A stretch of DNA of 53,447 bases, from positions 1-53,447 of the forward strand of contig CAYIHE010000001.1 of assembly GCA_964363145.1 (NCBI GenBank). The letters run 5' to 3'. Origin of the DNA: an uncultured Gammaproteobacteria bacterium. GTDB lineage: Bacteria > Patescibacteriota > Patescibacteriia > Magasanikbacterales > GWA2-37-8. Shown piece by piece: positions 1 to 53,447 of this stretch. The position numbers and the translations under genes were made by a program. Position 1 is the first letter of the stretch, and each line of letters starts with the position of its first letter. The notes beneath the pieces are model-generated. The model was not told the DNA's origin and searched no databases. It was given only the letters and a program-made list of their open reading frames with translations.

Positions 1-1088
<1,088 letters not shown>

Positions 1089-1105
1089 TTATTATTTTTT
1101 TATAT

Positions 1106-1191
1106 TGTCATTCTGAGTGAAACGAAGAATCTTTGTCTAGTTTGTGCTGAATAACGACGGACAGAGATCCTTCACTCTGTTCAGGATGACA
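1106..1191. repeat. MITE-like palindromic element, family B (TGTCATTCTGAG...TTCAGGATGACA)
   Basis: Inverted termini. The core GGACAGAGATCCTTCAC is shared with copies at 7243, 16666, 32766, 42047 and 43847. Fills the atpG-atpD spacer. Confidence 0.8.
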
Positions 1192-1196
1192 AATAC

Positions 1197-2150
1197 CTAC
1201 TCCAGCGCCGCGGCTCCGCCCGCTATTTCGGCAATTTCTTGCGTGATGCCGGCTTGCCTGGCTTTATTAAAATTTAAATTTAGTTCGTTAATCATATCTT
1301 CGGCCGCGTCGCTGGCGTTTCGCATTGCCAGCATTCTGGCGCTATGTTCGCTGGCCGCGGATTCCAGCATTACCTGATAAATTTGTGTTTCCACAAGTCG
1401 CGGTAAAACAATTTCTAAAACACTTTGTTTATTCGGTTCAAAAAGATAGTCATCCAGCTCTACTTTTACGGATGAATTTTTTTCCAGTTTTAATTCGGTA
1501 ATATCGGTTAAAATTTCTTCCAAATCAATTTTGGAAATAGGCAAAACTTGTTTTAATTTCGCGACCTGTGAAAGCGTGGATTTAAAATCCGTGTAAGCCA
1601 CCACCACTTTGTCATAAGTTTTTTTGGTGTAAGCGTCTATCACCATTTTGCTAATCGGCAAAGCGTCGTCCAAACCCGGCGTGTCGGTCATGCTGGTAAA
1701 AGAGGCCACTAAATTATATCCCATTTTTTTGGCAAAATCCGCGCCTTTTTTTCCAATCCCGATCACATCAACGTTTATTTTTTCATTTGGCAAAAACTCT
1801 TTTCCTTTTATAATTTGTTTAGCCAGATATTTTGTGTCTTTCATCTGCGCGGCCGTCTTTTTTATAATATTGGAATTAAAACTACCGCACAATCCCCTGT
1901 TAGAAGTAATTATAATCATTAAAATTTTTTGTACTGGCCTGATTTCCAACAGAGGAATCAACGCTGTTTGTGATTGAGAAAGATTAACCAGTAAATTCCA
2001 AGCCAGCGTAGCGTAAGTACGGGTGTCCAAAGCCGCGTTGACGGCCTTGCGCATTTTGGCGGCCGCCACCATTTCCATTGCCTTGGTGATTTTTTTGGTG
2101 CTACCTATGGATTTTAGGCGGCGCTTGATTACTTTGGTGTTTACACCCAT
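1197..2150 (-). CDS. atpG: F1 ATP synthase gamma subunit
   Basis: 317 aa. N-terminus IKRRLKSIGSTKKITKAMEMVAAAKMRKA and C-terminus ARQAGITQEIAEIAGGAAALE are typical gamma-subunit ends. Operon position between atpA and atpD. Confidence 0.9.
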   Translation of the reverse strand: MGVNTKVIKRRLKSIGSTKKITKAMEMVAAAKMRKAVNAALDTRTYATLAWNLLVNLSQSQTALIPLLEIRPVQKILMIIITSNRGLCGSFNSNIIKKTAAQMKDTKYLAKQIIKGKEFLPNEKINVDVIGIGKKGADFAKKMGYNLVASFTSMTDTPGLDDALPISKMVIDAYTKKTYDKVVVAYTDFKSTLSQVAKLKQVLPISKIDLEEILTDITELKLEKNSSVKVELDDYLFEPNKQSVLEIVLPRLVETQIYQVMLESAASEHSARMLAMRNASDAAEDMINELNLNFNKARQAGITQEIAEIAGGAAALE

Positions 2151-2199
2151 ACGTTAATTTATAATTTCAGATTTAAGAATTATGATTTTAGCGATTGGT

Positions 2200-2326
2200 T
2201 GTCATTGCGAGGAGCCGTAGCGACGCGGTCCCGTAGCGAACGGGATCCGCGATCTTCAAGATCGGGACAATCTACTTATTGGCACTACCATCCGATGGGA
2301 TTGCTTCGCTGTGGCTCGCAATGACA
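2200..2326. repeat. MITE-like palindromic element, family A (TGTCATTGCGAGG...CTCGCAATGACA)
   Basis: Inverted termini. The first ~70 nt are near-identical to the copy at 51075. Contains the 41-nt hairpin module E at 2230-2270. Fills the atpA-atpG spacer. Confidence 0.85.
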
Positions 2327-2327
2327 A

Positions 2328-3845
2328 TTACTTATCAAACTCCTCGCAAGCTGATTTTAATTCCGCTTCTATTTTTTCATCCCATTGGCCTTGAGCAATT
2401 TTGTCCAAAAGCGGACGCTTTGCTTTATTCATAAATTCAGTCAGTGTTTTTTCTGCATTTGGAATATTTTTTACCTCCACATTATCAAAGTATCCATTAT
2501 TTACGGCGTAAATATTTACCACCTGATCTTCCACCGCTACCGGTTGATATTGCGGTTGTTTTAAAAGCTCGGTAATGCGCTGACCGCGTTCAATTTGTTT
2601 TTTTGTTTCCGGATCCAAATCGCTGGCAAATTGAGCAAAGGCTTCCATTTCGCGGAATTGGGCCATAGCCAATTTTAATTTACCGGCCACTTTTTTCATC
2701 GGTTTAATTTGCGCCGCGCCGCCGACGCGGGATACGGAAATACCAACGTTTAACGCCGGACGAATGCCGCGATAAAATAAATCGGTTTCCAAGAAAATTT
2801 GACCGTCGGTAATAGAAATTACATTAGTTGGAATATAAGCGGTAACGTCGGATGCTTGAGTTTCGATAATTGGCAGAGCGGTAATAGAACCTCCACCGGA
2901 TTCTTTGTTGCGGCGGCAAGCGCGTTCCAGCAATCGGGAATGAATATAAAACACATCGCCAGGGTAAGCTTCTCGTCCCGGTGGTCGGCGTAACAATAAA
3001 GAAATTTCGCGGTAAGCCCAAGCTTGCTTGGATAAATCATCGTAAACACAGAGAACGTCTTTGCCTTGATCCATAAAATATTCAGCCATGGCCACGCCAG
3101 AATACGGAGCTATATAGGAAAGCGCGGCCGGTTGGGAAGCCCCAGCTACCACCACGATTGTATAATCCATTGCGCCGGCTTCTTTTAACCGCGCGACAAT
3201 TCTGGCCACTTTTGATTCTTTCTGGCCAATAGCCACATACACACAAATCATATCTTTGCCTTTTTGATTGATGATAGTGTCTATGGCTAAGGCGGTTTTT
3301 CCGGTTTGTCGATCGCCGATAATAAGCTCGCGCTGGCCACGGCCAATTGGTATCATGGCGTCTATGGCTTTAATGCCGGTTTGCAGTGGCTGGCTGACCG
3401 GTTCTCTGGTCATAACACCGGGCGCGATTTTTTCAATCGGATAGAACTTGTTGGTTTTAATGTCTTTGCCGCCATCAATGGCTTGCCCCAACGGGTTTAC
3501 CACTCTTCCAACTAATTCTTCTCCAACCGGCACGGACAAAATTCGGCCGGTTCTTTTTACAGTGTCGCCTTCTTTAATATGTTCATAATCGCCCAAAAGC
3601 ACGCAACCAACTGTTTCTTCTTCCAGGTTAAGGGCTAGACCAAATGTAGTGGCTCCGTCATTCGACGTGGCGCTCGCATCGTTCACAAACTCCAGCATTT
3701 CGCTGGCTTGGCATTTTGTCAAGCCGGAAATACGGGCAATTCCGTCACCGACTTCTATAACTTTGCCGGTTTCTTCTTTGGCCACTTCTTTTTGAAAATG
3801 GGCGATACTTTTTTTAAGTTCTTCTACGATGGAATTGGTGCTCAT
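2328..3845 (-). CDS. atpA: F1 ATP synthase alpha subunit
   Basis: 505 aa. Walker [19 protein letters not shown]. Conserved blocks [27 protein letters not shown] and [14 protein letters not shown]. Confidence 0.97.
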
Positions 3846-3846
3846 A

Positions 3847-4230
3847 TTAAATTAAACTAGTTTTTAATCTTAATAATTGTTTTTTTAAACTGGCGTCGTA
3901 AATAATATCATCAACTTTTATTTTTATCCCGCCTAATAAAGTTTTGTTTATAGTTTCCGTGATTTCCGAATTTTCACCAAACATTTTTTTAATTTTATTT
4001 ATCGTTGTTTTATCCAGCTCGCGTGCGGATTCAACCTCAATTTCTTTAATACCATCTTGTTTTTTTGCGTGTTTTTCAAATTCCTCAATAATTAAATTTA
4101 CTTTTGACAGCCTTTTGTTTTTTTGCAGTAATACCAAAAATTCTTTTGCGATTTCCGCAAAATAGCTCTTAGGCGCGTCTTTAGAAACACGGTATAATGC
4201 TTTTGCGTATTGTTTATTGCTTTTTTTCAC
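3847..4230 (-). CDS. atpH: F1 ATP synthase delta (OSCP) subunit, short form
   Basis: 127 aa. The C-terminal [26 protein letters not shown] matches the OSCP C-terminal pattern. Sits between atpF and atpA. Confidence 0.75.
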
Positions 4231-4237
4231 AGTAATA

Positions 4238-4795
4238 TTAAATCTTTATATCTTCCATCGCCTCTTCAATGATTTTTTTATCTTTGGTTGAATCCAGTTT
4301 GCCGGAAATCATTTTTTCCGTCGCTGAAATTATCAAATTGGCGGCCTGTTCCTTTATCTCGGCAATGGACTGGTCGCGTTCAATCTTGATATTTTTTCTG
4401 ACTTGCTCCACGAGCTGTTCTATTTCTTCTTTGGCTTTAGTTTTAGCGGCTTCTCCGGCTTGTACAGCTTCTTGCTGTGATTTTTCCATAAGTTTGTTCG
4501 CGTCAACTTTGGCTTGATCAATTTTTTCCTGATATTTTCTTTCACTCATGCCCAAATTTGTTTCTATTTTTTTGGCGTTGTCTATGCTATCGTCAATCAT
4601 TTTTTGTCTTTCAGACATTTTCTTTGTCAACGGCTTTAAAATCAAAAACCACAAAATTACCGCCACGATGGCAAAATTTATCAGTTGAAAAACAAAAAGC
4701 GTGCCGTTGATGCCAAGCGAGGCCAAGACACTTTCTTCGGCCGCGGCTTCGGCGGTTCTTGCAACTTCGGATGCAGATGCGATATTAATAAACAT
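4238..4795 (-). CDS. atpF: Fo ATP synthase b subunit
   Basis: 185 aa. Single N-terminal TM (LFVFQLINFAIVAVILWFLILKPL) followed by a long charged helix. Operon position. Confidence 0.8.
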   Translation of the reverse strand: MFINIASASEVARTAEAAAEESVLASLGINGTLFVFQLINFAIVAVILWFLILKPLTKKMSERQKMIDDSIDNAKKIETNLGMSERKYQEKIDQAKVDANKLMEKSQQEAVQAGEAAKTKAKEEIEQLVEQVRKNIKIERDQSIAEIKEQAANLIISATEKMISGKLDSTKDKKIIEEAMEDIKI

Positions 4796-4876
4796 ACTTG
4801 CAAATTAGTAGTCTGCTATTTTAATTAAATAATCCAATTTTGTCGGGCCTATAAAATTCAGACCCAACAAATTGAA

Positions 4877-5119
4877 CTACTTGAGTGTGAAAACAACGAC
4901 CAACGCGTAAATGGCGATGGCTTCGGCAAAAGCGGCGCCGAGCAACATGGGGACAAATAATTTGTCCGATGCTTCCGGGTTGCGGCCGATTGCTTCCATG
5001 GCTTTGGCTACTAATTTACCAATAGCTAAAGCGGGAAACATGCCGCCGATAGCCATGGTTAAACCTTTCGCCAATGTGACGACTGATTCGTGATCCATAC
5101 TTGACCTTTCTGACATCAT
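4877..5119 (-). CDS. atpE: Fo ATP synthase c subunit
   Basis: 80 aa two-TM hairpin. Loop GRNPEA and carboxylate motif AFAEAIAIYALVVVF. Confidence 0.85.
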   Translation of the reverse strand: MMSERSSMDHESVVTLAKGLTMAIGGMFPALAIGKLVAKAMEAIGRNPEASDKLFVPMLLGAAFAEAIAIYALVVVFTLK

Positions 5120-5175
5120 TGCCGGCGAGAGGGTTGGTTATTTAGTCTCGTGCCAAGGATATCTTAATTAGTTAA

Positions 5176-5276
5176 TGTCATCGCGAGGTCGCTTAAAGCG
5201 GCCGTGGCGATCCCCTTGAATCAAGTCGTACTTAATCCAACGGGATTGCTTCGTCGCTTCACTCCTCGCAATGACA
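5176..5276. repeat. MITE-like palindromic element, family A (diverged left end TGTCATCGCGAGG)
   Basis: Ends CCTCGCAATGACA. Internal GGGATTGCTTCGTCGCTTC as in other A copies. Fills the atpB-atpE spacer. Confidence 0.8.
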
Positions 5277-5277
5277 G

Positions 5278-6075
5278 TTAATGAGCGTGTTCGTGCGCTT
5301 CTTCATGTCCGTGCGGTTGGGCGGTGGCCACAGTTAAATAAACCAAAGTCAGCATAGTAAATACGGCGGCTTGGATTAAACCAACAAGCAATTCAAGCAT
5401 CATAAACGGCGCGGGCACTGCAATAGCCACTAAACTGCTAATAACTGAAATGAGAACCTCGCCAGCAAAAATATTGCCAAATAACCTTAGAGAAAGAGAC
5501 AAAACTTTGGCAAATTCGCTAACAATTTCAATTAAACCTACAGCCAGCTCAATCACCGCGGTAAAAATAGCCACCGGGCCTTTGGTTAAACTTTTGAAAA
5601 ATGTTCCGATTTGTATAAATTTATTTAAATGCGTAAAAACTCCGACAGTAATCAATCCAAAAATATGGGAAGAAATAACCGCCACCGCGGCCATGGCCAA
5701 AGTTAAGTTAAGATCAGTGTTGGCCGGGCGAAACAACATATTCTCCCCGGCTTTTATACTGCCGGTGCCGGGCATTAAACCCAGCCAGTTGGAAAGTAAA
5801 ATAAAAAAGAAGACAGATCCGACAATTGGCAAAAACCGCAAAGTCTTTTTTCTGTCTCCGGTTACCCTGTCAAAATAACCCATTAATTTTTCCAAAAAAA
5901 ATTCCATGAAATTTTGCGCTTTGCTTGGCTTGAGATGGATTCGTTTGCGCAGATACAAACCAAGCGCGAGAAAAATAATAATTGCCAGCCAAGTATTTAT
6001 AATAGTGTTGGTTATCGGCAATTTACCAATGTGAAATAGTGTTTCCGGGGCTAATGTGGGTATGTGAAGTTCCAT
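5278..6075 (-). CDS. atpB: Fo ATP synthase a subunit
   Basis: 265 aa polytopic protein. Conserved LSLSLRLFGNIFAGE motif with the essential Arg. Confidence 0.9.
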   Translation of the reverse strand: MELHIPTLAPETLFHIGKLPITNTIINTWLAIIIFLALGLYLRKRIHLKPSKAQNFMEFFLEKLMGYFDRVTGDRKKTLRFLPIVGSVFFFILLSNWLGLMPGTGSIKAGENMLFRPANTDLNLTLAMAAVAVISSHIFGLITVGVFTHLNKFIQIGTFFKSLTKGPVAIFTAVIELAVGLIEIVSEFAKVLSLSLRLFGNIFAGEVLISVISSLVAIAVPAPFMMLELLVGLIQAAVFTMLTLVYLTVATAQPHGHEEAHEHAH

Positions 6076-6076
6076 A

Positions 6077-6121
6077 CACAGATTTAAACAGATTAATGTG
6101 GATTACGCAGATTACGTAGAT
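6077..6121. repeat. GATTAC-type leader repeat (GGATTACGCAGATTACG / CAGATTTAAACAGATTAA)
   Basis: Same motif family as 7819-7858, 17059-17173 and 52008-52044. Begins 2 nt upstream of the atpB start codon. Confidence 0.7.
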
Positions 6122-6149
6122 TCCCCGCTTGGGCGGGGTAGGGGTGGGT
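6122..6149. repeat. GC-rich hairpin module C (TCCCCGCTTGGGCGGGGTAGGGGTGGGT)
   Basis: 28/28 identical to 40049-40076, which lies inside a CDS. CCCCGC/GCGGGG hairpin. Confidence 0.85.
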
Positions 6150-6167
6150 GAGATTCTGAGCGGACAA

Positions 6168-6443
6168 TTATTTTTTAGTATTCATCTTTTTATACTCGTC
6201 TCCGTAAAACTTTGCCTTCTTATATATAACTTTTGCGGACAACAGCGCGGCCAGCACAAATCCCAGGATTGTGAAAAGCGGAGACTTGCCGTATTTTCCG
6301 TCTAAATATTGGCCGATTAATACTAAAATCACAACCGGAACAGCCAGAGAAGCGCCAAAGTCGCCGATAATTTTAAAAGCAAAAAGGCAATACTCCCGGC
6401 TGGTGGATTTTGGAGATTTTTGTTCTTCTGTCATAGACGCCAA
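6168..6443 (-). CDS. AtpZ/AtpI-like small membrane protein of the ATP synthase operon
   Basis: 91 aa, two TM helices. The block FKIIGDFGASLAVPVVILVLIGQYLDGKYG resembles the ATPase_gene1 family. First gene upstream of atpB. Confidence 0.6.
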   Translation of the reverse strand: MASMTEEQKSPKSTSREYCLFAFKIIGDFGASLAVPVVILVLIGQYLDGKYGKSPLFTILGFVLAALLSAKVIYKKAKFYGDEYKKMNTKK

Positions 6444-6469
6444 TATTTTACAAAGAAACTCTTAAAAAG

Positions 6470-6895
6470 TCAAGGCAATTTGCTTATAATAGAACGAAAA
6501 AACTCCTTGTCTTTGGGGTTGGTAAGCAAATCAGCCGCTTCACTTTTGTTTACCCATCTGGCTTCAGGGTTGTCCGGATCTATCGGTTTTAACTCGCGCT
6601 GGCTGGTTCTAAACAAAAACATAAAAATTGTCTTGTGTTCGGAAAAGTCATGTCCTCCCTCAATACTGGTTTTATATCTTTGGTAATCGCCTAATTCGGA
6701 AATTAATTCCAACTGATTTACGCCGGATTCTTCATAAATTTCTCTTTTGGCGGCCGCTAATTTCTCTTCTCCGGCCTCAATATGGCCTTTAGGCAAAGAC
6801 CATGCCCGCCCGCGCTGATTTACTATCAGCACTTCGCCGTTTTCATTAATTACCACTCCGCCGGCTGATTCGGTTTGTTTTGTTTCTACACTCAT
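6470..6895 (-). CDS. NUDIX hydrolase
   Basis: 141 aa. Nudix box GHIEAGEEKLAAAKREIYEESGV (GX5EX7REUXEEXGU). Confidence 0.85.
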   Translation of the reverse strand: MSVETKQTESAGGVVINENGEVLIVNQRGRAWSLPKGHIEAGEEKLAAAKREIYEESGVNQLELISELGDYQRYKTSIEGGHDFSEHKTIFMFLFRTSQRELKPIDPDNPEARWVNKSEAADLLTNPKDKEFFRSIISKLP

Positions 6896-7812
6896 AAATT
6901 AAATAGTTTATTGGCATTTTTAGCAGTTATTTCTACAACTTCGTCAAAAGACAGATTTTTTATCTCCGCAATTTTTTTGGCCACTTCTTCCACCATCCAC
7001 GGTTCGCAACGCTGACCACGATAAGCCTGCGGAGCCAGATATGGCGCGTCTGTTTCTATTAACATACGCTCTAACGGACAATTTTTTATAACTTCAAGTA
7101 AATCTAATTGCGGTTGTGGGTCTTTTTTTGGAGGAAAAGTGATGACGCCGGTAAAACCCAAATGTAATCCCAAATCAAGATATTTCTGGGCGTGCGCCCA
7201 ATCAGATGTATAGCAATGCACAACCCCTCTTACTTTTTTTTCTGTCATCCCGAGCGTAGCCGAGGGATCCCTTACACTAGACGAAAGGGATTCCTCCACG
7301 GAGTTTATGCCCCGAGGGGTAGTCGGAATGACAAGCGAACGCAAGAGCTCCACCATTTCATCATGGGCATTACGCACATGAATCACCAGCGGTAAATTTA
7401 ATTCTTGCGCCAATTTGTATTGCGCGATAAAAATTTCTTTTTGTTTTTTAAAGACTTCTTCCTTGCTTACACCATCCGGCTGATGGAAAAAATCCAGCCC
7501 GCACTCGCCGATGGCGATAACTTTTTTGTTTTGCGCCAATTTTTTATAAAATTCATAATCAAAATCTTCGGCGCGTGAATCAAATTTGGCTTCGCTTTCG
7601 TCCACATGCGATTTAAAAAGATGAATCGGGTGGAGGCCGATCGTGGCAAAAATATTATTGTATTTTTCCGCGTATTCAACCGCTCGAACGCTAGTGTCTT
7701 TTTGAGAACCAACCACATTTAAAATTACGCCTTTCTCCCGGCAGCGTTTTATAACATCTTCATAGTCATCTTTGTAGGCGTTGAATTGAATGTGGCAATG
7801 AGTGTCAAACAT
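6892..7812 (-). CDS. tatD: TatD-family metal-dependent hydrolase/DNase carrying an in-frame repeat insertion
   Basis: 306 aa. MFDTHCHIQF, IAIGECGLDF, LPLVIHVRNAHDEM, VVHCYTSDW and IETDAPYL motifs. Overlaps the NUDIX start by 4 nt. Confidence 0.9.
   Translation of the reverse strand: MFDTHCHIQFNAYKDDYEDVIKRCREKGVILNVVGSQKDTSVRAVEYAEKYNNIFATIGLHPIHLFKSHVDESEAKFDSRAEDFDYEFYKKLAQNKKVIAIGECGLDFFHQPDGVSKEEVFKKQKEIFIAQYKLAQELNLPLVIHVRNAHDEMVELLRSLVIPTTPRGINSVEESLSSSVRDPSATLGMTEKKVRGVVHCYTSDWAHAQKYLDLGLHLGFTGVITFPPKKDPQPQLDLLEVIKNCPLERMLIETDAPYLAPQAYRGQRCEPWMVEEVAKKIAEIKNLSFDEVVEITAKNANKLFNL
7243..7333. repeat. Family B element inside the tatD coding sequence
   Basis: TGTCATCCCGAGCGTAGCCGAGGGATCCC...GGAATGACA. 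Read through as VIPTTPRGINSVEESLSSSVRDPSATLGMTEKK. Confidence 0.8.
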
Positions 7813-7818
7813 AGTATT

Positions 7819-7858
7819 GCGGATTACGCGGATTTACAGTCTGGATTTCGCGGATTCG
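7819..7858. repeat. GATTAC-type leader repeat
   Basis: GCGGATTACGCGGATTTACAGTCTGGATTTCGCGGATTCG, starting 7 nt upstream of the tatD start codon. Confidence 0.7.
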
Positions 7859-7867
7859 ATAAATTGA

Positions 7868-8392
7868 TTATATTAAGCCTTCCACGGTACTGCGCAAAAT
7901 TCGAATCGCTTCGGGAAAAAAAGGAACAAAAATTGAAGCCAGTTTTACCAAAAGCGGCGCCAGCTTTGATCCGGCCAGGCCATCCATAAAAGTAAGGCTA
8001 ATTGGAAAACGAGCGATAAAATACAAAGATACGCCAATAACCATCGCGCCTTCCAGAGCGCCAAAGGCCATGCCAAGCAATTTATCCAGACCGCGAATAA
8101 TGGGAAGCTTGGTAAAAATGGTCAGGAATTTTTCCATAATCCAAAAAACAAAACCGACTAAACGGGTAATGATTATGAAGCTAAGCACGAAAATAATAAC
8201 TTTGACGTAATTTTGATTCCAACCAGTGGCGGTTATAATCCAATTAGCCAGCGGCGCGTAAAATCGGCTGGCAAGATAAACGCCAAAAATAGTGCCGATT
8301 AGCGAACCTAGTGTATGCACCAAACCAAACCACAGGCCAAAAAGAGCAAAGCCGCTGATAATGACCAGTAAAACAATGTCAAATAACGGCAT
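7868..8392 (-). CDS. cvpA: CvpA-family membrane protein
   Basis: 174 aa, 4-5 TM. The N-terminus FDIVLLVIISGFALFGLWFGLVHTLGSLIG is typical of the colicin V production protein family. Confidence 0.7.
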   Translation of the reverse strand: MPLFDIVLLVIISGFALFGLWFGLVHTLGSLIGTIFGVYLASRFYAPLANWIITATGWNQNYVKVIIFVLSFIIITRLVGFVFWIMEKFLTIFTKLPIIRGLDKLLGMAFGALEGAMVIGVSLYFIARFPISLTFMDGLAGSKLAPLLVKLASIFVPFFPEAIRILRSTVEGLI

Positions 8393-8402
8393 AAGATAAA
8401 AA

Positions 8403-9227
8403 TTAGGATTTAATTTCGCTTAATTTTAAAACTTTGTCGGTTAACATTTTAATTTCCTTATCATAATTACTCAAGGTGACAGCTAGTTTTTTGGCCGCAT
8501 CGTCTTTGTTAATTTGACCGGAAATAGACTCAATACAAACTTTAAAATCTTCTTGTGATAATTCTTTTTTCAATTCATACACTAAAATTTGCGCCAGATA
8601 CTCGCTGACTGCTTCATGAATAAAATCAGCTTTTTTCTCCGGGTTTTTTTCTTTTGTCGACAAGGTTTCATACAATTCCCCGGCTATAATATGAAGTCGT
8701 GAATTTGGTTCACCGGTAACCCCGCCCCACTCTCCACGGATAGTAGAACGATACCTCAGCTTTTTTTTGGCGACTTTTTCATTTATTTTAGCCGCGTATT
8801 TGTATAACTCAGCTTGAGCCTGCAAATCATTTTGATCAAGTTTGTTTACAAATTCCATTATCAAAAAATCAATGTAGCTTTTTATAATAGCAATATCTTC
8901 ATTGCTTGCTTCCAGCGCGCTGTCCGGTTCTTTAAGTATCCTTCTTACCAAGCGAAATGTGGCCGGTTTATCGCCAGTTTCAAACCCTGCGGCACTCCTG
9001 TACCATATACTGTACTCTTTCTCATCATACTTTTTTATAATAATATTTTTTATAACTTTGGTGTCGGACATATTTTTTAAACATTCCGGTTCGTCAATAA
9101 CCGCGCCGGTTTCTTCTTCTTTTCTGTGTTTATTCCAAAACTCCTTTATCGGATCGCGTAGCTCGTCCAGTTCTGCTTTTGTGGGAAATGGAACAATTTT
9201 ACCTGTTTCATGTTTTGGAAAATTCAT
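8403..9227 (-). CDS. Hypothetical soluble protein
   Basis: 274-aa uninterrupted ORF with host-like composition. Tightly packed between metG (5-nt gap) and cvpA (10-nt gap). No motif recognised. Confidence 0.55.
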   Translation of the reverse strand: MNFPKHETGKIVPFPTKAELDELRDPIKEFWNKHRKEEETGAVIDEPECLKNMSDTKVIKNIIIKKYDEKEYSIWYRSAAGFETGDKPATFRLVRRILKEPDSALEASNEDIAIIKSYIDFLIMEFVNKLDQNDLQAQAELYKYAAKINEKVAKKKLRYRSTIRGEWGGVTGEPNSRLHIIAGELYETLSTKEKNPEKKADFIHEAVSEYLAQILVYELKKELSQEDFKVCIESISGQINKDDAAKKLAVTLSNYDKEIKMLTDKVLKLSEIKS

Positions 9228-9232
9228 ATTTT

Positions 9233-10765
9233 TTAAGATAATCTGGGAAATAATTGTTCCGGCTTTCGAATTTTATTGCCAACGGTTAACTCTACCCAAT
9301 CTTGCAGTTGCGACAGCGGTTTGGCCAACTCAACGGACACTTCCAAACCCAACTGAATAAATATTTTTTCCGATGTCTCCGGCATTATCGGCCAGATCAT
9401 TACCGCCACATGGCGCAAGGCCTCGCAAAGATGATGAAGTAGATCGTTTACCTCGTCGGTTTTACCTGCTTTGGCCATAGCCCACGGCTGTTTATCAGAA
9501 ATAATTTGATCGCAGTGGCCGATAAATTTCCATACCGATTCCAAAGCCCGGTCAAAACGCCAGAAATTCATGGCTTGATTGTAATTGGGAATTATTTCTT
9601 TGGTAAGAAAATCAATAATACTTTGATCAACCGTTGTCGTGGCCGGAATCACGCTGTCGCAATATTTTTCTATCATCACCAAAATACGATTAGTTAGATT
9701 GCCGATGCCATTGGCCAAATCAGCGTTATAACGTTCCAAAAATTTGCCTTGTGAATAGTCGCCGTCATTGTCAAATTGAATTTCTCTCATTAAAAAATAA
9801 CGTACCGCTTCCAGCGGGTATTTTTCCACCAACTCCAACGGGTCTATTACATTACCAATGCTCTTGCTCATTTTTTGGCCGTTTACGGTTATCCAGCCGT
9901 GCACGGCTATTTGTTTTGGCAAATCCACGCTAGCGGACATAAGCATTGCCGGCCAAAGCAGAGAATGAAACCTGTTTATTTCTTTGCCGATAACGTGAGC
10001 GTCCGCGGGCCAATACTTTTGAAATAATTTATCGTCCGCGCTTTCCCACCCAAGAGCGGTAATATAATTTGTTAGCGCGTCAAACCAAACATACATAACT
10101 TGCGCGTCATCTTCGGGAACCGGAACACCCCAGGGCAATTTTTCTTTGTTTCGCGAAATACTTACATCTTCCAGCCCGCTTTTTAAAATGTTCTTCATTT
10201 CTTTATAGCGATGCTCCGGATAAACAAAATCCGGATTATTCGCAAACAAAAATTCCAGCGGCTCCTGATATTTGGAAAGCTTAAAAAAATAGTTTTCTTC
10301 GGAAACTGTTTCCGGCGCGATGTGATGATCCGGACATTTGCCGTCCGCTAAATCCTTTTCCGTTTTAAACGCTTCACAGCCAACACAATAAAGACCGGAG
10401 TAATTTTTTTTATAAATATCCCCGCTTGCCAAAGATTTTTTCCAAAATTCTTGCGCGGATTTTACATGGCGTTCTTCGGTGGTGCGGATAAAATCATTGT
10501 TACTGATATTCCATTGGTCGGCCAGCAATTGATACTTGGCGGATTTTTCGGATGCAAATTCTTCTACGGGCTGGCCCGCTTCTTTGGCAGTGTGAAGCAT
10601 TTTTTGGCCGTGCTCATCGGTGCCGGTAAGAAAATAAACGTCTTTCCCCAACAATCTTTGGTAGCGCGCCATTACATCTGTATATAAAAATTCTAAAGCA
10701 TGCCCGATGTGGGGATCGGCGTTGGCATAAGGAATCGCGGTAGTGATGTAAAATTTAGATTTCAT
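9233..10765 (-). CDS. metG: Methionyl-tRNA synthetase
   Basis: 510 aa. HIGH-type motif ANADPHIGH, KMSKS motif, Zn knuckle CVGCEAF...CPDH. Confidence 0.95.
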   Translation of the reverse strand: MKSKFYITTAIPYANADPHIGHALEFLYTDVMARYQRLLGKDVYFLTGTDEHGQKMLHTAKEAGQPVEEFASEKSAKYQLLADQWNISNNDFIRTTEERHVKSAQEFWKKSLASGDIYKKNYSGLYCVGCEAFKTEKDLADGKCPDHHIAPETVSEENYFFKLSKYQEPLEFLFANNPDFVYPEHRYKEMKNILKSGLEDVSISRNKEKLPWGVPVPEDDAQVMYVWFDALTNYITALGWESADDKLFQKYWPADAHVIGKEINRFHSLLWPAMLMSASVDLPKQIAVHGWITVNGQKMSKSIGNVIDPLELVEKYPLEAVRYFLMREIQFDNDGDYSQGKFLERYNADLANGIGNLTNRILVMIEKYCDSVIPATTTVDQSIIDFLTKEIIPNYNQAMNFWRFDRALESVWKFIGHCDQIISDKQPWAMAKAGKTDEVNDLLHHLCEALRHVAVMIWPIMPETSEKIFIQLGLEVSVELAKPLSQLQDWVELTVGNKIRKPEQLFPRLS

Positions 10766-10773
10766 ATTTTTTT

Positions 10774-10872
10774 TGTCATTGCGAGGAGCCGTAGCGACGC
10801 GGCAATCCCACTGTTAGTAGTACTAGTATTTTGGGATTGCTTCGTCGTCCGCGAGGACTCCTCGCAATGACA
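10774..10872. repeat. MITE-like palindromic element, family A
   Basis: TGTCATTGCGAGGAGCCGTAGCGACGCGGCAATCCC...GGGATTGCTTCG...CCTCGCAATGACA. Fills the metG-rsmI spacer. Confidence 0.85.
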
Positions 10873-10880
10873 ACCCTTAA

Positions 10881-11570
10881 TTACTTTTGATTTACTACAA
10901 CCACAAACTCCCCTCTTTCATCTTTCATTTGTTCTATAATTTGACTAATATTTCCTCGATAAATAGTCTCAAATTTTTTAGTAAGTTCACGGCAAACTAC
11001 CATTTGTCTTTCGGGATTTAACACTTCCTTTAATTCCTGCAGACATTTTTTTATTCTATGGCCTGATTCGTAAAATACAGTTGTATATTCAGCCGCGGCT
11101 ACTTCTTTAAAAAACTTTTGCCTTTTATTTTTATGGGGAGGAAAACCCATGAAAACGAATTTGTCCGTGGGAAATCCGGAGATGGAAAGGGCGGCGACGG
11201 CGGCGCAGGGGCCGGGGATGGGGATTACCTCGGCAACTCCCCCAACCCCCTCTTGGTAAGAGGGGGACACGATTCGTGAAATCAATATTCCTCCCGGGTC
11301 GCTTATTCCAGGCGTGCCGGCATCTGTGACCAAAGCCAGATTTTTACCTTCTTCTAACAAACCAATAATTTCTTTAATTTTTTTGGCTTCAGAGTGCTGG
11401 TGGTAGCTGATAAGCGGTTTGTTGATTTGATAATGATTGAGCAAATTTTTTGTCACCCGCGTATCTTCGCACAAAATAAAATCAACACTTTTTAATGTGT
11501 CCAGTGCGCGCAAAGTAATATCGCCAAGATTCCCAATCGGGGTGGCGACAATATAAAGTTTACCAAACAT
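10881..11570 (-). CDS. rsmI: 16S rRNA (cytidine1402-2'-O)-methyltransferase
   Basis: Start moved to M19 (MFGKLYIVATPIGNLGDITLRALDTLKSVDFILCEDTR), the canonical RsmI N-terminus. The upstream 18 codons overlap a terminator hairpin. Carries a hairpin insert at 11238-11270. Confidence 0.88.
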   Translation of the reverse strand: MFGKLYIVATPIGNLGDITLRALDTLKSVDFILCEDTRVTKNLLNHYQINKPLISYHQHSEAKKIKEIIGLLEEGKNLALVTDAGTPGISDPGGILISRIVSPSYQEGVGGVAEVIPIPGPCAAVAALSISGFPTDKFVFMGFPPHKNKRQKFFKEVAAAEYTTVFYESGHRIKKCLQELKEVLNPERQMVVCRELTKKFETIYRGNISQIIEQMKDERGEFVVVVNQK

Positions 11571-11607
11571 ATACGGTGGTATTTTAGCAAATAAACGATA
11601 AAAAGGC

Positions 11608-11782
11608 AAAAAAATGGGTGCCACCGAAGTAGCACCCCCACAGAGACCAAGAGTCCGAGGATTGAATCTCTGTGTGGCAGAATCTGGAAGGCCTGATCTG
11701 CCTTACGAGGGTACCCATTTGATCTGTTTGATCATCCTCCTGGTTAGGCCGTACATGAGCAATGTACGTCAAAACCCTCGTC
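11608..11782 (-). ncRNA. Candidate structured RNA of ~175 nt (unknown class) or cis-regulatory leader of rsmI
   Basis: Minus-strand TTGACA (11812-11817), 17-nt spacer, TAGATT (11789-11794). Four stems seen by eye. Ends in GGGUGCUAC-UUCG-GUGGCACCC plus U7 (11608-11637). No credible ORF. Confidence 0.4.
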
Positions 11783-11831
11783 CAAGATAATCTAACATAG
11801 GATACCGCTTGTGTCAATATAAAAAGGTTGC

Positions 11832-12260
11832 TCACTTCGCTAGTTTCGCGACAATCCGGCGCAAAAGCCAAAAGAGGCAGAAAAACAGCGCGCCAACACC
11901 GCCCATAATCAAGTCGTTCATGGTGTCGGCGTTGCTTAACTGTGAATGAGTGAAGAAATAAGTATCGGAAATAAGTTCGTAAAATTCCCAGACCACCGCC
12001 ATAGCCATAACAAAATTCAAAATTAAAATAAAATCAATAAAAATATTGGCGGTTTTAATTTTGTTATAATTTTTCGCCAAATCCAAAATGAAGTAGCCGC
12101 TGACGGCCATGCTAAACCCGCCGCTAAAGTGAAATAGGATATTTGGCCACCACCATACATCTTCCGGATTGTATAATAGGTTAAGAGAATGGGAAATAAT
12201 ATACACTAAAAAAGGAAACAGGCAAATTTTTACAATGTCGCTAATTTGGATTTTTTGCAT
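11832..12260 (-). CDS. Hypothetical 4-TM membrane protein
   Basis: 142 aa with hydrophobic segments. Last gene of the co-directional Fe-S block. No family recognised. Confidence 0.55.
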   Translation of the reverse strand: MQKIQISDIVKICLFPFLVYIISHSLNLLYNPEDVWWWPNILFHFSGGFSMAVSGYFILDLAKNYNKIKTANIFIDFILILNFVMAMAVVWEFYELISDTYFFTHSQLSNADTMNDLIMGGVGALFFCLFWLLRRIVAKLAK

Positions 12261-12269
12261 AATTTAAAA

Positions 12270-12464
12270 TCAGGATTTTTCTTCCCAATAAATAGCCGCG
12301 GTCGGACAGGCATCAATGCCGCTTTGAATATTTTCTTCAGTATCGCCGGTTTCATTAAAAACCTCGGCCTTATTTTCATCGTTCATGCGAAAAACATTCG
12401 GACAAATAATAGGACAAGTGCCGCAACCGATGCATTTTTCTTTATCCACTTTTGGAACGCGCAT
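12270..12464 (-). CDS. Small [4Fe-4S] ferredoxin
   Basis: 64 aa. CIGCGTCPIICP plus distal DACP, a mono-cluster ferredoxin pattern. Confidence 0.85.
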   Translation of the reverse strand: MRVPKVDKEKCIGCGTCPIICPNVFRMNDENKAEVFNETGDTEENIQSGIDACPTAAIYWEEKS

Positions 12465-12485
12465 ATAATTTGGTTTAACGAAGCA

Positions 12486-12806
12486 TTAACTTAAATCTCC
12501 AAGAATATCTTCTTTGAGAGTTTTATCTAAATTGGATTTTTTGTCTGCTGATGTTGGAGCAATAATCTGCGATGCTTTTTTTATTTCGTCCATAACTGTA
12601 TATTTAGTTACACCCAAAACAAAATTGTCATTGACAAGCATATTTGGCCCAAAATCACAACAGCCAAGGCAGGAAGTAAATTCTAAATTGTAATCATCAG
12701 CTTCAGATTTTATTTCTTTTTCTATCTTTTCCATAATCTGATTTGCTCCGCGACTGGAACATCTGTGTCCGCAACAAATTTTTACGGCTGTAGGTTTTTT
12801 TCCCAT
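12486..12806 (-). CDS. Thioredoxin-like [2Fe-2S] ferredoxin (NuoE-like fold)
   Basis: 106 aa. Cys pattern CCGHRC ... SCLGCC followed by GPNMLVN. Confidence 0.7.
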   Translation of the reverse strand: MGKKPTAVKICCGHRCSSRGANQIMEKIEKEIKSEADDYNLEFTSCLGCCDFGPNMLVNDNFVLGVTKYTVMDEIKKASQIIAPTSADKKSNLDKTLKEDILGDLS

Positions 12807-12809
12807 ATT

Positions 12810-13487
12810 TTATCCATAGTATTTTTCGGTATAAAATCTAATCAGGTCTTCGATGGCCGGAATGGATTCTGGATCGCCAATACCCACTTTTAGTTTCTTT
12901 TGTACGTCTTCCAGGTCGCGCGCGCCTTCCAAAACCGCTTCTTCAATGTCGTGATCCGTAATATTTAAAACCTTGTCTATTACTTTGGCACCGGCGGTAA
13001 TAATTCGGCCGTGCTGACCGGTCTGGCGGAAATAATCGTTAACAGCGGCCTGTAAAGCTTTGTCACCCAGCACCGAACAGTGGATTTTTCTATCAGGCAA
13101 TCCGCCCAAGCGAACCAAAATATCCTGCGGTTTTATTTTTATGGCCTCATCCACCTTCATGCCATTGTTTTCCGTAATCATTTCGCTTAACACCGATGTG
13201 GAAGCAATGGCGCTGCCACAGCCAAACGTGCGCCAACGACATTCTTTGATTTTTTCCGTGGCCGGATCCACCCAAATCCATAAAACCATTTCATCGCCAC
13301 AAGCCGGCGAACCCACTCGGCCCATGCCGTTGAATTTGAATTTTTCATCCTCGCCATATTGCATAAAATTGCGCGGATTGAAAAAATGATCCTTGACAAT
13401 GTCGGAATACAACCAGCCGCCGCCATCTTTACCGCGGATGTCTACCGGCTGTGATAAATCTTCTTTTTTTTCGGCTTTAATAATCAT
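12810..13487 (-). CDS. nifU: NifU/IscU-type Fe-S scaffold with a C-terminal extension
   Basis: GSPACGDEMVLWI, FGCGSAIASTS and KIHCSVLGDKALQAA motifs. Start taken at MIIKAEKK (13487), next to the nifS stop. Confidence 0.88.
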   Translation of the reverse strand: MIIKAEKKEDLSQPVDIRGKDGGGWLYSDIVKDHFFNPRNFMQYGEDEKFKFNGMGRVGSPACGDEMVLWIWVDPATEKIKECRWRTFGCGSAIASTSVLSEMITENNGMKVDEAIKIKPQDILVRLGGLPDRKIHCSVLGDKALQAAVNDYFRQTGQHGRIITAGAKVIDKVLNITDHDIEEAVLEGARDLEDVQKKLKVGIGDPESIPAIEDLIRFYTEKYYG

Positions 13488-13488
13488 A

Positions 13489-14766
13489 TTATTTTTTATG
13501 ATGATGATAATTAGCGTGTTGTTGTTCAAGTAATTTTACCGGAGAAATTTCGCGCAACTGTTCCACAATATTCGGCAAGCAATTCATTAAATAATCAATA
13601 TCTTTTTTGGTATTGCAATGGCCGAGAGTAAAACGTAAACTGCCGTGTGAATATTCGTAAGGCAAACCCATGGCCGTAAGCACATGCGACGGTTCCAAAG
13701 ATTCGGATGTGCAGGCGGATCCGGTGGAGCACATAATACGGTATTCATCCAAATAAAGCAGGAGCGCCTCCCCTTCTATGTCCATAAAAGTAACATTCAG
13801 ATTATTTACCAATCTTTGCTGACCAATCTCCGGGCCATTCAATTTTATTTTGGAAATATTTTTTTGGATTTTTTCCCATAGATATTTTACTAATTTATTT
13901 ATTCTCTCCGATTCTTTTTCTTTTTCCATTTGCGCCAGCTCAAACGCTTTGGCAAATCCAACAATGCCAGCGATATTTTCCGTGCCGGAACGCAAACGTC
14001 GTTCTTGTCCACCGCCTAAAATTAATGCTTTAATCGGAGTGCCGCGGCGAATGTAAAGCATGCCAACACCCTTTGGACCGTAGATTTTACTGCCATTTAT
14101 GGTCATTAAATCCACATGCAACTTTTCCACGTCCAAATCTAAATATCCAGCGGCCTGGCAGGCATCGGTATGAAAAAAAGGATAAACCGAATTATTTGCT
14201 TTGCGGTATTGTAAAAGTTTGCGCCCGATTTCGGCGATTGGTTCAATGGCGCCCATTTCGTTATTGGCGTACATTATAGAAATTAAAATCGTATCCGGAC
14301 GTATGGCTTTGATAACATCATCGGCATTTACCAATCCTTGTTCATTTATTTTTACATAAGTAATTTCCCAACCTTGCTTTTTCAAATCTTCCAGAGGATT
14401 AAGCACGGCATGATGCTCTGTGGCCAGAGAAATAATATGCTTACCGCGTTTTTCATGAGCGCGAGCGATGCCATAAATTGCCATATTATCCGATTCAGTG
14501 CCGCTACCGGTAAAAATAATATTTTCCGGCAAAGCGTTGATAAGCTTGGCTATTGTGCGGCGGCTGTCATTTAAGGCGCCATTGGCTTTGCGGCCTTCGG
14601 CGTAAAGCGAGGATGGGTTGCCATAAATTTCCGAAAAATACGGCTGCATAGACGTCAAAACGCGCTTGTCCATATAAGTGGTGGCGGCGTGATCAAAATA
14701 AACATTTCTGATTTTTTTTGGTTTGGGCAACATTGATTTAACGAAATCACGTCGCGTAGCGTCCAT
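13489..14766 (-). CDS. nifS: Cysteine desulfurase (NifS/IscS class I)
   Basis: 425 aa. YFDHAATT, HTDACQAAG, NGSKIYGPKGVGMLY (PLP lysine) and active-site STGSACTS. Confidence 0.95.
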   Translation of the reverse strand: MDATRRDFVKSMLPKPKKIRNVYFDHAATTYMDKRVLTSMQPYFSEIYGNPSSLYAEGRKANGALNDSRRTIAKLINALPENIIFTGSGTESDNMAIYGIARAHEKRGKHIISLATEHHAVLNPLEDLKKQGWEITYVKINEQGLVNADDVIKAIRPDTILISIMYANNEMGAIEPIAEIGRKLLQYRKANNSVYPFFHTDACQAAGYLDLDVEKLHVDLMTINGSKIYGPKGVGMLYIRRGTPIKALILGGGQERRLRSGTENIAGIVGFAKAFELAQMEKEKESERINKLVKYLWEKIQKNISKIKLNGPEIGQQRLVNNLNVTFMDIEGEALLLYLDEYRIMCSTGSACTSESLEPSHVLTAMGLPYEYSHGSLRFTLGHCNTKKDIDYLMNCLPNIVEQLREISPVKLLEQQHANYHHHKK

Positions 14767-14784
14767 TGAAACGCGACGCGGTGG

Positions 14785-15177
14785 TTAATTAATTTTTACA
14801 TTGCGCATCATTTTCACAATATTTTTGTTTAATTTTTCGGCAATTTTTTTAACTTCGCATTTTTTGTCAAAATTCACGCAGGAATATTTTTCACAGCGCA
14901 AACACGGAGTAATCGCCGGTTTGCCTTCCATTGCCTCAAAAACATTGTATAAACTGATTTTTTTAATGGAACGGCTTAATCTATATCCGCCATTTACTCC
15001 TTGTTCGGCTTCTATGAAACCGGCCAAACTTAACTTGCGGGCGATTTTTTGCAAAAACCAAAAAGAAATGCCGGATTTCTGGGAAACTTCTCTTAAACTG
15101 CAAAAAGAATTTTTCTTAGCATCAAGAAATTGCAGCAATTGAATGGCGTAATCAGTTTCTCTTTTTAGTCCGAACAT
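14785..15177 (-). CDS. Rrf2-family (IscR-like) transcriptional regulator
   Basis: 130 aa. Winged-helix block SLREVSQKSGISFWFLQKIARKLSLAGFIEAEQGVNGGYRL. C-terminal Cys cluster CLRCEKYSC...C. Confidence 0.85.
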   Translation of the reverse strand: MFGLKRETDYAIQLLQFLDAKKNSFCSLREVSQKSGISFWFLQKIARKLSLAGFIEAEQGVNGGYRLSRSIKKISLYNVFEAMEGKPAITPCLRCEKYSCVNFDKKCEVKKIAEKLNKNIVKMMRNVKIN

Positions 15178-15178
15178 A

Positions 15179-15769
15179 CTAGAACGGCAAAGTTAAATTT
15201 ATATTTTTTCTTTCTTTATTCGCGTTTTCGGCCGACTGCATGTCAAAATTTACGGCAAACGGCACTACTTCCCCCACCAAAGATTTATAAAATAGTTGTT
15301 TATTATTTTTCCCAAATTCGTAAAGCTCTTTGGTTACTTTTACGTCTTGTTCGCAATATTTTTTAATTTTATCTATTTTTCCTTCTTTCCACCATCTAAT
15401 AGCCTGCAGACCGTCCGCGCTTTTTGCTATATCTAAAGTAGCCATGGCGACATCGTTTAATTTTAGACGGATGCCAATGCTAGACTTGATTTCCTTCATT
15501 ATATCCAAGTGATTTATCGTGGAAAGATCGCCTAAATAATAATTATGCAAAATAGGCAAATCAAAATGCTCGCTGTTGTAACCGATAATGCGGTCGGCTT
15601 TTTCCAAAATCGGCCACAGCTTATTTAATTCATTTTCCTCAAAACTGGTATAGCTGTCGGTTGCATAACTATATATAGAAACACAAGAAATTTTGAATTT
15701 TTTAAAATCATTGTCCACGTCCGCGAACGTATTTTGTGTTTCTATGTCAAAAACTATTTCGTTTAGCAT
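15179..15769 (-). CDS. DEDD/RNase H-fold 3'-5' exonuclease
   Basis: 196 aa. ExoI FDIET, ExoII GYNSEHFDLPIL, ExoIII YCEQDVKVT. Confidence 0.7.
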   Translation of the reverse strand: MLNEIVFDIETQNTFADVDNDFKKFKISCVSIYSYATDSYTSFEENELNKLWPILEKADRIIGYNSEHFDLPILHNYYLGDLSTINHLDIMKEIKSSIGIRLKLNDVAMATLDIAKSADGLQAIRWWKEGKIDKIKKYCEQDVKVTKELYEFGKNNKQLFYKSLVGEVVPFAVNFDMQSAENANKERKNINLTLPF

Positions 15770-17052
15770 ATTCGAATTGAATTGTTACTAATATAGTATG
15801 AGTTTATGGGAGTTTTGTCAAGAGCGGACAAATCCATGCTGTTTTCAAAAGCTAAAACATCTTTTAAACGCGCTTTTGTGACCGGATGTTTCGCCACAAA
15901 TAAACTGCAGCAATCCTCGTATGGCCGGGCGGAAATATCCAACGTGCCAATGCGGCGCGCGAGGTTTATTATATCTTTTTTATTTGTTCCTATCAAAGGC
16001 GCGAGTTTGAGCATGTCGGTGGCCGAGTAGATCGCCGTCATGTTTTCCAAAGTTTGCGAAGCCACCTGTCCCAAGCTATCGCCGGTAGTTAGCGCCAAAT
16101 AATTATTTTGGCGCGCGATATTTTCAGAAATTTTATAAAAAATACGGCGAATGCTTATCATGCGATATTTTGCCGGCACTTTCATTACAACCTGCCTTTG
16201 CAGTTCGGCAAATGGCACAATAAATAATTTTATTTCCGGCTGATAATTTGACAAAACTTTTGCCAGATCAAAAATTTTCTCGCTAACTTCATCGGTAACT
16301 TTAGTTTGATTTTGGAAATGCACCAACCCGATTTCCGCGCCACGGCACATCATTTTGTAGGCCGCCACCGGACTGTCTATTCCGCCGGACAATAGCGCCA
16401 AAACTTTACCCGAACTGCCTGTCGGCAATCCGCCGGCGCCGTCGGTGGTGTTGCCATAAATACAAGCTTCATCTTTGCCAACGGAAATATGGATATTCAG
16501 ATCAGGATTATTTAAAGATACCTGCCAGTTATATTTTACGCGCGTGTACTCCCCTATTTCTTTGGCGATTTCTGCCGATGAAAGCGGAAAATTTTTAAAA
16601 GAACGTTCCGCGGAGATGCGGAAATTCGTCTTTTTGTAATTCTGAGCCCATCCGACTTCACTCATTGTCATCCCGAGCGAGCTCGCCGCGGCGAGCGACG
16701 AGGGATCTCTGTCCCACTCGTCGCGAGACAACCGGACAGAGATTCCTCCTTCGTTGTCGGAATGACAAGTGGCGGATCGGGATGACAATTGGACAATACT
16801 ATCCACTCCTTTTTTAATATCTTCAATCGTTGATTTTGTTTTTACAGCCTCTGCGTAATTGGCAAAGCCCGGAATAAGAGCTAACTGGCGCAATTGTTCT
16901 TTTTTAATATCTTCCAACCACAAACCACCTTCTACTCTGGCGACACGGATGCCGGTCAACAATCTTTCAAAATTATTTTTAAGCTGACGATAAAAAATGG
17001 GCTGGTTGGAGCCCTTTAAAAAAATTTCGTCGATGTGAATAATTACATTCAT
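15763..17052 (-). CDS. thiI: tRNA 4-thiouridine synthase ThiI carrying an in-frame repeat insertion
   Basis: 429 aa. PP-loop LLSGGIDSPVAAYKM and THUMP-like N-terminus. Overlaps the exonuclease gene by 7 nt. Confidence 0.85.
   Translation of the reverse strand: MNVIIHIDEIFLKGSNQPIFYRQLKNNFERLLTGIRVARVEGGLWLEDIKKEQLRQLALIPGFANYAEAVKTKSTIEDIKKGVDSIVQLSSRSATCHSDNEGGISVRLSRDEWDRDPSSLAAASSLGMTMSEVGWAQNYKKTNFRISAERSFKNFPLSSAEIAKEIGEYTRVKYNWQVSLNNPDLNIHISVGKDEACIYGNTTDGAGGLPTGSSGKVLALLSGGIDSPVAAYKMMCRGAEIGLVHFQNQTKVTDEVSEKIFDLAKVLSNYQPEIKLFIVPFAELQRQVVMKVPAKYRMISIRRIFYKISENIARQNNYLALTTGDSLGQVASQTLENMTAIYSATDMLKLAPLIGTNKKDIINLARRIGTLDISARPYEDCCSLFVAKHPVTKARLKDVLAFENSMDLSALDKTPINSYYISNNSIRIC
16666..16787. 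repeat. Family B element with duplicated right terminus, inside thiI
   Basis: TGTCATCCCGAGCGAGC...GGACAGAGATTCCTCC...CGGAATGACA (to 16767), then a second CGGGATGACA (16778-16787). Confidence 0.8.
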
Positions 17053-17058
17053 ATCATT

Positions 17059-17173
17059 GATTACACGGATTTACATTGGATTACACGGATTACAATCTGT
17101 TTAAATCCCGTTATAATCTGCGTAATCTGTGTTTATTCTACAGGTTTTTTGGAAATTGTAAACCCCGTAATCC
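17059..17173. repeat. GATTAC-type leader repeats, forward and inverted copies
   Basis: GATTACACGGATTTACATTGGATTACACGGATTACAATCTG, then inverted CGTTATAATCTGCGTAATCTGTG and CCCGTAATCC. Starts 7 nt upstream of the thiI start. Confidence 0.7.
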
Positions 17174-17202
17174 TTGACTTCTAAATAAAGCCAGAGTAGC
17201 AT
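17174..17202 (+). promoter_or_regulatory. Sigma70-like promoter for the small ORF
   Basis: TTGACT (17174-17179), 17-nt spacer, TAGCAT (17197-17202). Followed by SD AAAGGAGG at 17213-17220. Confidence 0.4.
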
Positions 17203-17226
17203 AAATTTAACCAAAGGAGGCGGACA

Positions 17227-17424
17227 ATGGAACCATTCGACAATAGACCGATGTATGCTAAAGTCTTGGGTTGGGCCGCGAATTTGCTTCCACAAGAAGA
17301 TTCGCCGGCAGGTTCATTTGCCGAAGCTGTTTTGGAAGACGTGCTTTATTATAGCTTGTATAGCGTGCAATTGGCTGAAACAGTTTTTTTCAAATGCCGA
17401 TCCAAAAAGCGGGCTGGCAGATAA
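17227..17424 (+). CDS. Orphan 65-aa protein with a strong SD
   Basis: AAAGGAGG lies 6 nt before the ATG. Has its own promoter-like and terminator signals. Only plus-strand unit within 29 kb. No motif recognised. Confidence 0.5.
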   Translation: MEPFDNRPMYAKVLGWAANLLPQEDSPAGSFAEAVLEDVLYYSLYSVQLAETVFFKCRSKKRAGR

Positions 17425-17436
17425 CGGGTTCTTTCC

Positions 17437-17470
17437 GAGCTGGGCGCGTCGCGCTCGGCTCATTTTTTTT
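17437..17470 (+). terminator. Intrinsic terminator
   Basis: GAGCUGGGCGCG-U-CGCGCUCGGCUC near-palindrome. Its two imperfect pairs are G-U only on the plus strand. Followed by A plus U8. The U-run overlaps the copA stop codon. Confidence 0.65.
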
Positions 17471-19793
17471 ATCCGCTTAATCTGGCAAACTGCAAAAACA
17501 AAAATAAAAATACCGCGGCCATTATTATTGGCGCGACCAAAGAAAGATAATTTGTCTTGCGCGGATTAAATCTTTGCAATAAAAGAGAGTTCCCCACCAC
17601 CGAAATAGAGCTTAAAGCCATAGCTAAACCGGCTAATTCGGGCTTGAGAATTATTCCCCAAGACATAAAAATACGCGCCGCGATAGGAATGCCGATGATA
17701 TTATAAAAAAGCGCGAAAAACATATTTTGTTTAATTTTGCTTAAAGTTTCCCGGGAAAGTTTTATGGCCGTAAGCACGTCGCGCAGATCATTTTTAATTA
17801 TAACAATGCCGCCGGTTTCCATGGCCACATCCGTGCCGCTGCCCATGGCAATACCCAAATCCGCCTGCGCCAAGGCCGGCGCGTCATTGATGCCGTCTCC
17901 CACCATAGCCACTTGCAGTCCTTGCGCCTGTAATTTTTTTATTTCCTCGGCTTTGTCTTGAGGCAAAACTTCGGCAAGCACATTTTCTATTCCAGCCTGC
18001 GCGGCAATGGCTTTGGCCGTATGTTTATTGTCTCCGGTAATCATATAAACTTTTAAGCCGGCTTTTTTTAATCTAGCCACTGTTTCTTTGGCGCTGTCTT
18101 TTATAGTGTCGGCCACAGCCAGAAAACCGACAATGCTTTGTTCTTCTCCCAAAAACATAATCGTCTTTCCCTGTTCTTCCATTTCAGTCGCGGATTTTTC
18201 CCATTCCGCTAAAGACACTTTGCGTTCCGCGGCCAATTTTCTATTTCCTAAAAAATAATTTTTGCCGTTTATTATTCCTTCCACTCCTCGGCCCGGCAAA
18301 GCTTGAAATTTATCCACAGACAAAAGCGTTATGTTTTTTTCTTTAGCTTTTTTTATTATGGCTTCGGCCAAAGGATGCTCGGATTGACTTTCCAAAGAAG
18401 CCGCGATGGATAAAATATTATCATCTCCCGCCATGTCGGTTACTAGCGGCTGTCCGTTGGTAAGGGTGCCGGTTTTATCAAAAATAATCGCCTGAATTTT
18501 GCACGCTTTCTCCAATGGTTCGCCGCCTTTTATCAGCACGCCATGCTCCGCGCCTTTGCCGGTACCCACCATAATAGCCGTTGGCGTGGCCAAACCCAAA
18601 GCGCAAGGACAGGCAATAACCAGCACCGAAGTCAGCGCCATTAAGCTAAAAGATAAGCTCGCGTTTAAAAAGAAAAACCAAACTATAAATGTTAGGCCTG
18701 CAATAATTAAAACTAAAGGCACAAATTTGGCGGAAATGCGGTCGGCCAAGGCCTGAATGGGAGCTTTGGAACTTTGCGCTTCTTCCACAAAACGTATAAT
18801 TTGCGCCAGAACAGTTTCGGCCCCGACTTTTTCGGCTCTAAACTCAAAACTGCCGTGTTTGTTTAAAGTAGCGCCGGTAACGGTGTCGCCGATATTTTTT
18901 TCCACCGGCAAACTTTCTCCGGTAAGCATAGACTCATCCACCGCGGAATTGCCTTTGATAATTACGCCGTCCACTGGAATTTTTTCTCCCGGCCGCACCA
19001 GCACTATGTCGCCTTTAGCCACTTCGCCGATGGGAATATCTATTGGCGCGCCATTTTTAAACACACGTGCGGTTTTTGGTTGTAAGCCCATTAATTTTTT
19101 TATGGCGTCGGAAGTTTTGCCTTTGGCTTTCGCTTCCAGCCATTTTCCCAAAATTACAAAGGTAATCAGAAAAGCTGAAGTTTCAAAATATAAATCCATT
19201 ATTTTTTTGCCGCTCTCCCCCATCAGACTTTGATGAGTAATGGCATAACTGCCAAAAACAATCAGGCTATAAAAATAGGCCGCGCTGGTGCCGATGGCAA
19301 TAAGACTATCCATGTTAAATTGTTTTTGTTTTAATCCGCTCCACATGCCGGAATAAAATCTTTTGCCGATAAAAAATTGGATGGGCGTGGTTAGCGCCAA
19401 AGAAACGATTCCTGTATACGGCAAAAGAAAACTTCGCAGCGGCAGCCACGCAAAAAAATCCAGAAACATAAAATAAACCATTGGCAAACTAAAAATAGCG
19501 CTCCAAAGAAATTTATTAAAAATGTCTTTTATTTCCTGATCCTTTAGCATGCGGGCGTGATCGTGGCCTGCGGGCATTACGGCCTTGTAATTGCCGGCTT
19601 CACCGATAGCGCGCGTTAGGTGTTCGTGCTTGACAACCTCTGGATCAAAAAATATAGTGGCTTTTTCCGAAGCAAAATTAACATTGGCCTCTTTTACTCC
19701 CGGCACTTTTTTTAATTTTTTTTCAATGGTATTGGCGCAAGAAGCGCAGTGCATGCCGCTGATAATTAGATCTAGACGTTGGTTTGCCGGCAT
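17469..19793 (-). CDS. copA: Copper-translocating P1B-type ATPase
   Basis: 774 aa. HMA domain [18 protein letters not shown] motif [19 protein letters not shown] and GDGINDAP. Confidence 0.95.
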
Positions 19794-19826
19794 ATGTTTT
19801 AGGATTTAATATTTAGAGTATAGAAT

Positions 19827-20984
19827 TTAGGAAACGGGCGATTTACTTTCCAAATTTCTTAATTGTCCGCAAGCCGCGGCAATGTCTTGACCTTGAGAGT
19901 ATCGGATAGTGGAAATAAATCCGGCGTTCATTAACGTTTCGTGCCAATGCGCAATATTTTCTTTGTCAGAGCCGACCAACCCACCCCCGCCCGCTTCGCT
20001 CGGCGAAGCCGAGCGGGCAGGCCTACCCACAATCGCCTCCCGCAGCGAGCGGGATCCGCGATCCTCGAGGATCGGGACAAGCAGGGATTCAGACGATATA
20101 TTATTATACGGAATTAAATTTATTTTTATTTTTCCTAATTTTGACGCCAGTGTTATCAGCGCCTTTAAATCTTTAGGCCCGTCATTAATCCCGCCAAGCA
20201 TTATATACTCCAACCCGATAAAATGCGCGCGGCTAGGAAAAGCGCGGTGATATTTTTTTGCCCAGCCCACCAGATAATCTAAAAATCCCGGCTGATGCGA
20301 AGGCATAATAGCGGCGCGAGTGGTTTCTATGGCGCTGTGCAAAGACAATGCAAAACGCACCGGAGGAAAATCTTTGTCTTCTACCAGCCTGTCCATGGCG
20401 GCCGGAATACCGCAGGTGGACATGGTAATTTTACTTGGGCCGATGTTGGTATATTTTAAAATAATATTTAAAGCGGTTTTACAATTTTCATAATTCAACA
20501 GTGGTTCACCCTGGCCCATTACTACCATATTATCTATTTCTCCGCCATTTTTTTCATTTAAATATCGGGACCAGAAACGATACTGATCCACAATTTCCTC
20601 AACAGTCAAATTCCGGGAAAATCCGGCTTTTCCTGTGGCGCAAAAAGAACATTTCATACCGCAACCAACTTGTGAAGAAATACAAATTGTATAACGCGGT
20701 TTATCACTATTTACTTTCAGCGACCTGCGGCCCATTAAAACCGCTTCAATCAATTGTCCGTCTTCCAATTTTAATAAAGCTTTTTGCGTGTCATCAATTT
20801 TGCTTTTTTGCAAAGTGTGTAATTTTACCGAAAGCCAAGGCTTATCTGTTAATTTTTCGCGCAAATCTTTTGGCAGGGTGGTTATTTCTTCGTAACTATT
20901 TGTGTTTACATCAAACCAGGCGCGGAACACCTGGTCCTGCCTAAATTTCTTTTCGGTTGATAAAATTTGGAATAAATCTATCAT
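19827..20984 (-). CDS. rlmN: 23S rRNA/tRNA (adenine-C2)-methyltransferase RlmN carrying an in-frame repeat insertion
   Basis: 385 aa. Radical SAM CISSQVGCGMKCSFCATG and C-terminal DIAAACGQL. Confidence 0.9.
   Translation of the reverse strand: MIDLFQILSTEKKFRQDQVFRAWFDVNTNSYEEITTLPKDLREKLTDKPWLSVKLHTLQKSKIDDTQKALLKLEDGQLIEAVLMGRRSLKVNSDKPRYTICISSQVGCGMKCSFCATGKAGFSRNLTVEEIVDQYRFWSRYLNEKNGGEIDNMVVMGQGEPLLNYENCKTALNIILKYTNIGPSKITMSTCGIPAAMDRLVEDKDFPPVRFALSLHSAIETTRAAIMPSHQPGFLDYLVGWAKKYHRAFPSRAHFIGLEYIMLGGINDGPKDLKALITLASKLGKIKINLIPYNNISSESLLVPILEDRGSRSLREAIVGRPARSASPSEAGGGGLVGSDKENIAHWHETLMNAGFISTIRYSQGQDIAAACGQLRNLESKSPVS
19978..20080. repeat. Composite of hairpin modules F and E inside rlmN
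   Basis: CCCGCCCGCTTCGCTCGGC (19986-20004) equals 37338-37356. CCCGCAGCGAGCGGGATCCGCGATCCTCGAGGATCGGGACAA (20040-20080) matches 2230-2270 and 51105-51145. Confidence 0.8.
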
Positions 20985-23209
20985 GTTTTAGCAGCTGCCT
21001 TCAAAATCTTTTCCTTAATATCGTTTGGAGTCATTCCGGCCACCTCATATACCTCGGCCGCATTGCCGGATTTTAGATAGTGAGTTATGCCGATGGATTT
21101 ATTGGCGTAATTTGGGCCTAGCATAAACGGATACAAAAATCCTGGCCAGCCGTTGTGGAGAGTGACTACGAGCGGACGTTCTTCCTCCGGCAGAATTAAC
21201 TGGGCGCTTGCCGGATTAGTTTGCCGCAATTCTTCAAATAATTCCGGAGATGTGACGGCGATGATTTTTACATTGAAACCTTGGGCTTCCAGTTCTGGCA
21301 AAATCTCTAGGGTGTTTAATAGGACTTGCATGCCGCAGATTGCCAATACCAATTTTTTATTTTTATGAATAGATCCCTCGTCGGCTACGGCCTCTGTCGG
21401 GATGACAGTGTGAGAAAATTGTTTGTAGACGTAGGCGCCGTTTGTGGCTTCGATCGCCGGTGGAACTTCGGCGCGGTTAATCGTCGGCTGTTCTGTCCTG
21501 TAAACGGACAGAACAACCGGCTCGCCTTTTTCTAAAGCATAAAATAACATTTCTATGGTTTCGTTGGCGTCTGTTGGTTTGTAAACTTTTATTCCAGGCA
21601 AAGCGTTGTAGAGCGACATCCAGTACATTCCCTGATGCGTTGGGCCGTCCTCGCCTGTTTCCGGGCCATCGTGGGCGGCCAAACAAATAAAAAATCCTTT
21701 TGTTTCGGGGTTGAGCTGATTTCCGATAACTGCCAGACGAATAGCGTTGGCCATCATGTTGGTGAAAACCGCGAACGTTCCAAAAACCGAAACGGGTTTG
21801 TATCCCCCGGGCAAAATATCTTGAGTTAAACCAGCGCCCATCATGGCCATATTTTGTTCGGCAATTCCATAACGAATACCGCGCCCCAATGGATTTTTTC
21901 TACTAATGAGTCCGTAGACTTCTTCCGCGGAATTTGTAAAAACAGATTTGGATAAATCCCCTGCTCCGGCATAAAAAAACGCGGTCTGTTTCATGTACCA
22001 TGCCATCCATGCCTGCGCGGCCGTGCGGGTAGAAACTTTTTTTCCTTCCGCAAAAATTAATTCCGGCGGTAAAACTTTTGGACGTTTTATAGCCAGTGGA
22101 TTTACCAGTGGACGGCCGTCCAGAGCTTTCACCATTTGTTTAACTAAATCTGATTCATGCAAAATTTTCTTAGCTCCAACTTCTAATCGTTCTAAAATAT
22201 ATTTTTCATCATCTGAAGTAACTTGCGCCAAAACAGTTTGAATATCGGCCATTACTTTTCCCTGTTCGCCGGGAATATCAAATCCGAGTTTTTTCATTAT
22301 AGAAACATACTCGTCGTGCTTGACTGGAGACCCATGCGAGGCCGCGGTGTTTTCTTTAGAGCCGTAACCTTTGCCTTTTAATGTATGACAAATTACAACC
22401 GTGGGCGAGCCGTTGGCAAAACCTTTGGCCGCCATTTGATACGCGTAAACCATTTCCAAAATATTGTGTCCGTTTGTTTCTATAACATTCCAGCCTAACC
22501 CAAGCCAATGATTTATATAAGGAGACGAAACCACCTCTTCTATTTCGGCGTCAATTCCAAAATGATTATAATCCAGACTGACAATTAAATTTTTTAATCC
22601 GTTGGTGGCGATAATATTGCGTGCTTCGTATGTCATCCCCTCTTCGCTTTCCGCATCACCCATAAAAACAAAAGTTTTGGTATCCAGCCCGCAAGATTGA
22701 TGAACCATGGCCATACCACCGGCCGCGCATAATCCGTGCCCCGATGGCCCGGTAGTAAAATCCGAATATGGATACTGCGCCTCGGCATGACCCTGTGGGC
22801 CATCGGCATGACGGAAACGCAACAAATCTTCCGGAAATACCGCTTTTGTTACCGCAGAGGAAAATTGCCGTCCAGCGCGGCGTAAAATTTCATAATACAA
22901 AGCTTGTCCGGCAAAAAGTAATGGCGTGCAATGCCCGGCGCTCCACACCACCCTGTCTCTGCCCGAATTTTTGGGGTTGGTAGGATCAAAAGCCATTACC
23001 CCGCCCAAGGTCATTGCCAAAAATTGTTCTACTTTGCCGCTACTGCCGCCCGGGTGCCCAGATTGCCCCGCTTCCACAGCCGCAAAAATCAGGCCGCGCA
23101 GAATTTTGGCGAGCTTGTCTAGTCGTTTTACGTCTATGCCTTTTATGTTTGGTATTTTTTTACCTTGGATGTTTATGTATTCTGGCTGGTTGGATGGTTT
23201 GTTGGGCAT
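20981..23209 (-). CDS. tkt: Transketolase (long form)
   Basis: 742 aa. SGHPGGS, GHCTP, GPSGHGL and GEDGPTHQ motifs. Overlaps the rlmN start by 4 nt. Confidence 0.9.
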   Translation of the reverse strand: MPNKPSNQPEYINIQGKKIPNIKGIDVKRLDKLAKILRGLIFAAVEAGQSGHPGGSSGKVEQFLAMTLGGVMAFDPTNPKNSGRDRVVWSAGHCTPLLFAGQALYYEILRRAGRQFSSAVTKAVFPEDLLRFRHADGPQGHAEAQYPYSDFTTGPSGHGLCAAGGMAMVHQSCGLDTKTFVFMGDAESEEGMTYEARNIIATNGLKNLIVSLDYNHFGIDAEIEEVVSSPYINHWLGLGWNVIETNGHNILEMVYAYQMAAKGFANGSPTVVICHTLKGKGYGSKENTAASHGSPVKHDEYVSIMKKLGFDIPGEQGKVMADIQTVLAQVTSDDEKYILERLEVGAKKILHESDLVKQMVKALDGRPLVNPLAIKRPKVLPPELIFAEGKKVSTRTAAQAWMAWYMKQTAFFYAGAGDLSKSVFTNSAEEVYGLISRKNPLGRGIRYGIAEQNMAMMGAGLTQDILPGGYKPVSVFGTFAVFTNMMANAIRLAVIGNQLNPETKGFFICLAAHDGPETGEDGPTHQGMYWMSLYNALPGIKVYKPTDANETIEMLFYALEKGEPVVLSVYRTEQPTINRAEVPPAIEATNGAYVYKQFSHTVIPTEAVADEGSIHKNKKLVLAICGMQVLLNTLEILPELEAQGFNVKIIAVTSPELFEELRQTNPASAQLILPEEERPLVVTLHNGWPGFLYPFMLGPNYANKSIGITHYLKSGNAAEVYEVAGMTPNDIKEKILKAAAKT
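21371..21407. repeat. Half family-B element inside tkt
   Basis: AGATCCCTCGTCGGCTACGGCCTCTGTCGGGATGACA, read through as VIPTEAVADEGSI. Confidence 0.6.
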
Positions 23210-23271
23210 AAAAAAAATTTTAATAGGGTTATTGTACCGATTTTATAATAAAAAAACAAGGACACGCCCAC

Positions 23272-23300
23272 TTGACAAAAAGCTGATTTTATAGTATGAT
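23272..23300 (+). promoter_or_regulatory. Consensus sigma70-like promoter
   Basis: TTGACA (23272-23277), 17-nt spacer, TATGAT (23295-23300). AT-rich, and divergent from the tkt start. Confidence 0.5.
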
Positions 23301-23347
23301 GTTAGGTCTGCTGTTTTTTTGTGCAGACACACACAAGGAGGAATGCG

Positions 23348-23644
23348 ATGCGGGAAATGATCAAGCAGGCAGTGCAAAAGGCGCTTCAGGGATCGCGCAA
23401 GGTCAGGATCACCTTCAAGCGGGAGGCGATAGGCGACGTCAACTACCTGCTGGGGATGGCCAACAGCGAGATCATCTCGCTCAGCAGCATGGACCACATG
23501 GTGATGATGGCGGTCAGCCAGTCCAGCGGCTGGGACGGCGACCGCAACCGCACCACCGTGGTCACTCTCACCGACAAGTTCGAGGAGGAGTGGTTCGTCG
23601 GCCGGATGTACCGCGCCCTCGAGAAGATCGAGGTCGTCGGATAG
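23348..23644 (+). CDS. High-GC orphan protein (98 aa)
   Basis: Start moved to MREMIKQ because AAGGAGG (23335-23341) lies 6 nt upstream. GC-rich third positions (line 23401-23460 is 37/60 GC). Flanked by AT-rich host-like DNA. No motif recognised. Confidence 0.65.
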   Translation: MREMIKQAVQKALQGSRKVRITFKREAIGDVNYLLGMANSEIISLSSMDHMVMMAVSQSSGWDGDRNRTTVVTLTDKFEEEWFVGRMYRALEKIEVVG

Positions 23645-23662
23645 AACCCTCATCTGCAACAA

Positions 23663-23700
23663 GAGCCCCAGGGACATTGTCCCGGGGCTCGAATTTTTTT
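23663..23700 (+). terminator. Intrinsic terminator
   Basis: GAGCCCCAGGGA-CATTG-TCCCGGGGCTC stem with one bulge, followed by GAA and T7. Confidence 0.7.
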
Positions 23701-23728
23701 ACAAAAAATTATACAATTTGTTCCCATT

Positions 23729-23929
23729 TTATTTTTTGTAATATTTCGCGTATCCCTGTTTGTCTTCGGTGATTTGTTCCATTATTTTATCCGCCAACTC
23801 TGAATTGCCATCTTTAGCAATAACCGCATTCGCTAAATGCACAAGGCATCTTACTTTTTCAGCTTGATTTTGGATCTCGTTTGCTTTTTGTAGGGCGGTA
23901 TTAATATCATTATTATTTTCATAATGCAT
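23729..23929 (-). CDS. Hypothetical 66-aa helical protein
   Basis: ORF with host-like composition directly downstream of the 152-aa membrane protein. No motif. Confidence 0.4.
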   Translation of the reverse strand: MHYENNNDINTALQKANEIQNQAEKVRCLVHLANAVIAKDGNSELADKIMEQITEDKQGYAKYYKK

Positions 23930-23963
23930 TTTTGCGATTCTAATTAATATTTTTTATTTATCA

Positions 23964-24422
23964 TTAAAAATTTAGAATATTAGCAACTACCAGAACAATA
24001 CCGGCGCCGAATAAACATCCAGCCATTTTGCCGACCGCTGATTTGAGTATTGTCCTTTCTTCTGAAACTAATTGCAATCTTAATTTTTCCGCGGAATAGC
24101 CTTCAAAAATTCCAGCAATACCATCGGTTATGGCATTACCTACAACTCCACCTAAAATGGCGCCAGTTACACCGGCAAAATGACCGCCAAAAATTGCCAA
24201 AACAGCTAAAATTCCGTTATCTATTAACCCAAAAACAATATCTGGCTGGATCGATCTTAACTTTATCTTGAAAGGCAGAAGAGAGAATATGCAAAGTACA
24301 GCGAGAATAATTAAAACAAAACCTATCCACCGAGCATTGTTAATAAAAAAGACACTAACTGCAGCAATAACTACGCAAAGTGTTAAAATGTTCAATATAG
24401 ATAGAATGAATTTTTGACGCAT
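23964..24422 (-). CDS. Hypothetical Gly-rich membrane protein
   Basis: 152 aa, 4 TM. Glycine-zipper segment GGHFAGVTGAILGGVVGNAITDGIAGIFEG. Confidence 0.55.
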   Translation of the reverse strand: MRQKFILSILNILTLCVVIAAVSVFFINNARWIGFVLIILAVLCIFSLLPFKIKLRSIQPDIVFGLIDNGILAVLAIFGGHFAGVTGAILGGVVGNAITDGIAGIFEGYSAEKLRLQLVSEERTILKSAVGKMAGCLFGAGIVLVVANILNF

Positions 24423-24485
24423 ATTATAAAAAAGTGTTAGACGTTAGCCATAAAAAGAAAAGGAATATTTCAGCTAATGGCGCGC

Positions 24486-24626
24486 GGCTATGCGCTGTGG
24501 CCGGACCCCGTTTCACGGGGGCTGGACATAGCGTATAGCCGCTGTTATGCAATGTGTGCCGCGCACACTTGCAGAACAGCGGGAACCGCGCGCCATTATG
24601 CAAAATGCGCGGCGCATTTTGCATAA
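24486..24626 (+). other. Cluster of three GC-rich hairpins/palindromes (possible plus-strand RNA or protein-binding sites)
   Basis: IR0 at 24486-24540 around CCCCG-TTTCA-CGGGG. IR1 at 24548-24573. IR2 is a perfect 15+1+15 palindrome TTATGCAAAATGCGC-G-GCGCATTTTGCATAA (24596-24626). Confidence 0.5.
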
Positions 24627-24685
24627 CTGGTTACTATACGAAATGTTTACCTATAATACCCCGAAAACCGTACAACATCAACTTC

Positions 24686-24731
24686 CTACTCCTCCCAAAA
24701 CTACTCATGCTCAAACATCCGGCGTTTCCAT
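24686..24731. repeat. Left copy of a ~46-nt direct repeat
   Basis: CTACTCCTCCCAAAAC...TCAAACATCCGGCGTTTCCAT versus 25669-25714 (15/16 and 20/21 matches in the two conserved blocks). Confidence 0.65.
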
Positions 24732-24783
24732 AAACCCCACCCCTCGCCCCTCCCCTTTTAGGGGAAGGATAAAGGGATGGGTA

Positions 24784-25002
24784 TTAGTATTTTTCAAAAT
24801 CCTCTCCTTTCAACCCGGACTGGATTAAAATTGCCCGAAAAGTTCCGTAAGGTATTTCTTTGTACTTCATTTTAACGGTAACATTTCGCGTAGGATTGCC
24901 AATTTTGCGAAAACGCGCGTGCGACCCCTTTTGACGAACAAACAAAAAGCCCTTTGCTTTAAGGACTTCTAACACCAAGCTTAATAATATCGGCTTAGGC
25001 AT
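24784..25002 (-). CDS. hicA: HicA-family toxin
   Basis: 72 aa. LKAKGFLFVRQKGSHARF...IPYGTFRAILIQSGL matches the HicA pattern. Overlaps hicB by 8 nt. Confidence 0.8.
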   Translation of the reverse strand: MPKPILLSLVLEVLKAKGFLFVRQKGSHARFRKIGNPTRNVTVKMKYKEIPYGTFRAILIQSGLKGEDFEKY

Positions 25003-25213
25003 ACTTTAAAGAAAGCGGTACCAGATCAGGGTGTTCCACTTTGTGAATTTTAGAGATGGGCATATCTTCAAAATATAATTCTAGCGCTTCCTGCAAACTT
25101 TCCATGGCTTCTTTTTTGGTTTTTCCAAAACTAGAAATATCCGTATTGATATTCCAGGAGACAAAATACTTGCCTTCTTTCCAAACTACATTTTTTAAGT
25201 CTATTTTACGCAT
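24995..25213 (-). CDS. hicB: HicB-family antitoxin (UPF0150-like)
   Basis: 72 aa. YFVSWNINTDISSFGKTKKEAMESLQEALELYFED. Paired with hicA. Confidence 0.7.
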   Translation of the reverse strand: MRKIDLKNVVWKEGKYFVSWNINTDISSFGKTKKEAMESLQEALELYFEDMPISKIHKVEHPDLVPLSLKYA

Positions 25214-25285
25214 ATTATTAAGATTAACTTAATAACTTTATTATACCTTAAATAAAAAATAAATACAACCTCTCTAGTCTATCGC

Positions 25286-25567
25286 TCATACTTTATTTTT
25301 TAATTTAATACTCAAAATCAAAATAATAAGACAGGATCCAAAATTTAGTCCGAATATTATTTGTAAAAGCAAATCAGATATAAAAACAATACTATATAAA
25401 AAACCAATGCTGCTGGTTAATGTCCACAAAGCATAGGATGAAATATTGGCGCTTGGTTTTTTATTATACAAATCCTTAATTGTCGGCCAATAGCCGACAA
25501 TGCTGGCAATGCCGGTGACGCCAAAAGCAAGAATTAAAATTTTTAGAAGTATTTGCTGGGTTGACAT
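25286..25567 (-). CDS. 3-TM PQ-loop/SemiSWEET-like membrane protein
   Basis: 93 aa, three TM. YWPTIKDLYNKKPSANIS resembles the PQ-loop motif with Q replaced by T. Confidence 0.45.
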   Translation of the reverse strand: MSTQQILLKILILAFGVTGIASIVGYWPTIKDLYNKKPSANISSYALWTLTSSIGFLYSIVFISDLLLQIIFGLNFGSCLIILILSIKLKNKV

Positions 25568-25668
25568 AGGTTATGTTGTATTTCATCGTTCAAAAAATAA
25601 AAAACCACAGAATTTATACTACACTTGCACGCTTTACATTGTACCAATTTTATTATTTTAGGACAAAT

Positions 25669-25714
25669 CTACTTCTCCCAAAACCGCCCCTCTTCAAACA
25701 TCTGGCGTTTCCAT
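25669..25714. repeat. Right copy of the ~46-nt direct repeat
   Basis: CTACTTCTCCCAAAAC...TCAAACATCTGGCGTTTCCAT. See 24686-24731. Confidence 0.65.
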
Positions 25715-25720
25715 TTATAA

Positions 25721-25765
25721 GCCCGTCCCTGCGTCTACAACGCAGGGAAACTGGGCGGGCTTTTT
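25721..25765 (+). terminator. Orphan intrinsic-terminator-like hairpin
   Basis: Nested stems GCCCG/CGGGC and CCCTGCGT/ACGCAGGG, then T5. No plus-strand gene lies upstream. Confidence 0.4.
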
Positions 25766-25836
25766 AGGCAAAGTATCGGCTCCGCCGATATATATTGTAT
25801 TTCGCCCTTCATTTCATTGCGGGCACTAATAAAAAT

Positions 25837-28107
25837 CTATTCCTGCCAAAATCTTCCTTGCTCGAACATCTGCCTTTTCCACTTGTAGAAGTTTAGATAC
25901 TCACATAAAGTAAGTGGTGAACTGGTAGCGGAATTATAATCACCGGCTTCACACTTAATTTGATCGGGAATGTTATAACTGATTGTTCTTTCCCCTTTTT
26001 CGTCAATTTGATTGATATACAATCCAAACTCATGCATGCCAAGCAAGTTAGGATATTTTTCCCGATCATCAAAAATAGAATGCCCTTCAAACGAATTTGG
26101 AACATTAATGCCCAACAAATTTAAAACCGAAGGCGCGAAGTCAATTCCGGACATATATTTATCTATTTTCTTCGGCAAAATATTACTCGGCACGTACATC
26201 ATAAACGCGTTTTCATCATAAAAATTTACCTTGCCGGCGTCTTCCGGAAAAATATCTTTTGTAACTCCGGCCGGAAAAACAGCGTGATCCGCAATCGCGA
26301 TCACAATTGTATTGTCATAGAATCTACTTATTTTAAATCTCTCCCAAAATATCCTAAAAGCATCATCCGTTGTATGAAACGCGTTTAAAGCGTTGCTTCG
26401 GCTGTTCCTAAATTGAACCACGTCCTTAACGGAAGTAAATGGCAAATGGGAATCAACAGTGGCAAGCATCATAAAAAACGGTTCCGGCTTTTTTTCCAGC
26501 ATATCCATCATCACCGGAAACATTTGGTGGTCGGAATAACCCCAGGCCAAGGGCTCGCCTGGAATAATTTTTGCCAATTCCGCGGTGCCAAAAACCTCAT
26601 CAGTGCCCATGCTGGCAAATAGCGTATCCTTATTCGCAAAATTTTTCTGCACAGCCGTAATATATCCGGTGTACTTGTATCCGTTATTTTTTAATATCTT
26701 CGGAAGACATTGCAAATACACTTTCTTGATCCTCTTTTCTTTTTCAAACTCTTCATGCCCGGTTGGCGGCAAAAACGAACAAAGCTGGGACATGATTCCG
26801 GTTATGCTGGGCGTGGAAGCGTTATATAAATTCCAAAAAACCGTGGTGTTTTTATCGTTCGCAAATTCATCCAAGCCTGGCGTTAAATTTTTAAATCGGT
26901 TGTTATTGTAAACATCCACGAACCGCGAAGAAAAAGATTCCAAATAAATCAAAATTACATTCGGCTTTTCATTTTTAAATTTTTCCGGAAGCAATATCTC
27001 GGATTTTGCGTACACCTTGTCCTTGGAAGCGACGGAAAATTTGTCTGTATTGTATTTCAATCCGAATCTTTCCAATTTGCCAAAAACATACGGAGGCAAA
27101 TTTATTTTTACGTTTTTACTAAAAAAATAATTATAAAATGATCTGGCAACAACAAATTCTGGCGCGGATTGAATAGAACTTGACGCTCCGATTACCAGGA
27201 AACCGGTCAAAATTATTAAATAATGATAAAATTTCCAATATCGTTTTGAGGCAATGTTGTGCGCGCGCAAGACATATTTGACAACAGTCAGCAGAGCGAC
27301 AAAACTGATAAGATACGCGGCCAACAGGATGTAGGTAAGCCAGTTCCAAATAACGCCGCTGGATTCGCCGGCATGCTGTAAAACAACCGGACTAAAATAT
27401 AAACCCGCGAAATAAAGCACGCCAGCATTGACTACCCACAGAAATAACACAAGCATCTGCGCGCCAGCCCAAATTAAAATTCCCAAATAACGCCACCATT
27501 TTTTACTTCCCATATAAACCAGCGCGCCAAGCGCGAACCCGATCATCCAGAGCATTGTCATTGACCACGACCGGAAGACAATTATGTTGTAAATTTTACT
27601 TTGCGCGTCTAAAATATAAAATTTAAATCCAAAATATTGCAAGGCGCTGTTTAACGTAAAAAGAAAAATAACAATGGCAAACACGCCTTTGTTTATTACC
27701 TTCCAGTCGGGAGCGCCGTGGTGTCCGGATAATTGCCGGCTGACCACAAAAAATAAAAGCGTCAAAATACCAATTGAATAAATTAAGCTTAACAAATCAT
27801 TCCGCGAAAAAAATACTAAAAACAACAACGAGGCGGTCAGAAAAAGCTTGTCTATTGATTTGGCAAAATATGTATACCAAAAAGGATGCCTTTCGGTTTT
27901 TCTAACTATATATAAAAATAATTTCTTTCCGGCAATAAATAAAAGATAAACAACAACCCATGTGGCTATGGAAATTAAAATAAACCTTGCGTGCGGCTTG
28001 TGTTTTAGATGATACCAATTCCAACCGGCGGTAATAATAAAGGCGCCGGCTAACGGGTAGAGAGCCGGCAACCAAGTTTTAACGCGATTAAAAATTAATT
28101 TTAACAT
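25837..28107 (-). CDS. LtaS-like membrane-anchored sulfatase/phosphoglycerol transferase
   Basis: 756 aa. About 10 N-terminal TM helices, then an alkaline-phosphatase-superfamily domain (ILIYLESFSS, ATVDSHLPF, IADHAVF). Confidence 0.8.
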   Translation of the reverse strand: MLKLIFNRVKTWLPALYPLAGAFIITAGWNWYHLKHKPHARFILISIATWVVVYLLFIAGKKLFLYIVRKTERHPFWYTYFAKSIDKLFLTASLLFLVFFSRNDLLSLIYSIGILTLLFFVVSRQLSGHHGAPDWKVINKGVFAIVIFLFTLNSALQYFGFKFYILDAQSKIYNIIVFRSWSMTMLWMIGFALGALVYMGSKKWWRYLGILIWAGAQMLVLFLWVVNAGVLYFAGLYFSPVVLQHAGESSGVIWNWLTYILLAAYLISFVALLTVVKYVLRAHNIASKRYWKFYHYLIILTGFLVIGASSSIQSAPEFVVARSFYNYFFSKNVKINLPPYVFGKLERFGLKYNTDKFSVASKDKVYAKSEILLPEKFKNEKPNVILIYLESFSSRFVDVYNNNRFKNLTPGLDEFANDKNTTVFWNLYNASTPSITGIMSQLCSFLPPTGHEEFEKEKRIKKVYLQCLPKILKNNGYKYTGYITAVQKNFANKDTLFASMGTDEVFGTAELAKIIPGEPLAWGYSDHQMFPVMMDMLEKKPEPFFMMLATVDSHLPFTSVKDVVQFRNSRSNALNAFHTTDDAFRIFWERFKISRFYDNTIVIAIADHAVFPAGVTKDIFPEDAGKVNFYDENAFMMYVPSNILPKKIDKYMSGIDFAPSVLNLLGINVPNSFEGHSIFDDREKYPNLLGMHEFGLYINQIDEKGERTISYNIPDQIKCEAGDYNSATSSPLTLCEYLNFYKWKRQMFEQGRFWQE

Positions 28108-28108
28108 T

Positions 28109-28468
28109 TTAATCCTCTATTTTGTACTCCTTTTCTTCGCGGCTTGCTTTTTTGTCTTTAGATTTCACCCGTTGCATCATTTTGTATTTTTTTAATTCCA
28201 ACTCCAAGTAGTCTCTAATTTTATCAACTGCTTTATATAAAGTTTCTTCCTGTTTGGAAGCAAATAAATTCTTGCCCGGCACATCCAATTTGCATTCGGC
28301 AAAAAACTTCTTTCCTTTTAGATGATGATCGCTGCTTACGCCAACCACAACATCGGCTCTGATAATTTTATCGTTATAAAATTTATTTAAAGCCAGCATT
28401 TTTTTATTAACGTAATCTTTGATAGCTTCGGAAAGTTCCGTGTTTTTGCCGGTTATTTGTATTTGCAT
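28109..28468 (-). CDS. hpf: Ribosome hibernation promoting factor
   Basis: 119 aa. MQIQITGKNTELSEAIKDYVNKKM...FFAECKLDVPGKNLFA is typical of HPF/RaiA. Confidence 0.9.
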   Translation of the reverse strand: MQIQITGKNTELSEAIKDYVNKKMLALNKFYNDKIIRADVVVGVSSDHHLKGKKFFAECKLDVPGKNLFASKQEETLYKAVDKIRDYLELELKKYKMMQRVKSKDKKASREEKEYKIED

Positions 28469-28474
28469 ATTTTT

Positions 28475-28563
28475 TAGCTAGTAGCTTTTTAGGTTGTAGC
28501 TATTTAGCTTGTAGTTTTTTAGGTTGTCCCCTAAGAAGCTAACAAGCTACAAGCTAAGAAGCT
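28475..28563. repeat. Direct and inverted AGCT/GTTGTAG low-complexity repeat
   Basis: 22-nt direct repeats TAGCT(A/T)GTAG(C)TTTTTAGGTTG at 28475-28496 and 28505-28526. Arms TTAGCTTGTAG / CTACAAGCTAA. Fills the murB-hpf spacer. Confidence 0.7.
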
Positions 28564-28569
28564 GATTAT

Positions 28570-29520
28570 TTATTTAATTATTTGAACTTCCGGTTCCAAC
28601 TCCACGCCAAATTTATTATATACTCTTTGTTTGATTTCTTCAACTAAAACCAAAACATCCGCTTGGGTGGCGTTGTTAAAATTTACAATATAATTACCGT
28701 GTTCGTCCGAAATTTTGGCTCCTCCCGCGGATAGCCCACGCAGTCCCAGCTGTTCTGTCATCCACCCAACCGGCACTGTGCCTCTTTGTAAAAATAATTC
28801 CGGCAAATCTTTTTTGTCGCCGATCCATTTGTCCAGCTTCATATTTTTAAAAAAACTGCCGGCCGAAGGATAAGGCGTGTGTTTTCTTTGTTTTAAATAT
28901 TCTTGCATCTTGGCCATAACTACCTGCTTATCCCCCGCCTCCAAACGAATACACGCGCGTAAAATTACATCTTGATTGTGTTTAAAATTACTATCCCGGT
29001 AGCCATAGCCGCATTCAGGCATGGATAATTTTAAAATTTCACCATCGCGCCAAACTTCTGCCCACTGCAAAATAGCGGAGGTGTCCATCCCCATAGCGCC
29101 GGCATTGCCGCGCACCGCGCCGCCAATACTGCCCGGAACACCGATACCCCAAGCTAAACCCTGTAATGAATTTTGTACGGCAAAATTCACCACCGCGCTC
29201 AAGCTTAAGCCGGCGTCTACTTCTAAATTAAATTTATCTTCTGTTGGAATTAGTTTTGGCGCTTCATTGCTGGAAATATGAATAACCAATCCATCAAAAC
29301 CCTCGTCGCTAATCAGCAAGTTTGATCCTCCGCTTAAAATTAAATATTTTACATCCGAGTCTTTTAAATAATTCAAAAGCCCAATAAATTGTTCGCTTTT
29401 ATTTACACTAATAAAAAATCTGGCCGGACCGCCGATTTTGATGGTAACGTGTTTAGCCAAAAGTTCGTTGGTTTTTACCCGGCCAAACTCCTTTAATTTG
29501 TGATAAAATTCATCCGTCAT
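28570..29520 (-). CDS. murB: UDP-N-acetylenolpyruvoylglucosamine reductase
   Basis: 316 aa. FAD-binding KIGGPARFF and ILSGGSNLLISDEGFDGLVI. C-terminal GGAKISDEHGNYIVN. Confidence 0.9.
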   Translation of the reverse strand: MTDEFYHKLKEFGRVKTNELLAKHVTIKIGGPARFFISVNKSEQFIGLLNYLKDSDVKYLILSGGSNLLISDEGFDGLVIHISSNEAPKLIPTEDKFNLEVDAGLSLSAVVNFAVQNSLQGLAWGIGVPGSIGGAVRGNAGAMGMDTSAILQWAEVWRDGEILKLSMPECGYGYRDSNFKHNQDVILRACIRLEAGDKQVVMAKMQEYLKQRKHTPYPSAGSFFKNMKLDKWIGDKKDLPELFLQRGTVPVGWMTEQLGLRGLSAGGAKISDEHGNYIVNFNNATQADVLVLVEEIKQRVYNKFGVELEPEVQIIK

Positions 29521-29577
29521 ACGCCTTGCTTTTTATGCTTTTCTCGGGTAGTATATTCCTTAGTATATAGTAAATTT

Positions 29578-30840
29578 ATGCCTAATTCAAATAGCCTGAT
29601 TAAGGCGGTAGAAAAGCGGCTTGCCAAGCGCCGTTTGTTTTATGTCTGCCGGGACATAGAAAGGGCGGCTGGCCTGCGCGCAAAAAATTATTTTGTGATT
29701 GCGAATCATACAAACTACGCCGCCAAGCTGGCCCGCCAAGACTCTAATATTATTCTAATAAAAGAAAAAAATCAACTGGACACGCAAGAATTATTAAAAC
29801 ATCCGCGAGTAGAAAAGATAATCCGCAAAAACGATTTTGTTTTAGTGTTTAAAAATAATTCAATTATTGAAGATGCCTGCCAAAAACACGGCTGGCATTT
29901 GTTAAACCCCGGCGCCAAATTGGCGGATAAAATAGAAAGCAAAATCTCGCAAATTGAGTGGCTGGGCCATTTGGCCAAATATCTGCCAAAACATCGCGTG
30001 GATATTTGCCAAAATATCAAATGGCCCGGCAAACCTTTTATCTTACAATACAACCACGCGCATACCGGTAGCGGCACTTTATTTATAAACACCAAAAAAA
30101 GATTAAATGAACTGGCAATAAAATTTCCGAAACGACCTGTAAGAATTTCCCAATATATAGAAGGACCGGCATTTACCAACAACAATGTGGTCTGGGACGA
30201 TAAGATTTTAATGGGAAACATAAATTATCAAATCACGGGATTGGCGCCTTTTACCGACAATAAATTCGCCACCATTGGCAATGATTGGATGCTGCCGAGT
30301 AAAGTTCTAAGCACTAAGCAGATTAAGCAATATAAGCAGATTGTAACCGAAATCGGAAGGAAATTAAGCAAAGACGGCTGGAAAGGATTATTCGGAATTG
30401 ATATTATAATGGATGAAAAAAATGGACGGCTTTACTTGCTGGAAATAAACGCCCGCCAGCCGGCTTCTACGACGTTTGAGTCACAATTGCAGAAGTCTAA
30501 AGTCCAAAGTCTAAAGCATGCCCCGTACCGAACAGAAGGTTCTGGTTCGAGGTCAAAAGTCTCCACCTTTGAAGCCCATCTGGCCAGTCTGTTAGACTTA
30601 ACAAATAAGGAATATAAACTAATTTCCGTACACGATGGCGCGCAGATTATTCAACGAGTAACGAAGAAAAAAATAAAAATACCCAAAATAAAAAATAAAT
30701 CAATCCTAAATATTATCGCTTACAACAACACAGCTATCGGCGCCGACCTGACAAGAATTCAGTGTAGCCATGGCATAATGCAAACCGCAAATACGTTTAA
30801 TAAAATAGGCAAAGAAATCCGCTCTGCGCTAAAAAAATAA
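29578..30840 (+). CDS. ATP-grasp family ligase (substrate unknown) carrying an in-frame repeat insertion
   Basis: Start taken at MPNSNSL. GLFGIDIIMDEKNGRLYLLEINARQPAS is an ATP-grasp C-terminal motif. Divergent from murB. Confidence 0.7.
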   Translation: MPNSNSLIKAVEKRLAKRRLFYVCRDIERAAGLRAKNYFVIANHTNYAAKLARQDSNIILIKEKNQLDTQELLKHPRVEKIIRKNDFVLVFKNNSIIEDACQKHGWHLLNPGAKLADKIESKISQIEWLGHLAKYLPKHRVDICQNIKWPGKPFILQYNHAHTGSGTLFINTKKRLNELAIKFPKRPVRISQYIEGPAFTNNNVVWDDKILMGNINYQITGLAPFTDNKFATIGNDWMLPSKVLSTKQIKQYKQIVTEIGRKLSKDGWKGLFGIDIIMDEKNGRLYLLEINARQPASTTFESQLQKSKVQSLKHAPYRTEGSGSRSKVSTFEAHLASLLDLTNKEYKLISVHDGAQIIQRVTKKKIKIPKIKNKSILNIIAYNNTAIGADLTRIQCSHGIMQTANTFNKIGKEIRSALKK

Positions 30841-30842
30841 AT

Positions 30843-31658
30843 ATGGAAGAAAAACTATCGCCACAAGCGCAAAAAATTATTCAGGAGTATATTAGCTTGC
30901 CATTTGCCAACGTGGCGGGCGCGCGTTGTCCATATTTTAATAACGCCAAACTGGGCCAGCGCGGCCAGCTGAAAGTTTTAGTCGGTAAAGGCGCGCCCGC
31001 GGAAATAGTGGAAGAAGCGAAAATAATTTCTATCCAATACTGCCACGGCCTTTTTGACAAAGACGGCTTGTGCGATGTCCACCTGGATCATCCGGCGCCA
31101 CACGAACAAACCGAATGTGTGCGCCAATTTTTAGTAGATAATAATTTGGGCGTGGATTGTTCGGGTTTTGTGGTTAATGTTTTGCGGGCGCATTTTTTGG
31201 AAACAAAAAAGATTGATTTTACTAAAAAACTTTTTATTGCTTCGCGAACAAATTTATTGCGCCGACTTATCACCCGCTTGCGTCCGGTGGAACAAGTAAG
31301 CGTGGCGGTTTTGGCTGATGAAAAAAATTCCGAAATCGTAAGTGGTTTGTCATCTATTAAACCGGCGGATTTAATTATCATGCTAAAAACCGGTCCGAAT
31401 AAAAATCATAATCATGTTTTATTGGTTACAGAAAAAAATGACCGCGGAATTAAATACGCGCACGCCCGAGCTTGGCCAAGCGAAGGCAAATACGGCCACG
31501 GCGTGACCGAAGGCATTATTACAATCACAGATCCAAATCAAGGACTGTTGGCGCAAACTTGGGAAGAAAAAAACATGGTAAATCAAGACAACGAAACTTA
31601 TTTGGAAGCCAAGCAAGCTGAAATTTTAACAATAAAAAGACTATGGATCTCAAACTAA
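30843..31658 (+). CDS. Hypothetical protein with an NlpC/P60 (C40)-like Cys-His signature
   Basis: 271 aa. GVDCSGFVVNVLR and PADLIIML...HNHVLLV resemble the C40 catalytic Cys and His blocks. 2-nt gap after the ATP-grasp gene. Confidence 0.45.
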   Translation: MEEKLSPQAQKIIQEYISLPFANVAGARCPYFNNAKLGQRGQLKVLVGKGAPAEIVEEAKIISIQYCHGLFDKDGLCDVHLDHPAPHEQTECVRQFLVDNNLGVDCSGFVVNVLRAHFLETKKIDFTKKLFIASRTNLLRRLITRLRPVEQVSVAVLADEKNSEIVSGLSSIKPADLIIMLKTGPNKNHNHVLLVTEKNDRGIKYAHARAWPSEGKYGHGVTEGIITITDPNQGLLAQTWEEKNMVNQDNETYLEAKQAEILTIKRLWISN

Positions 31659-32758
31659 TCCAACACGCTCTTACCTATTTACTTTTTTCCGCCATCGGCG
31701 CGTTTATTTGGGCTCCGCTACTCACAAAATTTTTATACAAATACAAAATAACCCGCCGGGCGGAATTTGATTTTACGCTTAAAGGCGAGCGAAACCAAAA
31801 AATAGGTACGCCGATTATGGGAGGACTGCTGGTGATTATTACAGTTACGGTAATTACGGTGCTTTTTAATTGGAATCGGGAAAATACCTATGTGCCAATT
31901 GGCGTAATGGGAATTGCCGCGCTGCTCGGCGCCACCGATGATTTGCTTAATATTTTTGGCAAAAAACGCCGTGAACGAAAAGTTTCTCATATCATAAAAT
32001 TAATCCGAGTGCATAAAATATGGCGCATGAAATTATGGAATATTTTAATTTTGCCATGGGAAATTTTTAGAAAAGCGGCCTCTGTTTTCGGCTCGCATCC
32101 GGGACGTGGCATCCAAGTGCATGAAAAATTATTTTTTCAATTTTTGGCCGGAGCCGTTACCGCATGGTGGATATATTTCAAACTAGGCGTGCAGTGGCAT
32201 TCTTTGTGGATACCGTTTGACGGACAGTTAAACGTTGGCTGGTGGATAATTCCCATTGTAATTTTCTTTGTAATGTTTACGGCCAACGCGGTAAATATCG
32301 CGGATGGACTAGACGGTTTGGCCGGCGGATCGCTGATTATAACTTTTTTAGGGCTAATGATAATCAGCTGGACAGAGGGTCGCGTGGCTTTTACTTTGCT
32401 TAATGCCACTACCGCCGGCGCTTTGGTGGCGTACACTTATTTCAACGTCAAACCGGCCAGATTTCAAATGGGCGACGTGGGGTCGCTGGGCTTGGGCGCT
32501 CTTATGGCCATCAACGCTATTGCTATAAATCGCGCTTTGCTAATTCCGTTTTTAGGATTTATTTTTTATATTGAAATTATTTCGGTAATTATCCAGATAT
32601 TTTTCCGCCGTTTGTTGGGAAAAAGATTTTTCAAAATGGCGCCAATACACCATCATTTTGAATTTCGCGGCTGGGGTGAAGAAAAAATTGTCATGCGTTT
32701 TTGGCTGATACACGCGTTTTTTGTGATTATGGCTATTTGGATGAGTTTGTATAAATAA
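31643..32758 (+). CDS. mraY: Phospho-N-acetylmuramoyl-pentapeptide transferase
   Basis: 371 aa. TPIMGGLLVI, NAVNIADGLDGLAGG, GDVGSLGLGA and APIHHHFE. Confidence 0.95.
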   Translation: MDLKLIQHALTYLLFSAIGAFIWAPLLTKFLYKYKITRRAEFDFTLKGERNQKIGTPIMGGLLVIITVTVITVLFNWNRENTYVPIGVMGIAALLGATDDLLNIFGKKRRERKVSHIIKLIRVHKIWRMKLWNILILPWEIFRKAASVFGSHPGRGIQVHEKLFFQFLAGAVTAWWIYFKLGVQWHSLWIPFDGQLNVGWWIIPIVIFFVMFTANAVNIADGLDGLAGGSLIITFLGLMIISWTEGRVAFTLLNATTAGALVAYTYFNVKPARFQMGDVGSLGLGALMAINAIAINRALLIPFLGFIFYIEIISVIIQIFFRRLLGKRFFKMAPIHHHFEFRGWGEEKIVMRFWLIHAFFVIMAIWMSLYK

Positions 32759-32765
32759 ATTTCAT

Positions 32766-32843
32766 TGTCATTCTGAGCGTAGCGAAGAATCTCTGTCCGT
32801 TTTGCGATTGAGACAGAGATCCTTCACTTCGTTCAGGATGACA
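32766..32843. repeat. MITE-like palindromic element, family B
   Basis: TGTCATTCTGAGCGTAGCGAAGAATCTCTGTCC...GACAGAGATCCTTCACTTCGTTCAGGATGACA. Fills the mraY / ATE-like spacer. Confidence 0.85.
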
Positions 32844-32852
32844 ACCGTATCT

Positions 32853-33593
32853 ATGTACCTAACATGGGACAAAAAAACAATCACTAATTTTGATGATAAG
32901 CCGATTGAAGAAATGTACGACGGCGGTTTTGTTTTTACGCGAATTGGCAAAGGTGTGATGAATAAAACCAGAAGTTTGCGGATTAATCTGGAAAAATTTG
33001 GACTATCTTCGGAAAACCGCCGCGTTTTAAAAAAAACCGAAGATTTGGTTTTATCCTCACACACAATCCCCTACCCAGAATACAACTGGACGATACATAA
33101 AATGGGAAAAGAATTTTACGAAAAAAAATTCGGTGACGGAGTGTTTAGCGCGCAGAAAATAAAGGAATTGATTACAAATAAAGATAAAGGTAATTTTAAT
33201 AAACTGTTTGTTTATGCGCTGTCATTGCGAGGAGCCGCAAGCGACGCGGCAATCCCAACGGAAGCACTACCAAACAATGGGATTGCTTCGCTTCCTAAAG
33301 AAGCTCGCAATGACAACATTGCCTATTGCATCGCCTTGGAAACAAAAAATATTTTGCACTACTGCTATCCGTTCTATCACCTACAACCTACAACCTACAA
33401 CCTACAACCTAACATTGGCATGGGCATGATGTTAAAAGCGATTGTCTGGGCAAAAGAAAACGGCAAACAATATATTTATTTAGGATCATTCCAACGACCG
33501 GCTGATGTTTACAAATTGCAATTTTCCGGATTGGAATGGTTTGATGGAAAAAATTGGCAAAGTGATTTGGATGAATTAAAAAAGGCGTTATGA
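32853..33593 (+). CDS. Arginyl/leucyl-tRNA--protein transferase (ATE/Bpt)-like protein carrying a full family-A element in-frame
   Basis: Start taken at MYLTWD, after the repeat. RSLRINLEKFGLSSENRRVLKK and C-terminal QYIYLGSFQRPADVYKLQFSGLEWFDGKNW resemble the ATE_N/ATE_C blocks. Similarity judged by eye only. Confidence 0.45.
   Translation: MYLTWDKKTITNFDDKPIEEMYDGGFVFTRIGKGVMNKTRSLRINLEKFGLSSENRRVLKKTEDLVLSSHTIPYPEYNWTIHKMGKEFYEKKFGDGVFSAQKIKELITNKDKGNFNKLFVYALSLRGAASDAAIPTEALPNNGIASLPKEARNDNIAYCIALETKNILHYCYPFYHLQPTTYNLQPNIGMGMMLKAIVWAKENGKQYIYLGSFQRPADVYKLQFSGLEWFDGKNWQSDLDELKKAL
33220..33315. repeat. Family A element inside the ATE-like CDS
   Basis: TGTCATTGCGAGGAGCCGCAAGCGACGCGGCAATCCC...GGGATTGCTTCG...CTCGCAATGACA, read as LSLRGAASDAAIPTEALPNNGIASLPKEARNDN. 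Confidence 0.85.
33381..33413. repeat. Heptanucleotide tandem repeat (CTACAAC x4 plus a partial unit) inside a CDS
   Basis: Perfect units at 33381-87, 33388-94, 33395-401 and 33402-08. Confidence 0.9.
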
Positions 33594-35074
33594 ATAAACA
33601 TATTCACTTTATCGGTATCTGTGGCGTAGCCATGAGCGCGCTGGCTGTGGCATTTCATAAAGAAGGCTGGGAAGTTTCCGGCAGTGATGTGGGGTTTTTT
33701 CCTCCTATTTCCGATTATTTAAAAGATAATAATATTTCTTTTTACCCGGGATGGCACCCGGAAAAAATGACGGCAAAAGGCGACCCGGATATTGTGGTGG
33801 TAGGAAATGTGGCCGGATCCGGTAATGCGGAATTTATTTATACCAGAAAACATAATTTGAATTATAAATCATACCCGGAAGTAATTGCCGAGCATATTGT
33901 GCAGTCAAAATCACTGGTATGCGCGGGCACTTACGGCAAAACTTCCACTGCCGCTTTACTGACTTTAATTTTAAAAAATGCCGATCTTAATCCAACTTAC
34001 ATGTTTGGAGGATTAAGCGCGAATTTGCCTATTAGCGCGAAAATTAAACTGGGCTTGCCCGGCGTAGCTGTAGCGAAGCCCGGGTGGAGTGTCTTGGAAG
34101 GTGACGAATACAAAACCGCGCGCTGGGACAGCCGGCCAAAATTTAAACTCTACTCCCCCACTCATTTGCTTTTAACTTCGGTTTCCTGGGATCACGCCGA
34201 TATTTATCCCACAGAAGAAACGTATTTTAACGCTTTTAAAGATTTAACAGCCATGCTTCCGGCTCATGGGTTAATTGTGGCTTGCGCGGACGCGCCAAAC
34301 ATGAATAAAATTCTTTCATCCAATACCAACGGATGCAAAGTCATAACTTACGGAAAAAATCAGACAGCGGATTATTATTATTTTGACGTAAAACAGACAA
34401 AAGACGGCGTAAATTTTAAAATACAAAACAAGCGCCGAGTTTCAATGGACGTTACTCGGCATGATTCCGCTGAATCAAATAAAACATACGAACTGGCTTC
34501 GCCTGTATTGGGCGAACACATGGCCGAAAATATTTGCGGCTGTTTTGCCATGGCCAGCGAGCTTGAAATTGAAAACAGTGTTATTTTAAAAACTATTGCC
34601 GAATTTAAAGGCATAAAAAGAAGATTGGAAAAAAGATTTGATGGAGACATTATTGTTTATGATGATTTGGGACACTCGCCGGCCAAAGCCGCGGCCACAC
34701 TGCGAACCTTGCGTGCTATCTACCCGCATAACAAAATAGTTGCCGTGTTTGAACCAAACACAGGCAATCGCAAATCGCAGTCAATCCCCGGATATGATAA
34801 TGCTTTTTCAAACGCAGACGAAGTGATAATCCCAGCGCTCACAAGAATAAAAATAAACCCAAAGGATATTGATCCGCCATTTGACGGAGAAAGATTGACT
34901 GAGATAGCTTCTAAAACCAATCCCAAAGTTATGTATATTAAAGATGACGATAAATTAGTTGAATATATAAAAAATAATTTAAAAGAAAAAGACGTGGTCG
35001 TCTTTCTTGGTTCGCATGGTTTTAGAGGAATGATAGAAAAGCTTATTTACCTTCATCAGCCACTTCGCACGTAA
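33590..35074 (+). CDS. Mur ligase, Mpl/MurC-like
   Basis: 494 aa. IHFIGICGVAMSALAVAFHKEGWEVSGSD, P-loop GTYGKTSTAALL, EGDEY. Overlaps the upstream gene by 4 nt. Confidence 0.8.
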   Translation: MNKHIHFIGICGVAMSALAVAFHKEGWEVSGSDVGFFPPISDYLKDNNISFYPGWHPEKMTAKGDPDIVVVGNVAGSGNAEFIYTRKHNLNYKSYPEVIAEHIVQSKSLVCAGTYGKTSTAALLTLILKNADLNPTYMFGGLSANLPISAKIKLGLPGVAVAKPGWSVLEGDEYKTARWDSRPKFKLYSPTHLLLTSVSWDHADIYPTEETYFNAFKDLTAMLPAHGLIVACADAPNMNKILSSNTNGCKVITYGKNQTADYYYFDVKQTKDGVNFKIQNKRRVSMDVTRHDSAESNKTYELASPVLGEHMAENICGCFAMASELEIENSVILKTIAEFKGIKRRLEKRFDGDIIVYDDLGHSPAKAAATLRTLRAIYPHNKIVAVFEPNTGNRKSQSIPGYDNAFSNADEVIIPALTRIKINPKDIDPPFDGERLTEIASKTNPKVMYIKDDDKLVEYIKNNLKEKDVVVFLGSHGFRGMIEKLIYLHQPLRT

Positions 35075-35207
35075 CAATATTATCGCTGATATTGTTCACC
35101 AACAGAGTAATACCGCAAACATCGCATTCAATAATATTACCAACTGACAAATTTGGATAAGCGGAAAGGTTGACTTCGTTTTTGCACTCCGGACAAACAA
35201 GTTTCAT
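35043..35207 (-). CDS. LysW-like zinc-ribbon protein (54 aa)
   Basis: MKLVCPECKNEVNL...IIECDVCGITLLV...CEVADEGK. CPEC...CDVCG ribbon with an acidic tail. Start trimmed to ATG 35207. Confidence 0.5.
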   Translation of the reverse strand: MKLVCPECKNEVNLSAYPNLSVGNIIECDVCGITLLVNNISDNIVTCEVADEGK

Positions 35208-35258
35208 ATGTATATAATTAGTGGTAAGATAAAAAAAGTATACACTAAATTTTGATTT

Positions 35259-36188
35259 ATGGCAATTACTAAAATAACCCCGCAACCGCAAGCGAAAAAA
35301 TTGGCAAAAAAAATTGGCTTAACCGCGGCTTTGTATTTGAAGCGCGAGGATCTGCATCCGCACGGATCGCACAAAGGCCGGTCTATTCCGCCGATGGTTG
35401 ACCATTATGTCAACGAAGGCGCTAGTAATTTTTGTATTTCATCATCGGGAAATGCAGCCTTGGCCGCTATTTATGCTATTCAAAAACATAAATCTTGCGC
35501 TTTACGCATCTTTGTCGGCAAACATATTCAACAGGATAAGTTGGAACGGTTACGACAAGTAATTTACAAAAATCAGAATATAACTATTGAGCAAGTGGAT
35601 GCTCCAAAACGAATGGCGTTTCAAATGGATAAAAATGGCTCTGTGCCGATTTTGCCGCCGCAAAATCGAGCATCCGCGATTTCGCGCCAAAGCGAAATCG
35701 GGACAAAAAATCTACGCCAGTCAACCGATGACACTGCGCTTGTTGGCTACCAAACGCTGGCCGATGAGCTGGCGGAAATAAAAAATCTTGCCGCTGTTTT
35801 TATTCCAACATCCAGCGGCACCACGGCGCAAGGTCTATATAATGGCTTTCAGAAACACAACATCAATCCGCAAATTCATATTATACAAACCCCTTTTTGC
35901 CACCCAATGGTTGCATCCCCGGCTCCAATCGAACCTTCGGTGGCAAGCGCGATTGTGGATAAGGTGGGCTATCGCAAAGAAGCGGTCCAAAAAGCCATAC
36001 GAGACAGTGGGGGCAAAGGATGGATAGCAACTGATAATGATATCGCGGAAACAAAATGCCAAATTAAAGAAACTGAAAATCTGGACATATCCGCCAACAG
36101 CGCCCTGTCGGTAGCCGGATTAAAACTTGCATTAAAAAATAATTGGCATTTTAGCGGGCCAGTGGTTTGTATTCTTACCGGACGTTAA
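35259..36188 (+). CDS. Fold-type II PLP-dependent enzyme (Thr synthase/Cys synthase superfamily) carrying a hairpin-module insert
   Basis: 309 aa. LKREDLHPHGSHKGR (PLP-lysine block) and SSSGNAALAAIYA. Insert at 35646-35706. Confidence 0.65.
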   Translation: MAITKITPQPQAKKLAKKIGLTAALYLKREDLHPHGSHKGRSIPPMVDHYVNEGASNFCISSSGNAALAAIYAIQKHKSCALRIFVGKHIQQDKLERLRQVIYKNQNITIEQVDAPKRMAFQMDKNGSVPILPPQNRASAISRQSEIGTKNLRQSTDDTALVGYQTLADELAEIKNLAAVFIPTSSGTTAQGLYNGFQKHNINPQIHIIQTPFCHPMVASPAPIEPSVASAIVDKVGYRKEAVQKAIRDSGGKGWIATDNDIAETKCQIKETENLDISANSALSVAGLKLALKNNWHFSGPVVCILTGR

Positions 36189-38228
36189 TTATTCTCCGTT
36201 CATCAAAATAATCTCGTCCACGCCGTCAAAATTAACATCGGCCGCGCCAACACTGGTTTGGCTGGTATTAAAACCGGCGGTAATTTTAAATTGAGACAAT
36301 AATTTTCCCGCCAGACTGTAAGTTTTTATCTGTTTGGTTTTACCAAAATCCAAAGCCACGATTATTTCCGGCGCGCCATCGCCGTTTATATCTCCGGAAG
36401 CCAGGCTAAAGCTTCCTTTTAATTTTTTAGTGTCTACGAAAAATCTCCGGCTGATTTTTGACAGTATGTTGTTATAAACAATAACCTCCGGAAATTTTCC
36501 GCCGCCGGCGCCGACAATAATTTTACTGTTGTTTCCCGCGCCGGCTATGGCCACCGCCAACCCTGTTTTATATGTTTTTCCCAACGGAAAAATATTTTCT
36601 TTTACTATTCCGCCGTGATAATTATAAATATTTATTTGCCCTCCTTTATTTTGAGAAGTGATTGTGGAGTTTTCCTGTGAGTCGGATAATCTTCCGACCG
36701 TTAAACGCACTTCACCGGTATAATTCCTGCCAAACGGCCAATCGCTAAGCCAAGTACCGCCACTACTATTAAATATTCCCAATTTTTGGCTGGTGGCGAT
36801 AATTTTTTCTTCGGTGCCACTGCCGTCCAGATCGCCGTGATATATTTTTGCTCCTCCGGGTACGCCATTTTCATAAACAAACAAACCGTTGCGGACGCGA
36901 TTTCCGTTTTTATCAAAAAATCTAATAAAATTGCCGTTGGCAAAGACAATGTTTTTGAGAGTCTGAAAAGTCCGCAACATTATTAGGCCGTCTTTGGCCG
37001 GTAAATTAACCTGACTAACTATGGAGCCGTCATTGACGGCGGAATCTTGCGTGCCGATTATTTTTTCATATTCGCCGCCTAGATCAATATCTTGCGGCAA
37101 AGAAGTGGCGTTGGTCAAAGCAATGCCATTTTCGTATTCCCTGCGCCAAACGTCTTCTTCGAATTTTTGCTTATTGTTTAAAGACAGAGCCGCCCCCAGC
37201 GGCTTGCCTAATTCAATGTTATATTCATCATACCACCAAGTTTGCGCGTGCGCCGTATCGCCAAAGTCAAAAGCATAATGCCCGTCCAACAGCAAAGCGC
37301 TGGCCAAACCAAAACGAAATTCCTTAAAATTATTTTGCCCGCCCGCTTCGCTCGGCTCAGAAGAGCGGGCGGGCGTTCCTAAATTCGCCGTATTAGCATT
37401 AATAATATTTAGGCGCGGTAAAGGCATGCCAAGCTGATTGCCGGCATAAACATTCATAGAATCTTTCCAGCTCAAAGGTGGAAAATTTTCCAGCATAATG
37501 CCGTTTAAGTCATCTTTATAAACATCGCTGGTGGCATTGCCAATCAAAACAAATTTGTTGCTGGTTAATTTTCTGGTCTCTTGGTAAATAGAGCGCGTGC
37601 CTTCGCGCCAATGCGCGTCTATATCGCTATCTTTTTGTCCATCTTTATTTAAATCTACAGTGTCGCCTGCCAGCCATTTTATGTCTTTCCATGCGTTGTC
37701 ATAAAATACTCCGTCCCAAACACCGGTGGACAAAATTTCTTGCGCCACGAATTTCGCGATGTATTTATTTAATTTGACGCCATTTATTTCCGGCGCGTTA
37801 TCGGCCACATTTAACATCCAAGTGCCGGGCCAAAAAGTGATTTTGTTATTTTGTGCGTCAGTTAAATACCATCGTTCGTCAATTCCAGCGGCCAATTTTT
37901 TTCGCATAACGCTAGTCCCAACAGCCGCGTCTTTTTTTATTTCTTGCGGAGTAATATAGGCGAGCAAAATTATATTGGGATTAAGCTGTTTGATTTTTTT
38001 CAGCGCGCTTAAACTGTTTATTTGCGTTTCCATGTCCAGAATCAACAAATCCCACTTGGCTAACTCAATAATTTTATTATCTAAGATTTCCCAATTCAAA
38101 TAATAGTTGGCGCGTTTTGGCGAAATGCGCGCGGCCGAAGATCGGCGCGGAAACAAAAGAACGGCATAAAAAACCGCGGTAAAAACCAGCGCGGCCAAAA
38201 TTATTTTTTTATTATTTTTTTTCCGCAT
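36189..38228 (-). CDS. Secreted glycoside-hydrolase-like (GHL15-type TIM barrel) protein with C-terminal FG-GAP repeats
   Basis: 679 aa. N-terminal signal/TM. ANYYLNWEI...WDLLILDME. C-terminal GDLDGSGTEEKII, GDINGDGAPEIIV and ADVNFDGVDEIIL. Confidence 0.6.
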   Translation of the reverse strand: MRKKNNKKIILAALVFTAVFYAVLLFPRRSSAARISPKRANYYLNWEILDNKIIELAKWDLLILDMETQINSLSALKKIKQLNPNIILLAYITPQEIKKDAAVGTSVMRKKLAAGIDERWYLTDAQNNKITFWPGTWMLNVADNAPEINGVKLNKYIAKFVAQEILSTGVWDGVFYDNAWKDIKWLAGDTVDLNKDGQKDSDIDAHWREGTRSIYQETRKLTSNKFVLIGNATSDVYKDDLNGIMLENFPPLSWKDSMNVYAGNQLGMPLPRLNIINANTANLGTPARSSEPSEAGGQNNFKEFRFGLASALLLDGHYAFDFGDTAHAQTWWYDEYNIELGKPLGAALSLNNKQKFEEDVWRREYENGIALTNATSLPQDIDLGGEYEKIIGTQDSAVNDGSIVSQVNLPAKDGLIMLRTFQTLKNIVFANGNFIRFFDKNGNRVRNGLFVYENGVPGGAKIYHGDLDGSGTEEKIIATSQKLGIFNSSGGTWLSDWPFGRNYTGEVRLTVGRLSDSQENSTITSQNKGGQINIYNYHGGIVKENIFPLGKTYKTGLAVAIAGAGNNSKIIVGAGGGKFPEVIVYNNILSKISRRFFVDTKKLKGSFSLASGDINGDGAPEIIVALDFGKTKQIKTYSLAGKLLSQFKITAGFNTSQTSVGAADVNFDGVDEIILMNGE

Positions 38229-38241
38229 AAACCGCCGCTAG

Positions 38242-39312
38242 CTATTTTAATTTAAACCCAAAAAACTTGTTTTTTATCACCCAAGCCAAAACTTTCAATG
38301 GATGTTTTTTTATGGCCGTACGAGCCGTGCAAATCATCCAAACCGGCACTTTACCAGCATCTACCTGCCGCCTAACTTCTTCGGCTTCCTCGCTACACCA
38401 AAATTTCTCTACGCCTGACATTTCTCTGATATTGCCCATGCGAATATTATGCACTACCGAAGGATAAATTACGCCGTTCGGATCTAAAAAGAAAAAGTCG
38501 CGCGCCGGCGCGTTGGATACCACCGGGTTGCGGCTGGTAATAAATGTATACATGCCAAAAGCAAAATAAGCGCGCGCCCAACGTTTTAGATTCCAGCCGC
38601 GCAATTCCGATTTGATGATATAAGTATATTGTTCCCGTAATAATTCACGCAGAGGACCGCTGACATGATTGCTGTCTTCTGTTGCCAAAGCCATTCCTTC
38701 GGTTAAAGACTCATCGCCCAAACCCTGAAAATCCGTGTTGGTTTTTCCGCCAAAATAAAACTCCGAACTCTGCGCGAAACTATGAGTGAATTGCGCGCCC
38801 AGCCGGCGAGACAAATCATAAACTTTTTTCAAGTGTTTAATATTTTTTTCGGTAATGGTAAAACCCAAACGCAAATTAGTCATTCCTAACTCTTTTAGCT
38901 GGCGCAGAGTTTCCATATCTTTGCTAAACCCTCCCGGAATGCCGCGCATCTCGTCGTGCATTTCGTCCATGCCGTCTATGGATATGGCTACGCCGATATC
39001 GGGTTTTATTTTTAAGATTTTTTTCATCTGCTTTACGACCAAATCTGTGAGAAAACCATTGGTGGAAATGACAATACGGGCTTTAGGACAGGCCTTGACT
39101 ACAACGGCGATTATCTCTGGCAAATCAGGACGCAAAAACGGCTCGCCTCCGGAGATATTTATATCCCGCAACGTAGATGGAAGTTTGGCAAATTCAGCCA
39201 CCGGCAACTCCGGAAAGCCCTTTATTTTCCAAATGTCGCACATGACACAGCGTGCGTTGCAATTGTAAGTAATAGCCAGCACGCAATCTGTTGGTAATCG
39301 GCAATTTTTCAT
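38242..39312 (-). CDS. Radical SAM protein
   Basis: 356 aa. AITYNCNARCVMCDIW (CX3CX2C) and ISGGEPFLRPD. Confidence 0.85.
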   Translation of the reverse strand: MKNCRLPTDCVLAITYNCNARCVMCDIWKIKGFPELPVAEFAKLPSTLRDINISGGEPFLRPDLPEIIAVVVKACPKARIVISTNGFLTDLVVKQMKKILKIKPDIGVAISIDGMDEMHDEMRGIPGGFSKDMETLRQLKELGMTNLRLGFTITEKNIKHLKKVYDLSRRLGAQFTHSFAQSSEFYFGGKTNTDFQGLGDESLTEGMALATEDSNHVSGPLRELLREQYTYIIKSELRGWNLKRWARAYFAFGMYTFITSRNPVVSNAPARDFFFLDPNGVIYPSVVHNIRMGNIREMSGVEKFWCSEEAEEVRRQVDAGKVPVWMICTARTAIKKHPLKVLAWVIKNKFFGFKLK

Positions 39313-39352
39313 AAGTTTATTTTATCATTAAATCGTGTTATACTCAAATAAT

Positions 39353-40735
39353 ATGACAAGCTACCTTAAACGCTTTTCTTTCAGCGCCTTGCTAATAATT
39401 GGGACGGCTATTTTTACTTTTGTAAACGCGAATACAGCATTGGACGTCCTGGCGCTTTTGCTGATTGTTTTTATTATTTTACAAAAAGTTTTCGGCGAAT
39501 ATTTTGTTTTAATTCTTTTGGCCGCGCGTCCGACGCTGGATTTTTGGCGTGATTTTAGTCTTTTTTCTTTCCGGTCGTTTGAATTTAACATCAATTCGGC
39601 TTTATCCGTATTTTTACTAATTTGGTCAATATATTTTTTTGTAAAAAACCGCGCTTATTTCAAACAAATACCCGCCAAAATTCCCTGGCTGATATTTATG
39701 GGCTGGATTTCTCTTACCGCCATTTACAGCTATGATTTAATTTCTACCATCCGAGAAACGGCCAAAGCCGCCAACCTGTTTGCCTTATTCGGCATTTGCT
39801 TCATAATGTCGATAAAAAACAAAGAAATTTTTGGCAAAAAATTTTTAAAAAGCATGATTGCGGGCGCGATTTTGCCAATGCTTGTGGCCGCTTATCAATT
39901 TTTATCCCGTACCGGCATGGACATAGACGACATTGGTAACAGAATTTACGGCACTTTCGCCCACCCTAATATTTTAGCAACCTATGCCTTGCTTTTATTA
40001 ATAGTTGTAGTGAATGAGTTGTTTATCGCTAAAAATACAACGTTGAAATCCCCGCTTGGGCGGGGTAGGGGTGGGTTGGCCGTGATTTTATTTTTACTGG
40101 CCATAATCGCCTTTACCTACACTCGTATTGCCTGGATCGGCGCGGGAATGCTATTTGTAATTTTGGGCTTGGTTTATTACAGAAAAATTCTGGTGGTGAT
40201 TTTATCCGCCGCGGCTTTATTTTTCGCGCTATTTTATCCGTTAAATAATTATTTAATCCAAAATTATAATATTAATTTACAATCCTCCGGATTAATTTCC
40301 CGCTTAACTTCCCGCAATGAAGATTCTGATTCAATAAAATGGCGCGTAAATTTGGCAAATAAAGTTATGCCTCTTTTCCGCCAACGCTGGCTATTGGGTT
40401 ATGGCTACGGCTCGTTTCCCAAAGTTTGGGACGACAATAAAGACGTGGGGAATATCTGGGATACCACTTCCGAAGCGCATAATGATTATATAAAAGTTGC
40501 TTTTGAATCCGGCGTTGTCGGTTTGCTTTTATTTTTATTTATTTTTGCCAGTTTACTTTACCGACAAATAAATTTTGCCGTAAAAAACCATTGGACAAAC
40601 GTTGTGTTCATAGCCAGTATTGGAATTTATCTGATCTTGAGTCTTTCCGATAATATGTTGCATCACACGCCAATGATTTGGTGGCTGTGGGCGGTGTGGG
40701 GGGTGTGGAGCTACAAGTTGAAAGTTGAAAGTTGA
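39353..40735 (+). CDS. O-antigen ligase (Wzy_C) family membrane protein
   Basis: About 460 aa polytopic protein. SEAHNDYIKVAFESGVVGLLLF motif. ATG at 39353 preferred over the alternative start at 39335. Confidence 0.8.
   Translation: MTSYLKRFSFSALLIIGTAIFTFVNANTALDVLALLLIVFIILQKVFGEYFVLILLAARPTLDFWRDFSLFSFRSFEFNINSALSVFLLIWSIYFFVKNRAYFKQIPAKIPWLIFMGWISLTAIYSYDLISTIRETAKAANLFALFGICFIMSIKNKEIFGKKFLKSMIAGAILPMLVAAYQFLSRTGMDIDDIGNRIYGTFAHPNILATYALLLLIVVVNELFIAKNTTLKSPLGRGRGGLAVILFLLAIIAFTYTRIAWIGAGMLFVILGLVYYRKILVVILSAAALFFALFYPLNNYLIQNYNINLQSSGLISRLTSRNEDSDSIKWRVNLANKVMPLFRQRWLLGYGYGSFPKVWDDNKDVGNIWDTTSEAHNDYIKVAFESGVVGLLLFLFIFASLLYRQINFAVKNHWTNVVFIASIGIYLILSLSDNMLHHTPMIWWLWAVWGVWSYKLKVES
40049..40076. 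repeat. Hairpin module C inside the O-antigen ligase CDS
   Basis: Identical 28-mer to 6122-6149. Read as SPLGRGRGG. Confidence 0.85.
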
Positions 40736-40771
40736 AAGAATAAAGGCGGAGATCACTATCCGCCTCTCACT

Positions 40772-40822
40772 CCGCCGCACACCCATTCGGCTCTGCGGCA
40801 CCAGCGTGCTCGGCGGATTTTT
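40772..40822 (+). terminator. Intrinsic terminator after the O-antigen ligase gene
   Basis: CCGCCG...CGGCGG stem (40772-40816) followed by ATTTTT. Confidence 0.45.
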
Positions 40823-41158
40823 AGCCAGACGGATTTTCCTTATAGGAAAATCTCGTCGCTAAAAACAAAAAACCACCCAGAGAGAGTCACCTAACGAAGT
40901 AATAAATTACTTAGTCGGGTAATCGGGTGGTATTTTTGTTAGGCAGATAAATCTGCCCATTTCCGCTCACTTTATAAATGAACGCAAATGGACAGGTCTG
41001 CCAGCGAAAGCCCCAAAGGGGTCCTTCAATTCTAGTGATTATATTTTTGTACTTTCGTAGCTTTCGTATTTCGTACATAATCATTAAAATTGAAGGGGGG
41101 AAGAGAGTTGCTTAAACAACCGCTATCTCTACTCTCTTCCCCCACCAGGATACTACTC

Positions 41159-41953
41159 CTACTCCATGTTTCGCCCGTCGTACGTGCACTTGAACATGTC
41201 GTAGTAAACCGCGTGATAGAAGGTGCTTTCGACACCGCTCCACTCGATCTGACAGTCAATGGCGACACGATTGCCACCACTCGAGTAACATTCGACCGAG
41301 CAGCTAGAGGCTGGCGCCGCCTTCCACGGATCACCGGCCAGACCGTCGTACAGACTTTCCGGAGGGTAAGTCCCCAACGGAGGTGCTGGCTCGGCGATCT
41401 CGAATCCGCCCCAGAACACGCAGTTCACGGCTGACTCCGACGGCCAAATTTGCATGCCACCGCAATCGGCCAGGGTGTACACACACGTACCTCCCGAGCA
41501 CGAATCGTTCGTCCAGCCCCACCCGTCGTCGCAGTCCGCATCATCGTCGCAGGCCGGACAGACCGCGTCCGGCGTGGCCGCGTCCACAGGGGTGGGCGGC
41601 GGGGTCGCATCGGGCGGCGAGGCATCCGGTGGCGGCACAGTGGCCGCGTCGGGCGTGGGCGGAACGGCGGCGTCCGGGCTCGGAACCGAAGCATCCACAG
41701 TGGGTGGAACGGCGGCGTCCGGGGTCTCGGGAACCGTCGCGTCCGGCGTGGCCGGGGTGGCCGCGTCGCACTCGGGCGTGTTGCCCGCGTCCGGCGTCGT
41801 GACCGGGACGGTCGCGTCGGGCTCCATCGGCGACGGAGTCGCGTCGACCTCCTCGGTCGGCGGCTCGGCGTCGGGCAGATCCTGCAGCGGCAGGTCCTCC
41901 ATGAGGCAACCCGTCGCGCCAAGAACACACATCAAGAACAGACTCTTCATCAT
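41159..41953 (-). CDS. High-GC Pro/Thr/Asp/Ala-repeat, Cys-rich putative lipoprotein
   Basis: Start at MMKSLFLMCVLGATGC (signal peptide plus lipobox-like Cys). SD GAGGAG at 41962-41967. PDA(A/T)VPP repeats. CPACDDDADCDDGWGWTNDSCSGGTC block. Confidence 0.7.
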   Translation of the reverse strand: MMKSLFLMCVLGATGCLMEDLPLQDLPDAEPPTEEVDATPSPMEPDATVPVTTPDAGNTPECDAATPATPDATVPETPDAAVPPTVDASVPSPDAAVPPTPDAATVPPPDASPPDATPPPTPVDAATPDAVCPACDDDADCDDGWGWTNDSCSGGTCVYTLADCGGMQIWPSESAVNCVFWGGFEIAEPAPPLGTYPPESLYDGLAGDPWKAAPASSCSVECYSSGGNRVAIDCQIEWSGVESTFYHAVYYDMFKCTYDGRNME

Positions 41954-42046
41954 TGTCTCATCTCCTCTGGCCGCATCCGTGCGACCATATCTCGAACGTG
42001 ATCTCCACTCCAACCAACGGCATCATTGCCATGGTTGTAGTTTTTT

Positions 42047-42120
42047 TGTCATCCTGAACATAGTGAAGGATCTCTGTCCGTTTGATTGGACAAAATTTCT
42101 TCGCTTTGTTCAGAATGACA
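42047..42120. repeat. Family B element inside the high-GC island
   Basis: TGTCATCCTGAACATAGTGAAGGATCTCTGTCC...TTCGCTTTGTTCAGAATGACA. AT-rich like the host. Confidence 0.85.
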
Positions 42121-42174
42121 AGGTAAATTCATTTTAAGGTGCTTTTTCGATCTGTTTCATATTCCTATTTCTAC

Positions 42175-42212
42175 CAGACAGAGATCCCTCACCTGGATGG
42201 TTCGGGATGACA
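42175..42212. repeat. Half family-B element
   Basis: CAGACAGAGATCCCTCACCTGGATGGTTCGGGATGACA. Confidence 0.65.
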
Positions 42213-42302
42213 ATCGTGAGTGGAATAAGGATATGAATGAATCGCCCTGCACCAGCCGACTCCTTTTGGGAATCAACTGGCGCAGGGAACTGCTGTGGGG
42301 AC

Positions 42303-42998
42303 TTACCTCCCCCACAAGTAGGACAGGTTGAAGCCGCTTACGGCGGCGTACTCTTGGGGAGTGTCCCCGTGAGCGCGCGAACCGCGCACACCGTAGGAAA
42401 CATACCCCTCAAGCAACATCCCGGCCTTTTCTACCGCTACCCGGAAAGACGGGCCGTAGAACGTCTCGTTCCAGGTCTCGCGTGGATGCGAGTCCTGGTT
42501 GATGGTTCCGAGCAGGTCGAAACCGACCCCGAAAGCCACGATCTTCGTATCCGGCGTTGCGTAGCACATGACGGCTACGGAGCTGGACACGGAGATGGTG
42601 TTGAAGCGGCCATCGCCCAGTCCGGCCCGGGCGCGAATGCGCCACGGCGAGGACTTGAAGCCGATCTGACCGACGAGGTCGGCTGTGATCGCCAGACCGC
42701 CACTTGGGTCTCCAAGCAGGTAGGCGTAGCCGAAGCCGATGCCTCCACGAAGGGAGGTGTCGGACTTCTCCTCCACCACGACGAGCCGGGTGGGGGCCGC
42801 CAGCGCCACCTTCTTCTTGAAGAATGGGACCGGGATGAGAACCTCGATGGTGAGGGTCTCACCGGCCTTGGGGGCCGAGAAGACCATTGGCTTGTCGGCG
42901 TCTTCGGCCGACACGGTGACGGTCTTGTCCTCGGCGCGAGCGTTCGTCACGCCTACGGCACAGAACATCAGAAACACCATCTGCTTCGCATTCTTCAT
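42303..42998 (-). CDS. High-GC secreted protein with an outer-membrane beta-barrel-like pattern
   Basis: 231 aa. Signal peptide MKNAKQMVFLMFCAVGVTNARA. About 8 alternating-hydrophobic strands (GIGFGYAYLLG, KIVAFGVGFDLLG, YAAVSGFNLSYLW). SD GAGGAG at 43007-43012. Confidence 0.65.
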   Translation of the reverse strand: MKNAKQMVFLMFCAVGVTNARAEDKTVTVSAEDADKPMVFSAPKAGETLTIEVLIPVPFFKKKVALAAPTRLVVVEEKSDTSLRGGIGFGYAYLLGDPSGGLAITADLVGQIGFKSSPWRIRARAGLGDGRFNTISVSSSVAVMCYATPDTKIVAFGVGFDLLGTINQDSHPRETWNETFYGPSFRVAVEKAGMLLEGYVSYGVRGSRAHGDTPQEYAAVSGFNLSYLWGR

Positions 42999-43226
42999 CT
43001 TCTCGTCTCCTCTGGTCCCGCTCCTGCGGGGCCGTTTGTGAATTGTAAAAAACGATCTTCTTCATCCCCCCACCACTATTAGTGAGGAGACCAAGTGATC
43101 GTGCGAGTGGTTTAGACTCGCACGGGGTAGGCATGATCCCGATTCGCCGGTTGGCAAATGGGACACATGTGTTGGTCGGTGAGGGACCTGCCATGCACCG
43201 GTCGCCCTAGGCGACCTGGTGCGGGG

Positions 43227-43784
43227 CTACTCCTCGCCGAAATACACGGGCTCCAGCCTCGGCACGACTACGATCGTGCCGAGCTGGGTTGAGACAGGCG
43301 CGGCCCTGATGGCCGCAACCTCCTGCTCGACGGCCTCGACCCTTTGCCGAACGTTCTGCGCGTACTTGCGCAGATCGCGGCGGTTGGCCTTCTTGGCGTC
43401 GTCCAGATCGACCAAGTCGGCCTTGGTCTTGAGATCGCTCAGGTCGGCCTTGCTGGCCTGCAGCTTCTTGATCTCGCTGAGGAGGCCTGCGGCGGACTGG
43501 CGGTCCGTCACTGCGTCGGCCTCCAAGACCCCAGTCCTTTTCTCGACCTGGAGTATGCGAACCTGCAGCATGGTGATGTCCGCGCCGGTCTGGGCCGTCT
43601 GGGCCTTGACCGTGGCCGCGCTGTTGTCGCGCGACACCTTGCCTTGGCAAGTGACAGCCAGGAGAACCAGTGTCGCGGCCAAGATCATGGCCATGAAAAC
43701 CGCAAATGCTACCGGCTTGCGCTGTGGCCGCTTCGTCACCGCCGTCGACTCGTCCGGATTTCCACCGTTCTGCTGTCCGCTCAT
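43227..43784 (-). CDS. High-GC single-pass membrane protein with a coiled-coil ectodomain
   Basis: 185 aa. TM segment VAFAVFMAMILAATLVLLAV, then heptad-like LQVRILQVEKR...LLSEIKKLQASKADLSDLK. SD GAGGAG at 43792-43797. Confidence 0.65.
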   Translation of the reverse strand: MSGQQNGGNPDESTAVTKRPQRKPVAFAVFMAMILAATLVLLAVTCQGKVSRDNSAATVKAQTAQTGADITMLQVRILQVEKRTGVLEADAVTDRQSAAGLLSEIKKLQASKADLSDLKTKADLVDLDDAKKANRRDLRKYAQNVRQRVEAVEQEVAAIRAAPVSTQLGTIVVVPRLEPVYFGEE

Positions 43785-43846
43785 GTTCTTTCTCCTCTCG
43801 GTCAGTTCACCCTCGTCTTGGCCACACGGCCTACGAAGGGTTTGAT

Positions 43847-43938
43847 TGTCATTCTGAACCTAATAAAGAATTTCTGCTTTGTAAAACAGACAGAGATTCT
43901 TCACTACGTTCAGAATGACAATTGGTGACAGAATGACA
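43847..43938. repeat. Family B element with duplicated right terminus at the island border
   Basis: TGTCATTCTGAACC...GACAGAGATTCTTCACTACGTTCAGAATGACA (to 43920), plus a second ACAGAATGACA (43928-43938). Confidence 0.85.
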
Positions 43939-44070
43939 ATCGGATAATTGGTGGACTTATGTTTTAAAACAGCAAAACCTCCGTATGAGAGAGGTTGTAA
44001 AAGGTTTGACGACCCGCGCAATATTCTCTCGATATTGTTGGGCCGGTCTTTAACTTTTAAAAGACGTATT

Positions 44071-44099
44071 ACTATATCATACATCCCAAAATTTGTCAA
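44071..44099 (-). promoter_or_regulatory. Consensus sigma70-like promoter facing the high-GC island
   Basis: On the minus strand: TTGACA (44094-44099), 17-nt spacer, TATAGT (44071-44076). Confidence 0.45.
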
Positions 44100-44120
44100 T
44101 AGGCGCGCCCCGCAAAAACC

Positions 44121-44148
44121 AAAAATTAGCCGATATTTGGCTAATTTT
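44121..44148 (-). terminator. Intrinsic terminator of the giant gene
   Basis: On the minus strand: AAAATTAGCC-AAATATC-GGCTAATTTTT, then GGTTTTT. Lies 34 nt after the stop. Confidence 0.6.
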
Positions 44149-44181
44149 AGAGAAAAAATAAGTTATCTCAAAACAAGTATT

Positions 44182-47100
44182 TTAACGTCCGGTTATATCT
44201 TTTAGCTTATTTAAGTCCTCCCACTGCTCATCGGACAATTTAATAGCTTCTTGGTGTGTAAATTTTCTAGTTACACCATATTGGTCCGTCATAAGCAATT
44301 CGCCTTTTTCGTTAGTGTTAAAAATCCAATCTTTATCATGAATAAAAATATCTTCACCTTCCACCGGATCCCAAATTCTAGCCGCATGTCCACCGTTGGT
44401 CAAAACTGGTTCTCGGAGCACTTCCCTACCTTCAATCATAACTAAATCAATTACTTTGTCTTCTTTTTTAAACATAACGTCGCGAAAATCAGACATCCAA
44501 TCTGGTTTATATGTGTTAAATTTCTCTTCCACGGCTAAAACTTTTTCTATTATTCTTAAATTTTCACTACCTGTAATCTCGTGGCTAGAAAGCTTCTCAA
44601 ATATAAGATCCGGCTGATTATTATACAAGAAATCAATTTTCTTTTGCAAAATTATTTCCGAATCACCCCGGAAAACAAATGAGTTGTTAAATTTTTCTAT
44701 GGTCGCGTCTACCATTTTATCGTAAGTATTTATAAATTCTCTAGGACTGGAACCACGCTCACGCAAAAATTCATTGGCAGAAACACGAACATCCTCGGCT
44801 GGCGCCGCCGCTGTTTCTATTCCCGCGGAACCTTTTGCGCCAACTGACACAGCCGATGTTTTGGTTTCCACCGCCGAAGTTTTGGCAGATATAGTATTCA
44901 AAGTTTTTTCCACACGCGTTGGAGCCGGCGCGTTGATTTTTGCTTCCGGCGGATAATCGGTCATTAGTTCCGCTCCCGATTTGGCAGACACTTCTTTGGC
45001 TGCTTCCAGCGGACTAGTTCTTTCCAAAGTGGTATGTTCGGACAAAACAAATTTGGGTTCTGTTGCAACAGGCTCGGCGCCGGGCAATACGGCCGCTGTT
45101 TCGTGATGAATACCCGTGCTCATTTGATCTACCGTTACAGACCCGCTGCCGCTTAAAATTGGCTGGTTATTTTCCAAACCAAAGTAGTTGACTTCTCCAC
45201 GAACATGATTATCAATCCCGGGTTTGGCATCAGTAGCATCAACTTCCAATCCGGCGTTGGCCAAATCCGTGCTTTCCCTGCCTTGCATAGCTCTAAACAA
45301 CCCTCTTACCATTTTGTTATCTTCTTCGTCATACTGCCGGGCAAATTTCAAGTACTGGGCAGGCGTATCTTTATCAATATACTTGGACAAATAACTTAAA
45401 TGCCGCTCGCTAAAATCCTGGCTCTGCAAATATTTGGCGGCTGATTCCGGCCCGCCTTTTTTTAATAATTCTTCAAAAATCACCTGCCGGCGTTCTCCTC
45501 CGCCTTCGTCTAAAGTATCTATGTGACCCTTAATAAAACTATAATGTGAACGAACGCCGCCTCCAACTTGGCTGGAGTTTAAAATATTCTGAACTGAATC
45601 CGGATTATTTAATTCCGGATATTCTTGTGCCAAATTACTAAGCGCGGCCGCGGCTTCCGGACTTAATTTATGTTCCAGAGCAAATTGATCCACGGAAAAA
45701 CTAGACGCCACTTCTACCGGAACAACCGAGGAGCTAACTTCACCAGACGCCATTTGTTTCGGTTCCAGTCCCTCTTCACCGGCCGGATGCGAGGATTGTT
45801 TATGATCTCCGCGCAAATACTCTTGTAATTTGGCGGTACCATAACCCAGCCCGGCGCCAGCCACCGCGCCAACTACCCCATACCCAACCGCGCGCCACCA
45901 GCCGGGTTTGCGCAAAATTCTTTGTTTGATATTTTGCTGTTCAGTGGTTAAGCTTTCTAAATCTTTATTTAAACCGGTTAAAAGATTTTCCACGGCACTA
46001 TGGCGCAAATTTTCCGGAGCCGGCACTTCATCTAATTGCGGAGCTTCGTTTAAATAAATATTTATCTGCAAAGATTCCACTCGACGCAAAACATTTTGAG
46101 CGCGTAATTTTAAATTTATATCGCCTTCCAACATTCCCAAAGTTAAAGGCACACGCAAATCTTTGGCGCTTTCTGCCAATTCCGCCATATTTTCCGGCTT
46201 GAATTCGCCCGCATTTTCTGTTTTTTGCCTTTGCGCCCAAGTTTCTACCAATTTTTCCGCTTTAGCGATATTGTTTTTAAATTCTTTTTCAAATTGCATT
46301 TCTCTGGCTTTGCGATCTTTGAGGTGGCCATATTTTACTCCCAAGTAACCGCCGGCCGCAGCGCCCAACAAGGCCCGCAGTTCCGGCGCCGCGGCCAAAG
46401 CCGCGCCAATGCTGGCGCCAGCTGCCACTGAACCTAAAACCGAAGCGATTTTTCTGGCACTGCTTTCTTTTTTAACCGGATCTTTATCAGCGTCTTTAAC
46501 AAACTTGCTGAATTCTTGGCCATAAATAGTCAGGTTTTGCAATTTTTTAACAATTTTCGGATCGCGATTAATAAGCTCCTGGATTAAAGCTTCCAAATCT
46601 TTGTCTTCGTATAATTTTTTGATTAAAACTTCAACTCTTTCGGTTTGACTGCGTTTTATTTCTATTGCCGATTCTTCGCCAGAGGATATTTTTACTTCGG
46701 CAAATTCTTTGTCAATTTGGCCGGCGACTTCTTCCAAAGCAACTTCGGCGTTGGCTTTTACTTTGGTTATATCTTCATTTTTTACTGCCGAAGCGCTGGC
46801 GTCGCGCAAACTCTGGCTTAACATGGCGGAAAGCTGTTCCAGCATTTGCGGACCTTCTTCGCCGGTAAATTGAGCCAGCAAACTATCGCGCAAGTTTAAA
46901 GATTTTTCTTCTTTTATTTTTTCTTTGCCAACGGAAATTTCCTGATTGGCGTTTTCTTTTCTTTTATTAAACCAGCCCCTAATGCCATCCACTTTGTTTT
47001 TTAGTCCACGCAACAATCCGGTGGCGCCGCCTACAGCGGCGCCACGAACCGCGCTACTGGCGCCGCCAGTGGACAGCAACAATCCCACACTGCCGCCCAA

Positions 47101-49017
47101 AACCGCGAATGGCAAAATGTTTATTGCCGCCAATTTTAAATGCGCGGCCGGATTTTCTTTAAATTTATCCCACAAATTTATGTTTTTATTCAGCCAATTG
47201 CGCGACATCTGTTCCACCCATTTTTTTATCATCTCAAACGAATGTTTGTGCAAATTTTCCACCCATGCTTTTTTAAATTCATCCGGCGTGTAATCAAAAC
47301 CGGCCAGAGTTTTTTTCAGAGCGGCTTCGTCCAAATCTTTTCTGGAAAAAATATCTTTTAACAAAATTCCGGCAACATCAATATTACCCAAAATAATTTC
47401 ATTAACCACTTCCTGCAATTTTTTCTCGCCAATGATTTCCAGCAGATCGTTTTCCTTGATATCCACAACGCGCTTTTTACGTTCCGAAGATTTTGGAGCT
47501 ACGGGCGGAGCCGTTGGTTCCGGTGTTTCTTGTGTTTCCGGCGGTTCCGGTTGTTCCGGTGGTTGCGGCGCTTCGGCGCGCGGCGGCGGCGGATTTTCAA
47601 GCCACGCTTTCAAGGCATCTTCATCAGCTTTTCTTTTGGTGGCAATGGCTTCTTCTTTTTCCTTTTCCACAGCTTTTTTTATATTGTCTTGGATATCTTT
47701 ACTTACGCCATCAATTTCCGCCTGAATAAACTTTGCTTCCTCATCAAACTCCTTGCCTTTATTATGCCAGATTTCTGGGATCATTCGCACTTTTAGGCCT
47801 TCCATAGTATCGTAAAATTCTTTGACAATGTCGGCATACTTGCCTTCTGATTTTTCCCTATATAATTCTAACAGCGCGTCTAATGATGCGTGTAATGATT
47901 TTAATGTTAAAACTCTTTCCGCCGCATCTCTGTTTTGTGTTTCTAAATCATCGGCAATCGGCTCCGGCGGTTTTGGCGATTTTGGCGATTTTGGTTCGGC
48001 ATGCGGCTTTGCTTTTTTTGGCAAAATACCGCCATGTTCAAAAATTTCTTTTATGTCCGGTTCTAAATTTGCGACTAACTCACTAAAATTCTTATCAAAA
48101 TTATCCATGCTGGCATTAAAAATTTCTAGGTCATCATGCATTTTATCTGCGGTATTCAAATCATCCAGCAAGGATGTCATTTGTTCGTCATATTTGCTGT
48201 ACAAATTTCTTTTTCTTTGCTCCTTTTTATCTGCTTCTTTAATAATATTCGTCAGCAATAAAAAATTTTGATCGTGTTTATCAAATAAACGTTTGCGCTG
48301 TTTTCGTTGTTCTTTTTTTTCTTTTTCAGCATCAACGGACTGGAGCTCTGCCGGTTTTACCGGAGATTTGGCGGCGGATTCATCTTGCTTATCTTCGTCA
48401 ATCATGCGATTGAGTATGAGATGTAAATCTCCCAAGCGATTTTTAAAATCATCACGCGCTTCATCCATTTTTTTATAGTCTTTATTTTTCAGCAAACTTT
48501 TCATTTTATCTAAAATTTTGCCGAGTTCAGCCAGCTCGCTTTCGTCAACATCCATTTCATGTTTATCCGCACGCGCCTTAAATTCTTCTAATTCTTTTTC
48601 GGCGTCAAAGTAATGATTCTCAAATTTTTTAAATTCAATATCTTCCGTCGCGGCTATAACTTCCAGCTCTTTAACATCTTTTTGTTTTTGTTCTTCTGCC
48701 GCTTCCGGCACTTCGGTTTTAAGTTCTTCTATATCATATTTTATTTTCCCCATTTCTTTTGTTACTTTAACTAACTTACCGGCAAATACTGACGGATCGT
48801 TTATAAATTTTTTAAGACTTCCATTTTCGTTATTAATCTCAAAAATAAAAGCTTCGATTGTTTTTATCAAATTATCAACTTTTTTTCCTTTTTTATCCAA
48901 ACCGACTAAACCCACTTGTAAACTATTTAATTCATCCAGTTTTTTTTGTATGGATCCTTCTCTCTCTGCCTTGGTGGTAATGGAAAAAGGAGATTTATCC
49001 GGATTTTTTTTGGCCAT
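44182..49017 (-). CDS. Giant 1611-aa coiled-coil / Gly-Ala-zipper membrane-associated protein, function unknown
   Basis: Single uninterrupted ORF with host-like composition. K/E-rich helical N-terminal ~560 aa. Two Pro-rich linkers. Three G/A-rich hydrophobic hairpins. No catalytic motif recognised. Confidence 0.85.
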   Translation of the reverse strand: MAKKNPDKSPFSITTKAEREGSIQKKLDELNSLQVGLVGLDKKGKKVDNLIKTIEAFIFEINNENGSLKKFINDPSVFAGKLVKVTKEMGKIKYDIEELKTEVPEAAEEQKQKDVKELEVIAATEDIEFKKFENHYFDAEKELEEFKARADKHEMDVDESELAELGKILDKMKSLLKNKDYKKMDEARDDFKNRLGDLHLILNRMIDEDKQDESAAKSPVKPAELQSVDAEKEKKEQRKQRKRLFDKHDQNFLLLTNIIKEADKKEQRKRNLYSKYDEQMTSLLDDLNTADKMHDDLEIFNASMDNFDKNFSELVANLEPDIKEIFEHGGILPKKAKPHAEPKSPKSPKPPEPIADDLETQNRDAAERVLTLKSLHASLDALLELYREKSEGKYADIVKEFYDTMEGLKVRMIPEIWHNKGKEFDEEAKFIQAEIDGVSKDIQDNIKKAVEKEKEEAIATKRKADEDALKAWLENPPPPRAEAPQPPEQPEPPETQETPEPTAPPVAPKSSERKKRVVDIKENDLLEIIGEKKLQEVVNEIILGNIDVAGILLKDIFSRKDLDEAALKKTLAGFDYTPDEFKKAWVENLHKHSFEMIKKWVEQMSRNWLNKNINLWDKFKENPAAHLKLAAINILPFAVLGGSVGLLLSTGGASSAVRGAAVGGATGLLRGLKNKVDGIRGWFNKRKENANQEISVGKEKIKEEKSLNLRDSLLAQFTGEEGPQMLEQLSAMLSQSLRDASASAVKNEDITKVKANAEVALEEVAGQIDKEFAEVKISSGEESAIEIKRSQTERVEVLIKKLYEDKDLEALIQELINRDPKIVKKLQNLTIYGQEFSKFVKDADKDPVKKESSARKIASVLGSVAAGASIGAALAAAPELRALLGAAAGGYLGVKYGHLKDRKAREMQFEKEFKNNIAKAEKLVETWAQRQKTENAGEFKPENMAELAESAKDLRVPLTLGMLEGDINLKLRAQNVLRRVESLQINIYLNEAPQLDEVPAPENLRHSAVENLLTGLNKDLESLTTEQQNIKQRILRKPGWWRAVGYGVVGAVAGAGLGYGTAKLQEYLRGDHKQSSHPAGEEGLEPKQMASGEVSSSVVPVEVASSFSVDQFALEHKLSPEAAAALSNLAQEYPELNNPDSVQNILNSSQVGGGVRSHYSFIKGHIDTLDEGGGERRQVIFEELLKKGGPESAAKYLQSQDFSERHLSYLSKYIDKDTPAQYLKFARQYDEEDNKMVRGLFRAMQGRESTDLANAGLEVDATDAKPGIDNHVRGEVNYFGLENNQPILSGSGSVTVDQMSTGIHHETAAVLPGAEPVATEPKFVLSEHTTLERTSPLEAAKEVSAKSGAELMTDYPPEAKINAPAPTRVEKTLNTISAKTSAVETKTSAVSVGAKGSAGIETAAAPAEDVRVSANEFLRERGSSPREFINTYDKMVDATIEKFNNSFVFRGDSEIILQKKIDFLYNNQPDLIFEKLSSHEITGSENLRIIEKVLAVEEKFNTYKPDWMSDFRDVMFKKEDKVIDLVMIEGREVLREPVLTNGGHAARIWDPVEGEDIFIHDKDWIFNTNEKGELLMTDQYGVTRKFTHQEAIKLSDEQWEDLNKLKDITGR

Positions 49018-49022
49018 ATAAA

Positions 49023-49352
49023 TTATTTAGAAGCCAGCAATTGCTTGGTTTTTTCGGTAAATTCAACTAAAACTTCTTTTACTTTTTCTTCAAAATTCGG
49101 CGCGGAATCATGCCAAAAGTTTTTCCATTCTTCTGGAGAAGTATTTTCGTTGTTTGACAATTTTACAAACTTGTCGGTTTGTTTATCGTTTAACTGGGGC
49201 AGAAGTTTTAACCCCAAGCGCATTTCCACTTGCGCCATTATTTGCGGCACATAAATTTTTTTCTGCTCCTCGGCCAAGCTGATTTTGTTTTCCTCCAATA
49301 AAGCCAGGACGTATTCAATTAGGAAATCAAATTGGTGTTTAGTTTGCGACAT
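49023..49352 (-). CDS. Hypothetical 109-aa protein
   Basis: ORF 5 nt upstream of the giant gene, on the same strand. No motif. Confidence 0.55.
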   Translation of the reverse strand: MSQTKHQFDFLIEYVLALLEENKISLAEEQKKIYVPQIMAQVEMRLGLKLLPQLNDKQTDKFVKLSNNENTSPEEWKNFWHDSAPNFEEKVKEVLVEFTEKTKQLLASK

Positions 49353-49372
49353 AAGATTAAATTATGAATAAT

Positions 49373-49987
49373 TTAAATTGAAATTCCAAAAATGTGTTTT
49401 TTGCGCCGCGCCACCCAGAGAGAGGAAATAAAAAATCCGACCAGCAGTCCAACTGCGAAATTTACCGGTAAATTAGGGCGCGCCTGCCATTTGGCCACCA
49501 ATGGCGTGCTGACTATTTTTATGGCCACATCCCCTCCCAGATATTCCCAGCCCTGCGCGGACACGGTTTGCGTTACGGCGCCGGACAAACTAACGGCTTC
49601 TTCTTTACTCTCCGCGTAAACTTTTATGCTCATTAGACCGGTGCCGTAAATCATAGCGGCCTGCACGTCTTTAGCCCATTTTTTTCTTTGCTGGCGATCG
49701 GGGAGTTTTTTCCACGCGTCTTTGTTAAAAGAAACAACTGTGGAATTTAAAGTTTTGTTAAAAAAATCCGTAGTTTTCATGATTTGCGCCAAATTAACGC
49801 CAACTCGCTCCGCGGAACGCGCTTGTGTATATGGATCAACGCCGGTTTTATCGCGGGAAATTATTAACACCTGACTAGTAGCGCTATATTGTTTAGGAAA
49901 AAACCAGCTAATGCCGACGGATAAAAAAGCTAAAACCAAAGCCCATGCCACTATTAATTTTATGTGTTTGAATAAAAGACGAAACAT
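49373..49987 (-). CDS. Wzz-like polysaccharide chain-length determinant family protein
   Basis: 204 aa. N-terminal TM plus PKQYSATSQVLI. C-terminal Pro-rich stretch (PLVAKWQARPNLP) before a second TM. Confidence 0.55.
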   Translation of the reverse strand: MFRLLFKHIKLIVAWALVLAFLSVGISWFFPKQYSATSQVLIISRDKTGVDPYTQARSAERVGVNLAQIMKTTDFFNKTLNSTVVSFNKDAWKKLPDRQQRKKWAKDVQAAMIYGTGLMSIKVYAESKEEAVSLSGAVTQTVSAQGWEYLGGDVAIKIVSTPLVAKWQARPNLPVNFAVGLLVGFFISSLWVARRKKHIFGISI

Positions 49988-49993
49988 ATATTT

Positions 49994-51037
49994 TTATTTT
50001 GTTTGTATTATTTTAACTTTTAAATCCAACTGTTTTCCTCCGCGCAAAACTTTGGCGTCCACGCTCTGGCTATCATTGATAATATACCATAAATTGTCCG
50101 GCTCCACAACTCGGCCGTTGACCTGCGTAATCACATCTCCTTTGCGCAAAACACTAGCAGGCGACCAAACATTGGCGACATAAAATCCTTTTATTTTTTC
50201 TTTGCCAAAAACTATTGGCTGTTCGTCGCTAAACCAGCCATCAGCGCCAAGCGATGGATATGAAACTGTCTTTTGGCTTAAAACTTTCGGCAAAATTCTG
50301 GCTATATAAAAACTGGGCAAAAGCAAATTTTTTTCCGTGATAAAACCAGCCACTCGCCCCTGATTATTTACAGCGACCCTGCCAGCGCCAAACAATCCGC
50401 TTAAAGAATAAAACTGCAAAGGCGCTAAATCAAAATGCGGAATTGAGCCGCTTAAAATCGGATACAGAATAAAACCGTGATACCAATATAAATCCTGGAA
50501 AACAAATAAATCATCTGAAACCAAAACACTGTCGATAAAACTGACTACTTTAAATTGCCGATCTTGAATTTTTAAAAAAAGAATGTTGGAATATTTATCA
50601 AATATGGCGCTTTCCGGCTGGGATACTTTATTGTCGCCGGTCACCACCTGCAAACTTTTGTAGCCGCCATCGTAGCCGGGCAGATACATGGCCAGCCAGC
50701 CATCCGAACTGACCATCACCCCGTCGCCAATTTTTTTATTTAAATAACTGACGCCGCCGGCGCTAATTGAACCTTTATAAATAGACACGATGCGCGTGGA
50801 AATTTCTTCGCGCACATGATTTTCCAGTTGTACGCGAGACATGCTAGGACGAGTATAACTGGTTATCCATGCTTCACCCTCGGCAAATCTAGGCCAAATC
50901 CATCCAAGCATCATGCTGGCGCCGCTCATTCCCGCAATTAAACCAAAAACTACCGCCACGCCCAAAAATTTTAACCGGCGCAATCGACGATGATTTTCTA
51001 TACTACATGATTTTGGAGGAAGGTGGGGAGGGAGCAT
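49994..51037 (-). CDS. Membrane-anchored HtrA-like protein with a PDZ domain, catalytic triad apparently lost
   Basis: 347 aa. GDGVMVSSDGWLAMYLPG replaces the expected ...TNxHV block. FGAGRVAVNNQGRVAGFI replaces GNSGGP. C-terminal PDZ-like block LRKGDVITQVNGRVV. Confidence 0.6.
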   Translation of the reverse strand: MLPPHLPPKSCSIENHRRLRRLKFLGVAVVFGLIAGMSGASMMLGWIWPRFAEGEAWITSYTRPSMSRVQLENHVREEISTRIVSIYKGSISAGGVSYLNKKIGDGVMVSSDGWLAMYLPGYDGGYKSLQVVTGDNKVSQPESAIFDKYSNILFLKIQDRQFKVVSFIDSVLVSDDLFVFQDLYWYHGFILYPILSGSIPHFDLAPLQFYSLSGLFGAGRVAVNNQGRVAGFITEKNLLLPSFYIARILPKVLSQKTVSYPSLGADGWFSDEQPIVFGKEKIKGFYVANVWSPASVLRKGDVITQVNGRVVEPDNLWYIINDSQSVDAKVLRGGKQLDLKVKIIQTK

Positions 51038-51074
51038 AACCGAAATTTTTAATTTCTAATGACTAATTTCTAAT

Positions 51075-51207
51075 TGTCATTGCGAGGAGCCGTAGCGACG
51101 CGGTCCCGTAGCGAACGGGATCCGCGATCTTCGAGATCGGGACAACCTCTTAGTTAGCACTACCAAACCATGAGATTGCTTCCCCGCCTAGGCGGGTCGC
51201 AATGACA
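51075..51207. repeat. MITE-like palindromic element, family A
   Basis: Left ~70 nt near-identical to 2200-2270. Ends GTCGCAATGACA. Fills the spacer between 51210..52001 and the HtrA-like gene. Confidence 0.85.
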
Positions 51208-51209
51208 AA

Positions 51210-52001
51210 CTACTTCCAACGAACAATAAAAAATAAAAATAAAATAAATAAAACCGAATTTATTCCCAAAAACCAAATTTGCTTGCGCCAATCTATCCCC
51301 TCTTTTGATAAATTGAATCTGACCATTAACCAAAGCACATACCAGCACCAAATTAAAATAAGACTACTGACCAGATATCCCAAAGGCAAAAGCTCCACGG
51401 CCCAAATCAGTTCCAAATTTAATATTGCCCAAAAACCGGTCCATAGCCAAAAAGTTTTGTTTTTTTGCGCGCCGTATTCAAGCCACCACCAGCCGGCAAT
51501 AATCGCGGAAAAAACCGAGGCCACCGCCAGCCAAACCAATGGACTGACACCGGGCATAATCTGGAAAGAATTAATCGCGCCCACGCCTTGAAAAATTCCC
51601 GCCAAACCGATAATGCTCATCATAAACCGCCAGCGCAAATGCGGTTTTAAAAATGTGGCCAAGCTGACGCTGGATGACGGCAATAACCAAAAACTGAAAA
51701 AAGAAAAAAAAGAAAAAAACATCCCGAACAAATACCACGCGGTTTTCCATTCTATAAAAAGCAAAAATGCCAGCGCCCCGATTGTCATTATCGCCAGCGA
51801 AGCTAGATGCTTCCATCGGCTCATTTCGGCCGGATAATAAACCATCCACATAAATGCCGCCCAAAGGGCCAACCGGAATGCCAGCCAAACGCCCACCCAC
51901 CACCAAGAATTAAGGTGCCCCACCCACCACAGCATAACCAAACTAATCAAAAAATCAAGCACGGCCGCTAGTTTGGGATGGAAGGAAATTGATTTGAGCA
52001 T
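51210..52001 (-). CDS. Trp-rich polytopic membrane protein
   Basis: 263 aa, about 8 TM, many W residues (WWVGHLNSWWWVGVW). First gene of the minus-strand operon that ends in the giant gene. Confidence 0.65.
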   Translation of the reverse strand: MLKSISFHPKLAAVLDFLISLVMLWWVGHLNSWWWVGVWLAFRLALWAAFMWMVYYPAEMSRWKHLASLAIMTIGALAFLLFIEWKTAWYLFGMFFSFFSFFSFWLLPSSSVSLATFLKPHLRWRFMMSIIGLAGIFQGVGAINSFQIMPGVSPLVWLAVASVFSAIIAGWWWLEYGAQKNKTFWLWTGFWAILNLELIWAVELLPLGYLVSSLILIWCWYVLWLMVRFNLSKEGIDWRKQIWFLGINSVLFILFLFFIVRWK

Positions 52002-52007
52002 ATTAAC

Positions 52008-52044
52008 GGGATTACACAGATTTACAGTGTGGATTACACTGATA
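52008..52044. repeat. GATTAC-type leader repeat
   Basis: GGGATTACACAGATTTACAGTGTGGATTACACTGATAG, starting 7 nt upstream of the start codon at 52001. Confidence 0.7.
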
Positions 52045-52107
52045 GATATTGTGGTATTATTTTGATTATTATATCTTTTTTTTAGGAAAAAAGCAAACCC
52101 GCGCTCC

Positions 52108-52136
52108 TTGACAAATCACTATAATTATGGTATATA
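52108..52136 (+). promoter_or_regulatory. Consensus sigma70-like promoter
   Basis: TTGACA (52108-52113), 17-nt spacer, TATATA (52131-52136). Confidence 0.45.
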
Positions 52137-52175
52137 AACACCAGTCAAACACGGTATTTGGCGAGGAGGAACACC

Positions 52176-52559
52176 ATGAGAAAGCTCGTTGTTCCATCGA
52201 TTGTTATTGGATTCGTCTGGTTCTTTCTGGTGATCGTCCTAAACTTGATCGACCAAGTTGCAGACAAACGAATCACATCAGTTGCCTACGGGATCTCTAT
52301 TGTCGCCTTATTCTATATGTGGGACATTCTAACAGCGTGGTACGATTTCAAGCCATTCTCGAAGAAGTTCTTTCTGGCACTGGCGATTTTTGCAGGCGTC
52401 AGCATGAGTTTGATGTGGACAGTATATTTCTTGCAACTAATTCCCAAGAAACTCCACATATCATTCGGTTGGGTGCTTGTGGGATGGCTGCCGGCCACCA
52501 TCGTCCGGGCACTTGTACCAATACCCAGAAAGAAAAACCCGGGCTCCACGACCGACTAA
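52176..52559 (+). CDS. Orphan 127-aa 4-TM membrane protein with a strong SD
   Basis: Start moved to MRKLVVPS because GAGGAGG (52163-52169) lies 6 nt upstream. Hydrophobic segments. No motif. Confidence 0.55.
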   Translation: MRKLVVPSIVIGFVWFFLVIVLNLIDQVADKRITSVAYGISIVALFYMWDILTAWYDFKPFSKKFFLALAIFAGVSMSLMWTVYFLQLIPKKLHISFGWVLVGWLPATIVRALVPIPRKKNPGSTTD

Positions 52560-52763
52560 TTGGCGCATCGCGCTTCTCCCTGTTGTTCTATGACAACTGG
52601 GATTATTTTTTTACTTTTGAGGTATATGGCTTCTTACTTTTCTCCATCCCCTTATAAAAAAAAAGATTATCCCTCCCCTTATAGGAGAGGGAACGAAACG
52701 AGTGAATAAAAAAGCCCTAGGTATCACCAAGGGCGACGGCGGCTGATTATTGCTAGGAAAGAG

Positions 52764-53291
52764 CTATTTGGGATTATGAGCATTGGCTAAATACCTACAG
52801 CGAAATGGCACCCATTTCTTCCTTTCCATTATCGCCACAAACGTAACATATTCTTCTTCACTGCCATTACCGGCAAAGAACCGAACAGGACCGCAGTATC
52901 TTTCTATAGTACCACGCCTTATTGCTTTTCCAGCCTCCGTTTCTTCAGTAAAGAAGTCAATCCAGAATTCTACTTCACTATAGACTTGCACCTGAGCAGT
53001 AAAGAAACCGGGCTGGTTGGCCACCTGCTTCATTGGTAGTGAATATATCACGCCATCATTCCAATCTTTGTTAATATGCTCACTTACCTTAATAACAGTA
53101 CCCTCATCCGGCAGATCAACAATCTGCACGATGATCATATCACGCTTCTTCATCAACTCGTTGTGATATCTCTCCGCCTTATCCCACTCGCTCAATCCTC
53201 TGTTATGACTACAGCCGCCGTTGATGACCGCCATAGGCACGAGGAGCACACTGACAACGATGAATGACAGCATGAGACGACAGTGTGACAT
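52764..53291 (-). CDS. Orphan secreted/lipoprotein-like protein (175 aa)
   Basis: Start taken at MSHCRLMLSFIVVSVLLVPMAVINGGC (signal peptide with Cys). Minus-strand TTGACA (53384-53389), 17-nt spacer, TAGTTT upstream. No motif. Confidence 0.5.
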   Translation of the reverse strand: MSHCRLMLSFIVVSVLLVPMAVINGGCSHNRGLSEWDKAERYHNELMKKRDMIIVQIVDLPDEGTVIKVSEHINKDWNDGVIYSLPMKQVANQPGFFTAQVQVYSEVEFWIDFFTEETEAGKAIRRGTIERYCGPVRFFAGNGSEEEYVTFVAIMERKKWVPFRCRYLANAHNPK

Positions 53292-53447
53292 GGTAGATTC
53301 CTTTTCACACAGAAACCCGAATCGCTCGGGCAAGCGCGCCGCTAATTTAGCGGACAGATTAAACTAACATACAAATATCCGATTGTCAAACATTGTACTG
53401 TTGCACAGTTAAAGTTACCTTCTGTGGATAAATTAATGATAATGAAT

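Follow-up and report, generated by a model that had tools for sequence, protein, structure and literature searches.

Palindromic repeat modules lie in frame within conserved genes of a Patescibacteria contig: evidence for filtering of frame-neutral insertions

Why should a conserved enzyme such as TatD carry a palindromic repeat within its reading frame, and how can similar repeats occupy several other genes of the same genome with neither a stop codon nor a frameshift? The question arose from an initial annotation of the window analyzed here (a stretch of 53,447 nucleotides from contig CAYIHE010000001.1), which had listed repeat-derived segments in ten genes and had proposed two causes, namely filtering for translatable copies or an insertion mechanism that preserves the frame.

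The type case, tatD (6892..7812, minus strand), encodes a protein of 306 amino acids that matches the Pfam family TatD_DNase over profile positions 1-253 (E value 4e-75). A 91-nt hairpin with TGTCAT...ATGACA ends (7243..7333, minus strand) is located inside this gene and would be translated as amino acids 161-190, reading VIPTTPRGINSVEESLSSSVRDPSATLGMT between the sequences VIHVRNAHDEM and VVHCYTSDW. The translation and the Pfam match agree with the initial annotation that the repeat is read through between two conserved blocks. As RNA, the element folded with −38.7 kcal/mol (z = −3.3). It had also been proposed that TatD proteins usually have a short connector at this position, and this was borne out: in 120 Patescibacteria orthologues the loop comprises 8 amino acids in 67 and 12-49 amino acids in 43, and the solved TatD structures in the PDB lack a segment equivalent to query residues about 158-192. 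The long loops stem from several unrelated repeat families. In the AF2 model of TatD (pLDDT 87.9; TM 0.85-0.90 to solved TatD structures), the insert, with a pLDDT below 50, is predicted as a coil that follows helix 150-161 and precedes strand 196-199. Loops leading from helix to strand face away from the active site in the TIM-barrel topology, a general property of this topology rather than a measurement on the TatD model.

The large copies in the window constitute one hairpin family with TGTCAT...ATGACA ends and lengths of 74-133 nt, whose terminal sequences TGTCATYSYGA and TCRSRATGACA are complementary, forming terminal inverted repeats. The terminal motif GTCATYNYGA occurred 25 times in the window compared to 1.16 expected, and none of the shuffles gave as many. 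Besides the large elements there are smaller modules, GC-rich hairpins of 21-60 nt, and repeat comparison identified sequence modules common to several loci of the window. RNA hairpins were more stable than those of shuffled sequences in thiI (z = −5.0), the ATE-like gene (−6.2), the PLP gene (−5.1) and the GHL15/FG-GAP gene (−3.2), while the segments of rsmI, tkt, the ATP-grasp core (z = −1.2) and Wzy folded no better than shuffles. Rfam searches gave 0 matches for the element at gathering thresholds, and only chance matches to miRNA hairpin models when an E-value threshold was used. Nothing relevant to the DNA or peptide strings of the element, or to CPR combined with MITE or palindrome, was present in the open-access literature searched.

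Full elements in the window numbered 11, with 8 of them intergenic and 3 intragenic. The intergenic copies comprise an 86-nt full-length element 3′ of atpG (1106..1191) and a 127-nt composite element between atpG and atpA (2200..2326), both with 0 of 6 frames open, a 101-nt element adjoining atpB (5176..5276), a 99-nt element between metG and rsmI (10774..10872), and a 78-nt element that ends 9 nt 5′ of the start codon of the ATE-like gene (32766..32843). Two copies of 74 nt belong to a high-GC island, one within it (42047..42120) and the other at its right edge (43847..43920), and a 133-nt composite element (51075..51207) is 90% identical to 2199-2307. The elements at 2200-2326 and 51075-51207, together with that of thiI, are composite or nested, and the nested modules of 2200-2326 are also present in the rlmN insert. 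An assembly chimera or the cargo of a composite transposon was considered as an explanation of the high-GC block at 41-44 kb and was rejected, because its minus-strand genes are orthologous to genes found at the same place in the relative L124.

All ten listed open reading frames are continuous, and every segment is in frame, stop-free and extra with respect to closer or more distant homologues. In rsmI, a GC-rich hairpin of 33 nt (11238..11270, minus strand) corresponds to amino acids 119-129 with a net gain of 6 to 8 residues; the same site carries another repeat peptide, VIASEAKQS..PRND, in the relative L128. The thiI element (16666..16787, minus strand; 122 nt) has a duplicated 3′ end and lies in an insert of 46 amino acids (88-133; 16654-16791) that is absent from the relatives L127 and L128 and is located between the ferredoxin-like and THUMP domains defined by Pfam. 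The rlmN insert (19977..20090, minus strand; amino acids 299-336) is a composite of hairpin modules matching 2229-2270 (88%), 51104-51145 (91%) and 37338-37356 (19 of 19 nt), and adds 31 amino acids compared to L128 and about 35 compared to RlmN structures in the PDB. A half element (TGTCATCCCGAC...) in tkt (21371..21407, minus strand) occupies the linker before the C-terminal domain, between Pfam domains, and adds 16 amino acids relative to the PDB structures; in L124, this site is occupied by another repeat, SPLGRGRGGLA.

Among the plus-strand genes, the ATE-like gene, whose true start is the ATG at 32853, contains a 96-nt element of the TGTCATTGCGAGGAGCC subfamily (33220..33315) that adds about 28 amino acids and is 95% identical over 38 nt to the intergenic sequence 10774-10810. 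Of 121 orthologues, 62 have 8 amino acids in the basal loop concerned and 50 have at least 12. In the AF2 model of this protein, residues 128-148 (pLDDT below 50) are placed between strands 117-123 and 155-163. Inserts in the PLP-dependent (PALP) and ATP-grasp genes were delimited with syntenic relatives, as PDB sequence searches with both proteins gave matches too distant for placing them. The PLP gene, with a double hairpin of 60 nt (35646..35705, plus strand), differs from its L124 orthologue (93% DNA identity) by exactly 60 nt, and the ATP-grasp insertion of 36 nt (30516..30551, plus strand) faces a clean 36-nt gap in L124 and adds 12 amino acids relative to three relatives. A gain of 12 amino acids over three relatives was also found in the GHL15/FG-GAP gene, where a 36-nt GC hairpin (37340..37375, minus strand) matches a 36-nt gap in L124 and has a 19-mer in common with the rlmN insert. 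In the Wzy_C (O-antigen ligase-like) gene, the 28-nt repeat (40049..40076, plus strand) is 100% identical to an intergenic twin of repeat family D11 (6122..6149), yet the net gain is only 9 nt, or 3 residues.

Three further inserts were found beyond the ten genes. Two of them reside in the Mur ligase gene: a 21-nt extra (34055..34075, plus strand), which is a gap in L124 and adds 7 amino acids relative to three relatives, and a 45-nt insert (34432..34476, plus strand) that is likewise a gap in L124, has an inverted copy at 14733-14779 and belongs to the peptide family RRVSMDxTRHD, also present in the L124 Wzy protein and in the ATE orthologue P0133. The third, 30 nt in atpA (3651..3680, minus strand), adds 10 amino acids relative to L127 and L128; its DNA, GATGCGAGCG..TCGAATGACG, is similar to element ends and may represent a decayed remnant of the element.

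Orthologue alignments in all ten genes thus agree with the initial annotation that the segments are lineage-specific and free of stops and frameshifts, and several of its details needed adjustment. Its count of at least ten genes stood, with the Mur ligase and atpA inserts missing from the list. An insertion is indeed present in the ATP-grasp span 30492-30575, of which only the central 36 of 84 nt are inserted, and some other boundaries were corrected, such as that of the PLP insert. Extra loops were found as proposed, with lengths of 3 to 46 residues instead of 10-40, and Wzy, GHL15 and ATP-grasp, being envelope genes, are housekeeping genes only in a loose sense. For the rsmI, ATP-grasp and PLP segments, no significant second copy was found in the window. 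Taken together, these data support the view that repeat-derived modules, inserted in frame and specific to lineages, make extra loops in otherwise conserved enzymes.

The same comparisons bear on the opposite view, that the proteins have kept the segments as conserved parts since their common ancestors. The only point in its favor is that some relatives have them too. The segments are missing from solved structures and from most close orthologues, and a 99%-identical contig does not have the TatD insert, so that this view is refuted by the orthologue alignments and keeps practically no probability. The contig in question, L001, comes from the same aquifer as L002, which has the insert; the 3.5 kb upstream have 99.3% identity between the two, and apart from a gap of 27 amino acids their TatD proteins agree in 269 of 279 positions. 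The presence/absence polymorphism proposed as a check of the insertion is hence found between near-identical contigs. A patch of substitutions flanks the insert at the L001/L002 junction, about 10 nt upstream and 45 nt downstream, and the difference is not a clean cut-and-paste.

We next consider how the inserts keep the frame. Frames were open in 8 of 48 cases in intergenic copies and in 9 of 18 in intragenic copies (Fisher p = 0.01). Element lengths in other loci were uniform modulo 3 (48/41/49), the intergenic copies of the window listed above likewise have varied lengths (86, 127, 101, 99, 78, 74, 74 and 133 nt), and different genes read the elements in different frames, all three 5′ frames being in use (VIP.., CHP.., SLR..). 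Full copies were depleted in coding DNA (3 of 11, compared to 86% coding; p = 1.6e-5), and open-frame compatibility by itself would give roughly 25%, close to their observed coding share of 27%. In six genes compared between the window and L124, 10 of 10 indels of at least 6 nt were multiples of three ((1/3)^10 = 1.7e-5). A mechanism that itself preserves the frame could account for the surviving intragenic copies, which are all in frame; it is unsupported because intergenic copies have stops in most of their frames, lengths modulo 3 are uniform, three frames are used and coding copies are strongly depleted. Intrinsic frame preservation is therefore absent, and we consider such a mechanism highly improbable. 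Of the two causes proposed in the initial annotation, it is filtering for translatable copies that these results support.

Continuous frames could also mislead if the insert-bearing genes were pseudogenes or the inserts artefacts of assembly, given that the contig is metagenome-assembled and that repeats common to several organisms could mislead assemblers. This possibility hardly fits the full-length open reading frames, in which conserved sequence and invariant catalytic residues flank the inserts on either side, the conserved synteny of the insert-bearing genes in five relatives, the identical TatD insert allele in the independent assemblies L002 and L003, and the indels in multiples of three; we regard it as very unlikely.

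A different way of sparing the protein would be for RNA processing to remove the segments from the transcript, or for the ribosome to bypass them in the manner of byp elements. The stable hairpins and the situation of GC-rich mobile palindromes in an AT-rich genome would suit it, and the byp elements of Magnusiomyces mitochondria are said to have arisen in a comparable AT-rich setting with GC-rich mobile palindromes. Segments that were skipped could acquire stops and lengths not divisible by three without penalty; none of them has done so, which is an indirect argument against skipping. Furthermore, the TatD inserts of the window and L002 differ by indels of 10 nt and 1 nt that shift and then restore the frame. 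Byps reportedly disrupt the frame and have to be passed over by the ribosome, unlike the present copies; since every copy is in frame and stop-free, ordinary translation is favored over skipping, to which we attach little probability. From their reading frames, the inserts would be translated.

With regard to their position in the protein, the structure mapping proposed earlier was run for the AF2 models of TatD and the ATE-like protein, and in both the inserts are located in low-confidence loops while the folds are intact. They are predicted as coil between regular elements, compatible with the fold. Internal insertions are concentrated in a single loop of each protein, which receives 37 of 42 in TatD and 47 of 52 in ATE-like. 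Chance insertion combined with tolerant loops would predict far less clustering, which weighs against the explanation favored below. Unlike repeat families occupy the same site in each of TatD, ATE-like, Tkt and RsmI.

Selection may have produced these hot spots. They could alternatively reflect target-specific insertion, in which the elements are steered by features of the DNA that happen to be located in these loops, be they sequences, structures or perhaps hairpins left by earlier copies, and selection only purges frame-breakers. Both the concentration in one loop and the occupation of single sites by differing families would follow from such targeting. So would the composite and nested elements at 2200-2326, 51075-51207 and in thiI, and the VIP-type TatD alleles of the window, L127 and L002, which join between loop codons 3 and 4, with the end of the CHP-type insert 1 nt away as read back from the peptides. 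The junction common to the window, L127 and L002 may trace to one event. Against targeting, the flanks have no shared sequence, no target motif was found at the insertion sites, and no direct repeat indicative of a target-site duplication flanked the 11 window copies or 18 CPR copies. Some families are 1-2 codons off with loop residues lost, and the empty sites are not hairpins. A preference for A/T runs, hinted at by empty sites, was rejected, since flank enrichment was not significant (3 of 18 compared to a 9% background, p = 0.22). Target-specific insertion is a possible reading, which we hold tentatively to be the less probable one, with selection as the putative cause of the hot spots.

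The element is not confined to this genome. The TGTCAT...ATGACA superfamily was present in many bacterial phyla, between which its outer 25 nt are conserved, and in viral contigs. Further low-GC contigs from metagenomes have the tatD-type core in frame within RecJ, UvrC, LeuRS, an FkbM methyltransferase, a MiaB-like enzyme, ComEC and RsmB/F; of 97 metagenome copies, 12 lie inside long open frames, and elements form tandem arrays in L304 and L313. In the fetched loci, paired ends at distances of 0.5-3.5 kb were considered as the borders of an autonomous element, but they appear to bracket just ordinary genes between separate short copies, judged by annotation for L127 and the window and by spacing and open reading frame length for the other pairs. 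Because no transposase, autonomous parent or target-site duplication was found in the window and the fetched loci, it is the distribution of the copies that points to mobility, probably via a transposase-like enzyme.

The closest known counterpart is the Rickettsia palindromic element, RPE (Ogata et al., 2000, Science 290:347, as summarized in PMC10969869), and the present case is that phenomenon in a new host and with a different element. As far as that summary describes RPEs, the two have in common short palindromic repeats placed in frame in many unrelated metabolic or housekeeping genes, extra peptide segments that are read through and fold-compatible, several families per genome with intergenic copies, and small-genome bacterial hosts. 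RPEs are roughly 150 bp long. By the same summary, each RPE encodes a conserved peptide, whereas the present inserts use all three frames and give differing peptides. The hosts also differ (Alphaproteobacteria compared to Patescibacteria), the present superfamily spans many phyla and viral contigs, and, judged by Rfam and the literature searched, its sequence is unrelated. Finally, about a third or more of orthologues here have an insert in one loop, from differing families. We know of no RPE description with such recurrence in one loop.

Other systems resemble the elements in part. REP, BIME and REPIN sequences (mobilized by RAYT, Y1 transposases) are likewise abundant short imperfect palindromes, mostly intergenic and often within operons, with no evident target-site duplication and with tandem clusters as in L304 and L313; however, REPs are typically species-specific and rarely intragenic, whereas the present elements have in-frame genic copies in number and an outer 25 nt conserved across phyla. 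Bacterial MITEs (ERIC, BOX, Correia and Anabaena MITEs) are hairpin repeats that are likewise non-autonomous, and some MITEs have been documented to fuse in frame with open reading frames of the host (PMC10969869). Classical MITEs have ends matching known IS and target-site duplications, neither of which was found for the present elements in the window and the fetched loci. The mobile GC clusters and byps of yeast mitochondria offer GC-rich palindromic modules in AT-rich coding regions with presence/absence polymorphism; the var1 GC clusters of yeast mitochondria are mobile.

The explanation that we consider probable as a whole combines frame-neutral spread of palindromic repeats with selective loss of harmful insertions. 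Small non-autonomous palindromic repeats (MITE/REP-like) of two sorts, the large TGTCAT...ATGACA superfamily members and the small GC-rich hairpin modules, would spread through the genome into genes and spacers by insertion blind to the reading frame. Insertions bringing a stop, a frameshift or fold damage to needed proteins would be lost, and the genic survivors would be those that are stop-free, a multiple of three bases long and placed in loops or interdomain linkers, where they would be translated as disordered, hydrophilic extra loops. Inserts would be gained and lost over short time scales, partly via recombination between alleles, and one permissive loop may be re-invaded by differing repeat families across lineages. 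A bolder reading, which we think rather doubtful, is that the superfamily is directed to its sites through an unrecognized DNA or RNA target feature by a new or unassigned enzyme, recurrently adding disordered loops at the same places of core enzymes in Patescibacteria, so that gain and near-precise loss would act as a standing generator of variation in protein length and not as chance junk.

The finding touches the biology of the CPR/Patescibacteria, whose tiny genomes are usually called streamlined, yet in which a sizeable share of core enzymes has loops derived from selfish DNA that vary between near-identical strains. In annotation, the open frames of the repeats suggest that they likely seed many spurious "hypothetical proteins". 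CPR orthologue alignment and phylogenomics are affected because of insert-rich columns, as is structure prediction, and the inserts may be used in strain tracking since they are presence/absence markers within one aquifer. The question is raised of which agent spreads one hairpin family over many phyla and phage-like contigs. The single-genus case of the Rickettsia RPE becomes part of a broader phenomenon, which can serve as a natural experiment to learn which loops in proteins accept insertions of 10-45 residues.

The tatD gene (6892-7812, minus strand) lies on a contig of 42% GC whose proteins find their best matches in Patescibacteria, in Magasanikbacteria-like MAGs, and it encodes a full-length TatD-family hydrolase of 306 aa that covers the whole Pfam TatD_DNase profile (E 4e-75). 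A 91-nt element of 56% GC at 7243-7333 (minus strand), with the ends TGTCATCCCGA...TCGGAATGACA, is read in frame as VIPTTPRGINSVEESLSSSVRDPSATLGMT, as the initial annotation had proposed. Alignment with solved TatD structures produced two blocks and left about 33 query residues (158-192) without counterpart. In the AF2 model (pLDDT 87.9), the insert was located between helix 150-161 and strand 196-199, with residues 162-195 forming a coil mostly below pLDDT 50, and the remainder matched solved TatD structures at TM 0.85-0.90 upon superposition. In TIM barrels, helix-to-strand loops lie on the face opposite the catalytic face. The AF2 model of the ATE-like protein (pLDDT 86) placed its insert between two strands, with residues 128-148 below pLDDT 50, so that in both models the inserts occupy low-pLDDT segments between regular elements. 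Those of ThiI and Tkt are located between Pfam domains.

Ten genes had been proposed to carry such segments, and alignments with PDB entries, with orthologues and, gene by gene, with five syntenic relatives (L124-L128) showed that all ten segments are extra sequence. Compared to PDB entries, ThiI has about 47 additional residues, RlmN about 35, Tkt 16 and RsmI about 8; compared to the relatives, the excess was 46 aa in ThiI, 31 aa in RlmN and 6 aa in RsmI. The PLP enzyme gene contains exactly 60 extra nucleotides (35646-35705) with respect to a relative of 93% DNA identity, the GHL15/FG-GAP gene 36 (37340-37375) and the Wzy gene a net 9. In the ATP-grasp gene the insertion is real, but it comprises only a 36-nt core (30516-30551) of the 84-nt span originally assigned to it. 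Three further inserts were absent from the initial list: two in a Mur ligase gene (34055-34075, 21 nt; 34432-34476, 45 nt) and one in atpA (3651-3680, 30 nt) that resembles a decayed element. The 45-nt insert encodes the RRVSMDxTRHD family, a repeat with an inverted copy at 14733-14779 that recurs in other genes of the relatives. This inverted copy spans the start of a cysteine-desulfurase-like ORF (13489-14766) of 425 aa; in relatives it has 410 and 412 aa, a difference of about 13-15 aa, and the N-terminus may be repeat-derived or mis-called. The radical-SAM and GHL15/FG-GAP genes, separate ORFs in the window (38242-39312 and 36189-38228), are called as a single 1013-aa product in L124 (13222-16263).

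The window contains 25 occurrences of the end motif GTCATYNYGA (1.16 expected), a count that no shuffle reached. Pairing of ends defined 11 full elements (74-133 nt), of which three are genic (tatD, thiI and the ATE-like gene) and eight intergenic; tkt carries a half copy. Nested and composite elements are present. The large elements are long hairpins (fold z-scores of -3.3 to -6.2), and the four shortest segments folded no better than shuffles. Several other segments are composed of smaller GC-rich hairpin modules common to more than one locus: the rlmN insert is 88-91% identical to 2229-2270 and 51104-51145, a 19-mer is common to the rlmN and GHL15 inserts, and a Wzy 28-mer matches intergenic 6122-6149 at 100%. 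No significant second copy of the rsmI, ATP-grasp and PLP segments was found within the window. Comparison of the elements with Rfam matched no family; hits to human mir-4679 at 43849-43918 and 32768-32841 were sub-threshold (34 bits vs. a gathering score of 88) and were discarded as chance matches of long perfect hairpins.

Spacers of the ATP synthase operon hold three full elements (1106-1191, after atpG; 2200-2326, between atpG and atpA; 5176-5276, adjoining atpB). Presumably transcribed with the operon, these may influence the stability or processing of the mRNA. Another intergenic element (32766-32843) stops 9 nt short of ATG 32853, the true start of the ATE-like gene; the ribosome-binding region of this gene would be inside the hairpin. 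A longer ORF from a TTG at 32802 begins within the element and is spurious. Two copies are found within (42047-42120) and at the edge of (43847-43920) a block of 57-62% GC (41000-43950). Its real genes, all on the minus strand (41159-42013, 42303-42998 and 43227-43784; GC3 0.76-0.84), had no Pfam match, and their products look like secreted Pro/Thr/Asp-rich proteins. The block is no chimera, since L124 holds orthologues of these genes at the same place, the first two at 62-64% aa identity and the third at 35%.

The presence/absence polymorphism that the initial annotation had suggested looking for was detected in tatD. L001 and L002 are contigs from a single aquifer well with 99.3% identity across the 3.5 kb upstream; only L002 has the insert, an allele found in two independent assemblies. 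Among orthologues, the TatD loop between AHEEMxELL and GVVHCYT has 8 residues in 67/120 and 12-49 in 43/120, the long loops consisting of unrelated repeat-derived peptides (VIPT..LGMT/ARND, VIAS..PRND, CHPE..QNDK, VIARS.., SPPFQGG..); the ATE-like loop has 8 residues in 62/121 and at least 12 in 50/121. Gain and loss of inserts is therefore recent and recurrent. L001 and L002 differ by more than a clean cut: flanking the insert is a cluster of substitutions that extends about 10 nt upstream and 45 nt downstream, suggesting that alleles were exchanged by recombination or that the event is older. This clustering directly around the site (L001 3464-3610) hints that a short recombinant tract was imported or that repair was error-prone during insertion or excision.

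Two explanations had been offered for the intact frames, filtering for translatable copies and an insertion mechanism that preserves frame. Open frames amounted to 8/48 in intergenic copies vs. 9/18 in the three genic full copies (Fisher p = 0.01), element lengths in other genomes were uniform modulo three (48/41/49), and the 5' ends of inserts occur in each of the three frames. In six genes compared between the window and L124, all ten indels of at least 6 nt were multiples of three (chance 1.7e-5). Within the TatD insert, the window and L002 are separated by a 10-nt and a 1-nt indel, of which one shifts the frame and the other restores it. Coding DNA is depleted of full copies, with 3/11 genic where 86% of the sequence is coding (p = 1.6e-5); the genic share of 27% is near the approximately 25% expected, a rough figure from small numbers, if an open frame and a length divisible by three were the sole filter. 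As a whole, these data support selection as the filter, and the uniform lengths, the use of three frames, the coding depletion and the stop-rich intergenic copies speak against a frame-aware mechanism. They are also an indirect argument for translation of the inserts, since a segment that is removed or bypassed has no need to stay open.

Filtering alone leaves unexplained why internal insertions concentrate in a single loop per protein (37 of 42 for TatD, 47 of 52 for the ATE-like protein). At the exact sites occupied in Tkt and RsmI, relatives have a different repeat family. Rarer second sites follow core position 148 in TatD orthologues (PKPEALLRFGAG in 4/5 cases, GNAEVEIS in the fifth) and core position 97 in ATE-like orthologues (PALNRPAGSGLM in 4/4). 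Comparison of element flanks revealed no common sequence and no target-site duplication, and enrichment of adjoining A/T runs was not significant. The hot spots could reflect very few permissive sites or a target preference, e.g., for earlier copies.

A two-ended pattern scan with one genome per species retrieved at least 120 stretches; the matches listed come from Bacteroidota, including cultured strains with complete genomes, Acidobacteriota, Chloroflexota, Firmicutes, Cyanobacteria, Proteobacteria, Planctomycetota, Gemmatimonadota and Patescibacteria. The arm next to each end is conserved, judged by eye from the listed ends as roughly TGTCATYCYGAGCGnAGCGAAGGATC, so the matches are not due to chance. 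Among those listed, which stem mostly from non-CPR genomes, long open frames hold no more than 9 of 133 copies (about 7%); some of these 9 belong to high-GC genomes, in which spurious frames of such length occur often. A metagenome scan with the core of the tatD-type element found 12 of 97 testable copies embedded in long open frames, with RecJ, UvrC, LeuRS, an FkbM methyltransferase, a MiaB-like enzyme, ComEC and RsmB/F among the in-frame hosts on low-GC contigs. One LeuRS-like protein on such a contig (L142, frame around 2012-2106) contains, besides the in-frame repeat, a whole Ser_hydrolase / alpha-beta hydrolase domain within the synthetase. IMG/VR viral contigs also carry elements among the matches listed, including tandem arrays of 3-5 (L304 8545-8970; L313 14-472; L289 1726-2065) spaced by about 10-30 nt (about 10 nt in L304), which resemble BIME-like clusters.

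No name for the TGTCAT...ATGACA hairpin superfamily, and no comparable CPR case, was found in the open-access literature searched, nor a name in Rfam. Rickettsia palindromic elements are inserted in frame in many metabolic genes, where the protein fold tolerates them (MITE review, PMC10969869). The repeats of the window are likewise in-frame insertions in protein-coding genes, but they are unrelated in sequence, use several frames and occur in another phylum. They are thus a Rickettsia-type phenomenon in a different phylum with an unrelated element.

Follow-up and report, generated by a model that had tools for sequence, protein, structure and literature searches.

A self-contained accessory gene for a structured noncoding RNA of ~176 nt is the best explanation for the spacer upstream of rsmI in a genome of Candidatus Magasanikbacteria (CPR/Patescibacteria), and we consider it probable. 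The RNA matches no catalogued family and, as judged from our genome searches, appears in only two to three species of ultra-small CPR bacteria from groundwater. To our knowledge, regulatory RNAs of the CPR/Patescibacteria are essentially uncharacterised. Two features of the present candidate merit attention: an RNA gene apparently kept by selection nevertheless varies in presence between close relatives, as a cassette in a single spacer, and it holds the two strands of an SD:anti-SD helix in a host genome that scarcely uses SD. Coordinates (Table 1) refer to the window, i.e. the whole 53,447-nt stretch of DNA analysed.

Table 1. Features of the RNA gene and its surroundings in the source genome, G000 (RNA features as predicted).
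Feature	Position	Strand	Remarks
Upstream gene, 142-aa DUF2238-type membrane protein	11832..12260	-	ORF; last gene of Fe-S/ThiI operon
Direct repeat CCTTTTTAT, left copy, 9 nt	11819..11827	-	flanks the cassette
-35 hexamer TTGACA	11812..11817	-	the RNA's own promoter; G007 homologue likewise has a perfect TTGACA here
-10 hexamer TAGATT	11789..11794	-	17-nt spacer; TG one base upstream
Predicted transcript, ~176 nt	11608..11783	-	ends set from promoter and terminator
P1 5′ strand CGAGGGU	11774..11780	-	pairs with 11706-11712
P2 hairpin CGUACAU-UGCUC-AUGUACG	11750..11768	-	predicted fold
J2/3 motif CUAACCAGGAGG	11736..11747	-	SD-like, mostly unpaired; 12 nt identical in G000 and G007
P3 mini-hairpin (U)GAUC-AAACA-GAUC(A)	11720..11734	-	predicted fold
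P1 3′ strand ACCCUCG	11706..11712	-	predicted fold and two-sequence alignment
P4 hairpin GGCAGAUC...CUGCC = GGCAG-AUCAGGCCUUCCAGAUU-CUGCC	11676..11702	-	pyrimidine CCUUCC apex; most conserved module
P5 long hairpin CACAGAGA...UCUCUGUG (also given as CACAGAGAU...GUCUCUGUG)	11639..11674	-	predicted fold
Intrinsic terminator stem-loop GGGUGCUAC-UUCG-GUGGCACCC	11616..11637	-	9 pairs, 6 of them G-C
U7 tract of terminator	11608..11614	-	sequence
rsmI promoter TTGCCT-17-TAAAAT, TG-extended	11581..11609	-	downstream of terminator
Direct repeat CCTTTTTAT, right copy	11598..11606	-	inside the -35 region of the rsmI promoter
rsmI (TP_methylase)	10881..11570	-	Pfam PF00590, E = 1.7e-32; ATG 11570 placed by alignment with relatives

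Promoter, transcript and terminator

An earlier note on this DNA had proposed a minus-strand TTGACA-17-TAGATT promoter, which our analysis recovered at 11817–11789 with 10/12 matches, the top promoter-like site within 10500–13000. The homologue in G007, a species of the same genus, is preceded by TTGACA-17-TAGTAT. Likewise found as described was a 9-bp UUCG terminator with a U7 tract, said to stand 38 nt before the rsmI start; we measured 37–38 nt between its end and the ATG. Terminator pairing is kept in G007 despite three one-sided changes, and refolding with the 3′ arm withheld revealed no fold competing with the terminator. By sequence prediction, the element has both a promoter and a terminator of its own, as an independent transcription unit would, with the 5′ end placed 6–8 nt past the –10 hexamer and the 3′ end in the U-tract. 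Transcription would hence start at a dedicated sigma-70-type promoter and end at an intrinsic terminator that acts unconditionally.

Predicted fold and comparison with homologues

Minimum free energies of –70.7 to –71.7 kcal/mol were obtained for the RNA versus –52 to –53 kcal/mol for dinucleotide shuffles (z = –4.1 and –4.4). All four stems that the earlier note had folded by eye (P1, P2, P4 and P5) were present, together with a small additional helix, P3 (GAUC-AAACA-GAUC), absent from its list. The interior of P5 contains a CAA/UUG plus UC/GA inner stem and a CUCG loop. As shown by comparison with G007, the predicted architecture consists of a three-way domain closed by P1 and comprising P2, P3 and the single-stranded J2/3, followed by P4, P5 and the terminator.

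The G007 homologue likewise lies in the spacer that separates the DUF2238 gene from rsmI, and scored 50.3 bits with a single-sequence covariance model (R1) that gave 234.7 bits on its own sequence. The two RNAs are 65% identical overall, with conserved blocks at the 12-nt CUAACCAGGAGG and in P4 (22/27 nt identical). By comparison, identity between the two genomes at four-fold-type third codon positions is only 46% in the neighbouring rsmI, and synonymous sites are near saturation at this divergence. The conserved blocks and the higher identity of the RNA thus show, at the level of sequence comparison, a pattern indicative of purifying selection on the element as an RNA.

Helices were compared in a covariance-model-guided alignment of the two RNAs; a MAFFT version misaligned the 5′ half. 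In this alignment 95.6% of the cells paired, versus 34–44% with partners slid by 1–3 columns, the alignment itself being fitted to the covariance model and the covariation basis comprising two full-length members and one partial one. Changes on both sides were counted at 12 pairs, in P1, P2 and P5, with the share of P1 partly due to a one-base register shift. In G007, both strands of P1 are changed (CGAUGG/CCAUCG), the P2 position holds unrelated sequence that also forms a hairpin (GCUGUU-AUUAAA-AACAGC), and P3 gives way to a longer hairpin (GAUCAC-UUUCGG-GUGAUU), accompanied by a local duplication of 13 nt. Compensatory changes in P5 were counted at five pairs, of which three lie within the core stem by eye; the inner stem, not part of the model, shows one further such change (CAA/UUG to CAG/CUG). 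The alignment of homologous spacers, which the earlier note had named as a check on its stems, hence finds P1, P2 and P5 kept through compensatory changes in G007, in a comparison of very few sequences.

A third, diverged copy was identified in G020, with only P1 and P4 in common. It keeps the P1 strands (GCGAUGG...AUCG), and its P4 stem reads GGUGG...CCACC in place of GGCAG/CUGCC, i.e. two compensatory changes around an unchanged loop. J2/3 is degenerate in this copy (CCAAGAAGU), the AGGAGG motif being missing. The copy lies on a 1-kb contig beside a phage-type gene (ORF6N/Rha), not next to rsmI.

Distribution and cassette-like occurrence

Across the order, the element was present in 2–3 of 240 genomes. 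It occurs once in the source genome, where only the T-rich promoter region recurs; membership in a repeat family was rejected on account of this single copy. Screening with R1 led to the acceptance of G007 only, a match in G006 being rejected as terminator only; a two-sequence model (R2) added solely the P4 match in G020, and a model of the P4 core (R3) added no further member when run on 151 genomes of the order. Degenerate P4 patterns, scanned in the family (100 genomes) and order (240 genomes), matched in G062, G072, G198 and G224, in all cases inside long ORFs, and these candidates were discarded.

BLAST of the element against 41 relatives returned one terminator-like 32-nt match only, and BLAST against phage and plasmid collections gave no match. 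Exact-pattern scans retrieved only G007 from the GTDB representatives, plus one in-gene chance match in a Chloroflexota MAG, and 8 matches from JGI metagenomes, which covered the hairpin only and all failed the covariance model. Pattern scans of IMG/VR yielded no match or chance matches.

Unfiltered searches with the full model showed that 22 other related syntenic loci lack the element in this spacer. For instance, the spacer measures 48 nt in the closest relatives of the source genome (rsmI 90% identical) and 41 nt in those of G007 (84–86%), in both cases without the element. In the source genome, the cassette is flanked by the DUF2238 stop codon on one side and the intact promoter of rsmI on the other; the DUF2238 gene copy here has no Pfam match, and its orthologues are annotated as PF09997 DUF2238. 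A 9-mer common to both junctions, as is CCTTTTTAT, arose in only 10 of 5000 shuffles. The flanks in G007 share 7 nt only, leaving the 9-nt repeat unmatched there, and we regard the repeat as no more than suggestive. The patchy distribution and the diverged copy beside a phage-type gene suggest that the RNA moves, or is lost, as a cassette.

Alternative explanations

Two readings had been offered in the earlier note, an independent small RNA and a riboswitch- or attenuator-type leader of rsmI. The former is favoured by the element's own promoter, strong terminator and compensatory changes and by the position of the cassette upstream of an intact rsmI promoter. We read the element as an independent accessory small RNA, neither riboswitch nor leader, since rsmI appears to have a promoter of its own past the terminator, lacks an SD, and no antiterminator fold was predicted. 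In a leader, a ligand (e.g. SAM or methionine) would set termination at 11616–11608 versus read-through into rsmI-metG. The layout would suit this, as terminating riboswitches such as the SAM classes likewise pass from promoter through a structured domain with closing P1 to a terminator and the gene of a SAM-dependent enzyme; moreover, as in an aptamer, conservation falls on junction and loop nucleotides and covariation on the stems, and by eye the P1 3′ strand (GUACCC or UAACC) could pair weakly with the terminator 5′ arm in both species. Unlike in those riboswitches, however, a conserved promoter lies between terminator and ATG, and relatives that lack the element have one of the same type: in L005, L008 and L064, a near-identical promoter immediately precedes rsmI. 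In G007, which carries the element, the corresponding site reads TTGCTT-17-TAGCAT. As rsmI starts ~11 nt past its –10, an mRNA read through from the element would carry this SD-less, near-leaderless start internally and would presumably be poorly translated. Withholding the terminator 3′ arm left P1–P5 intact in G000, where the 5′ arm formed only a weak local hairpin, and revealed no conserved alternative in G007. Riboswitch models were without match at E ≤ 10, linkage to rsmI is not kept across relatives (22 related rsmI loci lack the element and the G020 copy is located elsewhere), and a range of 2–3 species is atypical of riboswitches. A cis-acting role at rsmI is accordingly a distinctly improbable reading. 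It is rather unlikely, too, that a mobile SD-led cassette (promoter, structured leader with AACCAGGAGG, lost ORF and terminator) has left the element behind as a remnant, decaying or domesticated, whose present role, if any, would be incidental, e.g. termination of the upstream operon. Such an origin would account for the resemblance of J2/3 to leaders of SD-led accessory genes, e.g. C41 (AACCAGGAGGCAGATCATG, after a tRNA gene) and, by eye, a GGCCCACAACCAAAAGGAG... start region, the reverse complement of the top duplex match; it would also fit the 9-nt direct repeat around the G000 copy, the phage-type neighbour in G020, and the patchy presence at a single spacer, the two carriers being non-sister species and their nearest relatives lacking the element. 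Compensatory helices and perfectly conserved loop blocks near synonymous saturation would be unexpected for a dead remnant, however; the copies share no trace of an ORF, and the phage, plasmid and IMG/VR collections held no match.

Known RNA families and protein-coding genes were considered as well. In line with the earlier note, which could match the RNA neither to SRP RNA or 6S RNA nor to a known riboswitch, Rfam 15 at gathering thresholds matched no RNA family in the whole 53-kb window, and at E ≤ 10 only two chance matches, rox2 and CRISPR-DR9, appeared within 11300–12100, both on the plus strand. A divergent housekeeping RNA (SRP RNA or 6S RNA) that escapes the Rfam models in this lineage would fit the size of ~176 nt, and neither RNA was detected anywhere in G000: the SRP RNA models (RF00169 / RF01854) were without match in this and 16 genomes of the genus, as was the 6S RNA model (RF00013) in G000. 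ACCAGG and AAGGCAGAU in the RNA are also reminiscent of stretches of E. coli 4.5S RNA. The narrow occurrence in the order nonetheless speaks against a housekeeping function; for SRP RNA, a helix 8 capped by GNRA and interrupted by symmetric and asymmetric loops is missing (the P4 apex is CCUU) and no protein partner was detected, and for 6S RNA, the predicted three-way junction with hairpins is no rod with a central bubble. Distribution and absence of Ffh effectively refute this reading, which we rate as extremely improbable. A sponge of the CsrB/RsmZ type was also rejected, no CsrA (PF02599) being found in G000; GGA motifs are predicted in a J2/3 mini-loop (AGGA) and in P5 (GGA). Very improbable, finally, is a gene for a small protein, encoded either in sense after the AGGAGG or by a 58-aa antisense ORF (11614–11790). 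AGGAGG does precede AUG codons, and in both species an open antisense frame spans the element, but the sense AUGs either abut the SD (0 nt) or stand 17–35 nt off, and the resulting peptides (10 and 44 residues in G000, 11 in G007) are not conserved. The antisense peptides are about one-quarter identical by eye and lack promoter and start context, and the stem substitutions are compensatory, not codon-like. Neither strand has an ORF that is conserved in the G007 homologue, which agrees with the view of the region as devoid of a credible ORF.

As an observation in its own right, the Ffh M domain (PF02978) was detected in none of the 240 genomes of the order and no SRP-type GTPase was found in G000. 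The whole SRP pathway appears to be missing from the order, which may matter more than the RNA itself.

SD and anti-SD motifs and a possible mode of action

The 16S tail in the genus reads GGAUCACCUCCUUUCU, retaining the canonical anti-SD. AGGAGG-A-UGAUC, formed by J2/3 and the following AUGAUC, is an 11-nt complement of this tail with one bulge, close to the nearly full complement pointed out previously. The accompanying statement that native genes lack SD sequences holds approximately, with GGAGG or AGGAGG preceding the first start in 37 of 923 crudely called ORFs (~4%).

For the accessory RNA favoured here, the (C)AGGAGG purine strand and the P4 apex CCUUCC(U)G might form an SD:anti-SD-like helix. 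This helix could act internally, as a pseudoknot locking the compact fold; alternatively, the P4 apex could act in trans on the small fraction of mRNAs that are SD-led, mostly accessory ones, by base pairing at their purine-rich ribosome-binding sites, and so dampen translation. By eye, J2/3 and the P4 loop (L4) may pair over 7 bp in G007, 5+1 in G000 and 7/8 in G020, a 7/8 complement within an 80-nt domain being expected by chance about half the time, as we estimate. No true double compensatory change of this pseudoknot was seen among the three sequences. CUUCC is invariant in all three, with only CCUU predicted unpaired in G000; CCUUCC is half buried in the upper P4 stem and a UCCU of P5 lies within a mini-stem, such that neither is a freely exposed seed. 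Duplex prediction against 931 translation-start regions revealed no target beating shuffled seeds (best L4 duplex –20.4 kcal/mol vs. –19.7 to –22.6 kcal/mol). It also seems unlikely that the element is a mobile SD/anti-SD mimic cassette, which, in a genome whose core genes begin translation without SD, would present both the 11-nt 16S complement and the anti-SD look-alike so as to divert 30S subunits by titration from accessory or phage mRNAs led by SD, or mask those mRNAs directly; if it were, it would represent RNA-level control of, or immunity against, foreign-type translation. More generally, an SD-related function, if true, would bear on how SD-poor bacteria handle their few SD-led, often foreign, genes; if false, the RNA would be one more narrow, lineage-specific sRNA.

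Known systems offer partial parallels. The trans-acting rhizobial sRNAs alpha-r14/NfeR1 present a conserved anti-SD motif (CCUCCUCCC) unpaired in three hairpins, which masks ribosome-binding sites while the stems vary (PMC10746234). The present RNA resembles them in its predicted independent transcription, similar size, several hairpins, variable stems and retained pyrimidine anti-SD-like motif, and in occlusion of ribosome-binding sites as the proposed action. It differs in lacking any sequence or Rfam match to them, in holding CCUUCC once and partly paired, in its restriction to 2–3 CPR species, and in having a complementary SD-like strand, which alpha-r14 lacks. C-rich loops of RsaA and RNAIII likewise mask ribosome-binding sites (PMC3961350). 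The staphylococcal and Bacillus RNAs RsaA, RsaE/RoxS and RNAIII (UCCC) share with our candidate a pyrimidine loop, an own promoter and a Rho-independent terminator (PMC3961350), as well as an Hfq-independent style and a loop proposed to pair with the SD. Here, by contrast, Rfam gave no match, and both the motif and the predicted architecture (a three-way junction followed by two hairpins) are different; with SD at ~4% of genes, the pool of targets would be small and accessory.

A structured RNA gene upstream of rsmI

The ~176-nt element upstream of rsmI is a genuine gene for a small structured RNA, very narrowly distributed in the manner of a cassette. In minus-strand reading, ~260 nt separate a membrane-protein gene from rsmI, and the earlier note had placed a promoter-to-terminator RNA in this gap; its description of the element was confirmed in every item. 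TTGACA-17-TAGATT, preceded by a TG, is the top promoter-like site of the region (score 10/12), and the UUCG-capped terminator with its U7 tract is present as described. The stems drawn by eye recur in the predicted fold, in which helix P1 (CGAGGGU/ACCCUCG) encloses two hairpins (P2 and the small P3) and the mostly single-stranded junction between them (J2/3), with hairpins P4 and P5 standing 3′ of the P1-closed domain. This fold is far more stable than those of dinucleotide shuffles (minimum free energy ~–71 vs. ~–53 kcal/mol; z = –4.1 and –4.4).

Features of the rsmI upstream region
Feature	Coordinates	Strand	Details
Membrane-protein gene	11832-12260	minus	142 aa; orthologues annotated DUF2238
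Predicted transcript	~11783 to 11608	minus	176 nt; ends predicted
Terminator of the RNA		minus	GGGUGCUAC-UUCG-GUGGCACCC, then U7
rsmI promoter	11609-11581	minus	TTGCCT-17-TAAAAT
rsmI	10881-11570	minus	PF00590, E = 1.7e-32
Direct repeat, two copies	11598-11606 and 11819-11827		9 nt, CCTTTTTAT

Conservation of the fold

Across 40 relatives, the DUF2238–rsmI spacer, or its equivalent, measures only ~40–110 nt. The sole exception among the relatives compared is contig C140 of a same-genus species (G007), which carries a 195-nt homologue in the identical spacer, with its own terminator and a TTGACA-17-TAGTAT promoter; a single-sequence covariance model detects it with 50.3 bits. No ORF is common to this copy and that of the window's own genome (G000) on either strand, in line with the earlier claim of no credible ORF.

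When the two were aligned by fitting to the covariance model, 95.6% of pair cells held standard pairs, falling to 34–44% when 3′ partners were slid by 1–3 columns. Both sides had changed at twelve pairs; part of the P1 count is a register shift, G007 effectively having one extra U-A pair. P2 is wholly different in sequence in G007 but still forms a hairpin. For P5, five pairs are scored as compensatory by the model; inspection by eye gives three in the core stem plus a further one in the inner stem (CAA/UUG to CAG/CUG). CUAACCAGGAGG is identical at 12/12 positions and the P4 hairpin at 22/27, next to rsmI genes whose four-fold-type third codon positions are only 46% identical. The RNA structure is thus under purifying selection, as judged from only two sequences.

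The G007 domain is longer than that of G000, a 13-nt stretch of its P3 region (~280–310 of the RNA locus, L010) being tandemly duplicated (CGGGUGAUUUAC / CGGGUGAUUCAU). The public record of contig C140 is titled 'uncultured Gammaproteobacteria bacterium', a label that is probably wrong, its genes and relatives being those of Candidatus Magasanikbacteria/Patescibacteria.

A two-sequence model further matched 27 nt on a 1040-nt contig from a neighbouring genus (G020), bringing the family to two full-length sequences and one partial. There, the P4 stem reads GGUGG/CCACC vs. GGCAG/CUGCC, i.e. two compensatory changes around a retained GAUCGGUNCUUCCUGAC loop. G020 likewise preserves the P1 strands (GCGAUGG ... 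AUCG) and the UGGNUAAC stretch; it diverges inside the P1-closed domain and in the 3′ portion of the RNA, and has AAGAAG in place of AGGAGG. A gene for an ORF6N/phage Rha-type regulatory protein (46–591 of L046 on contig C69, plus strand) converges on this copy, hinting that the family travels with phage-like DNA.

Distribution

G000 holds a single copy. Nothing further was found with the single-sequence model in 100 genomes of the family, with the two-sequence model in 41 relatives, or with a P4-core model in 151 genomes of the order. A degenerate P4 pattern gave only chance matches inside ORFs in 240 genomes of the order, exact patterns nothing real in GTDB representatives, JGI metagenomes and IMG/VR, and blastn no match to phages or plasmids.

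The closest relatives were retrieved from a large protein collection with rsmI as the handle. The nearest relative of G000 (rsmI 90% identical, same Fd-Fd-DUF2238-rsmI order) has a 48-nt spacer with the rsmI promoter directly after the stop codon, and in the nearest relatives of G007 (84–86% identical) the spacer is 41 nt long. No copy emerged when 22 such rsmI loci were scored with the full model and filters off. The cassette therefore occupies the same spacer in two non-sister species and is absent from the sisters of both, implying that it was repeatedly either gained or precisely lost. In G000, a 9-nt direct repeat bounds it on both sides (a match reached in only 10 of 5000 shuffles), the right copy falling within the rsmI promoter region. 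This repeat may have arisen by target duplication or may serve as the substrate of a precise deletion, yet it stays a hint, as only 7 nt are repeated around the G007 cassette.

Independence from rsmI

The earlier note had left two readings, an independent small RNA or a riboswitch/attenuator-type leader of rsmI. Against the latter, rsmI has its own promoter, which begins within the U-tract of the RNA terminator and has near-identical counterparts serving rsmI in relatives devoid of the RNA (L005, L008, L064). The rsmI ATG lies ~11 nt past its –10 element and has no Shine-Dalgarno (SD) sequence, so a read-through transcript would present an internal, SD-less start. When the terminator 3′ arm was withheld, P1–P5 remained folded and the 5′ arm had no conserved partner; by this modelling, the terminator looks unconditional. 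Nor is the RNA linked to rsmI across genomes. A riboswitch or attenuator role is hence very improbable, and of the two readings the first is supported: the predicted promoter and terminator make the RNA a transcription unit of its own.

In rsmI and its orthologues, the start codon lies 6–14 nt past a TG-extended –10 box and has no SD, so that these genes look leaderless or almost leaderless. The TTGCCTTTTT region of the rsmI promoter is T-rich, and similar stretches recur many times in G000.

Known RNA families

The covariance-model scan suggested in the earlier note (Rfam 15, gathering thresholds, entire window) returned no known family, and nothing sensible emerged around the element at E ≤ 10; the RNA is uncatalogued in Rfam. 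No rRNA, tRNA or other Rfam family was reported across the 53-kb window, including 40001–44000, where G+C reaches 0.52–0.57 vs. ~0.42 elsewhere.

SRP RNA and 6S RNA were weighed as identities because neither is detectable in G000. SRP RNA was rejected, since the lineage has no detectable Ffh; the fold also lacks a GNRA-capped helix 8. Likewise, it lacks the rod with central bubble of 6S RNA. A CsrB-like sponge is unlikely, as no CsrA was found in G000.

Neither SRP RNA model (RF00169, RF01854) matched any of 16 genomes of the genus, and a search for the Ffh M domain (PF02978) was negative in all 240 genomes of the order, of which 204 are at least 90% complete, with 14/14 controls positive. PF00448 gave only partial, P-loop-level matches in the genus, and the GxxGxGK[TS][TS]...DTxGR SRP-GTPase signature is absent from every frame of G000. 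The SRP pathway thus appears to be missing in the order, for which we found no paper stating such an absence.

Possible function and origin

As the earlier note had observed, the RNA carries a near-complete complement of the 16S tail (GGAUCACCUCCUUUCU in this genus): AGGAGG-A-UGAUC, 11 nt with one bulge. The accompanying remark that native genes lack SD sequences was approximately borne out by a crude gene call, with GGAGG or AGGAGG upstream of just 37 of 923 ORFs in G000.

Our best guess, from sequence comparison, is an SD/anti-SD-related role. The pyrimidine apex of P4 (CUUCC) is common to all three sequences and the SD-like J2/3 to two. An internal pseudoknot between J2/3 and the P4 apex would pair CAGGAGG with CCUUCCUG (7 bp in G007, 5+1 in G000); in G020, CAAGAAGU could pair with its own ACUUCCUG at 7/8 positions, with one G-U to A-U change. 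The sequences are compatible with this pairing, which shows no double compensatory change and which, by our estimate, chance would produce within an 80-nt domain about half the time. In trans, the P4 loop might pair with AGGAGG-type ribosome-binding sites of the SD-led gene minority, many of which have A/C-rich leaders such as AACCAGGAGG. Such action would have parallels in alpha-r14/NfeR1, with its anti-SD loops (PMC10746234), and in RsaA and RNAIII, whose loops are C-rich (PMC3961350). No target can be named, as no duplex predicted across 931 start regions was better than those of shuffled seeds. The likeness of J2/3 to the A/C-rich leaders of SD-led genes would also fit descent from a mobile SD-led cassette, an origin we regard as unlikely.

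In the crude gene call, ~4% of G000 genes have a textbook AGGAGG box and the majority none. The boxed genes have A/C-rich leaders (e.g. CAACCAACCAGGAGG), examples being C41:1944, C10:345, C14:15913, C18 (minus strand), C78 and C13. The AGGAGG-led histidine-phosphatase-family gene on C41 stands directly behind a hairpin and a tRNA gene, an arrangement reminiscent of an integrated element.

Follow-up and report, generated by a model that had tools for sequence, protein, structure and literature searches.

A probably native 98-codon gene with persistently GC-rich silent sites in an AT-rich CPR genome

Results

The locus and its transcription unit

The window, i.e. the whole stretch of DNA analyzed, is a contig of 53,447 bp from a genome with 42% G/C. 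Between the transketolase gene tkt and a gene of a membrane sulfatase family, it contains a gene of 98 codons equipped with its own expression signals (Table 1). The promoter, which runs divergent from tkt, consists of TTGACA (23272-23277), a spacer of 17 nt, and TATGAT (23295-23300). The first-pass annotation of this DNA had called it perfect: the elements and their orientation are as described, but the match to the consensus covers 11 of 12 positions, making the claim slightly overstated. Transcription would start near 23307. The Shine-Dalgarno (SD) sequence AAGGAGG (23335-23341) lies 6 nt upstream of the ATG at 23348, and this heptamer occurs just one other time in the whole window. An out-of-frame ATG mini-ORF is also present in the region of the 5' UTR (23343-23360). 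The frame closes with TAG at 23642-23644 and is followed by a hairpin of 12 pairs (arms GAGCCCCAGGGAC/GTCCCGGGGCUC, 23663-23690, -23.6 kcal/mol, z = -4.07), by GAA, and by a T7 run at 23694-23700; a simple scan overlooks this terminator because of a bulge. The SD-led ORF and its terminator were verified, and with the promoter they provide the complete, autonomous expression signals described earlier.

Table 1. Features at the locus, in coordinates of the window.
Feature	Position	Strand	Basis
Transketolase gene tkt, conserved left anchor	20981..23209	-	79% nucleotide identity to L011:3-1474
Spurious antisense ORF, 144 aa	23243..23677	-	public gene call for the 53,447-bp contig
Sigma-70-type promoter	23272..23300	+	-35/-10 match to consensus
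Spurious out-of-frame ORF, 158 aa	23296..23772	+	frame annotated on the 4557-bp ENA contig
5' UTR, about 41 nt, 46% GC	23307..23347	+	putative start site
CDS, 98 aa	23348..23644	+	homologues, codon periodicity, AF2 model
Intrinsic terminator	23663..23700	+	hairpin folding energy and T run
Membrane sulfatase-family gene, conserved right anchor of the variable interval	25837..28107	-	alignment to relatives

Base composition and codon usage

The GC step reported from the sequence was confirmed (37 G+C out of 60 in 23401-23460). The upstream spacer has 0.33 GC, the GC content climbs at the start codon, and it falls to 0.27 just past the terminator; the sequence after the terminator was also measured at 0.18. 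The CDS has a GC of 0.61, with 0.545, 0.364, and 0.919 at the three codon positions (GC1, GC2, GC3). GC1 and GC2 are within the host range, so only the silent positions are GC-shifted, and the amino-acid composition is host-like (GARP/FYMINK ratio 0.75). The GC-rich third positions claimed for the gene are real: GC3 is about 0.42 in the neighboring genes and 0.28-0.52 in the other long ORFs of the window. The gene had also been described as unlike any neighbor, which holds for the adjacent genes but not for the window as a whole, where three further genes at 41.2-43.8 kb, forming a conserved cluster, have GC3 values of 0.78-0.84.

When the 98-aa protein was recoded with host codon usage (n=20,000), GC3 had a mean of 0.47 (sd 0.044) and a maximum of 0.636, which puts the native gene 10.3 sd above these recodings. 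Codon usage is the reverse of the host's: AAG reaches 87% here, where the host has 87% AAA, and TTC makes up 97% of the Phe codons, against 88% TTT in the host. C and G are found in similar numbers at third positions (389 C, 338 G). GC3 follows a ramp, with 0.67 over the first ten codons and more than 0.9 afterwards. The predicted minimum free energy of the mRNA is -118 kcal/mol with the native coding and -76 kcal/mol with host-usage recodings.

Assembly, gene calls, and RNA

Sharp composition boundaries in a metagenome-assembled contig might indicate that high-GC reads were chimerically joined into a CPR contig, an outcome the first-pass annotation had itself raised against its reading. This was not borne out. 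An independent contig of 4557 bp from Hainich groundwater (L010) is colinear with the window at 99.45% identity, with 25 differences that all fall inside tkt, and is identical from 22397 to 26723, i.e. across both junctions. Orthologous cassettes with AT-rich flanks also occur in at least nine other assemblies from different projects. The probability of an assembly artefact is close to nil, and it is refuted for practical purposes.

The gene calls on record place other frames at this locus. The 158-aa ORF was rejected as a gene since its GC by codon position (0.71/0.53/0.36) is that of a shifted frame. The 144-aa antisense frame, which is a public gene call, is fully open in five of the nine orthologues described below, but it is interrupted by stops in the other four, and its openness is automatic because A is rare at the sense third positions. 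Both ORFs are by-products of the high GC3. A gene finder tuned to the host composition picks the wrong frame or strand here, and the real protein family is therefore under-annotated.

GC islands in AT-rich genomes are often structured RNAs. A GC-rich segment of about 390 nt with its own promoter and terminator could accordingly be, or also be, a structured or dual-function RNA, and the whole transcript has a folding z of -3.05 against dinucleotide shuffles. However, Rfam gave no match at gathering thresholds in the window, and relaxing the threshold to E up to 10 on 23150-23800 returned terminator-like noise. The sense frame shows extreme codon periodicity, and both the conservation of the protein and a confident AF2 model belong to it. 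The CDS is no more stable than its own synonymous permutations (z = -1.24) and synonymous sites are near-randomized between orthologues, which also rules out a specific conserved mRNA fold; any benefit would lie in the composition itself. A conserved structure of the 5' UTR was ruled out as well, given that the 5' UTRs of orthologues are unalignable except at the SD. We hold a functional RNA, or a genuine antisense gene, to be very improbable.

Synteny and orthologues

In two related CPR genomes (L011 and L003), the tkt-side genes, promoter, gene, terminator, and sulfatase gene are found in the same order. The promoter (-35 CTTGACA, and -10), SD, and terminator align across the orthologous cassettes, and the hairpin 3' of the orthologues is retained with compensatory changes. 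In nine orthologues from independent assemblies, whose loci have 41-45% GC, GC3 is 0.71-0.94; each orthologue is essentially the sole GC3-rich gene of its own locus. The promoter/terminator design is common to all nine and, to a lesser extent, to distant members of the family, which show a small GC3 excess (about +0.05 to +0.15).

The interval between tkt and the sulfatase gene has a variable content between genomes, with paralogue arrays. Clustered, diverged paralogues of the 98-aa family occur in L003, L011, and L004; those nearby are less than 40% identical and have a GC3 mostly of 0.52-0.60. The variable neighbors include a 152-aa gene (23964-24422, GC3 0.27) and a hicAB module 1.1 kb away, repeated 46-nt copies of the 3' end of the sulfatase gene flag cassette insertions nearby, and the L004 locus includes PD-(D/E)XK and NYN nucleases. 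Family copies are monocistronic in most loci, each under its own promoter and terminator, their neighbors change from one locus to another, and no conserved partner gene or operon was found. The small genes beside family members have no Pfam family. A scan of GTDB for the 98-aa family identified 3 species only; the broader alignments A2 and A3 proved too heterogeneous to serve in pattern-based locus scans.

The first-pass annotation saw here a lone foreign gene with the look of an acquired accessory or defence-type function. Spelled out, this scenario is a recently acquired gene from a high-GC donor that has not yet ameliorated. A GC3 of 0.92 with a codon usage typical of high-GC bacteria, the variable interval with its adjacent hicAB module, and the nucleases in the L004 context would fit this scenario. 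So would the fast evolution of the protein, whose dN of 0.23-0.26 is above that of tkt (0.10), though close to that of the sulfatase gene in comparisons with the window (0.29-0.32). However, the gene is syntenic in genomes where synonymous changes have saturated in the flanking genes: tkt has an amino-acid identity of 0.87 and a dS of 1.18 with L011, and the dS of the sulfatase gene is above 2 or undefined. Across this range of flank dS (1.18 to >2), GC3 is still 0.92, 0.93, and 0.85 in the three syntenic genomes, with no sign of amelioration, and the presence of the gene at the same site in L011 and L003 is not the patchy absence expected of an islet. High GC3 in nine independent orthologues, host-like GC1, GC2, and amino-acid composition, and a host-type promoter and terminator conserved along with the gene all point the same way.

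Nor did we find signs of mobility or defence. ARAGORN identified no tRNA or tmRNA in the window, no integrase or other mobility gene and no flanking repeat frames the cassette, and neither a scan of viral contigs nor tblastn against phages and plasmids gave a homologue. PADLOC, Pfam, and NCBIfam had no defence or toxin-antitoxin match for the protein and 93 family members. The homologues, whose taxonomic distribution was proposed at the outset as a check, are found in tiny CPR bacteria of groundwater, with syntenic orthologues in relatives. Many native genes of similar composition had been named as the observation that would count against foreignness; the conserved three-gene GC-rich cluster at 41-44 kb bears this out in part. 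Recent acquisition is already largely refuted by synteny and saturation, and we give it a slim chance.

Neutral decay from an initial 0.95 would leave an expected GC3 of 0.47-0.67 at a per-lineage dS of 0.6-1.5. At conserved residues, codon identity between orthologues is 0.58, where codon frequencies by themselves predict 0.49. Synonymous sites are thus almost randomized, and we therefore take the GC bias to be actively maintained. In protein sequence, any two of the three syntenic orthologues are about equally far apart (0.62-0.63 identity), although L011 and L003 are sister genomes by their flanking genes, so that hidden paralogy or replacement is possible.

The protein and its family

The protein (11.2 kDa, pI 8.1) has neither Cys nor Pro. 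It was described as lacking a TM segment and any recognizable motif, and both statements stand: the maximal Kyte-Doolittle value over 19 residues is 0.89, and searches of Pfam, NCBIfam, PHROGs, PADLOC, and PDB (sequence, profile) gave no match, as did Pfam on all 93 members of alignment A2. The AF2 model has a pLDDT of 95.4 and a predicted order alpha-beta-alpha-beta-alpha-beta-alpha-beta. Foldseek, which the first-pass annotation had recommended together with HMM searches, returned no significant match for this model, the lowest E values being 0.18 (PDB) and 0.076 (BFVD). Uncultured Caudovirales proteins appear in the Foldseek output at E 0.08-0.5, which is not interpretable.

We identified 12 homologues with 57-67% identity over a full-length alignment, and a family profile search (E up to 1e-3) extended the family to 335 clusters at 50% identity. 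Members are mostly stand-alone proteins of 95-110 aa. The family motifs ITFK, W-x2-D-x-NRT, F-x3-WF-x2-R, and IE-V are all present in the 98-aa protein; at least 90% of the sequences conserve W62, R68, and F78, and all of them F83. Conservation is centered on the beta-sheet core, and variation is concentrated in helices alpha1 and alpha3 and in the loop joining alpha2 to beta2. Natural tandem-domain members occur, a nucleotidyltransferase domain is found at the N-terminus of one member, and a Cys-rich extension is common to the C-termini of two. None of these fusion partners gave a functional lead, and a 74-aa neighbor in L004, considered as a relative of the extension in member P0067, is unrelated to it. 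For the tandem-domain member P0066, a structure prediction made without an alignment reached a pLDDT of 55, too low to derive a dimer interface from. A conserved core with variable surface elements suggests that the 98-aa protein may act alone, probably as a dimer, as a binding module with diversifying specificity, a functional proposal read from this pattern.

Discussion

We consider it probable (roughly 60% for the reading as a whole) that the segment 23272-23700 is a native, monocistronic transcription unit, complete in itself, that its GC step reflects a maintained silent-site bias and is not left over from a recent insertion, and that its product is a small soluble protein with an alpha/beta architecture, whose family, of about 100 aa and so far undescribed, is found in CPR of the Parcubacteria/Kuenenbacteria type. 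Genes of outlying composition are routinely interpreted as recent horizontal transfers, and this shortcut fails for the 98-aa gene, a native gene that keeps a GC3 near 0.9 in a genome of 42% GC through complete synonymous turnover. A search of the literature on GC3 and codon usage in CPR, and on Kuenenbacteria at Hainich, found nothing relevant.

The most likely cause of the high GC3 appears to be selection at the level of the mRNA, which is the mechanism we prefer. The gene would be geared to strong constitutive expression, with codons ending in either G or C raising the stability and yield of the transcript, and a ramp of lower GC retained at the 5' end for initiation. Consistent with this, a near-consensus promoter, a strong SD, and the gene's own terminator are kept across orthologues and distant members, and GC3 correlates with the promoter match among 15 members of the clade (Spearman 0.73, p = 0.002), these genes being related and hence non-independent. 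Against it, GC3 is 0.26-0.56 in the ATP synthase subunits of the window, 0.38 in the hibernation factor HPF, and unshifted in groEL/groES of L009. Since these usually highly expressed genes are unshifted, a simple rule by which high expression leads to high GC3 fails here. The GC3 of EF-P in L016 is mildly raised (0.64). Holding GC3 at its level requires a scaled bias S of about 2.8 per site, which is large for CPR bacteria that presumably grow slowly and have small populations. To our knowledge, such a strength is unreported for single genes.

GC-biased gene conversion, or recurrent replacement from a GC-richer pool, could also keep the GC content of the gene high, and gene conversion is a recognized alternative to selection (discussed in PMC4478552). 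The gene belongs to a multi-copy family and lies in a recombination-prone interval whose content varies between genomes, with paralogue arrays and with 46-nt repeats marking cassette insertions nearby. The joint enrichment of C- and G-ending codons is expected of a GC bias and not of tRNA adaptation, some family members resemble GC-rich organisms in their amino-acid composition, and the near-equidistance of the syntenic orthologues departs from the relationships of their genomes. However, the GC step keeps to the transcript boundaries within tens of bases, with spacers of 0.33 and 0.18, and the adjacent variable genes are AT-rich, as exemplified by the 152-aa gene. GC1 and GC2 are not raised, the nearby paralogues are too diverged to convert and are themselves mostly far less GC3-rich, and conversion predicts neither the 5'-to-3' ramp of GC3 nor the correlation with the promoter. 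Hence, we regard gene conversion or replacement as unlikely, if worth keeping in sight. The locus offers a compact natural test case of whether genic G+C is upheld by selection on the mRNA or by biased gene conversion, and it comes from CPR, where weak codon selection is expected.

A broader and distinctly speculative extension, which we think improbable, is that these CPR genomes have a small, conserved second codon-usage class, comprising the family of about 100 aa and the three-gene envelope cluster at 41-44 kb. Its mRNAs would be selected to be G/C-rich under a separate expression regime, for example to outlast the cell's A/U-directed decay or mRNA-interferase toxins (hicAB is nearby), and the 98-aa protein would be a diversifying binder of new fold in symbiont-host or symbiont-phage conflict. 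If this were true, proteins of the second class might still be made during dormancy or host attachment. Independently of this extension, a CPR-wide family of small proteins with predicted autonomous expression is now defined; it comprises hundreds of clusters, and its fold, predicted with confidence, has no known relative.

Comparison with known systems

The best Foldseek matches of the protein are POIA1/subtilisin-propeptide-like inhibitors, NapD, ACT domains, and the PmtCD basket domain, with which it shares size and an alpha/beta sandwich character. These matches are non-significant (best E 0.18, TM 0.34-0.49) and come without a sequence relationship, and the ferredoxin-like order beta-alpha-beta-beta-alpha-beta differs from the one predicted here. 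Arrays of small cytoplasmic proteins of the immunity or antitoxin type are another point of comparison, with soluble proteins of about 100 aa in clusters of diverged paralogues (here in L003, L011, and L004), a conserved scaffold with fast-evolving surface helices, and variable regions near toxin-antitoxin and nuclease genes. However, no toxin partner or polymorphic-toxin gene was found in any family locus, no Pfam immunity family or PADLOC model matches, and most copies are monocistronic. The likeness is one of genomic behavior only.

At the level of composition, the locus shares with horizontally acquired "alien" genes and islets a gene-sized block of atypical G+C and codon usage in a variable interval between core genes. 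It differs from them in being syntenic in diverged relatives, in having only its silent positions shifted, in a bias that outlasts synonymous saturation, and in conserved host-type signals without mobility signatures. GC-biased gene conversion, described in recombining bacterial genes by Lassalle et al. 2015 (as cited in PMC4478552), likewise raises GC3 in particular genes regardless of codon identity, but its tracts should pass the start codon and terminator and reach the variable neighbors, neither of which is seen here. Finally, Kelkar et al. 2015 (PMC4478552) provide experiments showing selection for higher G+C at synonymous sites, independent of the codon usage of the species. As in that work, the force would act on base composition at the synonymous sites of a presumably expressed gene, C- and G-ending codons are both favored, and a codon preference of the tRNA type is no explanation; the difference is that the force would act here on one gene family and a three-gene cluster within an AT-rich genome.

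A native gene with its own expression signals

The GC-rich 98-codon gene beside tkt is a native, conserved and self-contained member of an undescribed small-protein family, with a G+C content that is kept extreme at its silent positions. The first-pass annotation had seen in it the look of a lone foreign gene, acquired for an accessory or defence-type function; its observation as a whole was borne out, but a recent foreign or defence acquisition was not supported. The SD, the 98-aa ORF and the terminator that it described are all present. The promoter, which it called perfect, is indeed a TTGACA-17-TATGAT element on the strand opposite to tkt (20981-23209, minus strand), but it matches the consensus at 11 of 12 positions. 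The protein (11.2 kDa, pI 8.1) lacks Cys, Pro and any hydrophobic segment, in agreement with the claimed absence of a TM segment.

Coordinates of the features, in the window unless another contig is named
Feature	Coordinates	Strand	Remarks
-35 TTGACA	23272-23277	+	17-nt spacer to -10
-10 TATGAT	23295-23300	+	promoter with 11/12 consensus matches
SD AAGGAGG	23335-23341	+	six bases upstream of ATG
98-codon ORF	23348-23644	+	ATG at 23348, TAG at 23642-23644
Terminator hairpin	23663-23690	+	12 pairs, G+C-rich, -23.6 kcal/mol, z = -4.07
T7 run	23694-23700	+	3' of hairpin
144-aa antisense ORF (rejected)	23243-23677	-	recorded gene call, public 53,447-bp NCBI contig
158-aa shifted-frame ORF (rejected)	23296-23772	+	recorded gene call, 4557-bp ENA contig
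GC-rich cluster	41100-43900	-	three adjacent genes; GC 0.61-0.67, GC3 0.78-0.84; lower-GC spacers
Cluster protein, 264 aa	within 41100-43900	-	lipoprotein-like, P/T/D-rich
Cluster protein, 231 aa	within 41100-43900	-	signal peptide
Cluster protein, 185 aa	within 41100-43900	-	TM and coiled-coil
Family paralogues near orthologue	L011 3159-4283
Family paralogues near orthologue	L003 2004-2324, 3358-3672
Family paralogue near orthologue	L004 7319-7666

The reading frame picked in the first pass is the correct one, and the automatic gene calls at the locus are wrong. We rejected both the antisense and the shifted-frame ORF as by-products of composition: the antisense frame is open because any stop codon in it would require A as the third base of a sense codon. 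In four of the nine orthologues stops interrupt it. The hypothesis of an RNA gene was also rejected. Rfam gave no match at curated thresholds, with terminator-like noise alone at E up to 10, and no tRNA or tmRNA is present in the window. In turn, the protein has 12 metagenome homologues (97-107 aa, 57-67% identity, one annotated from a Candidatus Kuenenbacteria MAG), and AlphaFold2, run on 13 sequences only, gave a confident model (pLDDT 95.4, pTM 0.85) with the predicted topology alpha1-beta1-alpha2-beta2-alpha3-beta3-alpha4-beta4. A collection of 15 billion proteins has no entry for exactly this 98-aa (or 107-aa) product.

An assembly artefact was rejected as well. L010, a contig assembled independently from Hainich groundwater, runs colinear with 22167-26723, and all 25 differences between the two lie inside tkt, within 175 bp (22222-22396), while the remaining 4.3 kb are identical; hence, both cassette junctions are identical. 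The block of differences reflects either recombination over this tract or a mixture of strains in one of the two assemblies.

A shift confined to silent sites

The composition step reported at the gene was confirmed by counts: the CDS has 61% G+C (37/60 in 23401-23460), against 33% in the upstream spacer and 18% past the terminator. GC1, GC2 and GC3 are 0.545, 0.364 and 0.919, a periodicity that is an unmistakable coding signal. When the same protein was recoded with the window's own codon usage (20,000 trials), GC3 averaged 0.47 and reached at most 0.636, the observed value being 10.3 sd higher than the mean. GC1 and GC2 are within the range of other host genes, and the amino-acid composition sits at the family median and does not resemble that of a G+C-rich proteome. 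The codon choice mirrors that of the host in reverse, with AAG (87%), GAG (79%), TTC (97%) and CTC/CTG (73%), where the host uses AAA (87%), GAA (82%), TTT (88%) and TTA/TTG (62%). Third positions take C (389) as well as G (338), which looks like composition pressure rather than tRNA adaptation.

The shift is confined to silent sites and tracks the transcript. In the mean of the orthologues, G+C goes up at the start codon, remains high through the short 3' UTR and the terminator, and falls to 0.27 right after it. GC3 is 0.67 over the first ten codons and exceeds 0.9 towards the 3' end. Across 15 family members of the clade, GC3 correlates with the match of the promoter to the consensus (Spearman 0.73, p = 0.002, which kinship makes indicative only). 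The folding energy of the native coding is -118 kcal/mol versus -76 for host-usage recodings. Relative to its own synonymous permutations it shows no extra stability (z = -1.24), so no particular mRNA structure is selected.

Conservation and age of the locus

The gene is an old, native part of the locus rather than a recent import. In L011, a contig from another assembly whose tkt is 79% identical in nucleotides to that of the window, the order is tkt, a small membrane-protein gene, a TTGACA-17-TATAAG promoter, the orthologue, a similarly designed terminator, three diverged paralogues and the sulfatase-family gene, which also bounds the interval in the window; a third contig, L003, is arranged in the same way. 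When eight cassettes are aligned, the -35, -10, SD and terminator stem prove to be conserved, the latter with compensatory changes. In comparisons between these genomes, the flanking genes are synonymously saturated or nearly so (for tkt, amino-acid identity 0.87, dN 0.10 and dS 1.18; for the sulfatase gene, dS undefined or above 2). The GC3 of the small gene is nevertheless 0.92, 0.93 and 0.85 in the three, where a simple two-state decay model starting at 0.95 forecasts 0.47-0.67 after a per-lineage dS of 0.6-1.5. More broadly, nine orthologues from independent assemblies have GC3 of 0.71-0.94 in loci of 41-45% G+C, and the family member is essentially the sole high-GC3 gene in each of them. 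Two orthologues share the codon at 58% of the residues conserved between them, versus 49% expected from codon frequencies alone, and many pairs are at expectation, so silent sites have almost fully turned over while G+C stayed high. The high silent-site G+C is thus a maintained equilibrium. Given the syntenic orthologues, the saturated flanks and the silent-site-only shift, the proposal of a lone, recently acquired foreign gene is unsupported.

The interval between tkt and the sulfatase-family gene has other features. At 24784-25213, 1.1 kb from the small gene, the toxin gene hicA (72 aa, PF07927) and a HicB-like/DUF7387 gene of 72 aa overlap. A 46-nt sequence occurs in three direct copies (24686-24731, 25669-25714 and 25837-25882; 72-100% identical), the third being the 3' end of the sulfatase-family gene, and L003 matches one copy at 93%. 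The pattern suggests that small cassettes (hicAB, a 93-aa membrane protein) entered one after another at the 3' end of the sulfatase gene and duplicated their target. The stretch 24423-24783 (~360 nt) has no convincing ORF, no Rfam match, a G+C content (0.49-0.52) above that of other spacers, and a palindrome, ATTATGCAAAATGCGCGGCGCATTTTGCATAA, at 24596-24626.

Protein family

Searching 1.84 billion cluster representatives with a profile identified 335 family clusters at E up to 1e-3, 168 of them at E up to 1e-10; nearly all contain stand-alone proteins, 95-110 aa long. A close relative occurs in only three of the GTDB species representatives, all CPR or unclassified MAGs. In line with the initial failure to recognise a motif, no member matches Pfam, sequence and profile searches of PDB gave no match, and Foldseek found nothing significant, its best E values being 0.18 in PDB, with generic small alpha/beta domains, and 0.076 in BFVD. 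Distant members (30-35% identity, genomes of 34-47% G+C) are monocistronic, with near-consensus promoters and their own terminators, and their GC3 excess is small. Rare architectures were found among members P0160, P0016, P0026, P0066, P0090 and P0118: one is fused to an N-terminal nucleotidyltransferase (PF01909), two share a Cys-rich C-terminal extension of ~80 aa, and three are tandem two-domain proteins.

Several diverged paralogues are clustered in L003, L004 and L011. The one at L003 2004-2324 combines an 11/12 promoter and a strong terminator with a GC3 of 0.85; in the others listed GC3 is 0.52-0.60 and the promoters are weaker, except for that of L004 7319-7666 (11/12). Another relative, at L009 7941-8279 (MAG GFS_1518, 48.8% GC over the fetched locus) and ~1.5 kb from groES and groEL, has 76 open codons with a tblastn match up to 8279, and is probably frameshifted or decaying.

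Conserved positions correspond to the beta-strands and to the motifs W-x2-D-x-NRT (before beta3) and F-x3-WF-x2-R (in alpha4); variable ones are concentrated in alpha1, the alpha2-beta2 loop and alpha3. The protein diverges fast, with a dN of 0.23-0.26 versus 0.10 for tkt and 0.10 for the sulfatase gene between sister genomes, although in comparisons with the window the latter reaches a similar 0.29-0.32. Judging from these patterns, the protein would be a stand-alone, probably dimeric binding module with a diversifying specificity surface. Neighbours vary by locus, with no conserved partner gene across the compared loci. A defence or immunity-like role is possible, but the suggested defence-type function finds no support in PADLOC models or genomic context.

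Other GC-rich genes in the window

The window is a CPR-type segment of ~42% G+C, with an ATP synthase operon, metG, tkt, cell-wall genes and a hicAB pair. Exactly four of its genes have a codon phase of at least 70% G+C: the small gene and three adjacent ones at 41.2-43.8 kb, which encode secreted or membrane proteins without a Pfam family. The GC-rich third positions of the small gene had been described as unlike those of any neighbour; this cluster has them too. Cluster orthologues in three related contigs (L020-L022) are syntenic, between giant protein/Wzz-like genes and a Wzy_C gene, and have GC3 of 0.75-0.86. Genes of high G+C thus form a minority in these genomes, small but heritable. 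The first pass had named many native genes of like composition as evidence that would count against its reading, and this minority does so in part. In contrast to the small gene, the cluster has raised GC1 and GC2, and its spacers are less AT-rich. It adjoins a gene (44182-49017) for a 1611-aa protein rich in coiled-coil and low-complexity regions, whose counterparts in L020-L022 have 895-1022 aa.

What maintains the silent-site bias

The maintained GC3 is equivalent to a scaled bias of ~2.8 per site. Its chief alternative source to selection on the mRNA is GC-biased gene conversion, or recurrent replacement, in a variable and paralogue-rich interval, which would fit the observation that the three syntenic orthologues are nearly equidistant in protein sequence, yet L011 and L003 are sister genomes by their flanks. 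However, gene conversion would be expected to run past the start codon and the terminator and to affect the neighbouring variable genes, which are AT-rich.

We favour selection on the mRNA, as it accounts for the confinement to silent sites, the match with transcript boundaries, the 5' ramp and the correlation with the promoter. G/C-ending codons would raise transcript stability or yield, in a gene that would be built for strong constitutive expression. The main weaknesses of this explanation are that the ATP synthase and hibernation factor genes of the window and groEL/groES in L009 are unshifted, and that the bias it requires is high for CPR bacteria. As a precedent for it, experiments in other bacteria have found that higher genic G+C is selected independently of the codon usage of the species (PMC4478552).

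Follow-up and report, generated by a model that had tools for sequence, protein, structure and literature searches.

A GC-rich three-gene island, probably an anciently acquired surface module, in groundwater Patescibacteria

The window analysed here, which is the whole stretch of 53,447 nt, contains a GC-rich island with three minus-strand open reading frames (g1, g2 and g3, together the trio) at the coordinates given by an earlier, sequence-only reading of this DNA. The genes and the elements around them are as follows, in the order of transcription.

44071-44099, minus strand: near-consensus sigma-70 promoter upstream of the trio, TTGACA-17-TATAGT with an extended -10 TG (scan, 11/12)
43966-44064, minus strand: conserved AT-rich structured leader (alignment, RNAalifold)
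43846-43921, no strand assigned: 76-nt palindromic repeat of host type, TTGTCATTCTGAAC...GTTCAGAATGACAA, as an insertion within the leader of g1 (repeat search)
43810-43840, minus strand: bipartite stem-loop of the g1 5' UTR, CCCTTCGT-A-GGCC-GTGT-GGCC-AAG-ACGAGGG (RNAalifold)
43791-43798, minus strand: SD of g1, AGAGGAGA, 6 nt to the ATG (anti-SD duplex -9.1 kcal/mol)
43227-43784, minus strand: g1, type II membrane protein of 185 aa (ORF, TM and helix prediction)
43042-43216, minus strand: g1-g2 intercistronic module (read from sequence)
43014-43033, minus strand: 5' hairpin of g2, GGCCCCGC-AGGA-GCGGGACC, abutting the SD (folding)
43006-43013, minus strand: SD of g2, AGAGGAGA, 7 nt to the ATG (sequence, anti-SD duplex)
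42303-42998, minus strand: g2, secreted protein of 231 aa (AF2 model, Foldseek)
42245-42287, minus strand: GC-rich hairpin right after the g2 stop codon, CCCTGCGCCAG...CTGGTGCAGGG (read from sequence)
42046-42213, no strand assigned: palindromic repeat of host type as an insertion within the g2-g3 spacer, with one full copy (42046-42121) and one half copy (42170-42213)
41969-41986, minus strand: 5' hairpin of g3, GGTCGCA-CGGA-TGCGGCC, abutting the SD (folding)
41961-41968, minus strand: SD of g3, AGAGGAGA, 7 nt to the ATG (sequence, anti-SD duplex)
41159-41953, minus strand: g3, predicted lipoprotein of 264 aa (alignment, AF2 model)
41085-41143, minus strand: terminator hairpin closing the island, GGGGGAAGAGAGT-N22-ACTCTCTTCCCCC followed by a T-rich tail (inverted repeat, 13/13 complementary)

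The GC content is 61.0% between 41100 and 43830 compared to 41.7% at 1-41029 and 42.0% at 43941-53447. The composition switch noticed in the sequence-only reading is real and its hand counts of 47/60 and 35/60 were reproduced exactly. The richest 2.7-kb segment reaches a GC fraction of 0.613, the 99th percentile beyond the island being 0.457, and the maximum over 100 nt is 0.79. The segment is also alien to its own genome in codon choice, in GC3 (0.84, 0.81 and 0.78 for g1, g2 and g3, compared to 0.38-0.48 for ten host neighbours and 0.23-0.52 for all 42 host ORFs of the window) and in its dinucleotide signature, which is GC-independent (delta* x1000 of 269, host windows having a mean of 50 and a maximum of 111). 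The g2-g3 spacer (41954-42302) is only 46% GC; hence GC-richness is not uniform along the island.

All three products are predicted to be exported or membrane proteins and, as had been stated, none is recognisable, no described family being matched in profile and sequence searches. In g1 a short N-terminal stretch on the cytoplasmic side is followed by a single TM helix and a helical/coiled-coil ectodomain, as read earlier, with a conserved GTIxVxxRxxPVY strand motif at the C-terminus; its dN/dS is 0.55-0.95 and it gave no more than weak family matches (DUF4795, E=0.017; Rz-like spanin, E=0.05). It would represent a membrane-anchored coiled-coil stalk. In the case of g3, alignment bears out the lipobox, the PDA repeats and the Cys-rich block: Cys16 of the lipobox is invariant, a linker of ~115 aa with PDA(A/T)xP repeats is disordered in the AF2 model, and a beta-rich, Cys-rich C-terminal domain (aa 133-264, nt 41162-41557; pLDDT 73-97) carries 8 invariant Cys. 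This domain has no fold match in PDB or BFVD, and the dN/dS of g3 is 0.26-0.42. g3 could be lipid-anchored, its Cys-rich head being held outward by the long proline-rich spacer. The suggested link of g3 with myxobacteria or other high-GC diderms was not confirmed: there was no NCBIfam/TIGRFAM match, the Myxococcus Cys-rich repeat included, and no search gave a homologue beyond the CPR locus.

g2 carries a signal peptide (cleavage between ARA and ED), an N-terminal region of 55 aa which is of low confidence in AF2 and has a conserved PGxGE..TV.VEVP motif, and, at aa 81-231 (nt 42306-42758), a predicted 8-stranded antiparallel beta-barrel ending in YLWGR, with a pLDDT of 80-94 in a model built from an 8-sequence alignment. 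The strands are 12-16 residues long and their faces alternate, one being 75% hydrophobic and the other 25% Gly and 21% charged. The best PDB matches by Foldseek are OmpX, NspA, Ail, OmpA-TM and OprF-N (E 5e-5 to 2e-3) with moderate TM-scores (0.43-0.58, normalised by target); every significant structural neighbour is an outer-membrane protein with 8 strands, lipocalin- or avidin-type barrels being absent among them. The structure prediction hence agrees with the small outer-membrane-type barrel proposed earlier for the middle gene, and g2 is predicted to be OmpX/OmpA-like, a small barrel which may be able to sit in a lipid membrane. With the known small 8-stranded proteins (OmpX/Ail/Lom, NspA/Opa, OmpA N-domain, OprF-N, OmpW, OprH) it shares the 8 long antiparallel strands, the hydrophobic/aromatic face opposed to a Gly-/charge-rich one, a Sec signal peptide and an aromatic end of the C-terminal strand, which is YLF or VLF in distant family members. 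However, g2 shows no sequence similarity to any OMP family in Pfam, NCBIfam or PDB, has the N-terminal extension with its own motif, and in most members adds G[RKN] after the aromatic residue; moreover, its producer belongs to a phylum regarded as having neither outer membrane nor BAM. The dN/dS of g2 is 0.30-0.55, and both g2 and g3 are under purifying selection (0.26-0.55).

The translation signals of the trio are as atypical as its composition. The 53-kb window has exactly three copies of AGAGGAGA, one before each trio ATG; the shared SD reported earlier is confirmed, but its spacing measures 6-7 nt and not 7-8 nt. An anti-SD duplex of -6 kcal/mol or stronger is found for 17 of 18 trio genes, compared to 2 of 31 host genes at the other loci and about 3 of 42 in the window. 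The SD sites are themselves anomalous, the rest of the genome being otherwise SD-less, and a handful of strong-SD genes in such a genome suggests a special translational regime. Furthermore, a GC-rich hairpin lies upstream of the SD in all 18 trio UTRs with differing stem sequences, abutting the SD in g2 and g3 and about 12 nt upstream of it in g1. The g1 stem-loop has 10 pairs, 3 of them with compensatory changes (RNAalifold, 6 loci), and folds at -16 to -21 kcal/mol as single sequences; the pairing of the g2 hairpin is kept between orthologues despite changed stem sequence.

The hexamers of the promoter are invariant in 6 of 6 aligned loci. The leader downstream contains a stem-loop whose (C/U)GAGAGA loop is invariant (about 44037-44019) within an outer stem (about 44048-44011) and, in its 3' part, a terminator-like hairpin with a T-run (43996-43966) conserved in 5 of 6 loci; its RNAalifold model comprises 17 pairs, 4 with compensatory changes, and a search of Rfam gave no match. 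It could possibly act as an attenuator or a small RNA. Strong hairpins are found 3' of every trio stop codon. The g1-g2 module consists of post-stop hairpins (43216-43200 and 43123-43101), a further hairpin with GATCGTTTTTT (about 43095-43045) and a final -10-like TACAAT (43047-43042), an order which recurs in 12 spacers of 6 loci and which we infer to be a putative terminator/promoter. Hairpins homologous to the post-g2 one follow stop codons in L010 and L012, and the closing terminator is kept in the window, L010, L012, L015 and L026. The repeat in the g1 leader has a partial extra arm at 43926-43941 and other copies at 1105-1192, 16634-16788 and 32765-32844; L010, L020 and L022 are without it at this position.

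The trio occupies the same syntenic site in at least 6 diverged Patescibacteria lineages drawn from two sequencing projects, with a giant protein upstream and a Wzy_C ligase downstream. The gene order (giant protein, g1, g2, g3, Wzy_C on the minus strand, rSAM/GHL15) is that of the window, L009/L010, L012, L015, L020 and L022, the flanking proteins of these lineages being only 70-94% identical. The three genes always co-occur, in every relative found. The three families are very small, with about 20 representatives among 1.8 billion proteins. Every member with an examined genomic context lies in the trio locus, and searches of 5.8 billion clusters and 1.84 billion representatives gave no homologue outside it. 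At the island no tRNA, integrase or bordering direct repeat was found. The genes around the trio are connected with the envelope (Wzz-like, Wzy_C, a GHL15 glycosidase-like protein, Mur ligases and MraY). The 53 kb of the window hold the usual genes for housekeeping and peptidoglycan and none for outer-membrane biogenesis.

In all lineages examined the trio has a GC3 of 0.66-0.89 compared to 0.32-0.49 for host genes, codon choice is inverted in 6 of 6, and the dinucleotide delta* x1000 is 86 between trios, 74 between flanks and 315 between trio and flank. The synonymous divergence of the trio and of the flanks, as dS values which are rough near 1-2, is respectively 1.0-1.1 and 0.8-2.1 for window-L010, 1.0-1.8 and 1.3-1.8 for window-L015, and 0.8-1.3 and 1.0 for L015-L020. 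Since the two are alike, the trio co-diverged with the genome without amelioration, and since it is syntenic in all relatives, any transfer predates the clade; the acquisition by the present genome proposed in the sequence-only reading is thus not upheld. When synonymous changes are polarised, they agree with a GC3 that is stationary at about 0.78, where the amelioration model expects a tip GC3 of at most 0.69 at the sampled depth, and the S->W/W->S count ratio is 2.1 compared to 3-6 under that model, in a test confounded by parsimony polarisation, which is distorted in GC-biased, diverged sequences. From these comparisons of sequences, the foreign signature is stable over time.

An assembly chimera or contamination, in which a high-GC fragment was mis-joined to a low-GC contig, could be suspected from the low coverage (3-6x in contig names) and the abrupt switch. 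Its probability is close to nil: each of the junctions is crossed in at least 5 independent assemblies, with an identity of 99.8-100%, the outer junctions and the internal spacer being covered by contigs of ERZ1292629, -635, -638 and -640, from different samples and filter fractions, and by MAG GCA_964366525.1; diverged orthologous loci of another project are arranged alike, and host-type repeats lie inside the island. A recent horizontal acquisition, with too little time for amelioration, would account for the strongly atypical composition, codon usage and dinucleotide signature and for SD sites that differ from those of host genes. Like the islands of the Lawrence and Ochman amelioration model, the trio is sharply bounded, atypical in these three respects and encodes accessory surface proteins. 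Unlike them, it has neither mobility genes, tRNA nor flanking direct repeats, is in every relative at the same site, shows no drift toward the host in spite of dS of 1 or more and has no detectable donor lineage; with a conserved promoter of host type in addition, we consider recent acquisition extremely unlikely. The signature could otherwise be renewed, through a recombination hot spot overwritten from an unsampled GC-rich pool or through GC-biased gene conversion among co-occurring lineages. Between L010 and L012, g3 is far closer (84% aa, dS 0.42) than g2 (50% aa) or Wzy_C (dS 1.07), which implies that genes are sometimes exchanged between lineages; the proteins change rapidly, which would be expected if surface proteins were under diversifying pressure, and the genes are separate modules between similar spacers, potential recombination anchors. 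However, trio dS tracks flank dS in most pairs, a search of 15 billion proteins, metagenomes of the same aquifer included, revealed no GC-rich reservoir, the equally fast-evolving giant gene next to it has host composition, the internal spacers are not GC-rich, and gene conversion leaves SD sites and hairpins unexplained; to our knowledge, its reported effects in bacteria amount to a few percent of GC3 and not to 40 points. Renewal thus appears unlikely.

What the proteins do is a separate matter. The genome of a close relative is labelled Patescibacteria, and Patescibacteria/CPR are treated as a monoderm clade without outer-membrane markers; an OmpX/OmpA-like barrel, itself predicted, is unexpected in such a phylum, as the sequence-only reading remarked. 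g2 might be a soluble or wall-associated beta-barrel, ligand-binding or structural, in a trio of surface antigens or phage-receptor decoys that evolve fast: it is not obvious how a membrane barrel would be assembled without the BAM machine, OMP families give no sequence match and the TM-scores are moderate. The exclusively OMP-type structural neighbours, the strand length and the OmpA/OmpX lumen-like non-hydrophobic face speak against it, and we give this reading a small but real chance. It is distinctly improbable that the clade is an atypical monoderm with an outer-membrane-like layer, in which g2, g3 and g1 would be an ordinary OMP, lipoprotein and inner-membrane tether. The three protein types do form a classic diderm set, the terminal Phe of distant g2 relatives resembles that of a BAM substrate and the neighbourhood is envelope-related, but CPR are treated as monoderm, the window holds no outer-membrane biogenesis genes, its own g2 ends without an aromatic residue, and the foreign composition and SD anomaly would be left unexplained. 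The architecture also parallels the two-component phage spanins (Rz/Rz1), where a type II coiled-coil membrane protein and a proline-rich lipoprotein are encoded near each other, so that g1 could be an i-spanin and g3 o-spanin-like in a fusion or lysis device from a diderm prophage; 'Rz-like spanin' is the second-best PHROG match of g1. This match is not significant (E=0.052), 50,697 phage records gave no match, no holin, endolysin or other phage gene lies nearby, there is no lysis cassette, and a barrel gene, absent from spanins, separates g1 and g3. Moreover, o-spanins are of 40-60 aa, unlike g3 with its 264 aa and folded Cys-rich domain, and a spanin is very unlikely.

We therefore favour, as the probable reading, a three-gene surface module of ancient foreign origin, fixed and vertically inherited in a small groundwater Patescibacteria clade since before the sampled lineages split. 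Given the high-GC-type composition, codons and translation signals together with diderm-type protein features (Sec signal peptide, lipobox, 8-stranded barrel ending in an aromatic motif), the most economical origin would be one ancient transfer from a high-GC diderm donor, as suggested by composition and protein type; none was found in the 5.8 billion clusters and 1.84 billion representatives. As an outer membrane is probably lacking in the producer, the most plausible place of action of the g2 barrel is the cell surface, where it might, for instance, be an anchor that becomes inserted in a diderm partner's outer membrane. We infer that the trio could function as a surface or host-contact module.

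The trio would thus have kept its foreign composition and translation signals in an AT-rich, ultra-small groundwater bacterium instead of blending in. The same signature in all lineages, despite about one or more synonymous turnovers, implies that some gene-specific force holds it. The conserved host-type promoter, with its long structured leader, would now drive the locus, and each gene may be a self-contained unit of terminator-like hairpins, -10-like box, 5' GC hairpin, strong SD and GC-rich coding sequence. Our preferred guess for the persistence is selection for unusually stable, SD-dependent mRNAs. A 5' hairpin, a strong SD near the 5' end and a GC-rich body are known mRNA-stabilising features in monoderm bacteria. 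The trio resembles the 5' mRNA stabilisers of monoderm bacteria and ompA-type leaders (5'-terminal stem-loops, and 'STAB-SD' elements like the B. thuringiensis cryIIIA leader) in its GC-rich hairpin upstream of a very strong SD and in the strong hairpins behind its stop codons; the putative device here, known from sequence, differs in being coupled to a GC-rich coding body and in lying in a genome whose other genes are without SD sites. A few SD-bearing genes exist in SD-poor bacteria, such as rpsU in Flavobacteriia, which likewise form a handful with strong SD; those of the trio belong to another phylum, are other genes and are compositionally foreign as well.

The GC-rich island runs from ~ 41100 to ~ 43830 and holds three minus-strand genes (the trio), which are present as the sequence-only reading had described them:

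43227-43784, minus strand: g1, stalk-like membrane protein, 185 aa
42303-42998, minus strand: g2, predicted barrel, 231 aa
41159-41953, minus strand: g3, putative lipoprotein, 264 aa

The trio is a real, clade-wide, syntenic and co-diverging unit whose composition and translation signals are stably foreign. At a resolution of 1 kb, the GC content is 57-62% at 41001-44000 compared to 34-49% in all other segments of the window, while at 100-nt resolution the rise begins and ends at the limits of the island and peaks at 0.79; two lines that had been counted by hand gave exactly the same values on recounting. GC3 is 0.84 for g1, 0.81 for g2 and 0.78 for g3, compared to 0.38-0.48 for ten neighbouring host genes and 0.23-0.52 across the window's 42 other ORFs. 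Moreover, the dinucleotide relative-abundance distance (x1000) between the island and the host average is 269, whereas 2.7-kb windows of the host show a mean of 50 and a maximum of at most 111, and two-fold codon choice is inverted between island and host (Lys AAG 96% vs 13%, Glu GAG 86% vs 18%, Phe TTC 90% vs 12%). The island departs from its host in more than G+C, and the atypical composition and codon usage proposed earlier were borne out by the GC, GC3, codon and dinucleotide analyses.

An assembly chimera or a contamination, named beforehand as what would refute the island, does not account for it, given that contigs of separate assemblies span both outer junctions and the internal low-GC spacer. 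These contigs were found by exact-protein look-up and come from different Hainich groundwater samples and filter fractions, with one deposited MAG in addition; on megablast the upstream junction, the low-GC spacer and the downstream junction are all covered at 99.8-100% identity with few SNPs. Overlapping antisense genes were also considered as a source of the high GC and rejected, since in g2 and g3 the alternative frames are interrupted in some of the orthologues. Frame -2 antisense to g1 (43227-43784) lacks stop codons along 92-100% of the gene in five of six lineages, unlike its g2 and g3 counterparts; its openness is probably a side effect of the GC-rich codons for the coiled coil. A 281-aa antisense ORF (42237-43082, plus strand) is open in this lineage only and is the public call in place of g2 at the loci L003 and L006, while at the locus L009 a 317-aa out-of-frame ORF (8687-9640) is called in the public record in place of g3. 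The latter is a mis-called frame and not a divergent allele, as the DNA is identical to that of L010, where g3 is called correctly. In public records, gene callers mis-annotate this GC-rich DNA with antisense or out-of-frame ORFs, so that these families are easily missed.

The distribution of the trio was examined in protein and nucleotide collections. A word-indexed search of 5.8 billion protein clusters gave seven homologues of g2, twelve of g3 and, besides the window's own sequence, one of g1, and an exhaustive profile search of 1.84 billion representatives gave only 20 members of the g2 family. All trio homologues with examined context sit in one and the same CPR (Patescibacteria) locus. 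Hainich wells H43 and H51 and two runs of a further project are the sources of the related loci, and one belongs to a MAG named 'Patescibacteria group bacterium'; a scan of GTDB species representatives found a single locus, and a metagenome scan with the g3 alignment found five loci among the matches listed. The broad alignment of the g2 family has no conserved stretch of 7-10 columns. The gene order common to the fetched loci is Wzz-like, small protein, giant protein, g1, g2, g3, Wzy_C ligase on the other strand, radical-SAM/GHL15, PALP, Mur ligase and MraY. As for co-occurrence, every recovered related locus has all three genes at the same position, with no patchy distribution among close relatives, and no empty site, with the flanks and without the trio, was seen among the matches listed from genome and metagenome collections. 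The main departure from the sequence-only reading is hence that the island is not peculiar to this genome; a recent acquisition by this genome is contradicted by the same trio at the same site in all relatives found and by synonymous divergence like that of the flanks.

No donor lineage was found among the 5.8 billion clusters, the 1.84 billion representatives, phages and plasmids, tblastn giving no match for g2 in phages nor for g3 in plasmids. No tRNA or rRNA is present in the window and no direct repeats border the island besides a dispersed host palindrome; its neighbours are envelope and housekeeping genes. The adjoining gene upstream (44182-49017, minus strand) encodes a giant protein of 1611 aa with host composition, coiled-coil and glycine-zipper or TM-like segments and no family match. 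Across lineages this protein varies from 873 to 1611 aa with 20-43% identity and the trio always lies next downstream, so the two may be functionally linked. The radical-SAM/SPASM and GHL15 glycosidase-like genes are separate ORFs in the window (38242-39312 and 36189-38228) and a fused 1013-aa ORF in L009 (11515-14556) and L010.

In every related locus the trio has 58-76% GC and the flanks ~ 40%, with a GC3 of 0.66-0.89 for the trio compared to 0.32-0.49 for the flanking genes. Protein identity between loci is 69-94% for the flanks and, in most comparisons, 27-66% for the trio, while pair by pair trio and flanks show equal synonymous divergence.

Synonymous divergence (dS) of the trio between pairs of loci
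Window and L010: about 1.0-1.1
Window and L015: 1.0-1.8
L015 and L020: 0.8-1.3

Furthermore, trio and flanks group the loci alike (the window with L010 and L012; L015 with L020). Given the equal dS and the same relative closeness, the trio has co-diverged with the chromosome. There is one clear exception, g3 of L010 (9336-10148) and L012 (3182-3985), which are 84% identical with a dS of 0.42, far below the 1.07 of Wzy_C and indicating occasional exchange between lineages; g2 of this pair is 50% identical. A local sign of what may be recent lineage exchange is also seen in the PALP gene, for which the window (35259-36188) and L009 (14557-15414) differ by a dS of 0.23 compared to ~ 1.2 for the adjoining Mur ligase. 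The dN/dS ratio is 0.26-0.55 for g2 and g3, 0.55-0.95 for g1 and 0.05-0.22 for the flanks; the trio consists of real genes, fast-evolving under purifying selection.

Ancient transfers are generally expected to fade beyond detection by amelioration, as stated in PMC12455944, citing Lawrence and Ochman 1997. By calculation and simulation, amelioration toward the host GC3 of ~ 0.43 predicts ~ 0.63-0.69 at the depth of the window-L015 split, even from an ancestor of 100% GC3, compared to the 0.66-0.89 observed. Synonymous changes were polarised by parsimony on three taxa, strict parsimony on five taxa having left too few sites.

Polarised synonymous changes
Trio: S->W 91, W->S 43
Flanks: S->W 216, W->S 280

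The per-site W->S rate of the trio is three times that of the host, as a raw rate from a biased method. Indeed, simulation indicated that W->S is overestimated by parsimony when sequences are GC-rich and diverged and that the raw 'implied equilibrium' is untrustworthy, so the conclusion relies on tree depth together with the joint fit. A stationary process at GC3 ~ 0.78 matches almost exactly the tip GC3, the pairwise identity, both apparent rates and the count ratio of 2.1, whereas an amelioration model gives S->W/W->S ratios of 3-6 and higher S->W rates. Across lineages, delta* is 86 for trio vs trio, 74 for flank vs flank and 315 for trio vs flank, and the inverted codon choices are present in six of six lineages. 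With moderate confidence, the composition of the trio is no relic but is either maintained or renewed. Renewal could come from recombination or biased gene conversion; the exchange of g3 between L010 and L012 speaks for it and the co-divergence of the trio with the chromosome against it.

A conserved host-type promoter is predicted to drive the unit, whose products are the stalk-like membrane protein g1, the OmpX-like barrel predicted for g2 and the lipoprotein g3. The elements upstream of g1 are as follows:

Between the giant gene's terminator and g1, minus strand: predicted sigma-70 promoter, 11/12 match with extended -10, invariant in six of six loci
43966-44099, minus strand: promoter and conserved AT-rich leader with a covarying stem-loop followed by a terminator-like hairpin

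The GAGAGA loop of the leader stem-loop is complementary to CUCUCUC on the 5' side of the terminator-like hairpin that follows, an arrangement that points to an attenuator able to form an antiterminator instead, or to an independent small RNA; most of the conserved leader is missing from L020. Between the cistrons, a spacer module comprises a post-stop hairpin, a second hairpin with GATCG(T/A)n, a -10-like T(T/A)ACAAT or TAAAAT, a 5' hairpin and a Shine-Dalgarno sequence (SD), and a strong conserved terminator lies at the island's end. Each gene of the trio may also be a separate transcription unit.

The same SD had been claimed before each ATG. The shared sequence stands, as AGAGGAGA occurs three times in the 53 kb, once per trio start, but its spacing is 6-7 nt and not 7-8. 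The host genes of the window have A/T-rich leaders with essentially no SD and an anti-SD duplex energy of ~ 0 for most; about 3 of 42 reach -6 kcal/mol, as do 2 of 31 in the flanks of five other loci (L009, L010, L015, L020 and L022). Among the trio genes, 17/18 display a duplex of -7.9 to -12 kcal/mol. Directly 5' of every g2 and g3 SD lies a GC-rich hairpin whose stem varies among orthologues with pairing kept (CCCGC/GCGGG, GGTCGC/GCGACC, GGGCC/GGCCC, ACCGC/GCGGT), while g1 shows a longer bipartite stem-loop ~ 12 nt 5' of its SD, with compensatory changes in 3 of its 10 predicted pairs. RNAalifold found no consensus for all 18 5' UTRs nor for the 12 of g2 and g3; MAFFT failed to register hairpins of variable stem and loop length, and per-sequence folds and a g1-only alignment were used. 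Judged from these signals, the trio appears to combine host-type transcription with its own style of translation initiation, its SD sites marking what seem to be the rare genes led by an SD where the rest of the genome has none. The GC-rich body, the hairpin 5' of it and the strong SD would be kept jointly because they give a stable, SD-dependent mRNA in a cell with AU-rich, SD-less mRNAs.

In g2, a signal peptide is followed by 55 residues of poor prediction quality, in which the motif PGxGE..TV.VEVP is conserved, and residues 81-231 are predicted by AF2 as eight antiparallel strands of 12-16 residues each (pLDDT 80-94), in agreement with the small OMP-like barrel of about eight strands that had been proposed; the model is a closed up-and-down barrel. 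The best PDB neighbours on Foldseek are all 8-stranded OMPs (OmpX, NspA, Ail, OmpA-TM, OprF-N, OmpW and OprH), the top ones (OmpX, NspA, Ail, OmpA-TM, OprF-N) with a probability of 0.99-1.00, E of 5e-5 to 2e-3 and a target-normalised TM-score of 0.43-0.58. The likeness lies in the predicted fold, without significant sequence match: the Pfam OMP families (OmpA_membrane PF01389, Ail_Lom PF06316, OMP_b-brl PF13505, OmpW PF03922) gave no match to g2 at E<=0.1 nor to any of 25 family members at E<=1, NCBIfam gave none, and a g2 profile search of PDB sequences gave nothing relevant. The C-terminus is ...SYLWGR in the window and YLF or VLF in 5 of the 25 members of the broad alignment, all distant, the rest adding G[RKN] or similar after the aromatic residue.

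g1 has a short cytoplasmic N-terminus, one TM helix, a helical ectodomain and a conserved GTIxVxxRxxPVY in its C-terminal part. g3 starts with a signal peptide ending in a lipobox (MMKSLFLMCVLGATG|C) whose Cys16 is invariant in 12 sequences, with [ASTVGI][GA] at positions -2/-1, a pattern that marks it as a predicted lipoprotein; no Lgt or LspA was seen among the window proteins scanned (53 kb). A disordered spacer of ~ 115 residues with PDA(A/T)xP repeats follows, then a predicted beta-rich C-terminal domain of 130 residues with eight invariant Cys (pLDDT 73-97), for which a fold search found no PDB or BFVD structure with an E below 0.28. The myxobacterial affinity supposed for g3 found no support in NCBIfam/TIGRFAM at E<=1, including the Myxococcus cysteine-rich repeat, nor in Pfam at E<=0.1. 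For the trio proteins, PHROGs, Pfam, NCBIfam and PDB sequence searches gave nothing significant; the families are undescribed and extremely narrow, while neither the fold of the barrel nor the general idea that an envelope island can be acquired is new.

Patescibacteria are regarded as single-membraned cells that live attached to others. Among the products of the window are ATP synthase, MetRS, Fe-S assembly proteins, a copper ATPase, transketolase, MurB, Mur ligases and MraY, as would a small cellular genome with peptidoglycan synthesis, and no OM-biogenesis genes were found within the 53 kb. CPR have been treated as part of a monoderm clade with loss of OM systems (10.1101/2021.05.31.446380). 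An OMP-like barrel in such a cell can be explained in several ways. The clade may have an unrecognised outer layer, which would suit the predicted fold and is to be weighed against that monoderm placement and the lack of OM-biogenesis genes in the window. Alternatively, g2 may be a soluble rather than a membrane barrel, an explanation in line with the lack of match to OMP profiles; however, as in OMP barrels, one face of its strands is hydrophobic and aromatic (75% hydrophobic, 25% aromatic) and the other polar and Gly-rich (25% Gly, 21% charged), by dyad analysis of the sequence, in which the outward face is not read from coordinates. A spanin-like device is a further alternative, suggested by the similarity of g1 to phrog_7686 'Rz-like spanin', which at E=0.052 is not significant; membership of the phage spanins (Rz/Rz1) was rejected, with no significant match, no phage match and no holin or endolysin nearby.

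Concerning function and mechanism, we infer that the trio probably derives from one ancient transfer from a high-GC diderm and works at the cell surface or in contact with a host, its barrel acting beyond the membrane of the producer itself. A joint reading, which we consider unlikely, is that a monoderm ultra-small episymbiont uses a diderm-style toolkit on another cell's envelope and, separately, that the trio is held at its own compositional equilibrium. The OmpX-like barrel would fold without BAM, be held on the g1 coiled-coil stalk beside the long-tethered Cys-rich head of g3, and insert into a Gram-negative host's OM to form an anchor or a conduit. The equilibrium would comprise a GC3 of ~ 0.8, an own dinucleotide signature and SD-dependent translation inside an AT-rich, SD-less genome, held over more than one substitution per synonymous site; it would be a gene-specific 'second genome signature', unpredicted by the amelioration paradigm. 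If the findings on the island hold, they place a predicted OM-type barrel, a matching lipoprotein and a stalk protein in Patescibacteria and offer a concrete candidate, open to testing, for the means by which some of these organisms grip or breach a Gram-negative host. The island would also be a clean natural counter-example to amelioration, with 2.7 kb of foreign GC3, codon choice and dinucleotide signature kept next to host DNA across a dS of at least 1; nucleotide-level selection on few genes would be far above its assumed strength, or an unseen reservoir would be refreshing them, and a handle would be gained on the partition of translation initiation in reduced bacteria. Taken together, the lasting foreign signature, the anomalous SD sites and a barrel of OMP type in a cell presumed to be monoderm would surprise specialists of CPR biology and genome evolution.

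Non-coding elements were found within and beside the island:

1105-1192, 16634-16788, 32765-32844, 42046-42121, 42170-42213 and 43846-43941, intergenic: dispersed imperfect palindrome of ~ 76 nt (TTGTCATTCTGAAC...GTTCAGAATGACAA)
40742-40990, minus strand: non-coding block between the island terminator and Wzy_C, nearly invariant in the window, L010, L012, L015 and L026, missing in L020

Matches to the palindrome arm number 22 compared to 4.7 expected, and in four orthologous spacers (g2-g3 of the window, g1-g2 and g2-g3 of L012, g1-g2 of L022) the palindrome lies directly 3' of a -10-like ACAAT(A)AAA box. The element is REP/MITE-like and belongs to the host, and the copies within the island indicate a long residence. 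The imperfect palindromes bounding each gene had raised integron gene cassettes, defined by attC with RYYYAAC/GTTRRRY cores, an adjacent integrase and promoterless cassettes; these were rejected, as the 76-nt palindrome is dispersed across unrelated intergenic regions of the window and missing from several orthologous spacers, and the scanned proteins of the window include no integrase. Rfam gave no match in the whole window at gathering thresholds, and at E<=1 in 40700-44200 only chance matches of miRNA models to the palindrome.

The block at 40742-40990 is more conserved than its neighbouring genes, has no Rfam match and is a candidate for one or more novel small RNAs. It carries two terminator-like hairpins, one formed by CCACCC...GGGTGG with a T-run ending at ~ 40880 and the other at 40767-40742, and its CU-rich motif ACUCUCUC, which it shares with the terminators of the leader and of g3, can pair in part with the SD of the trio.
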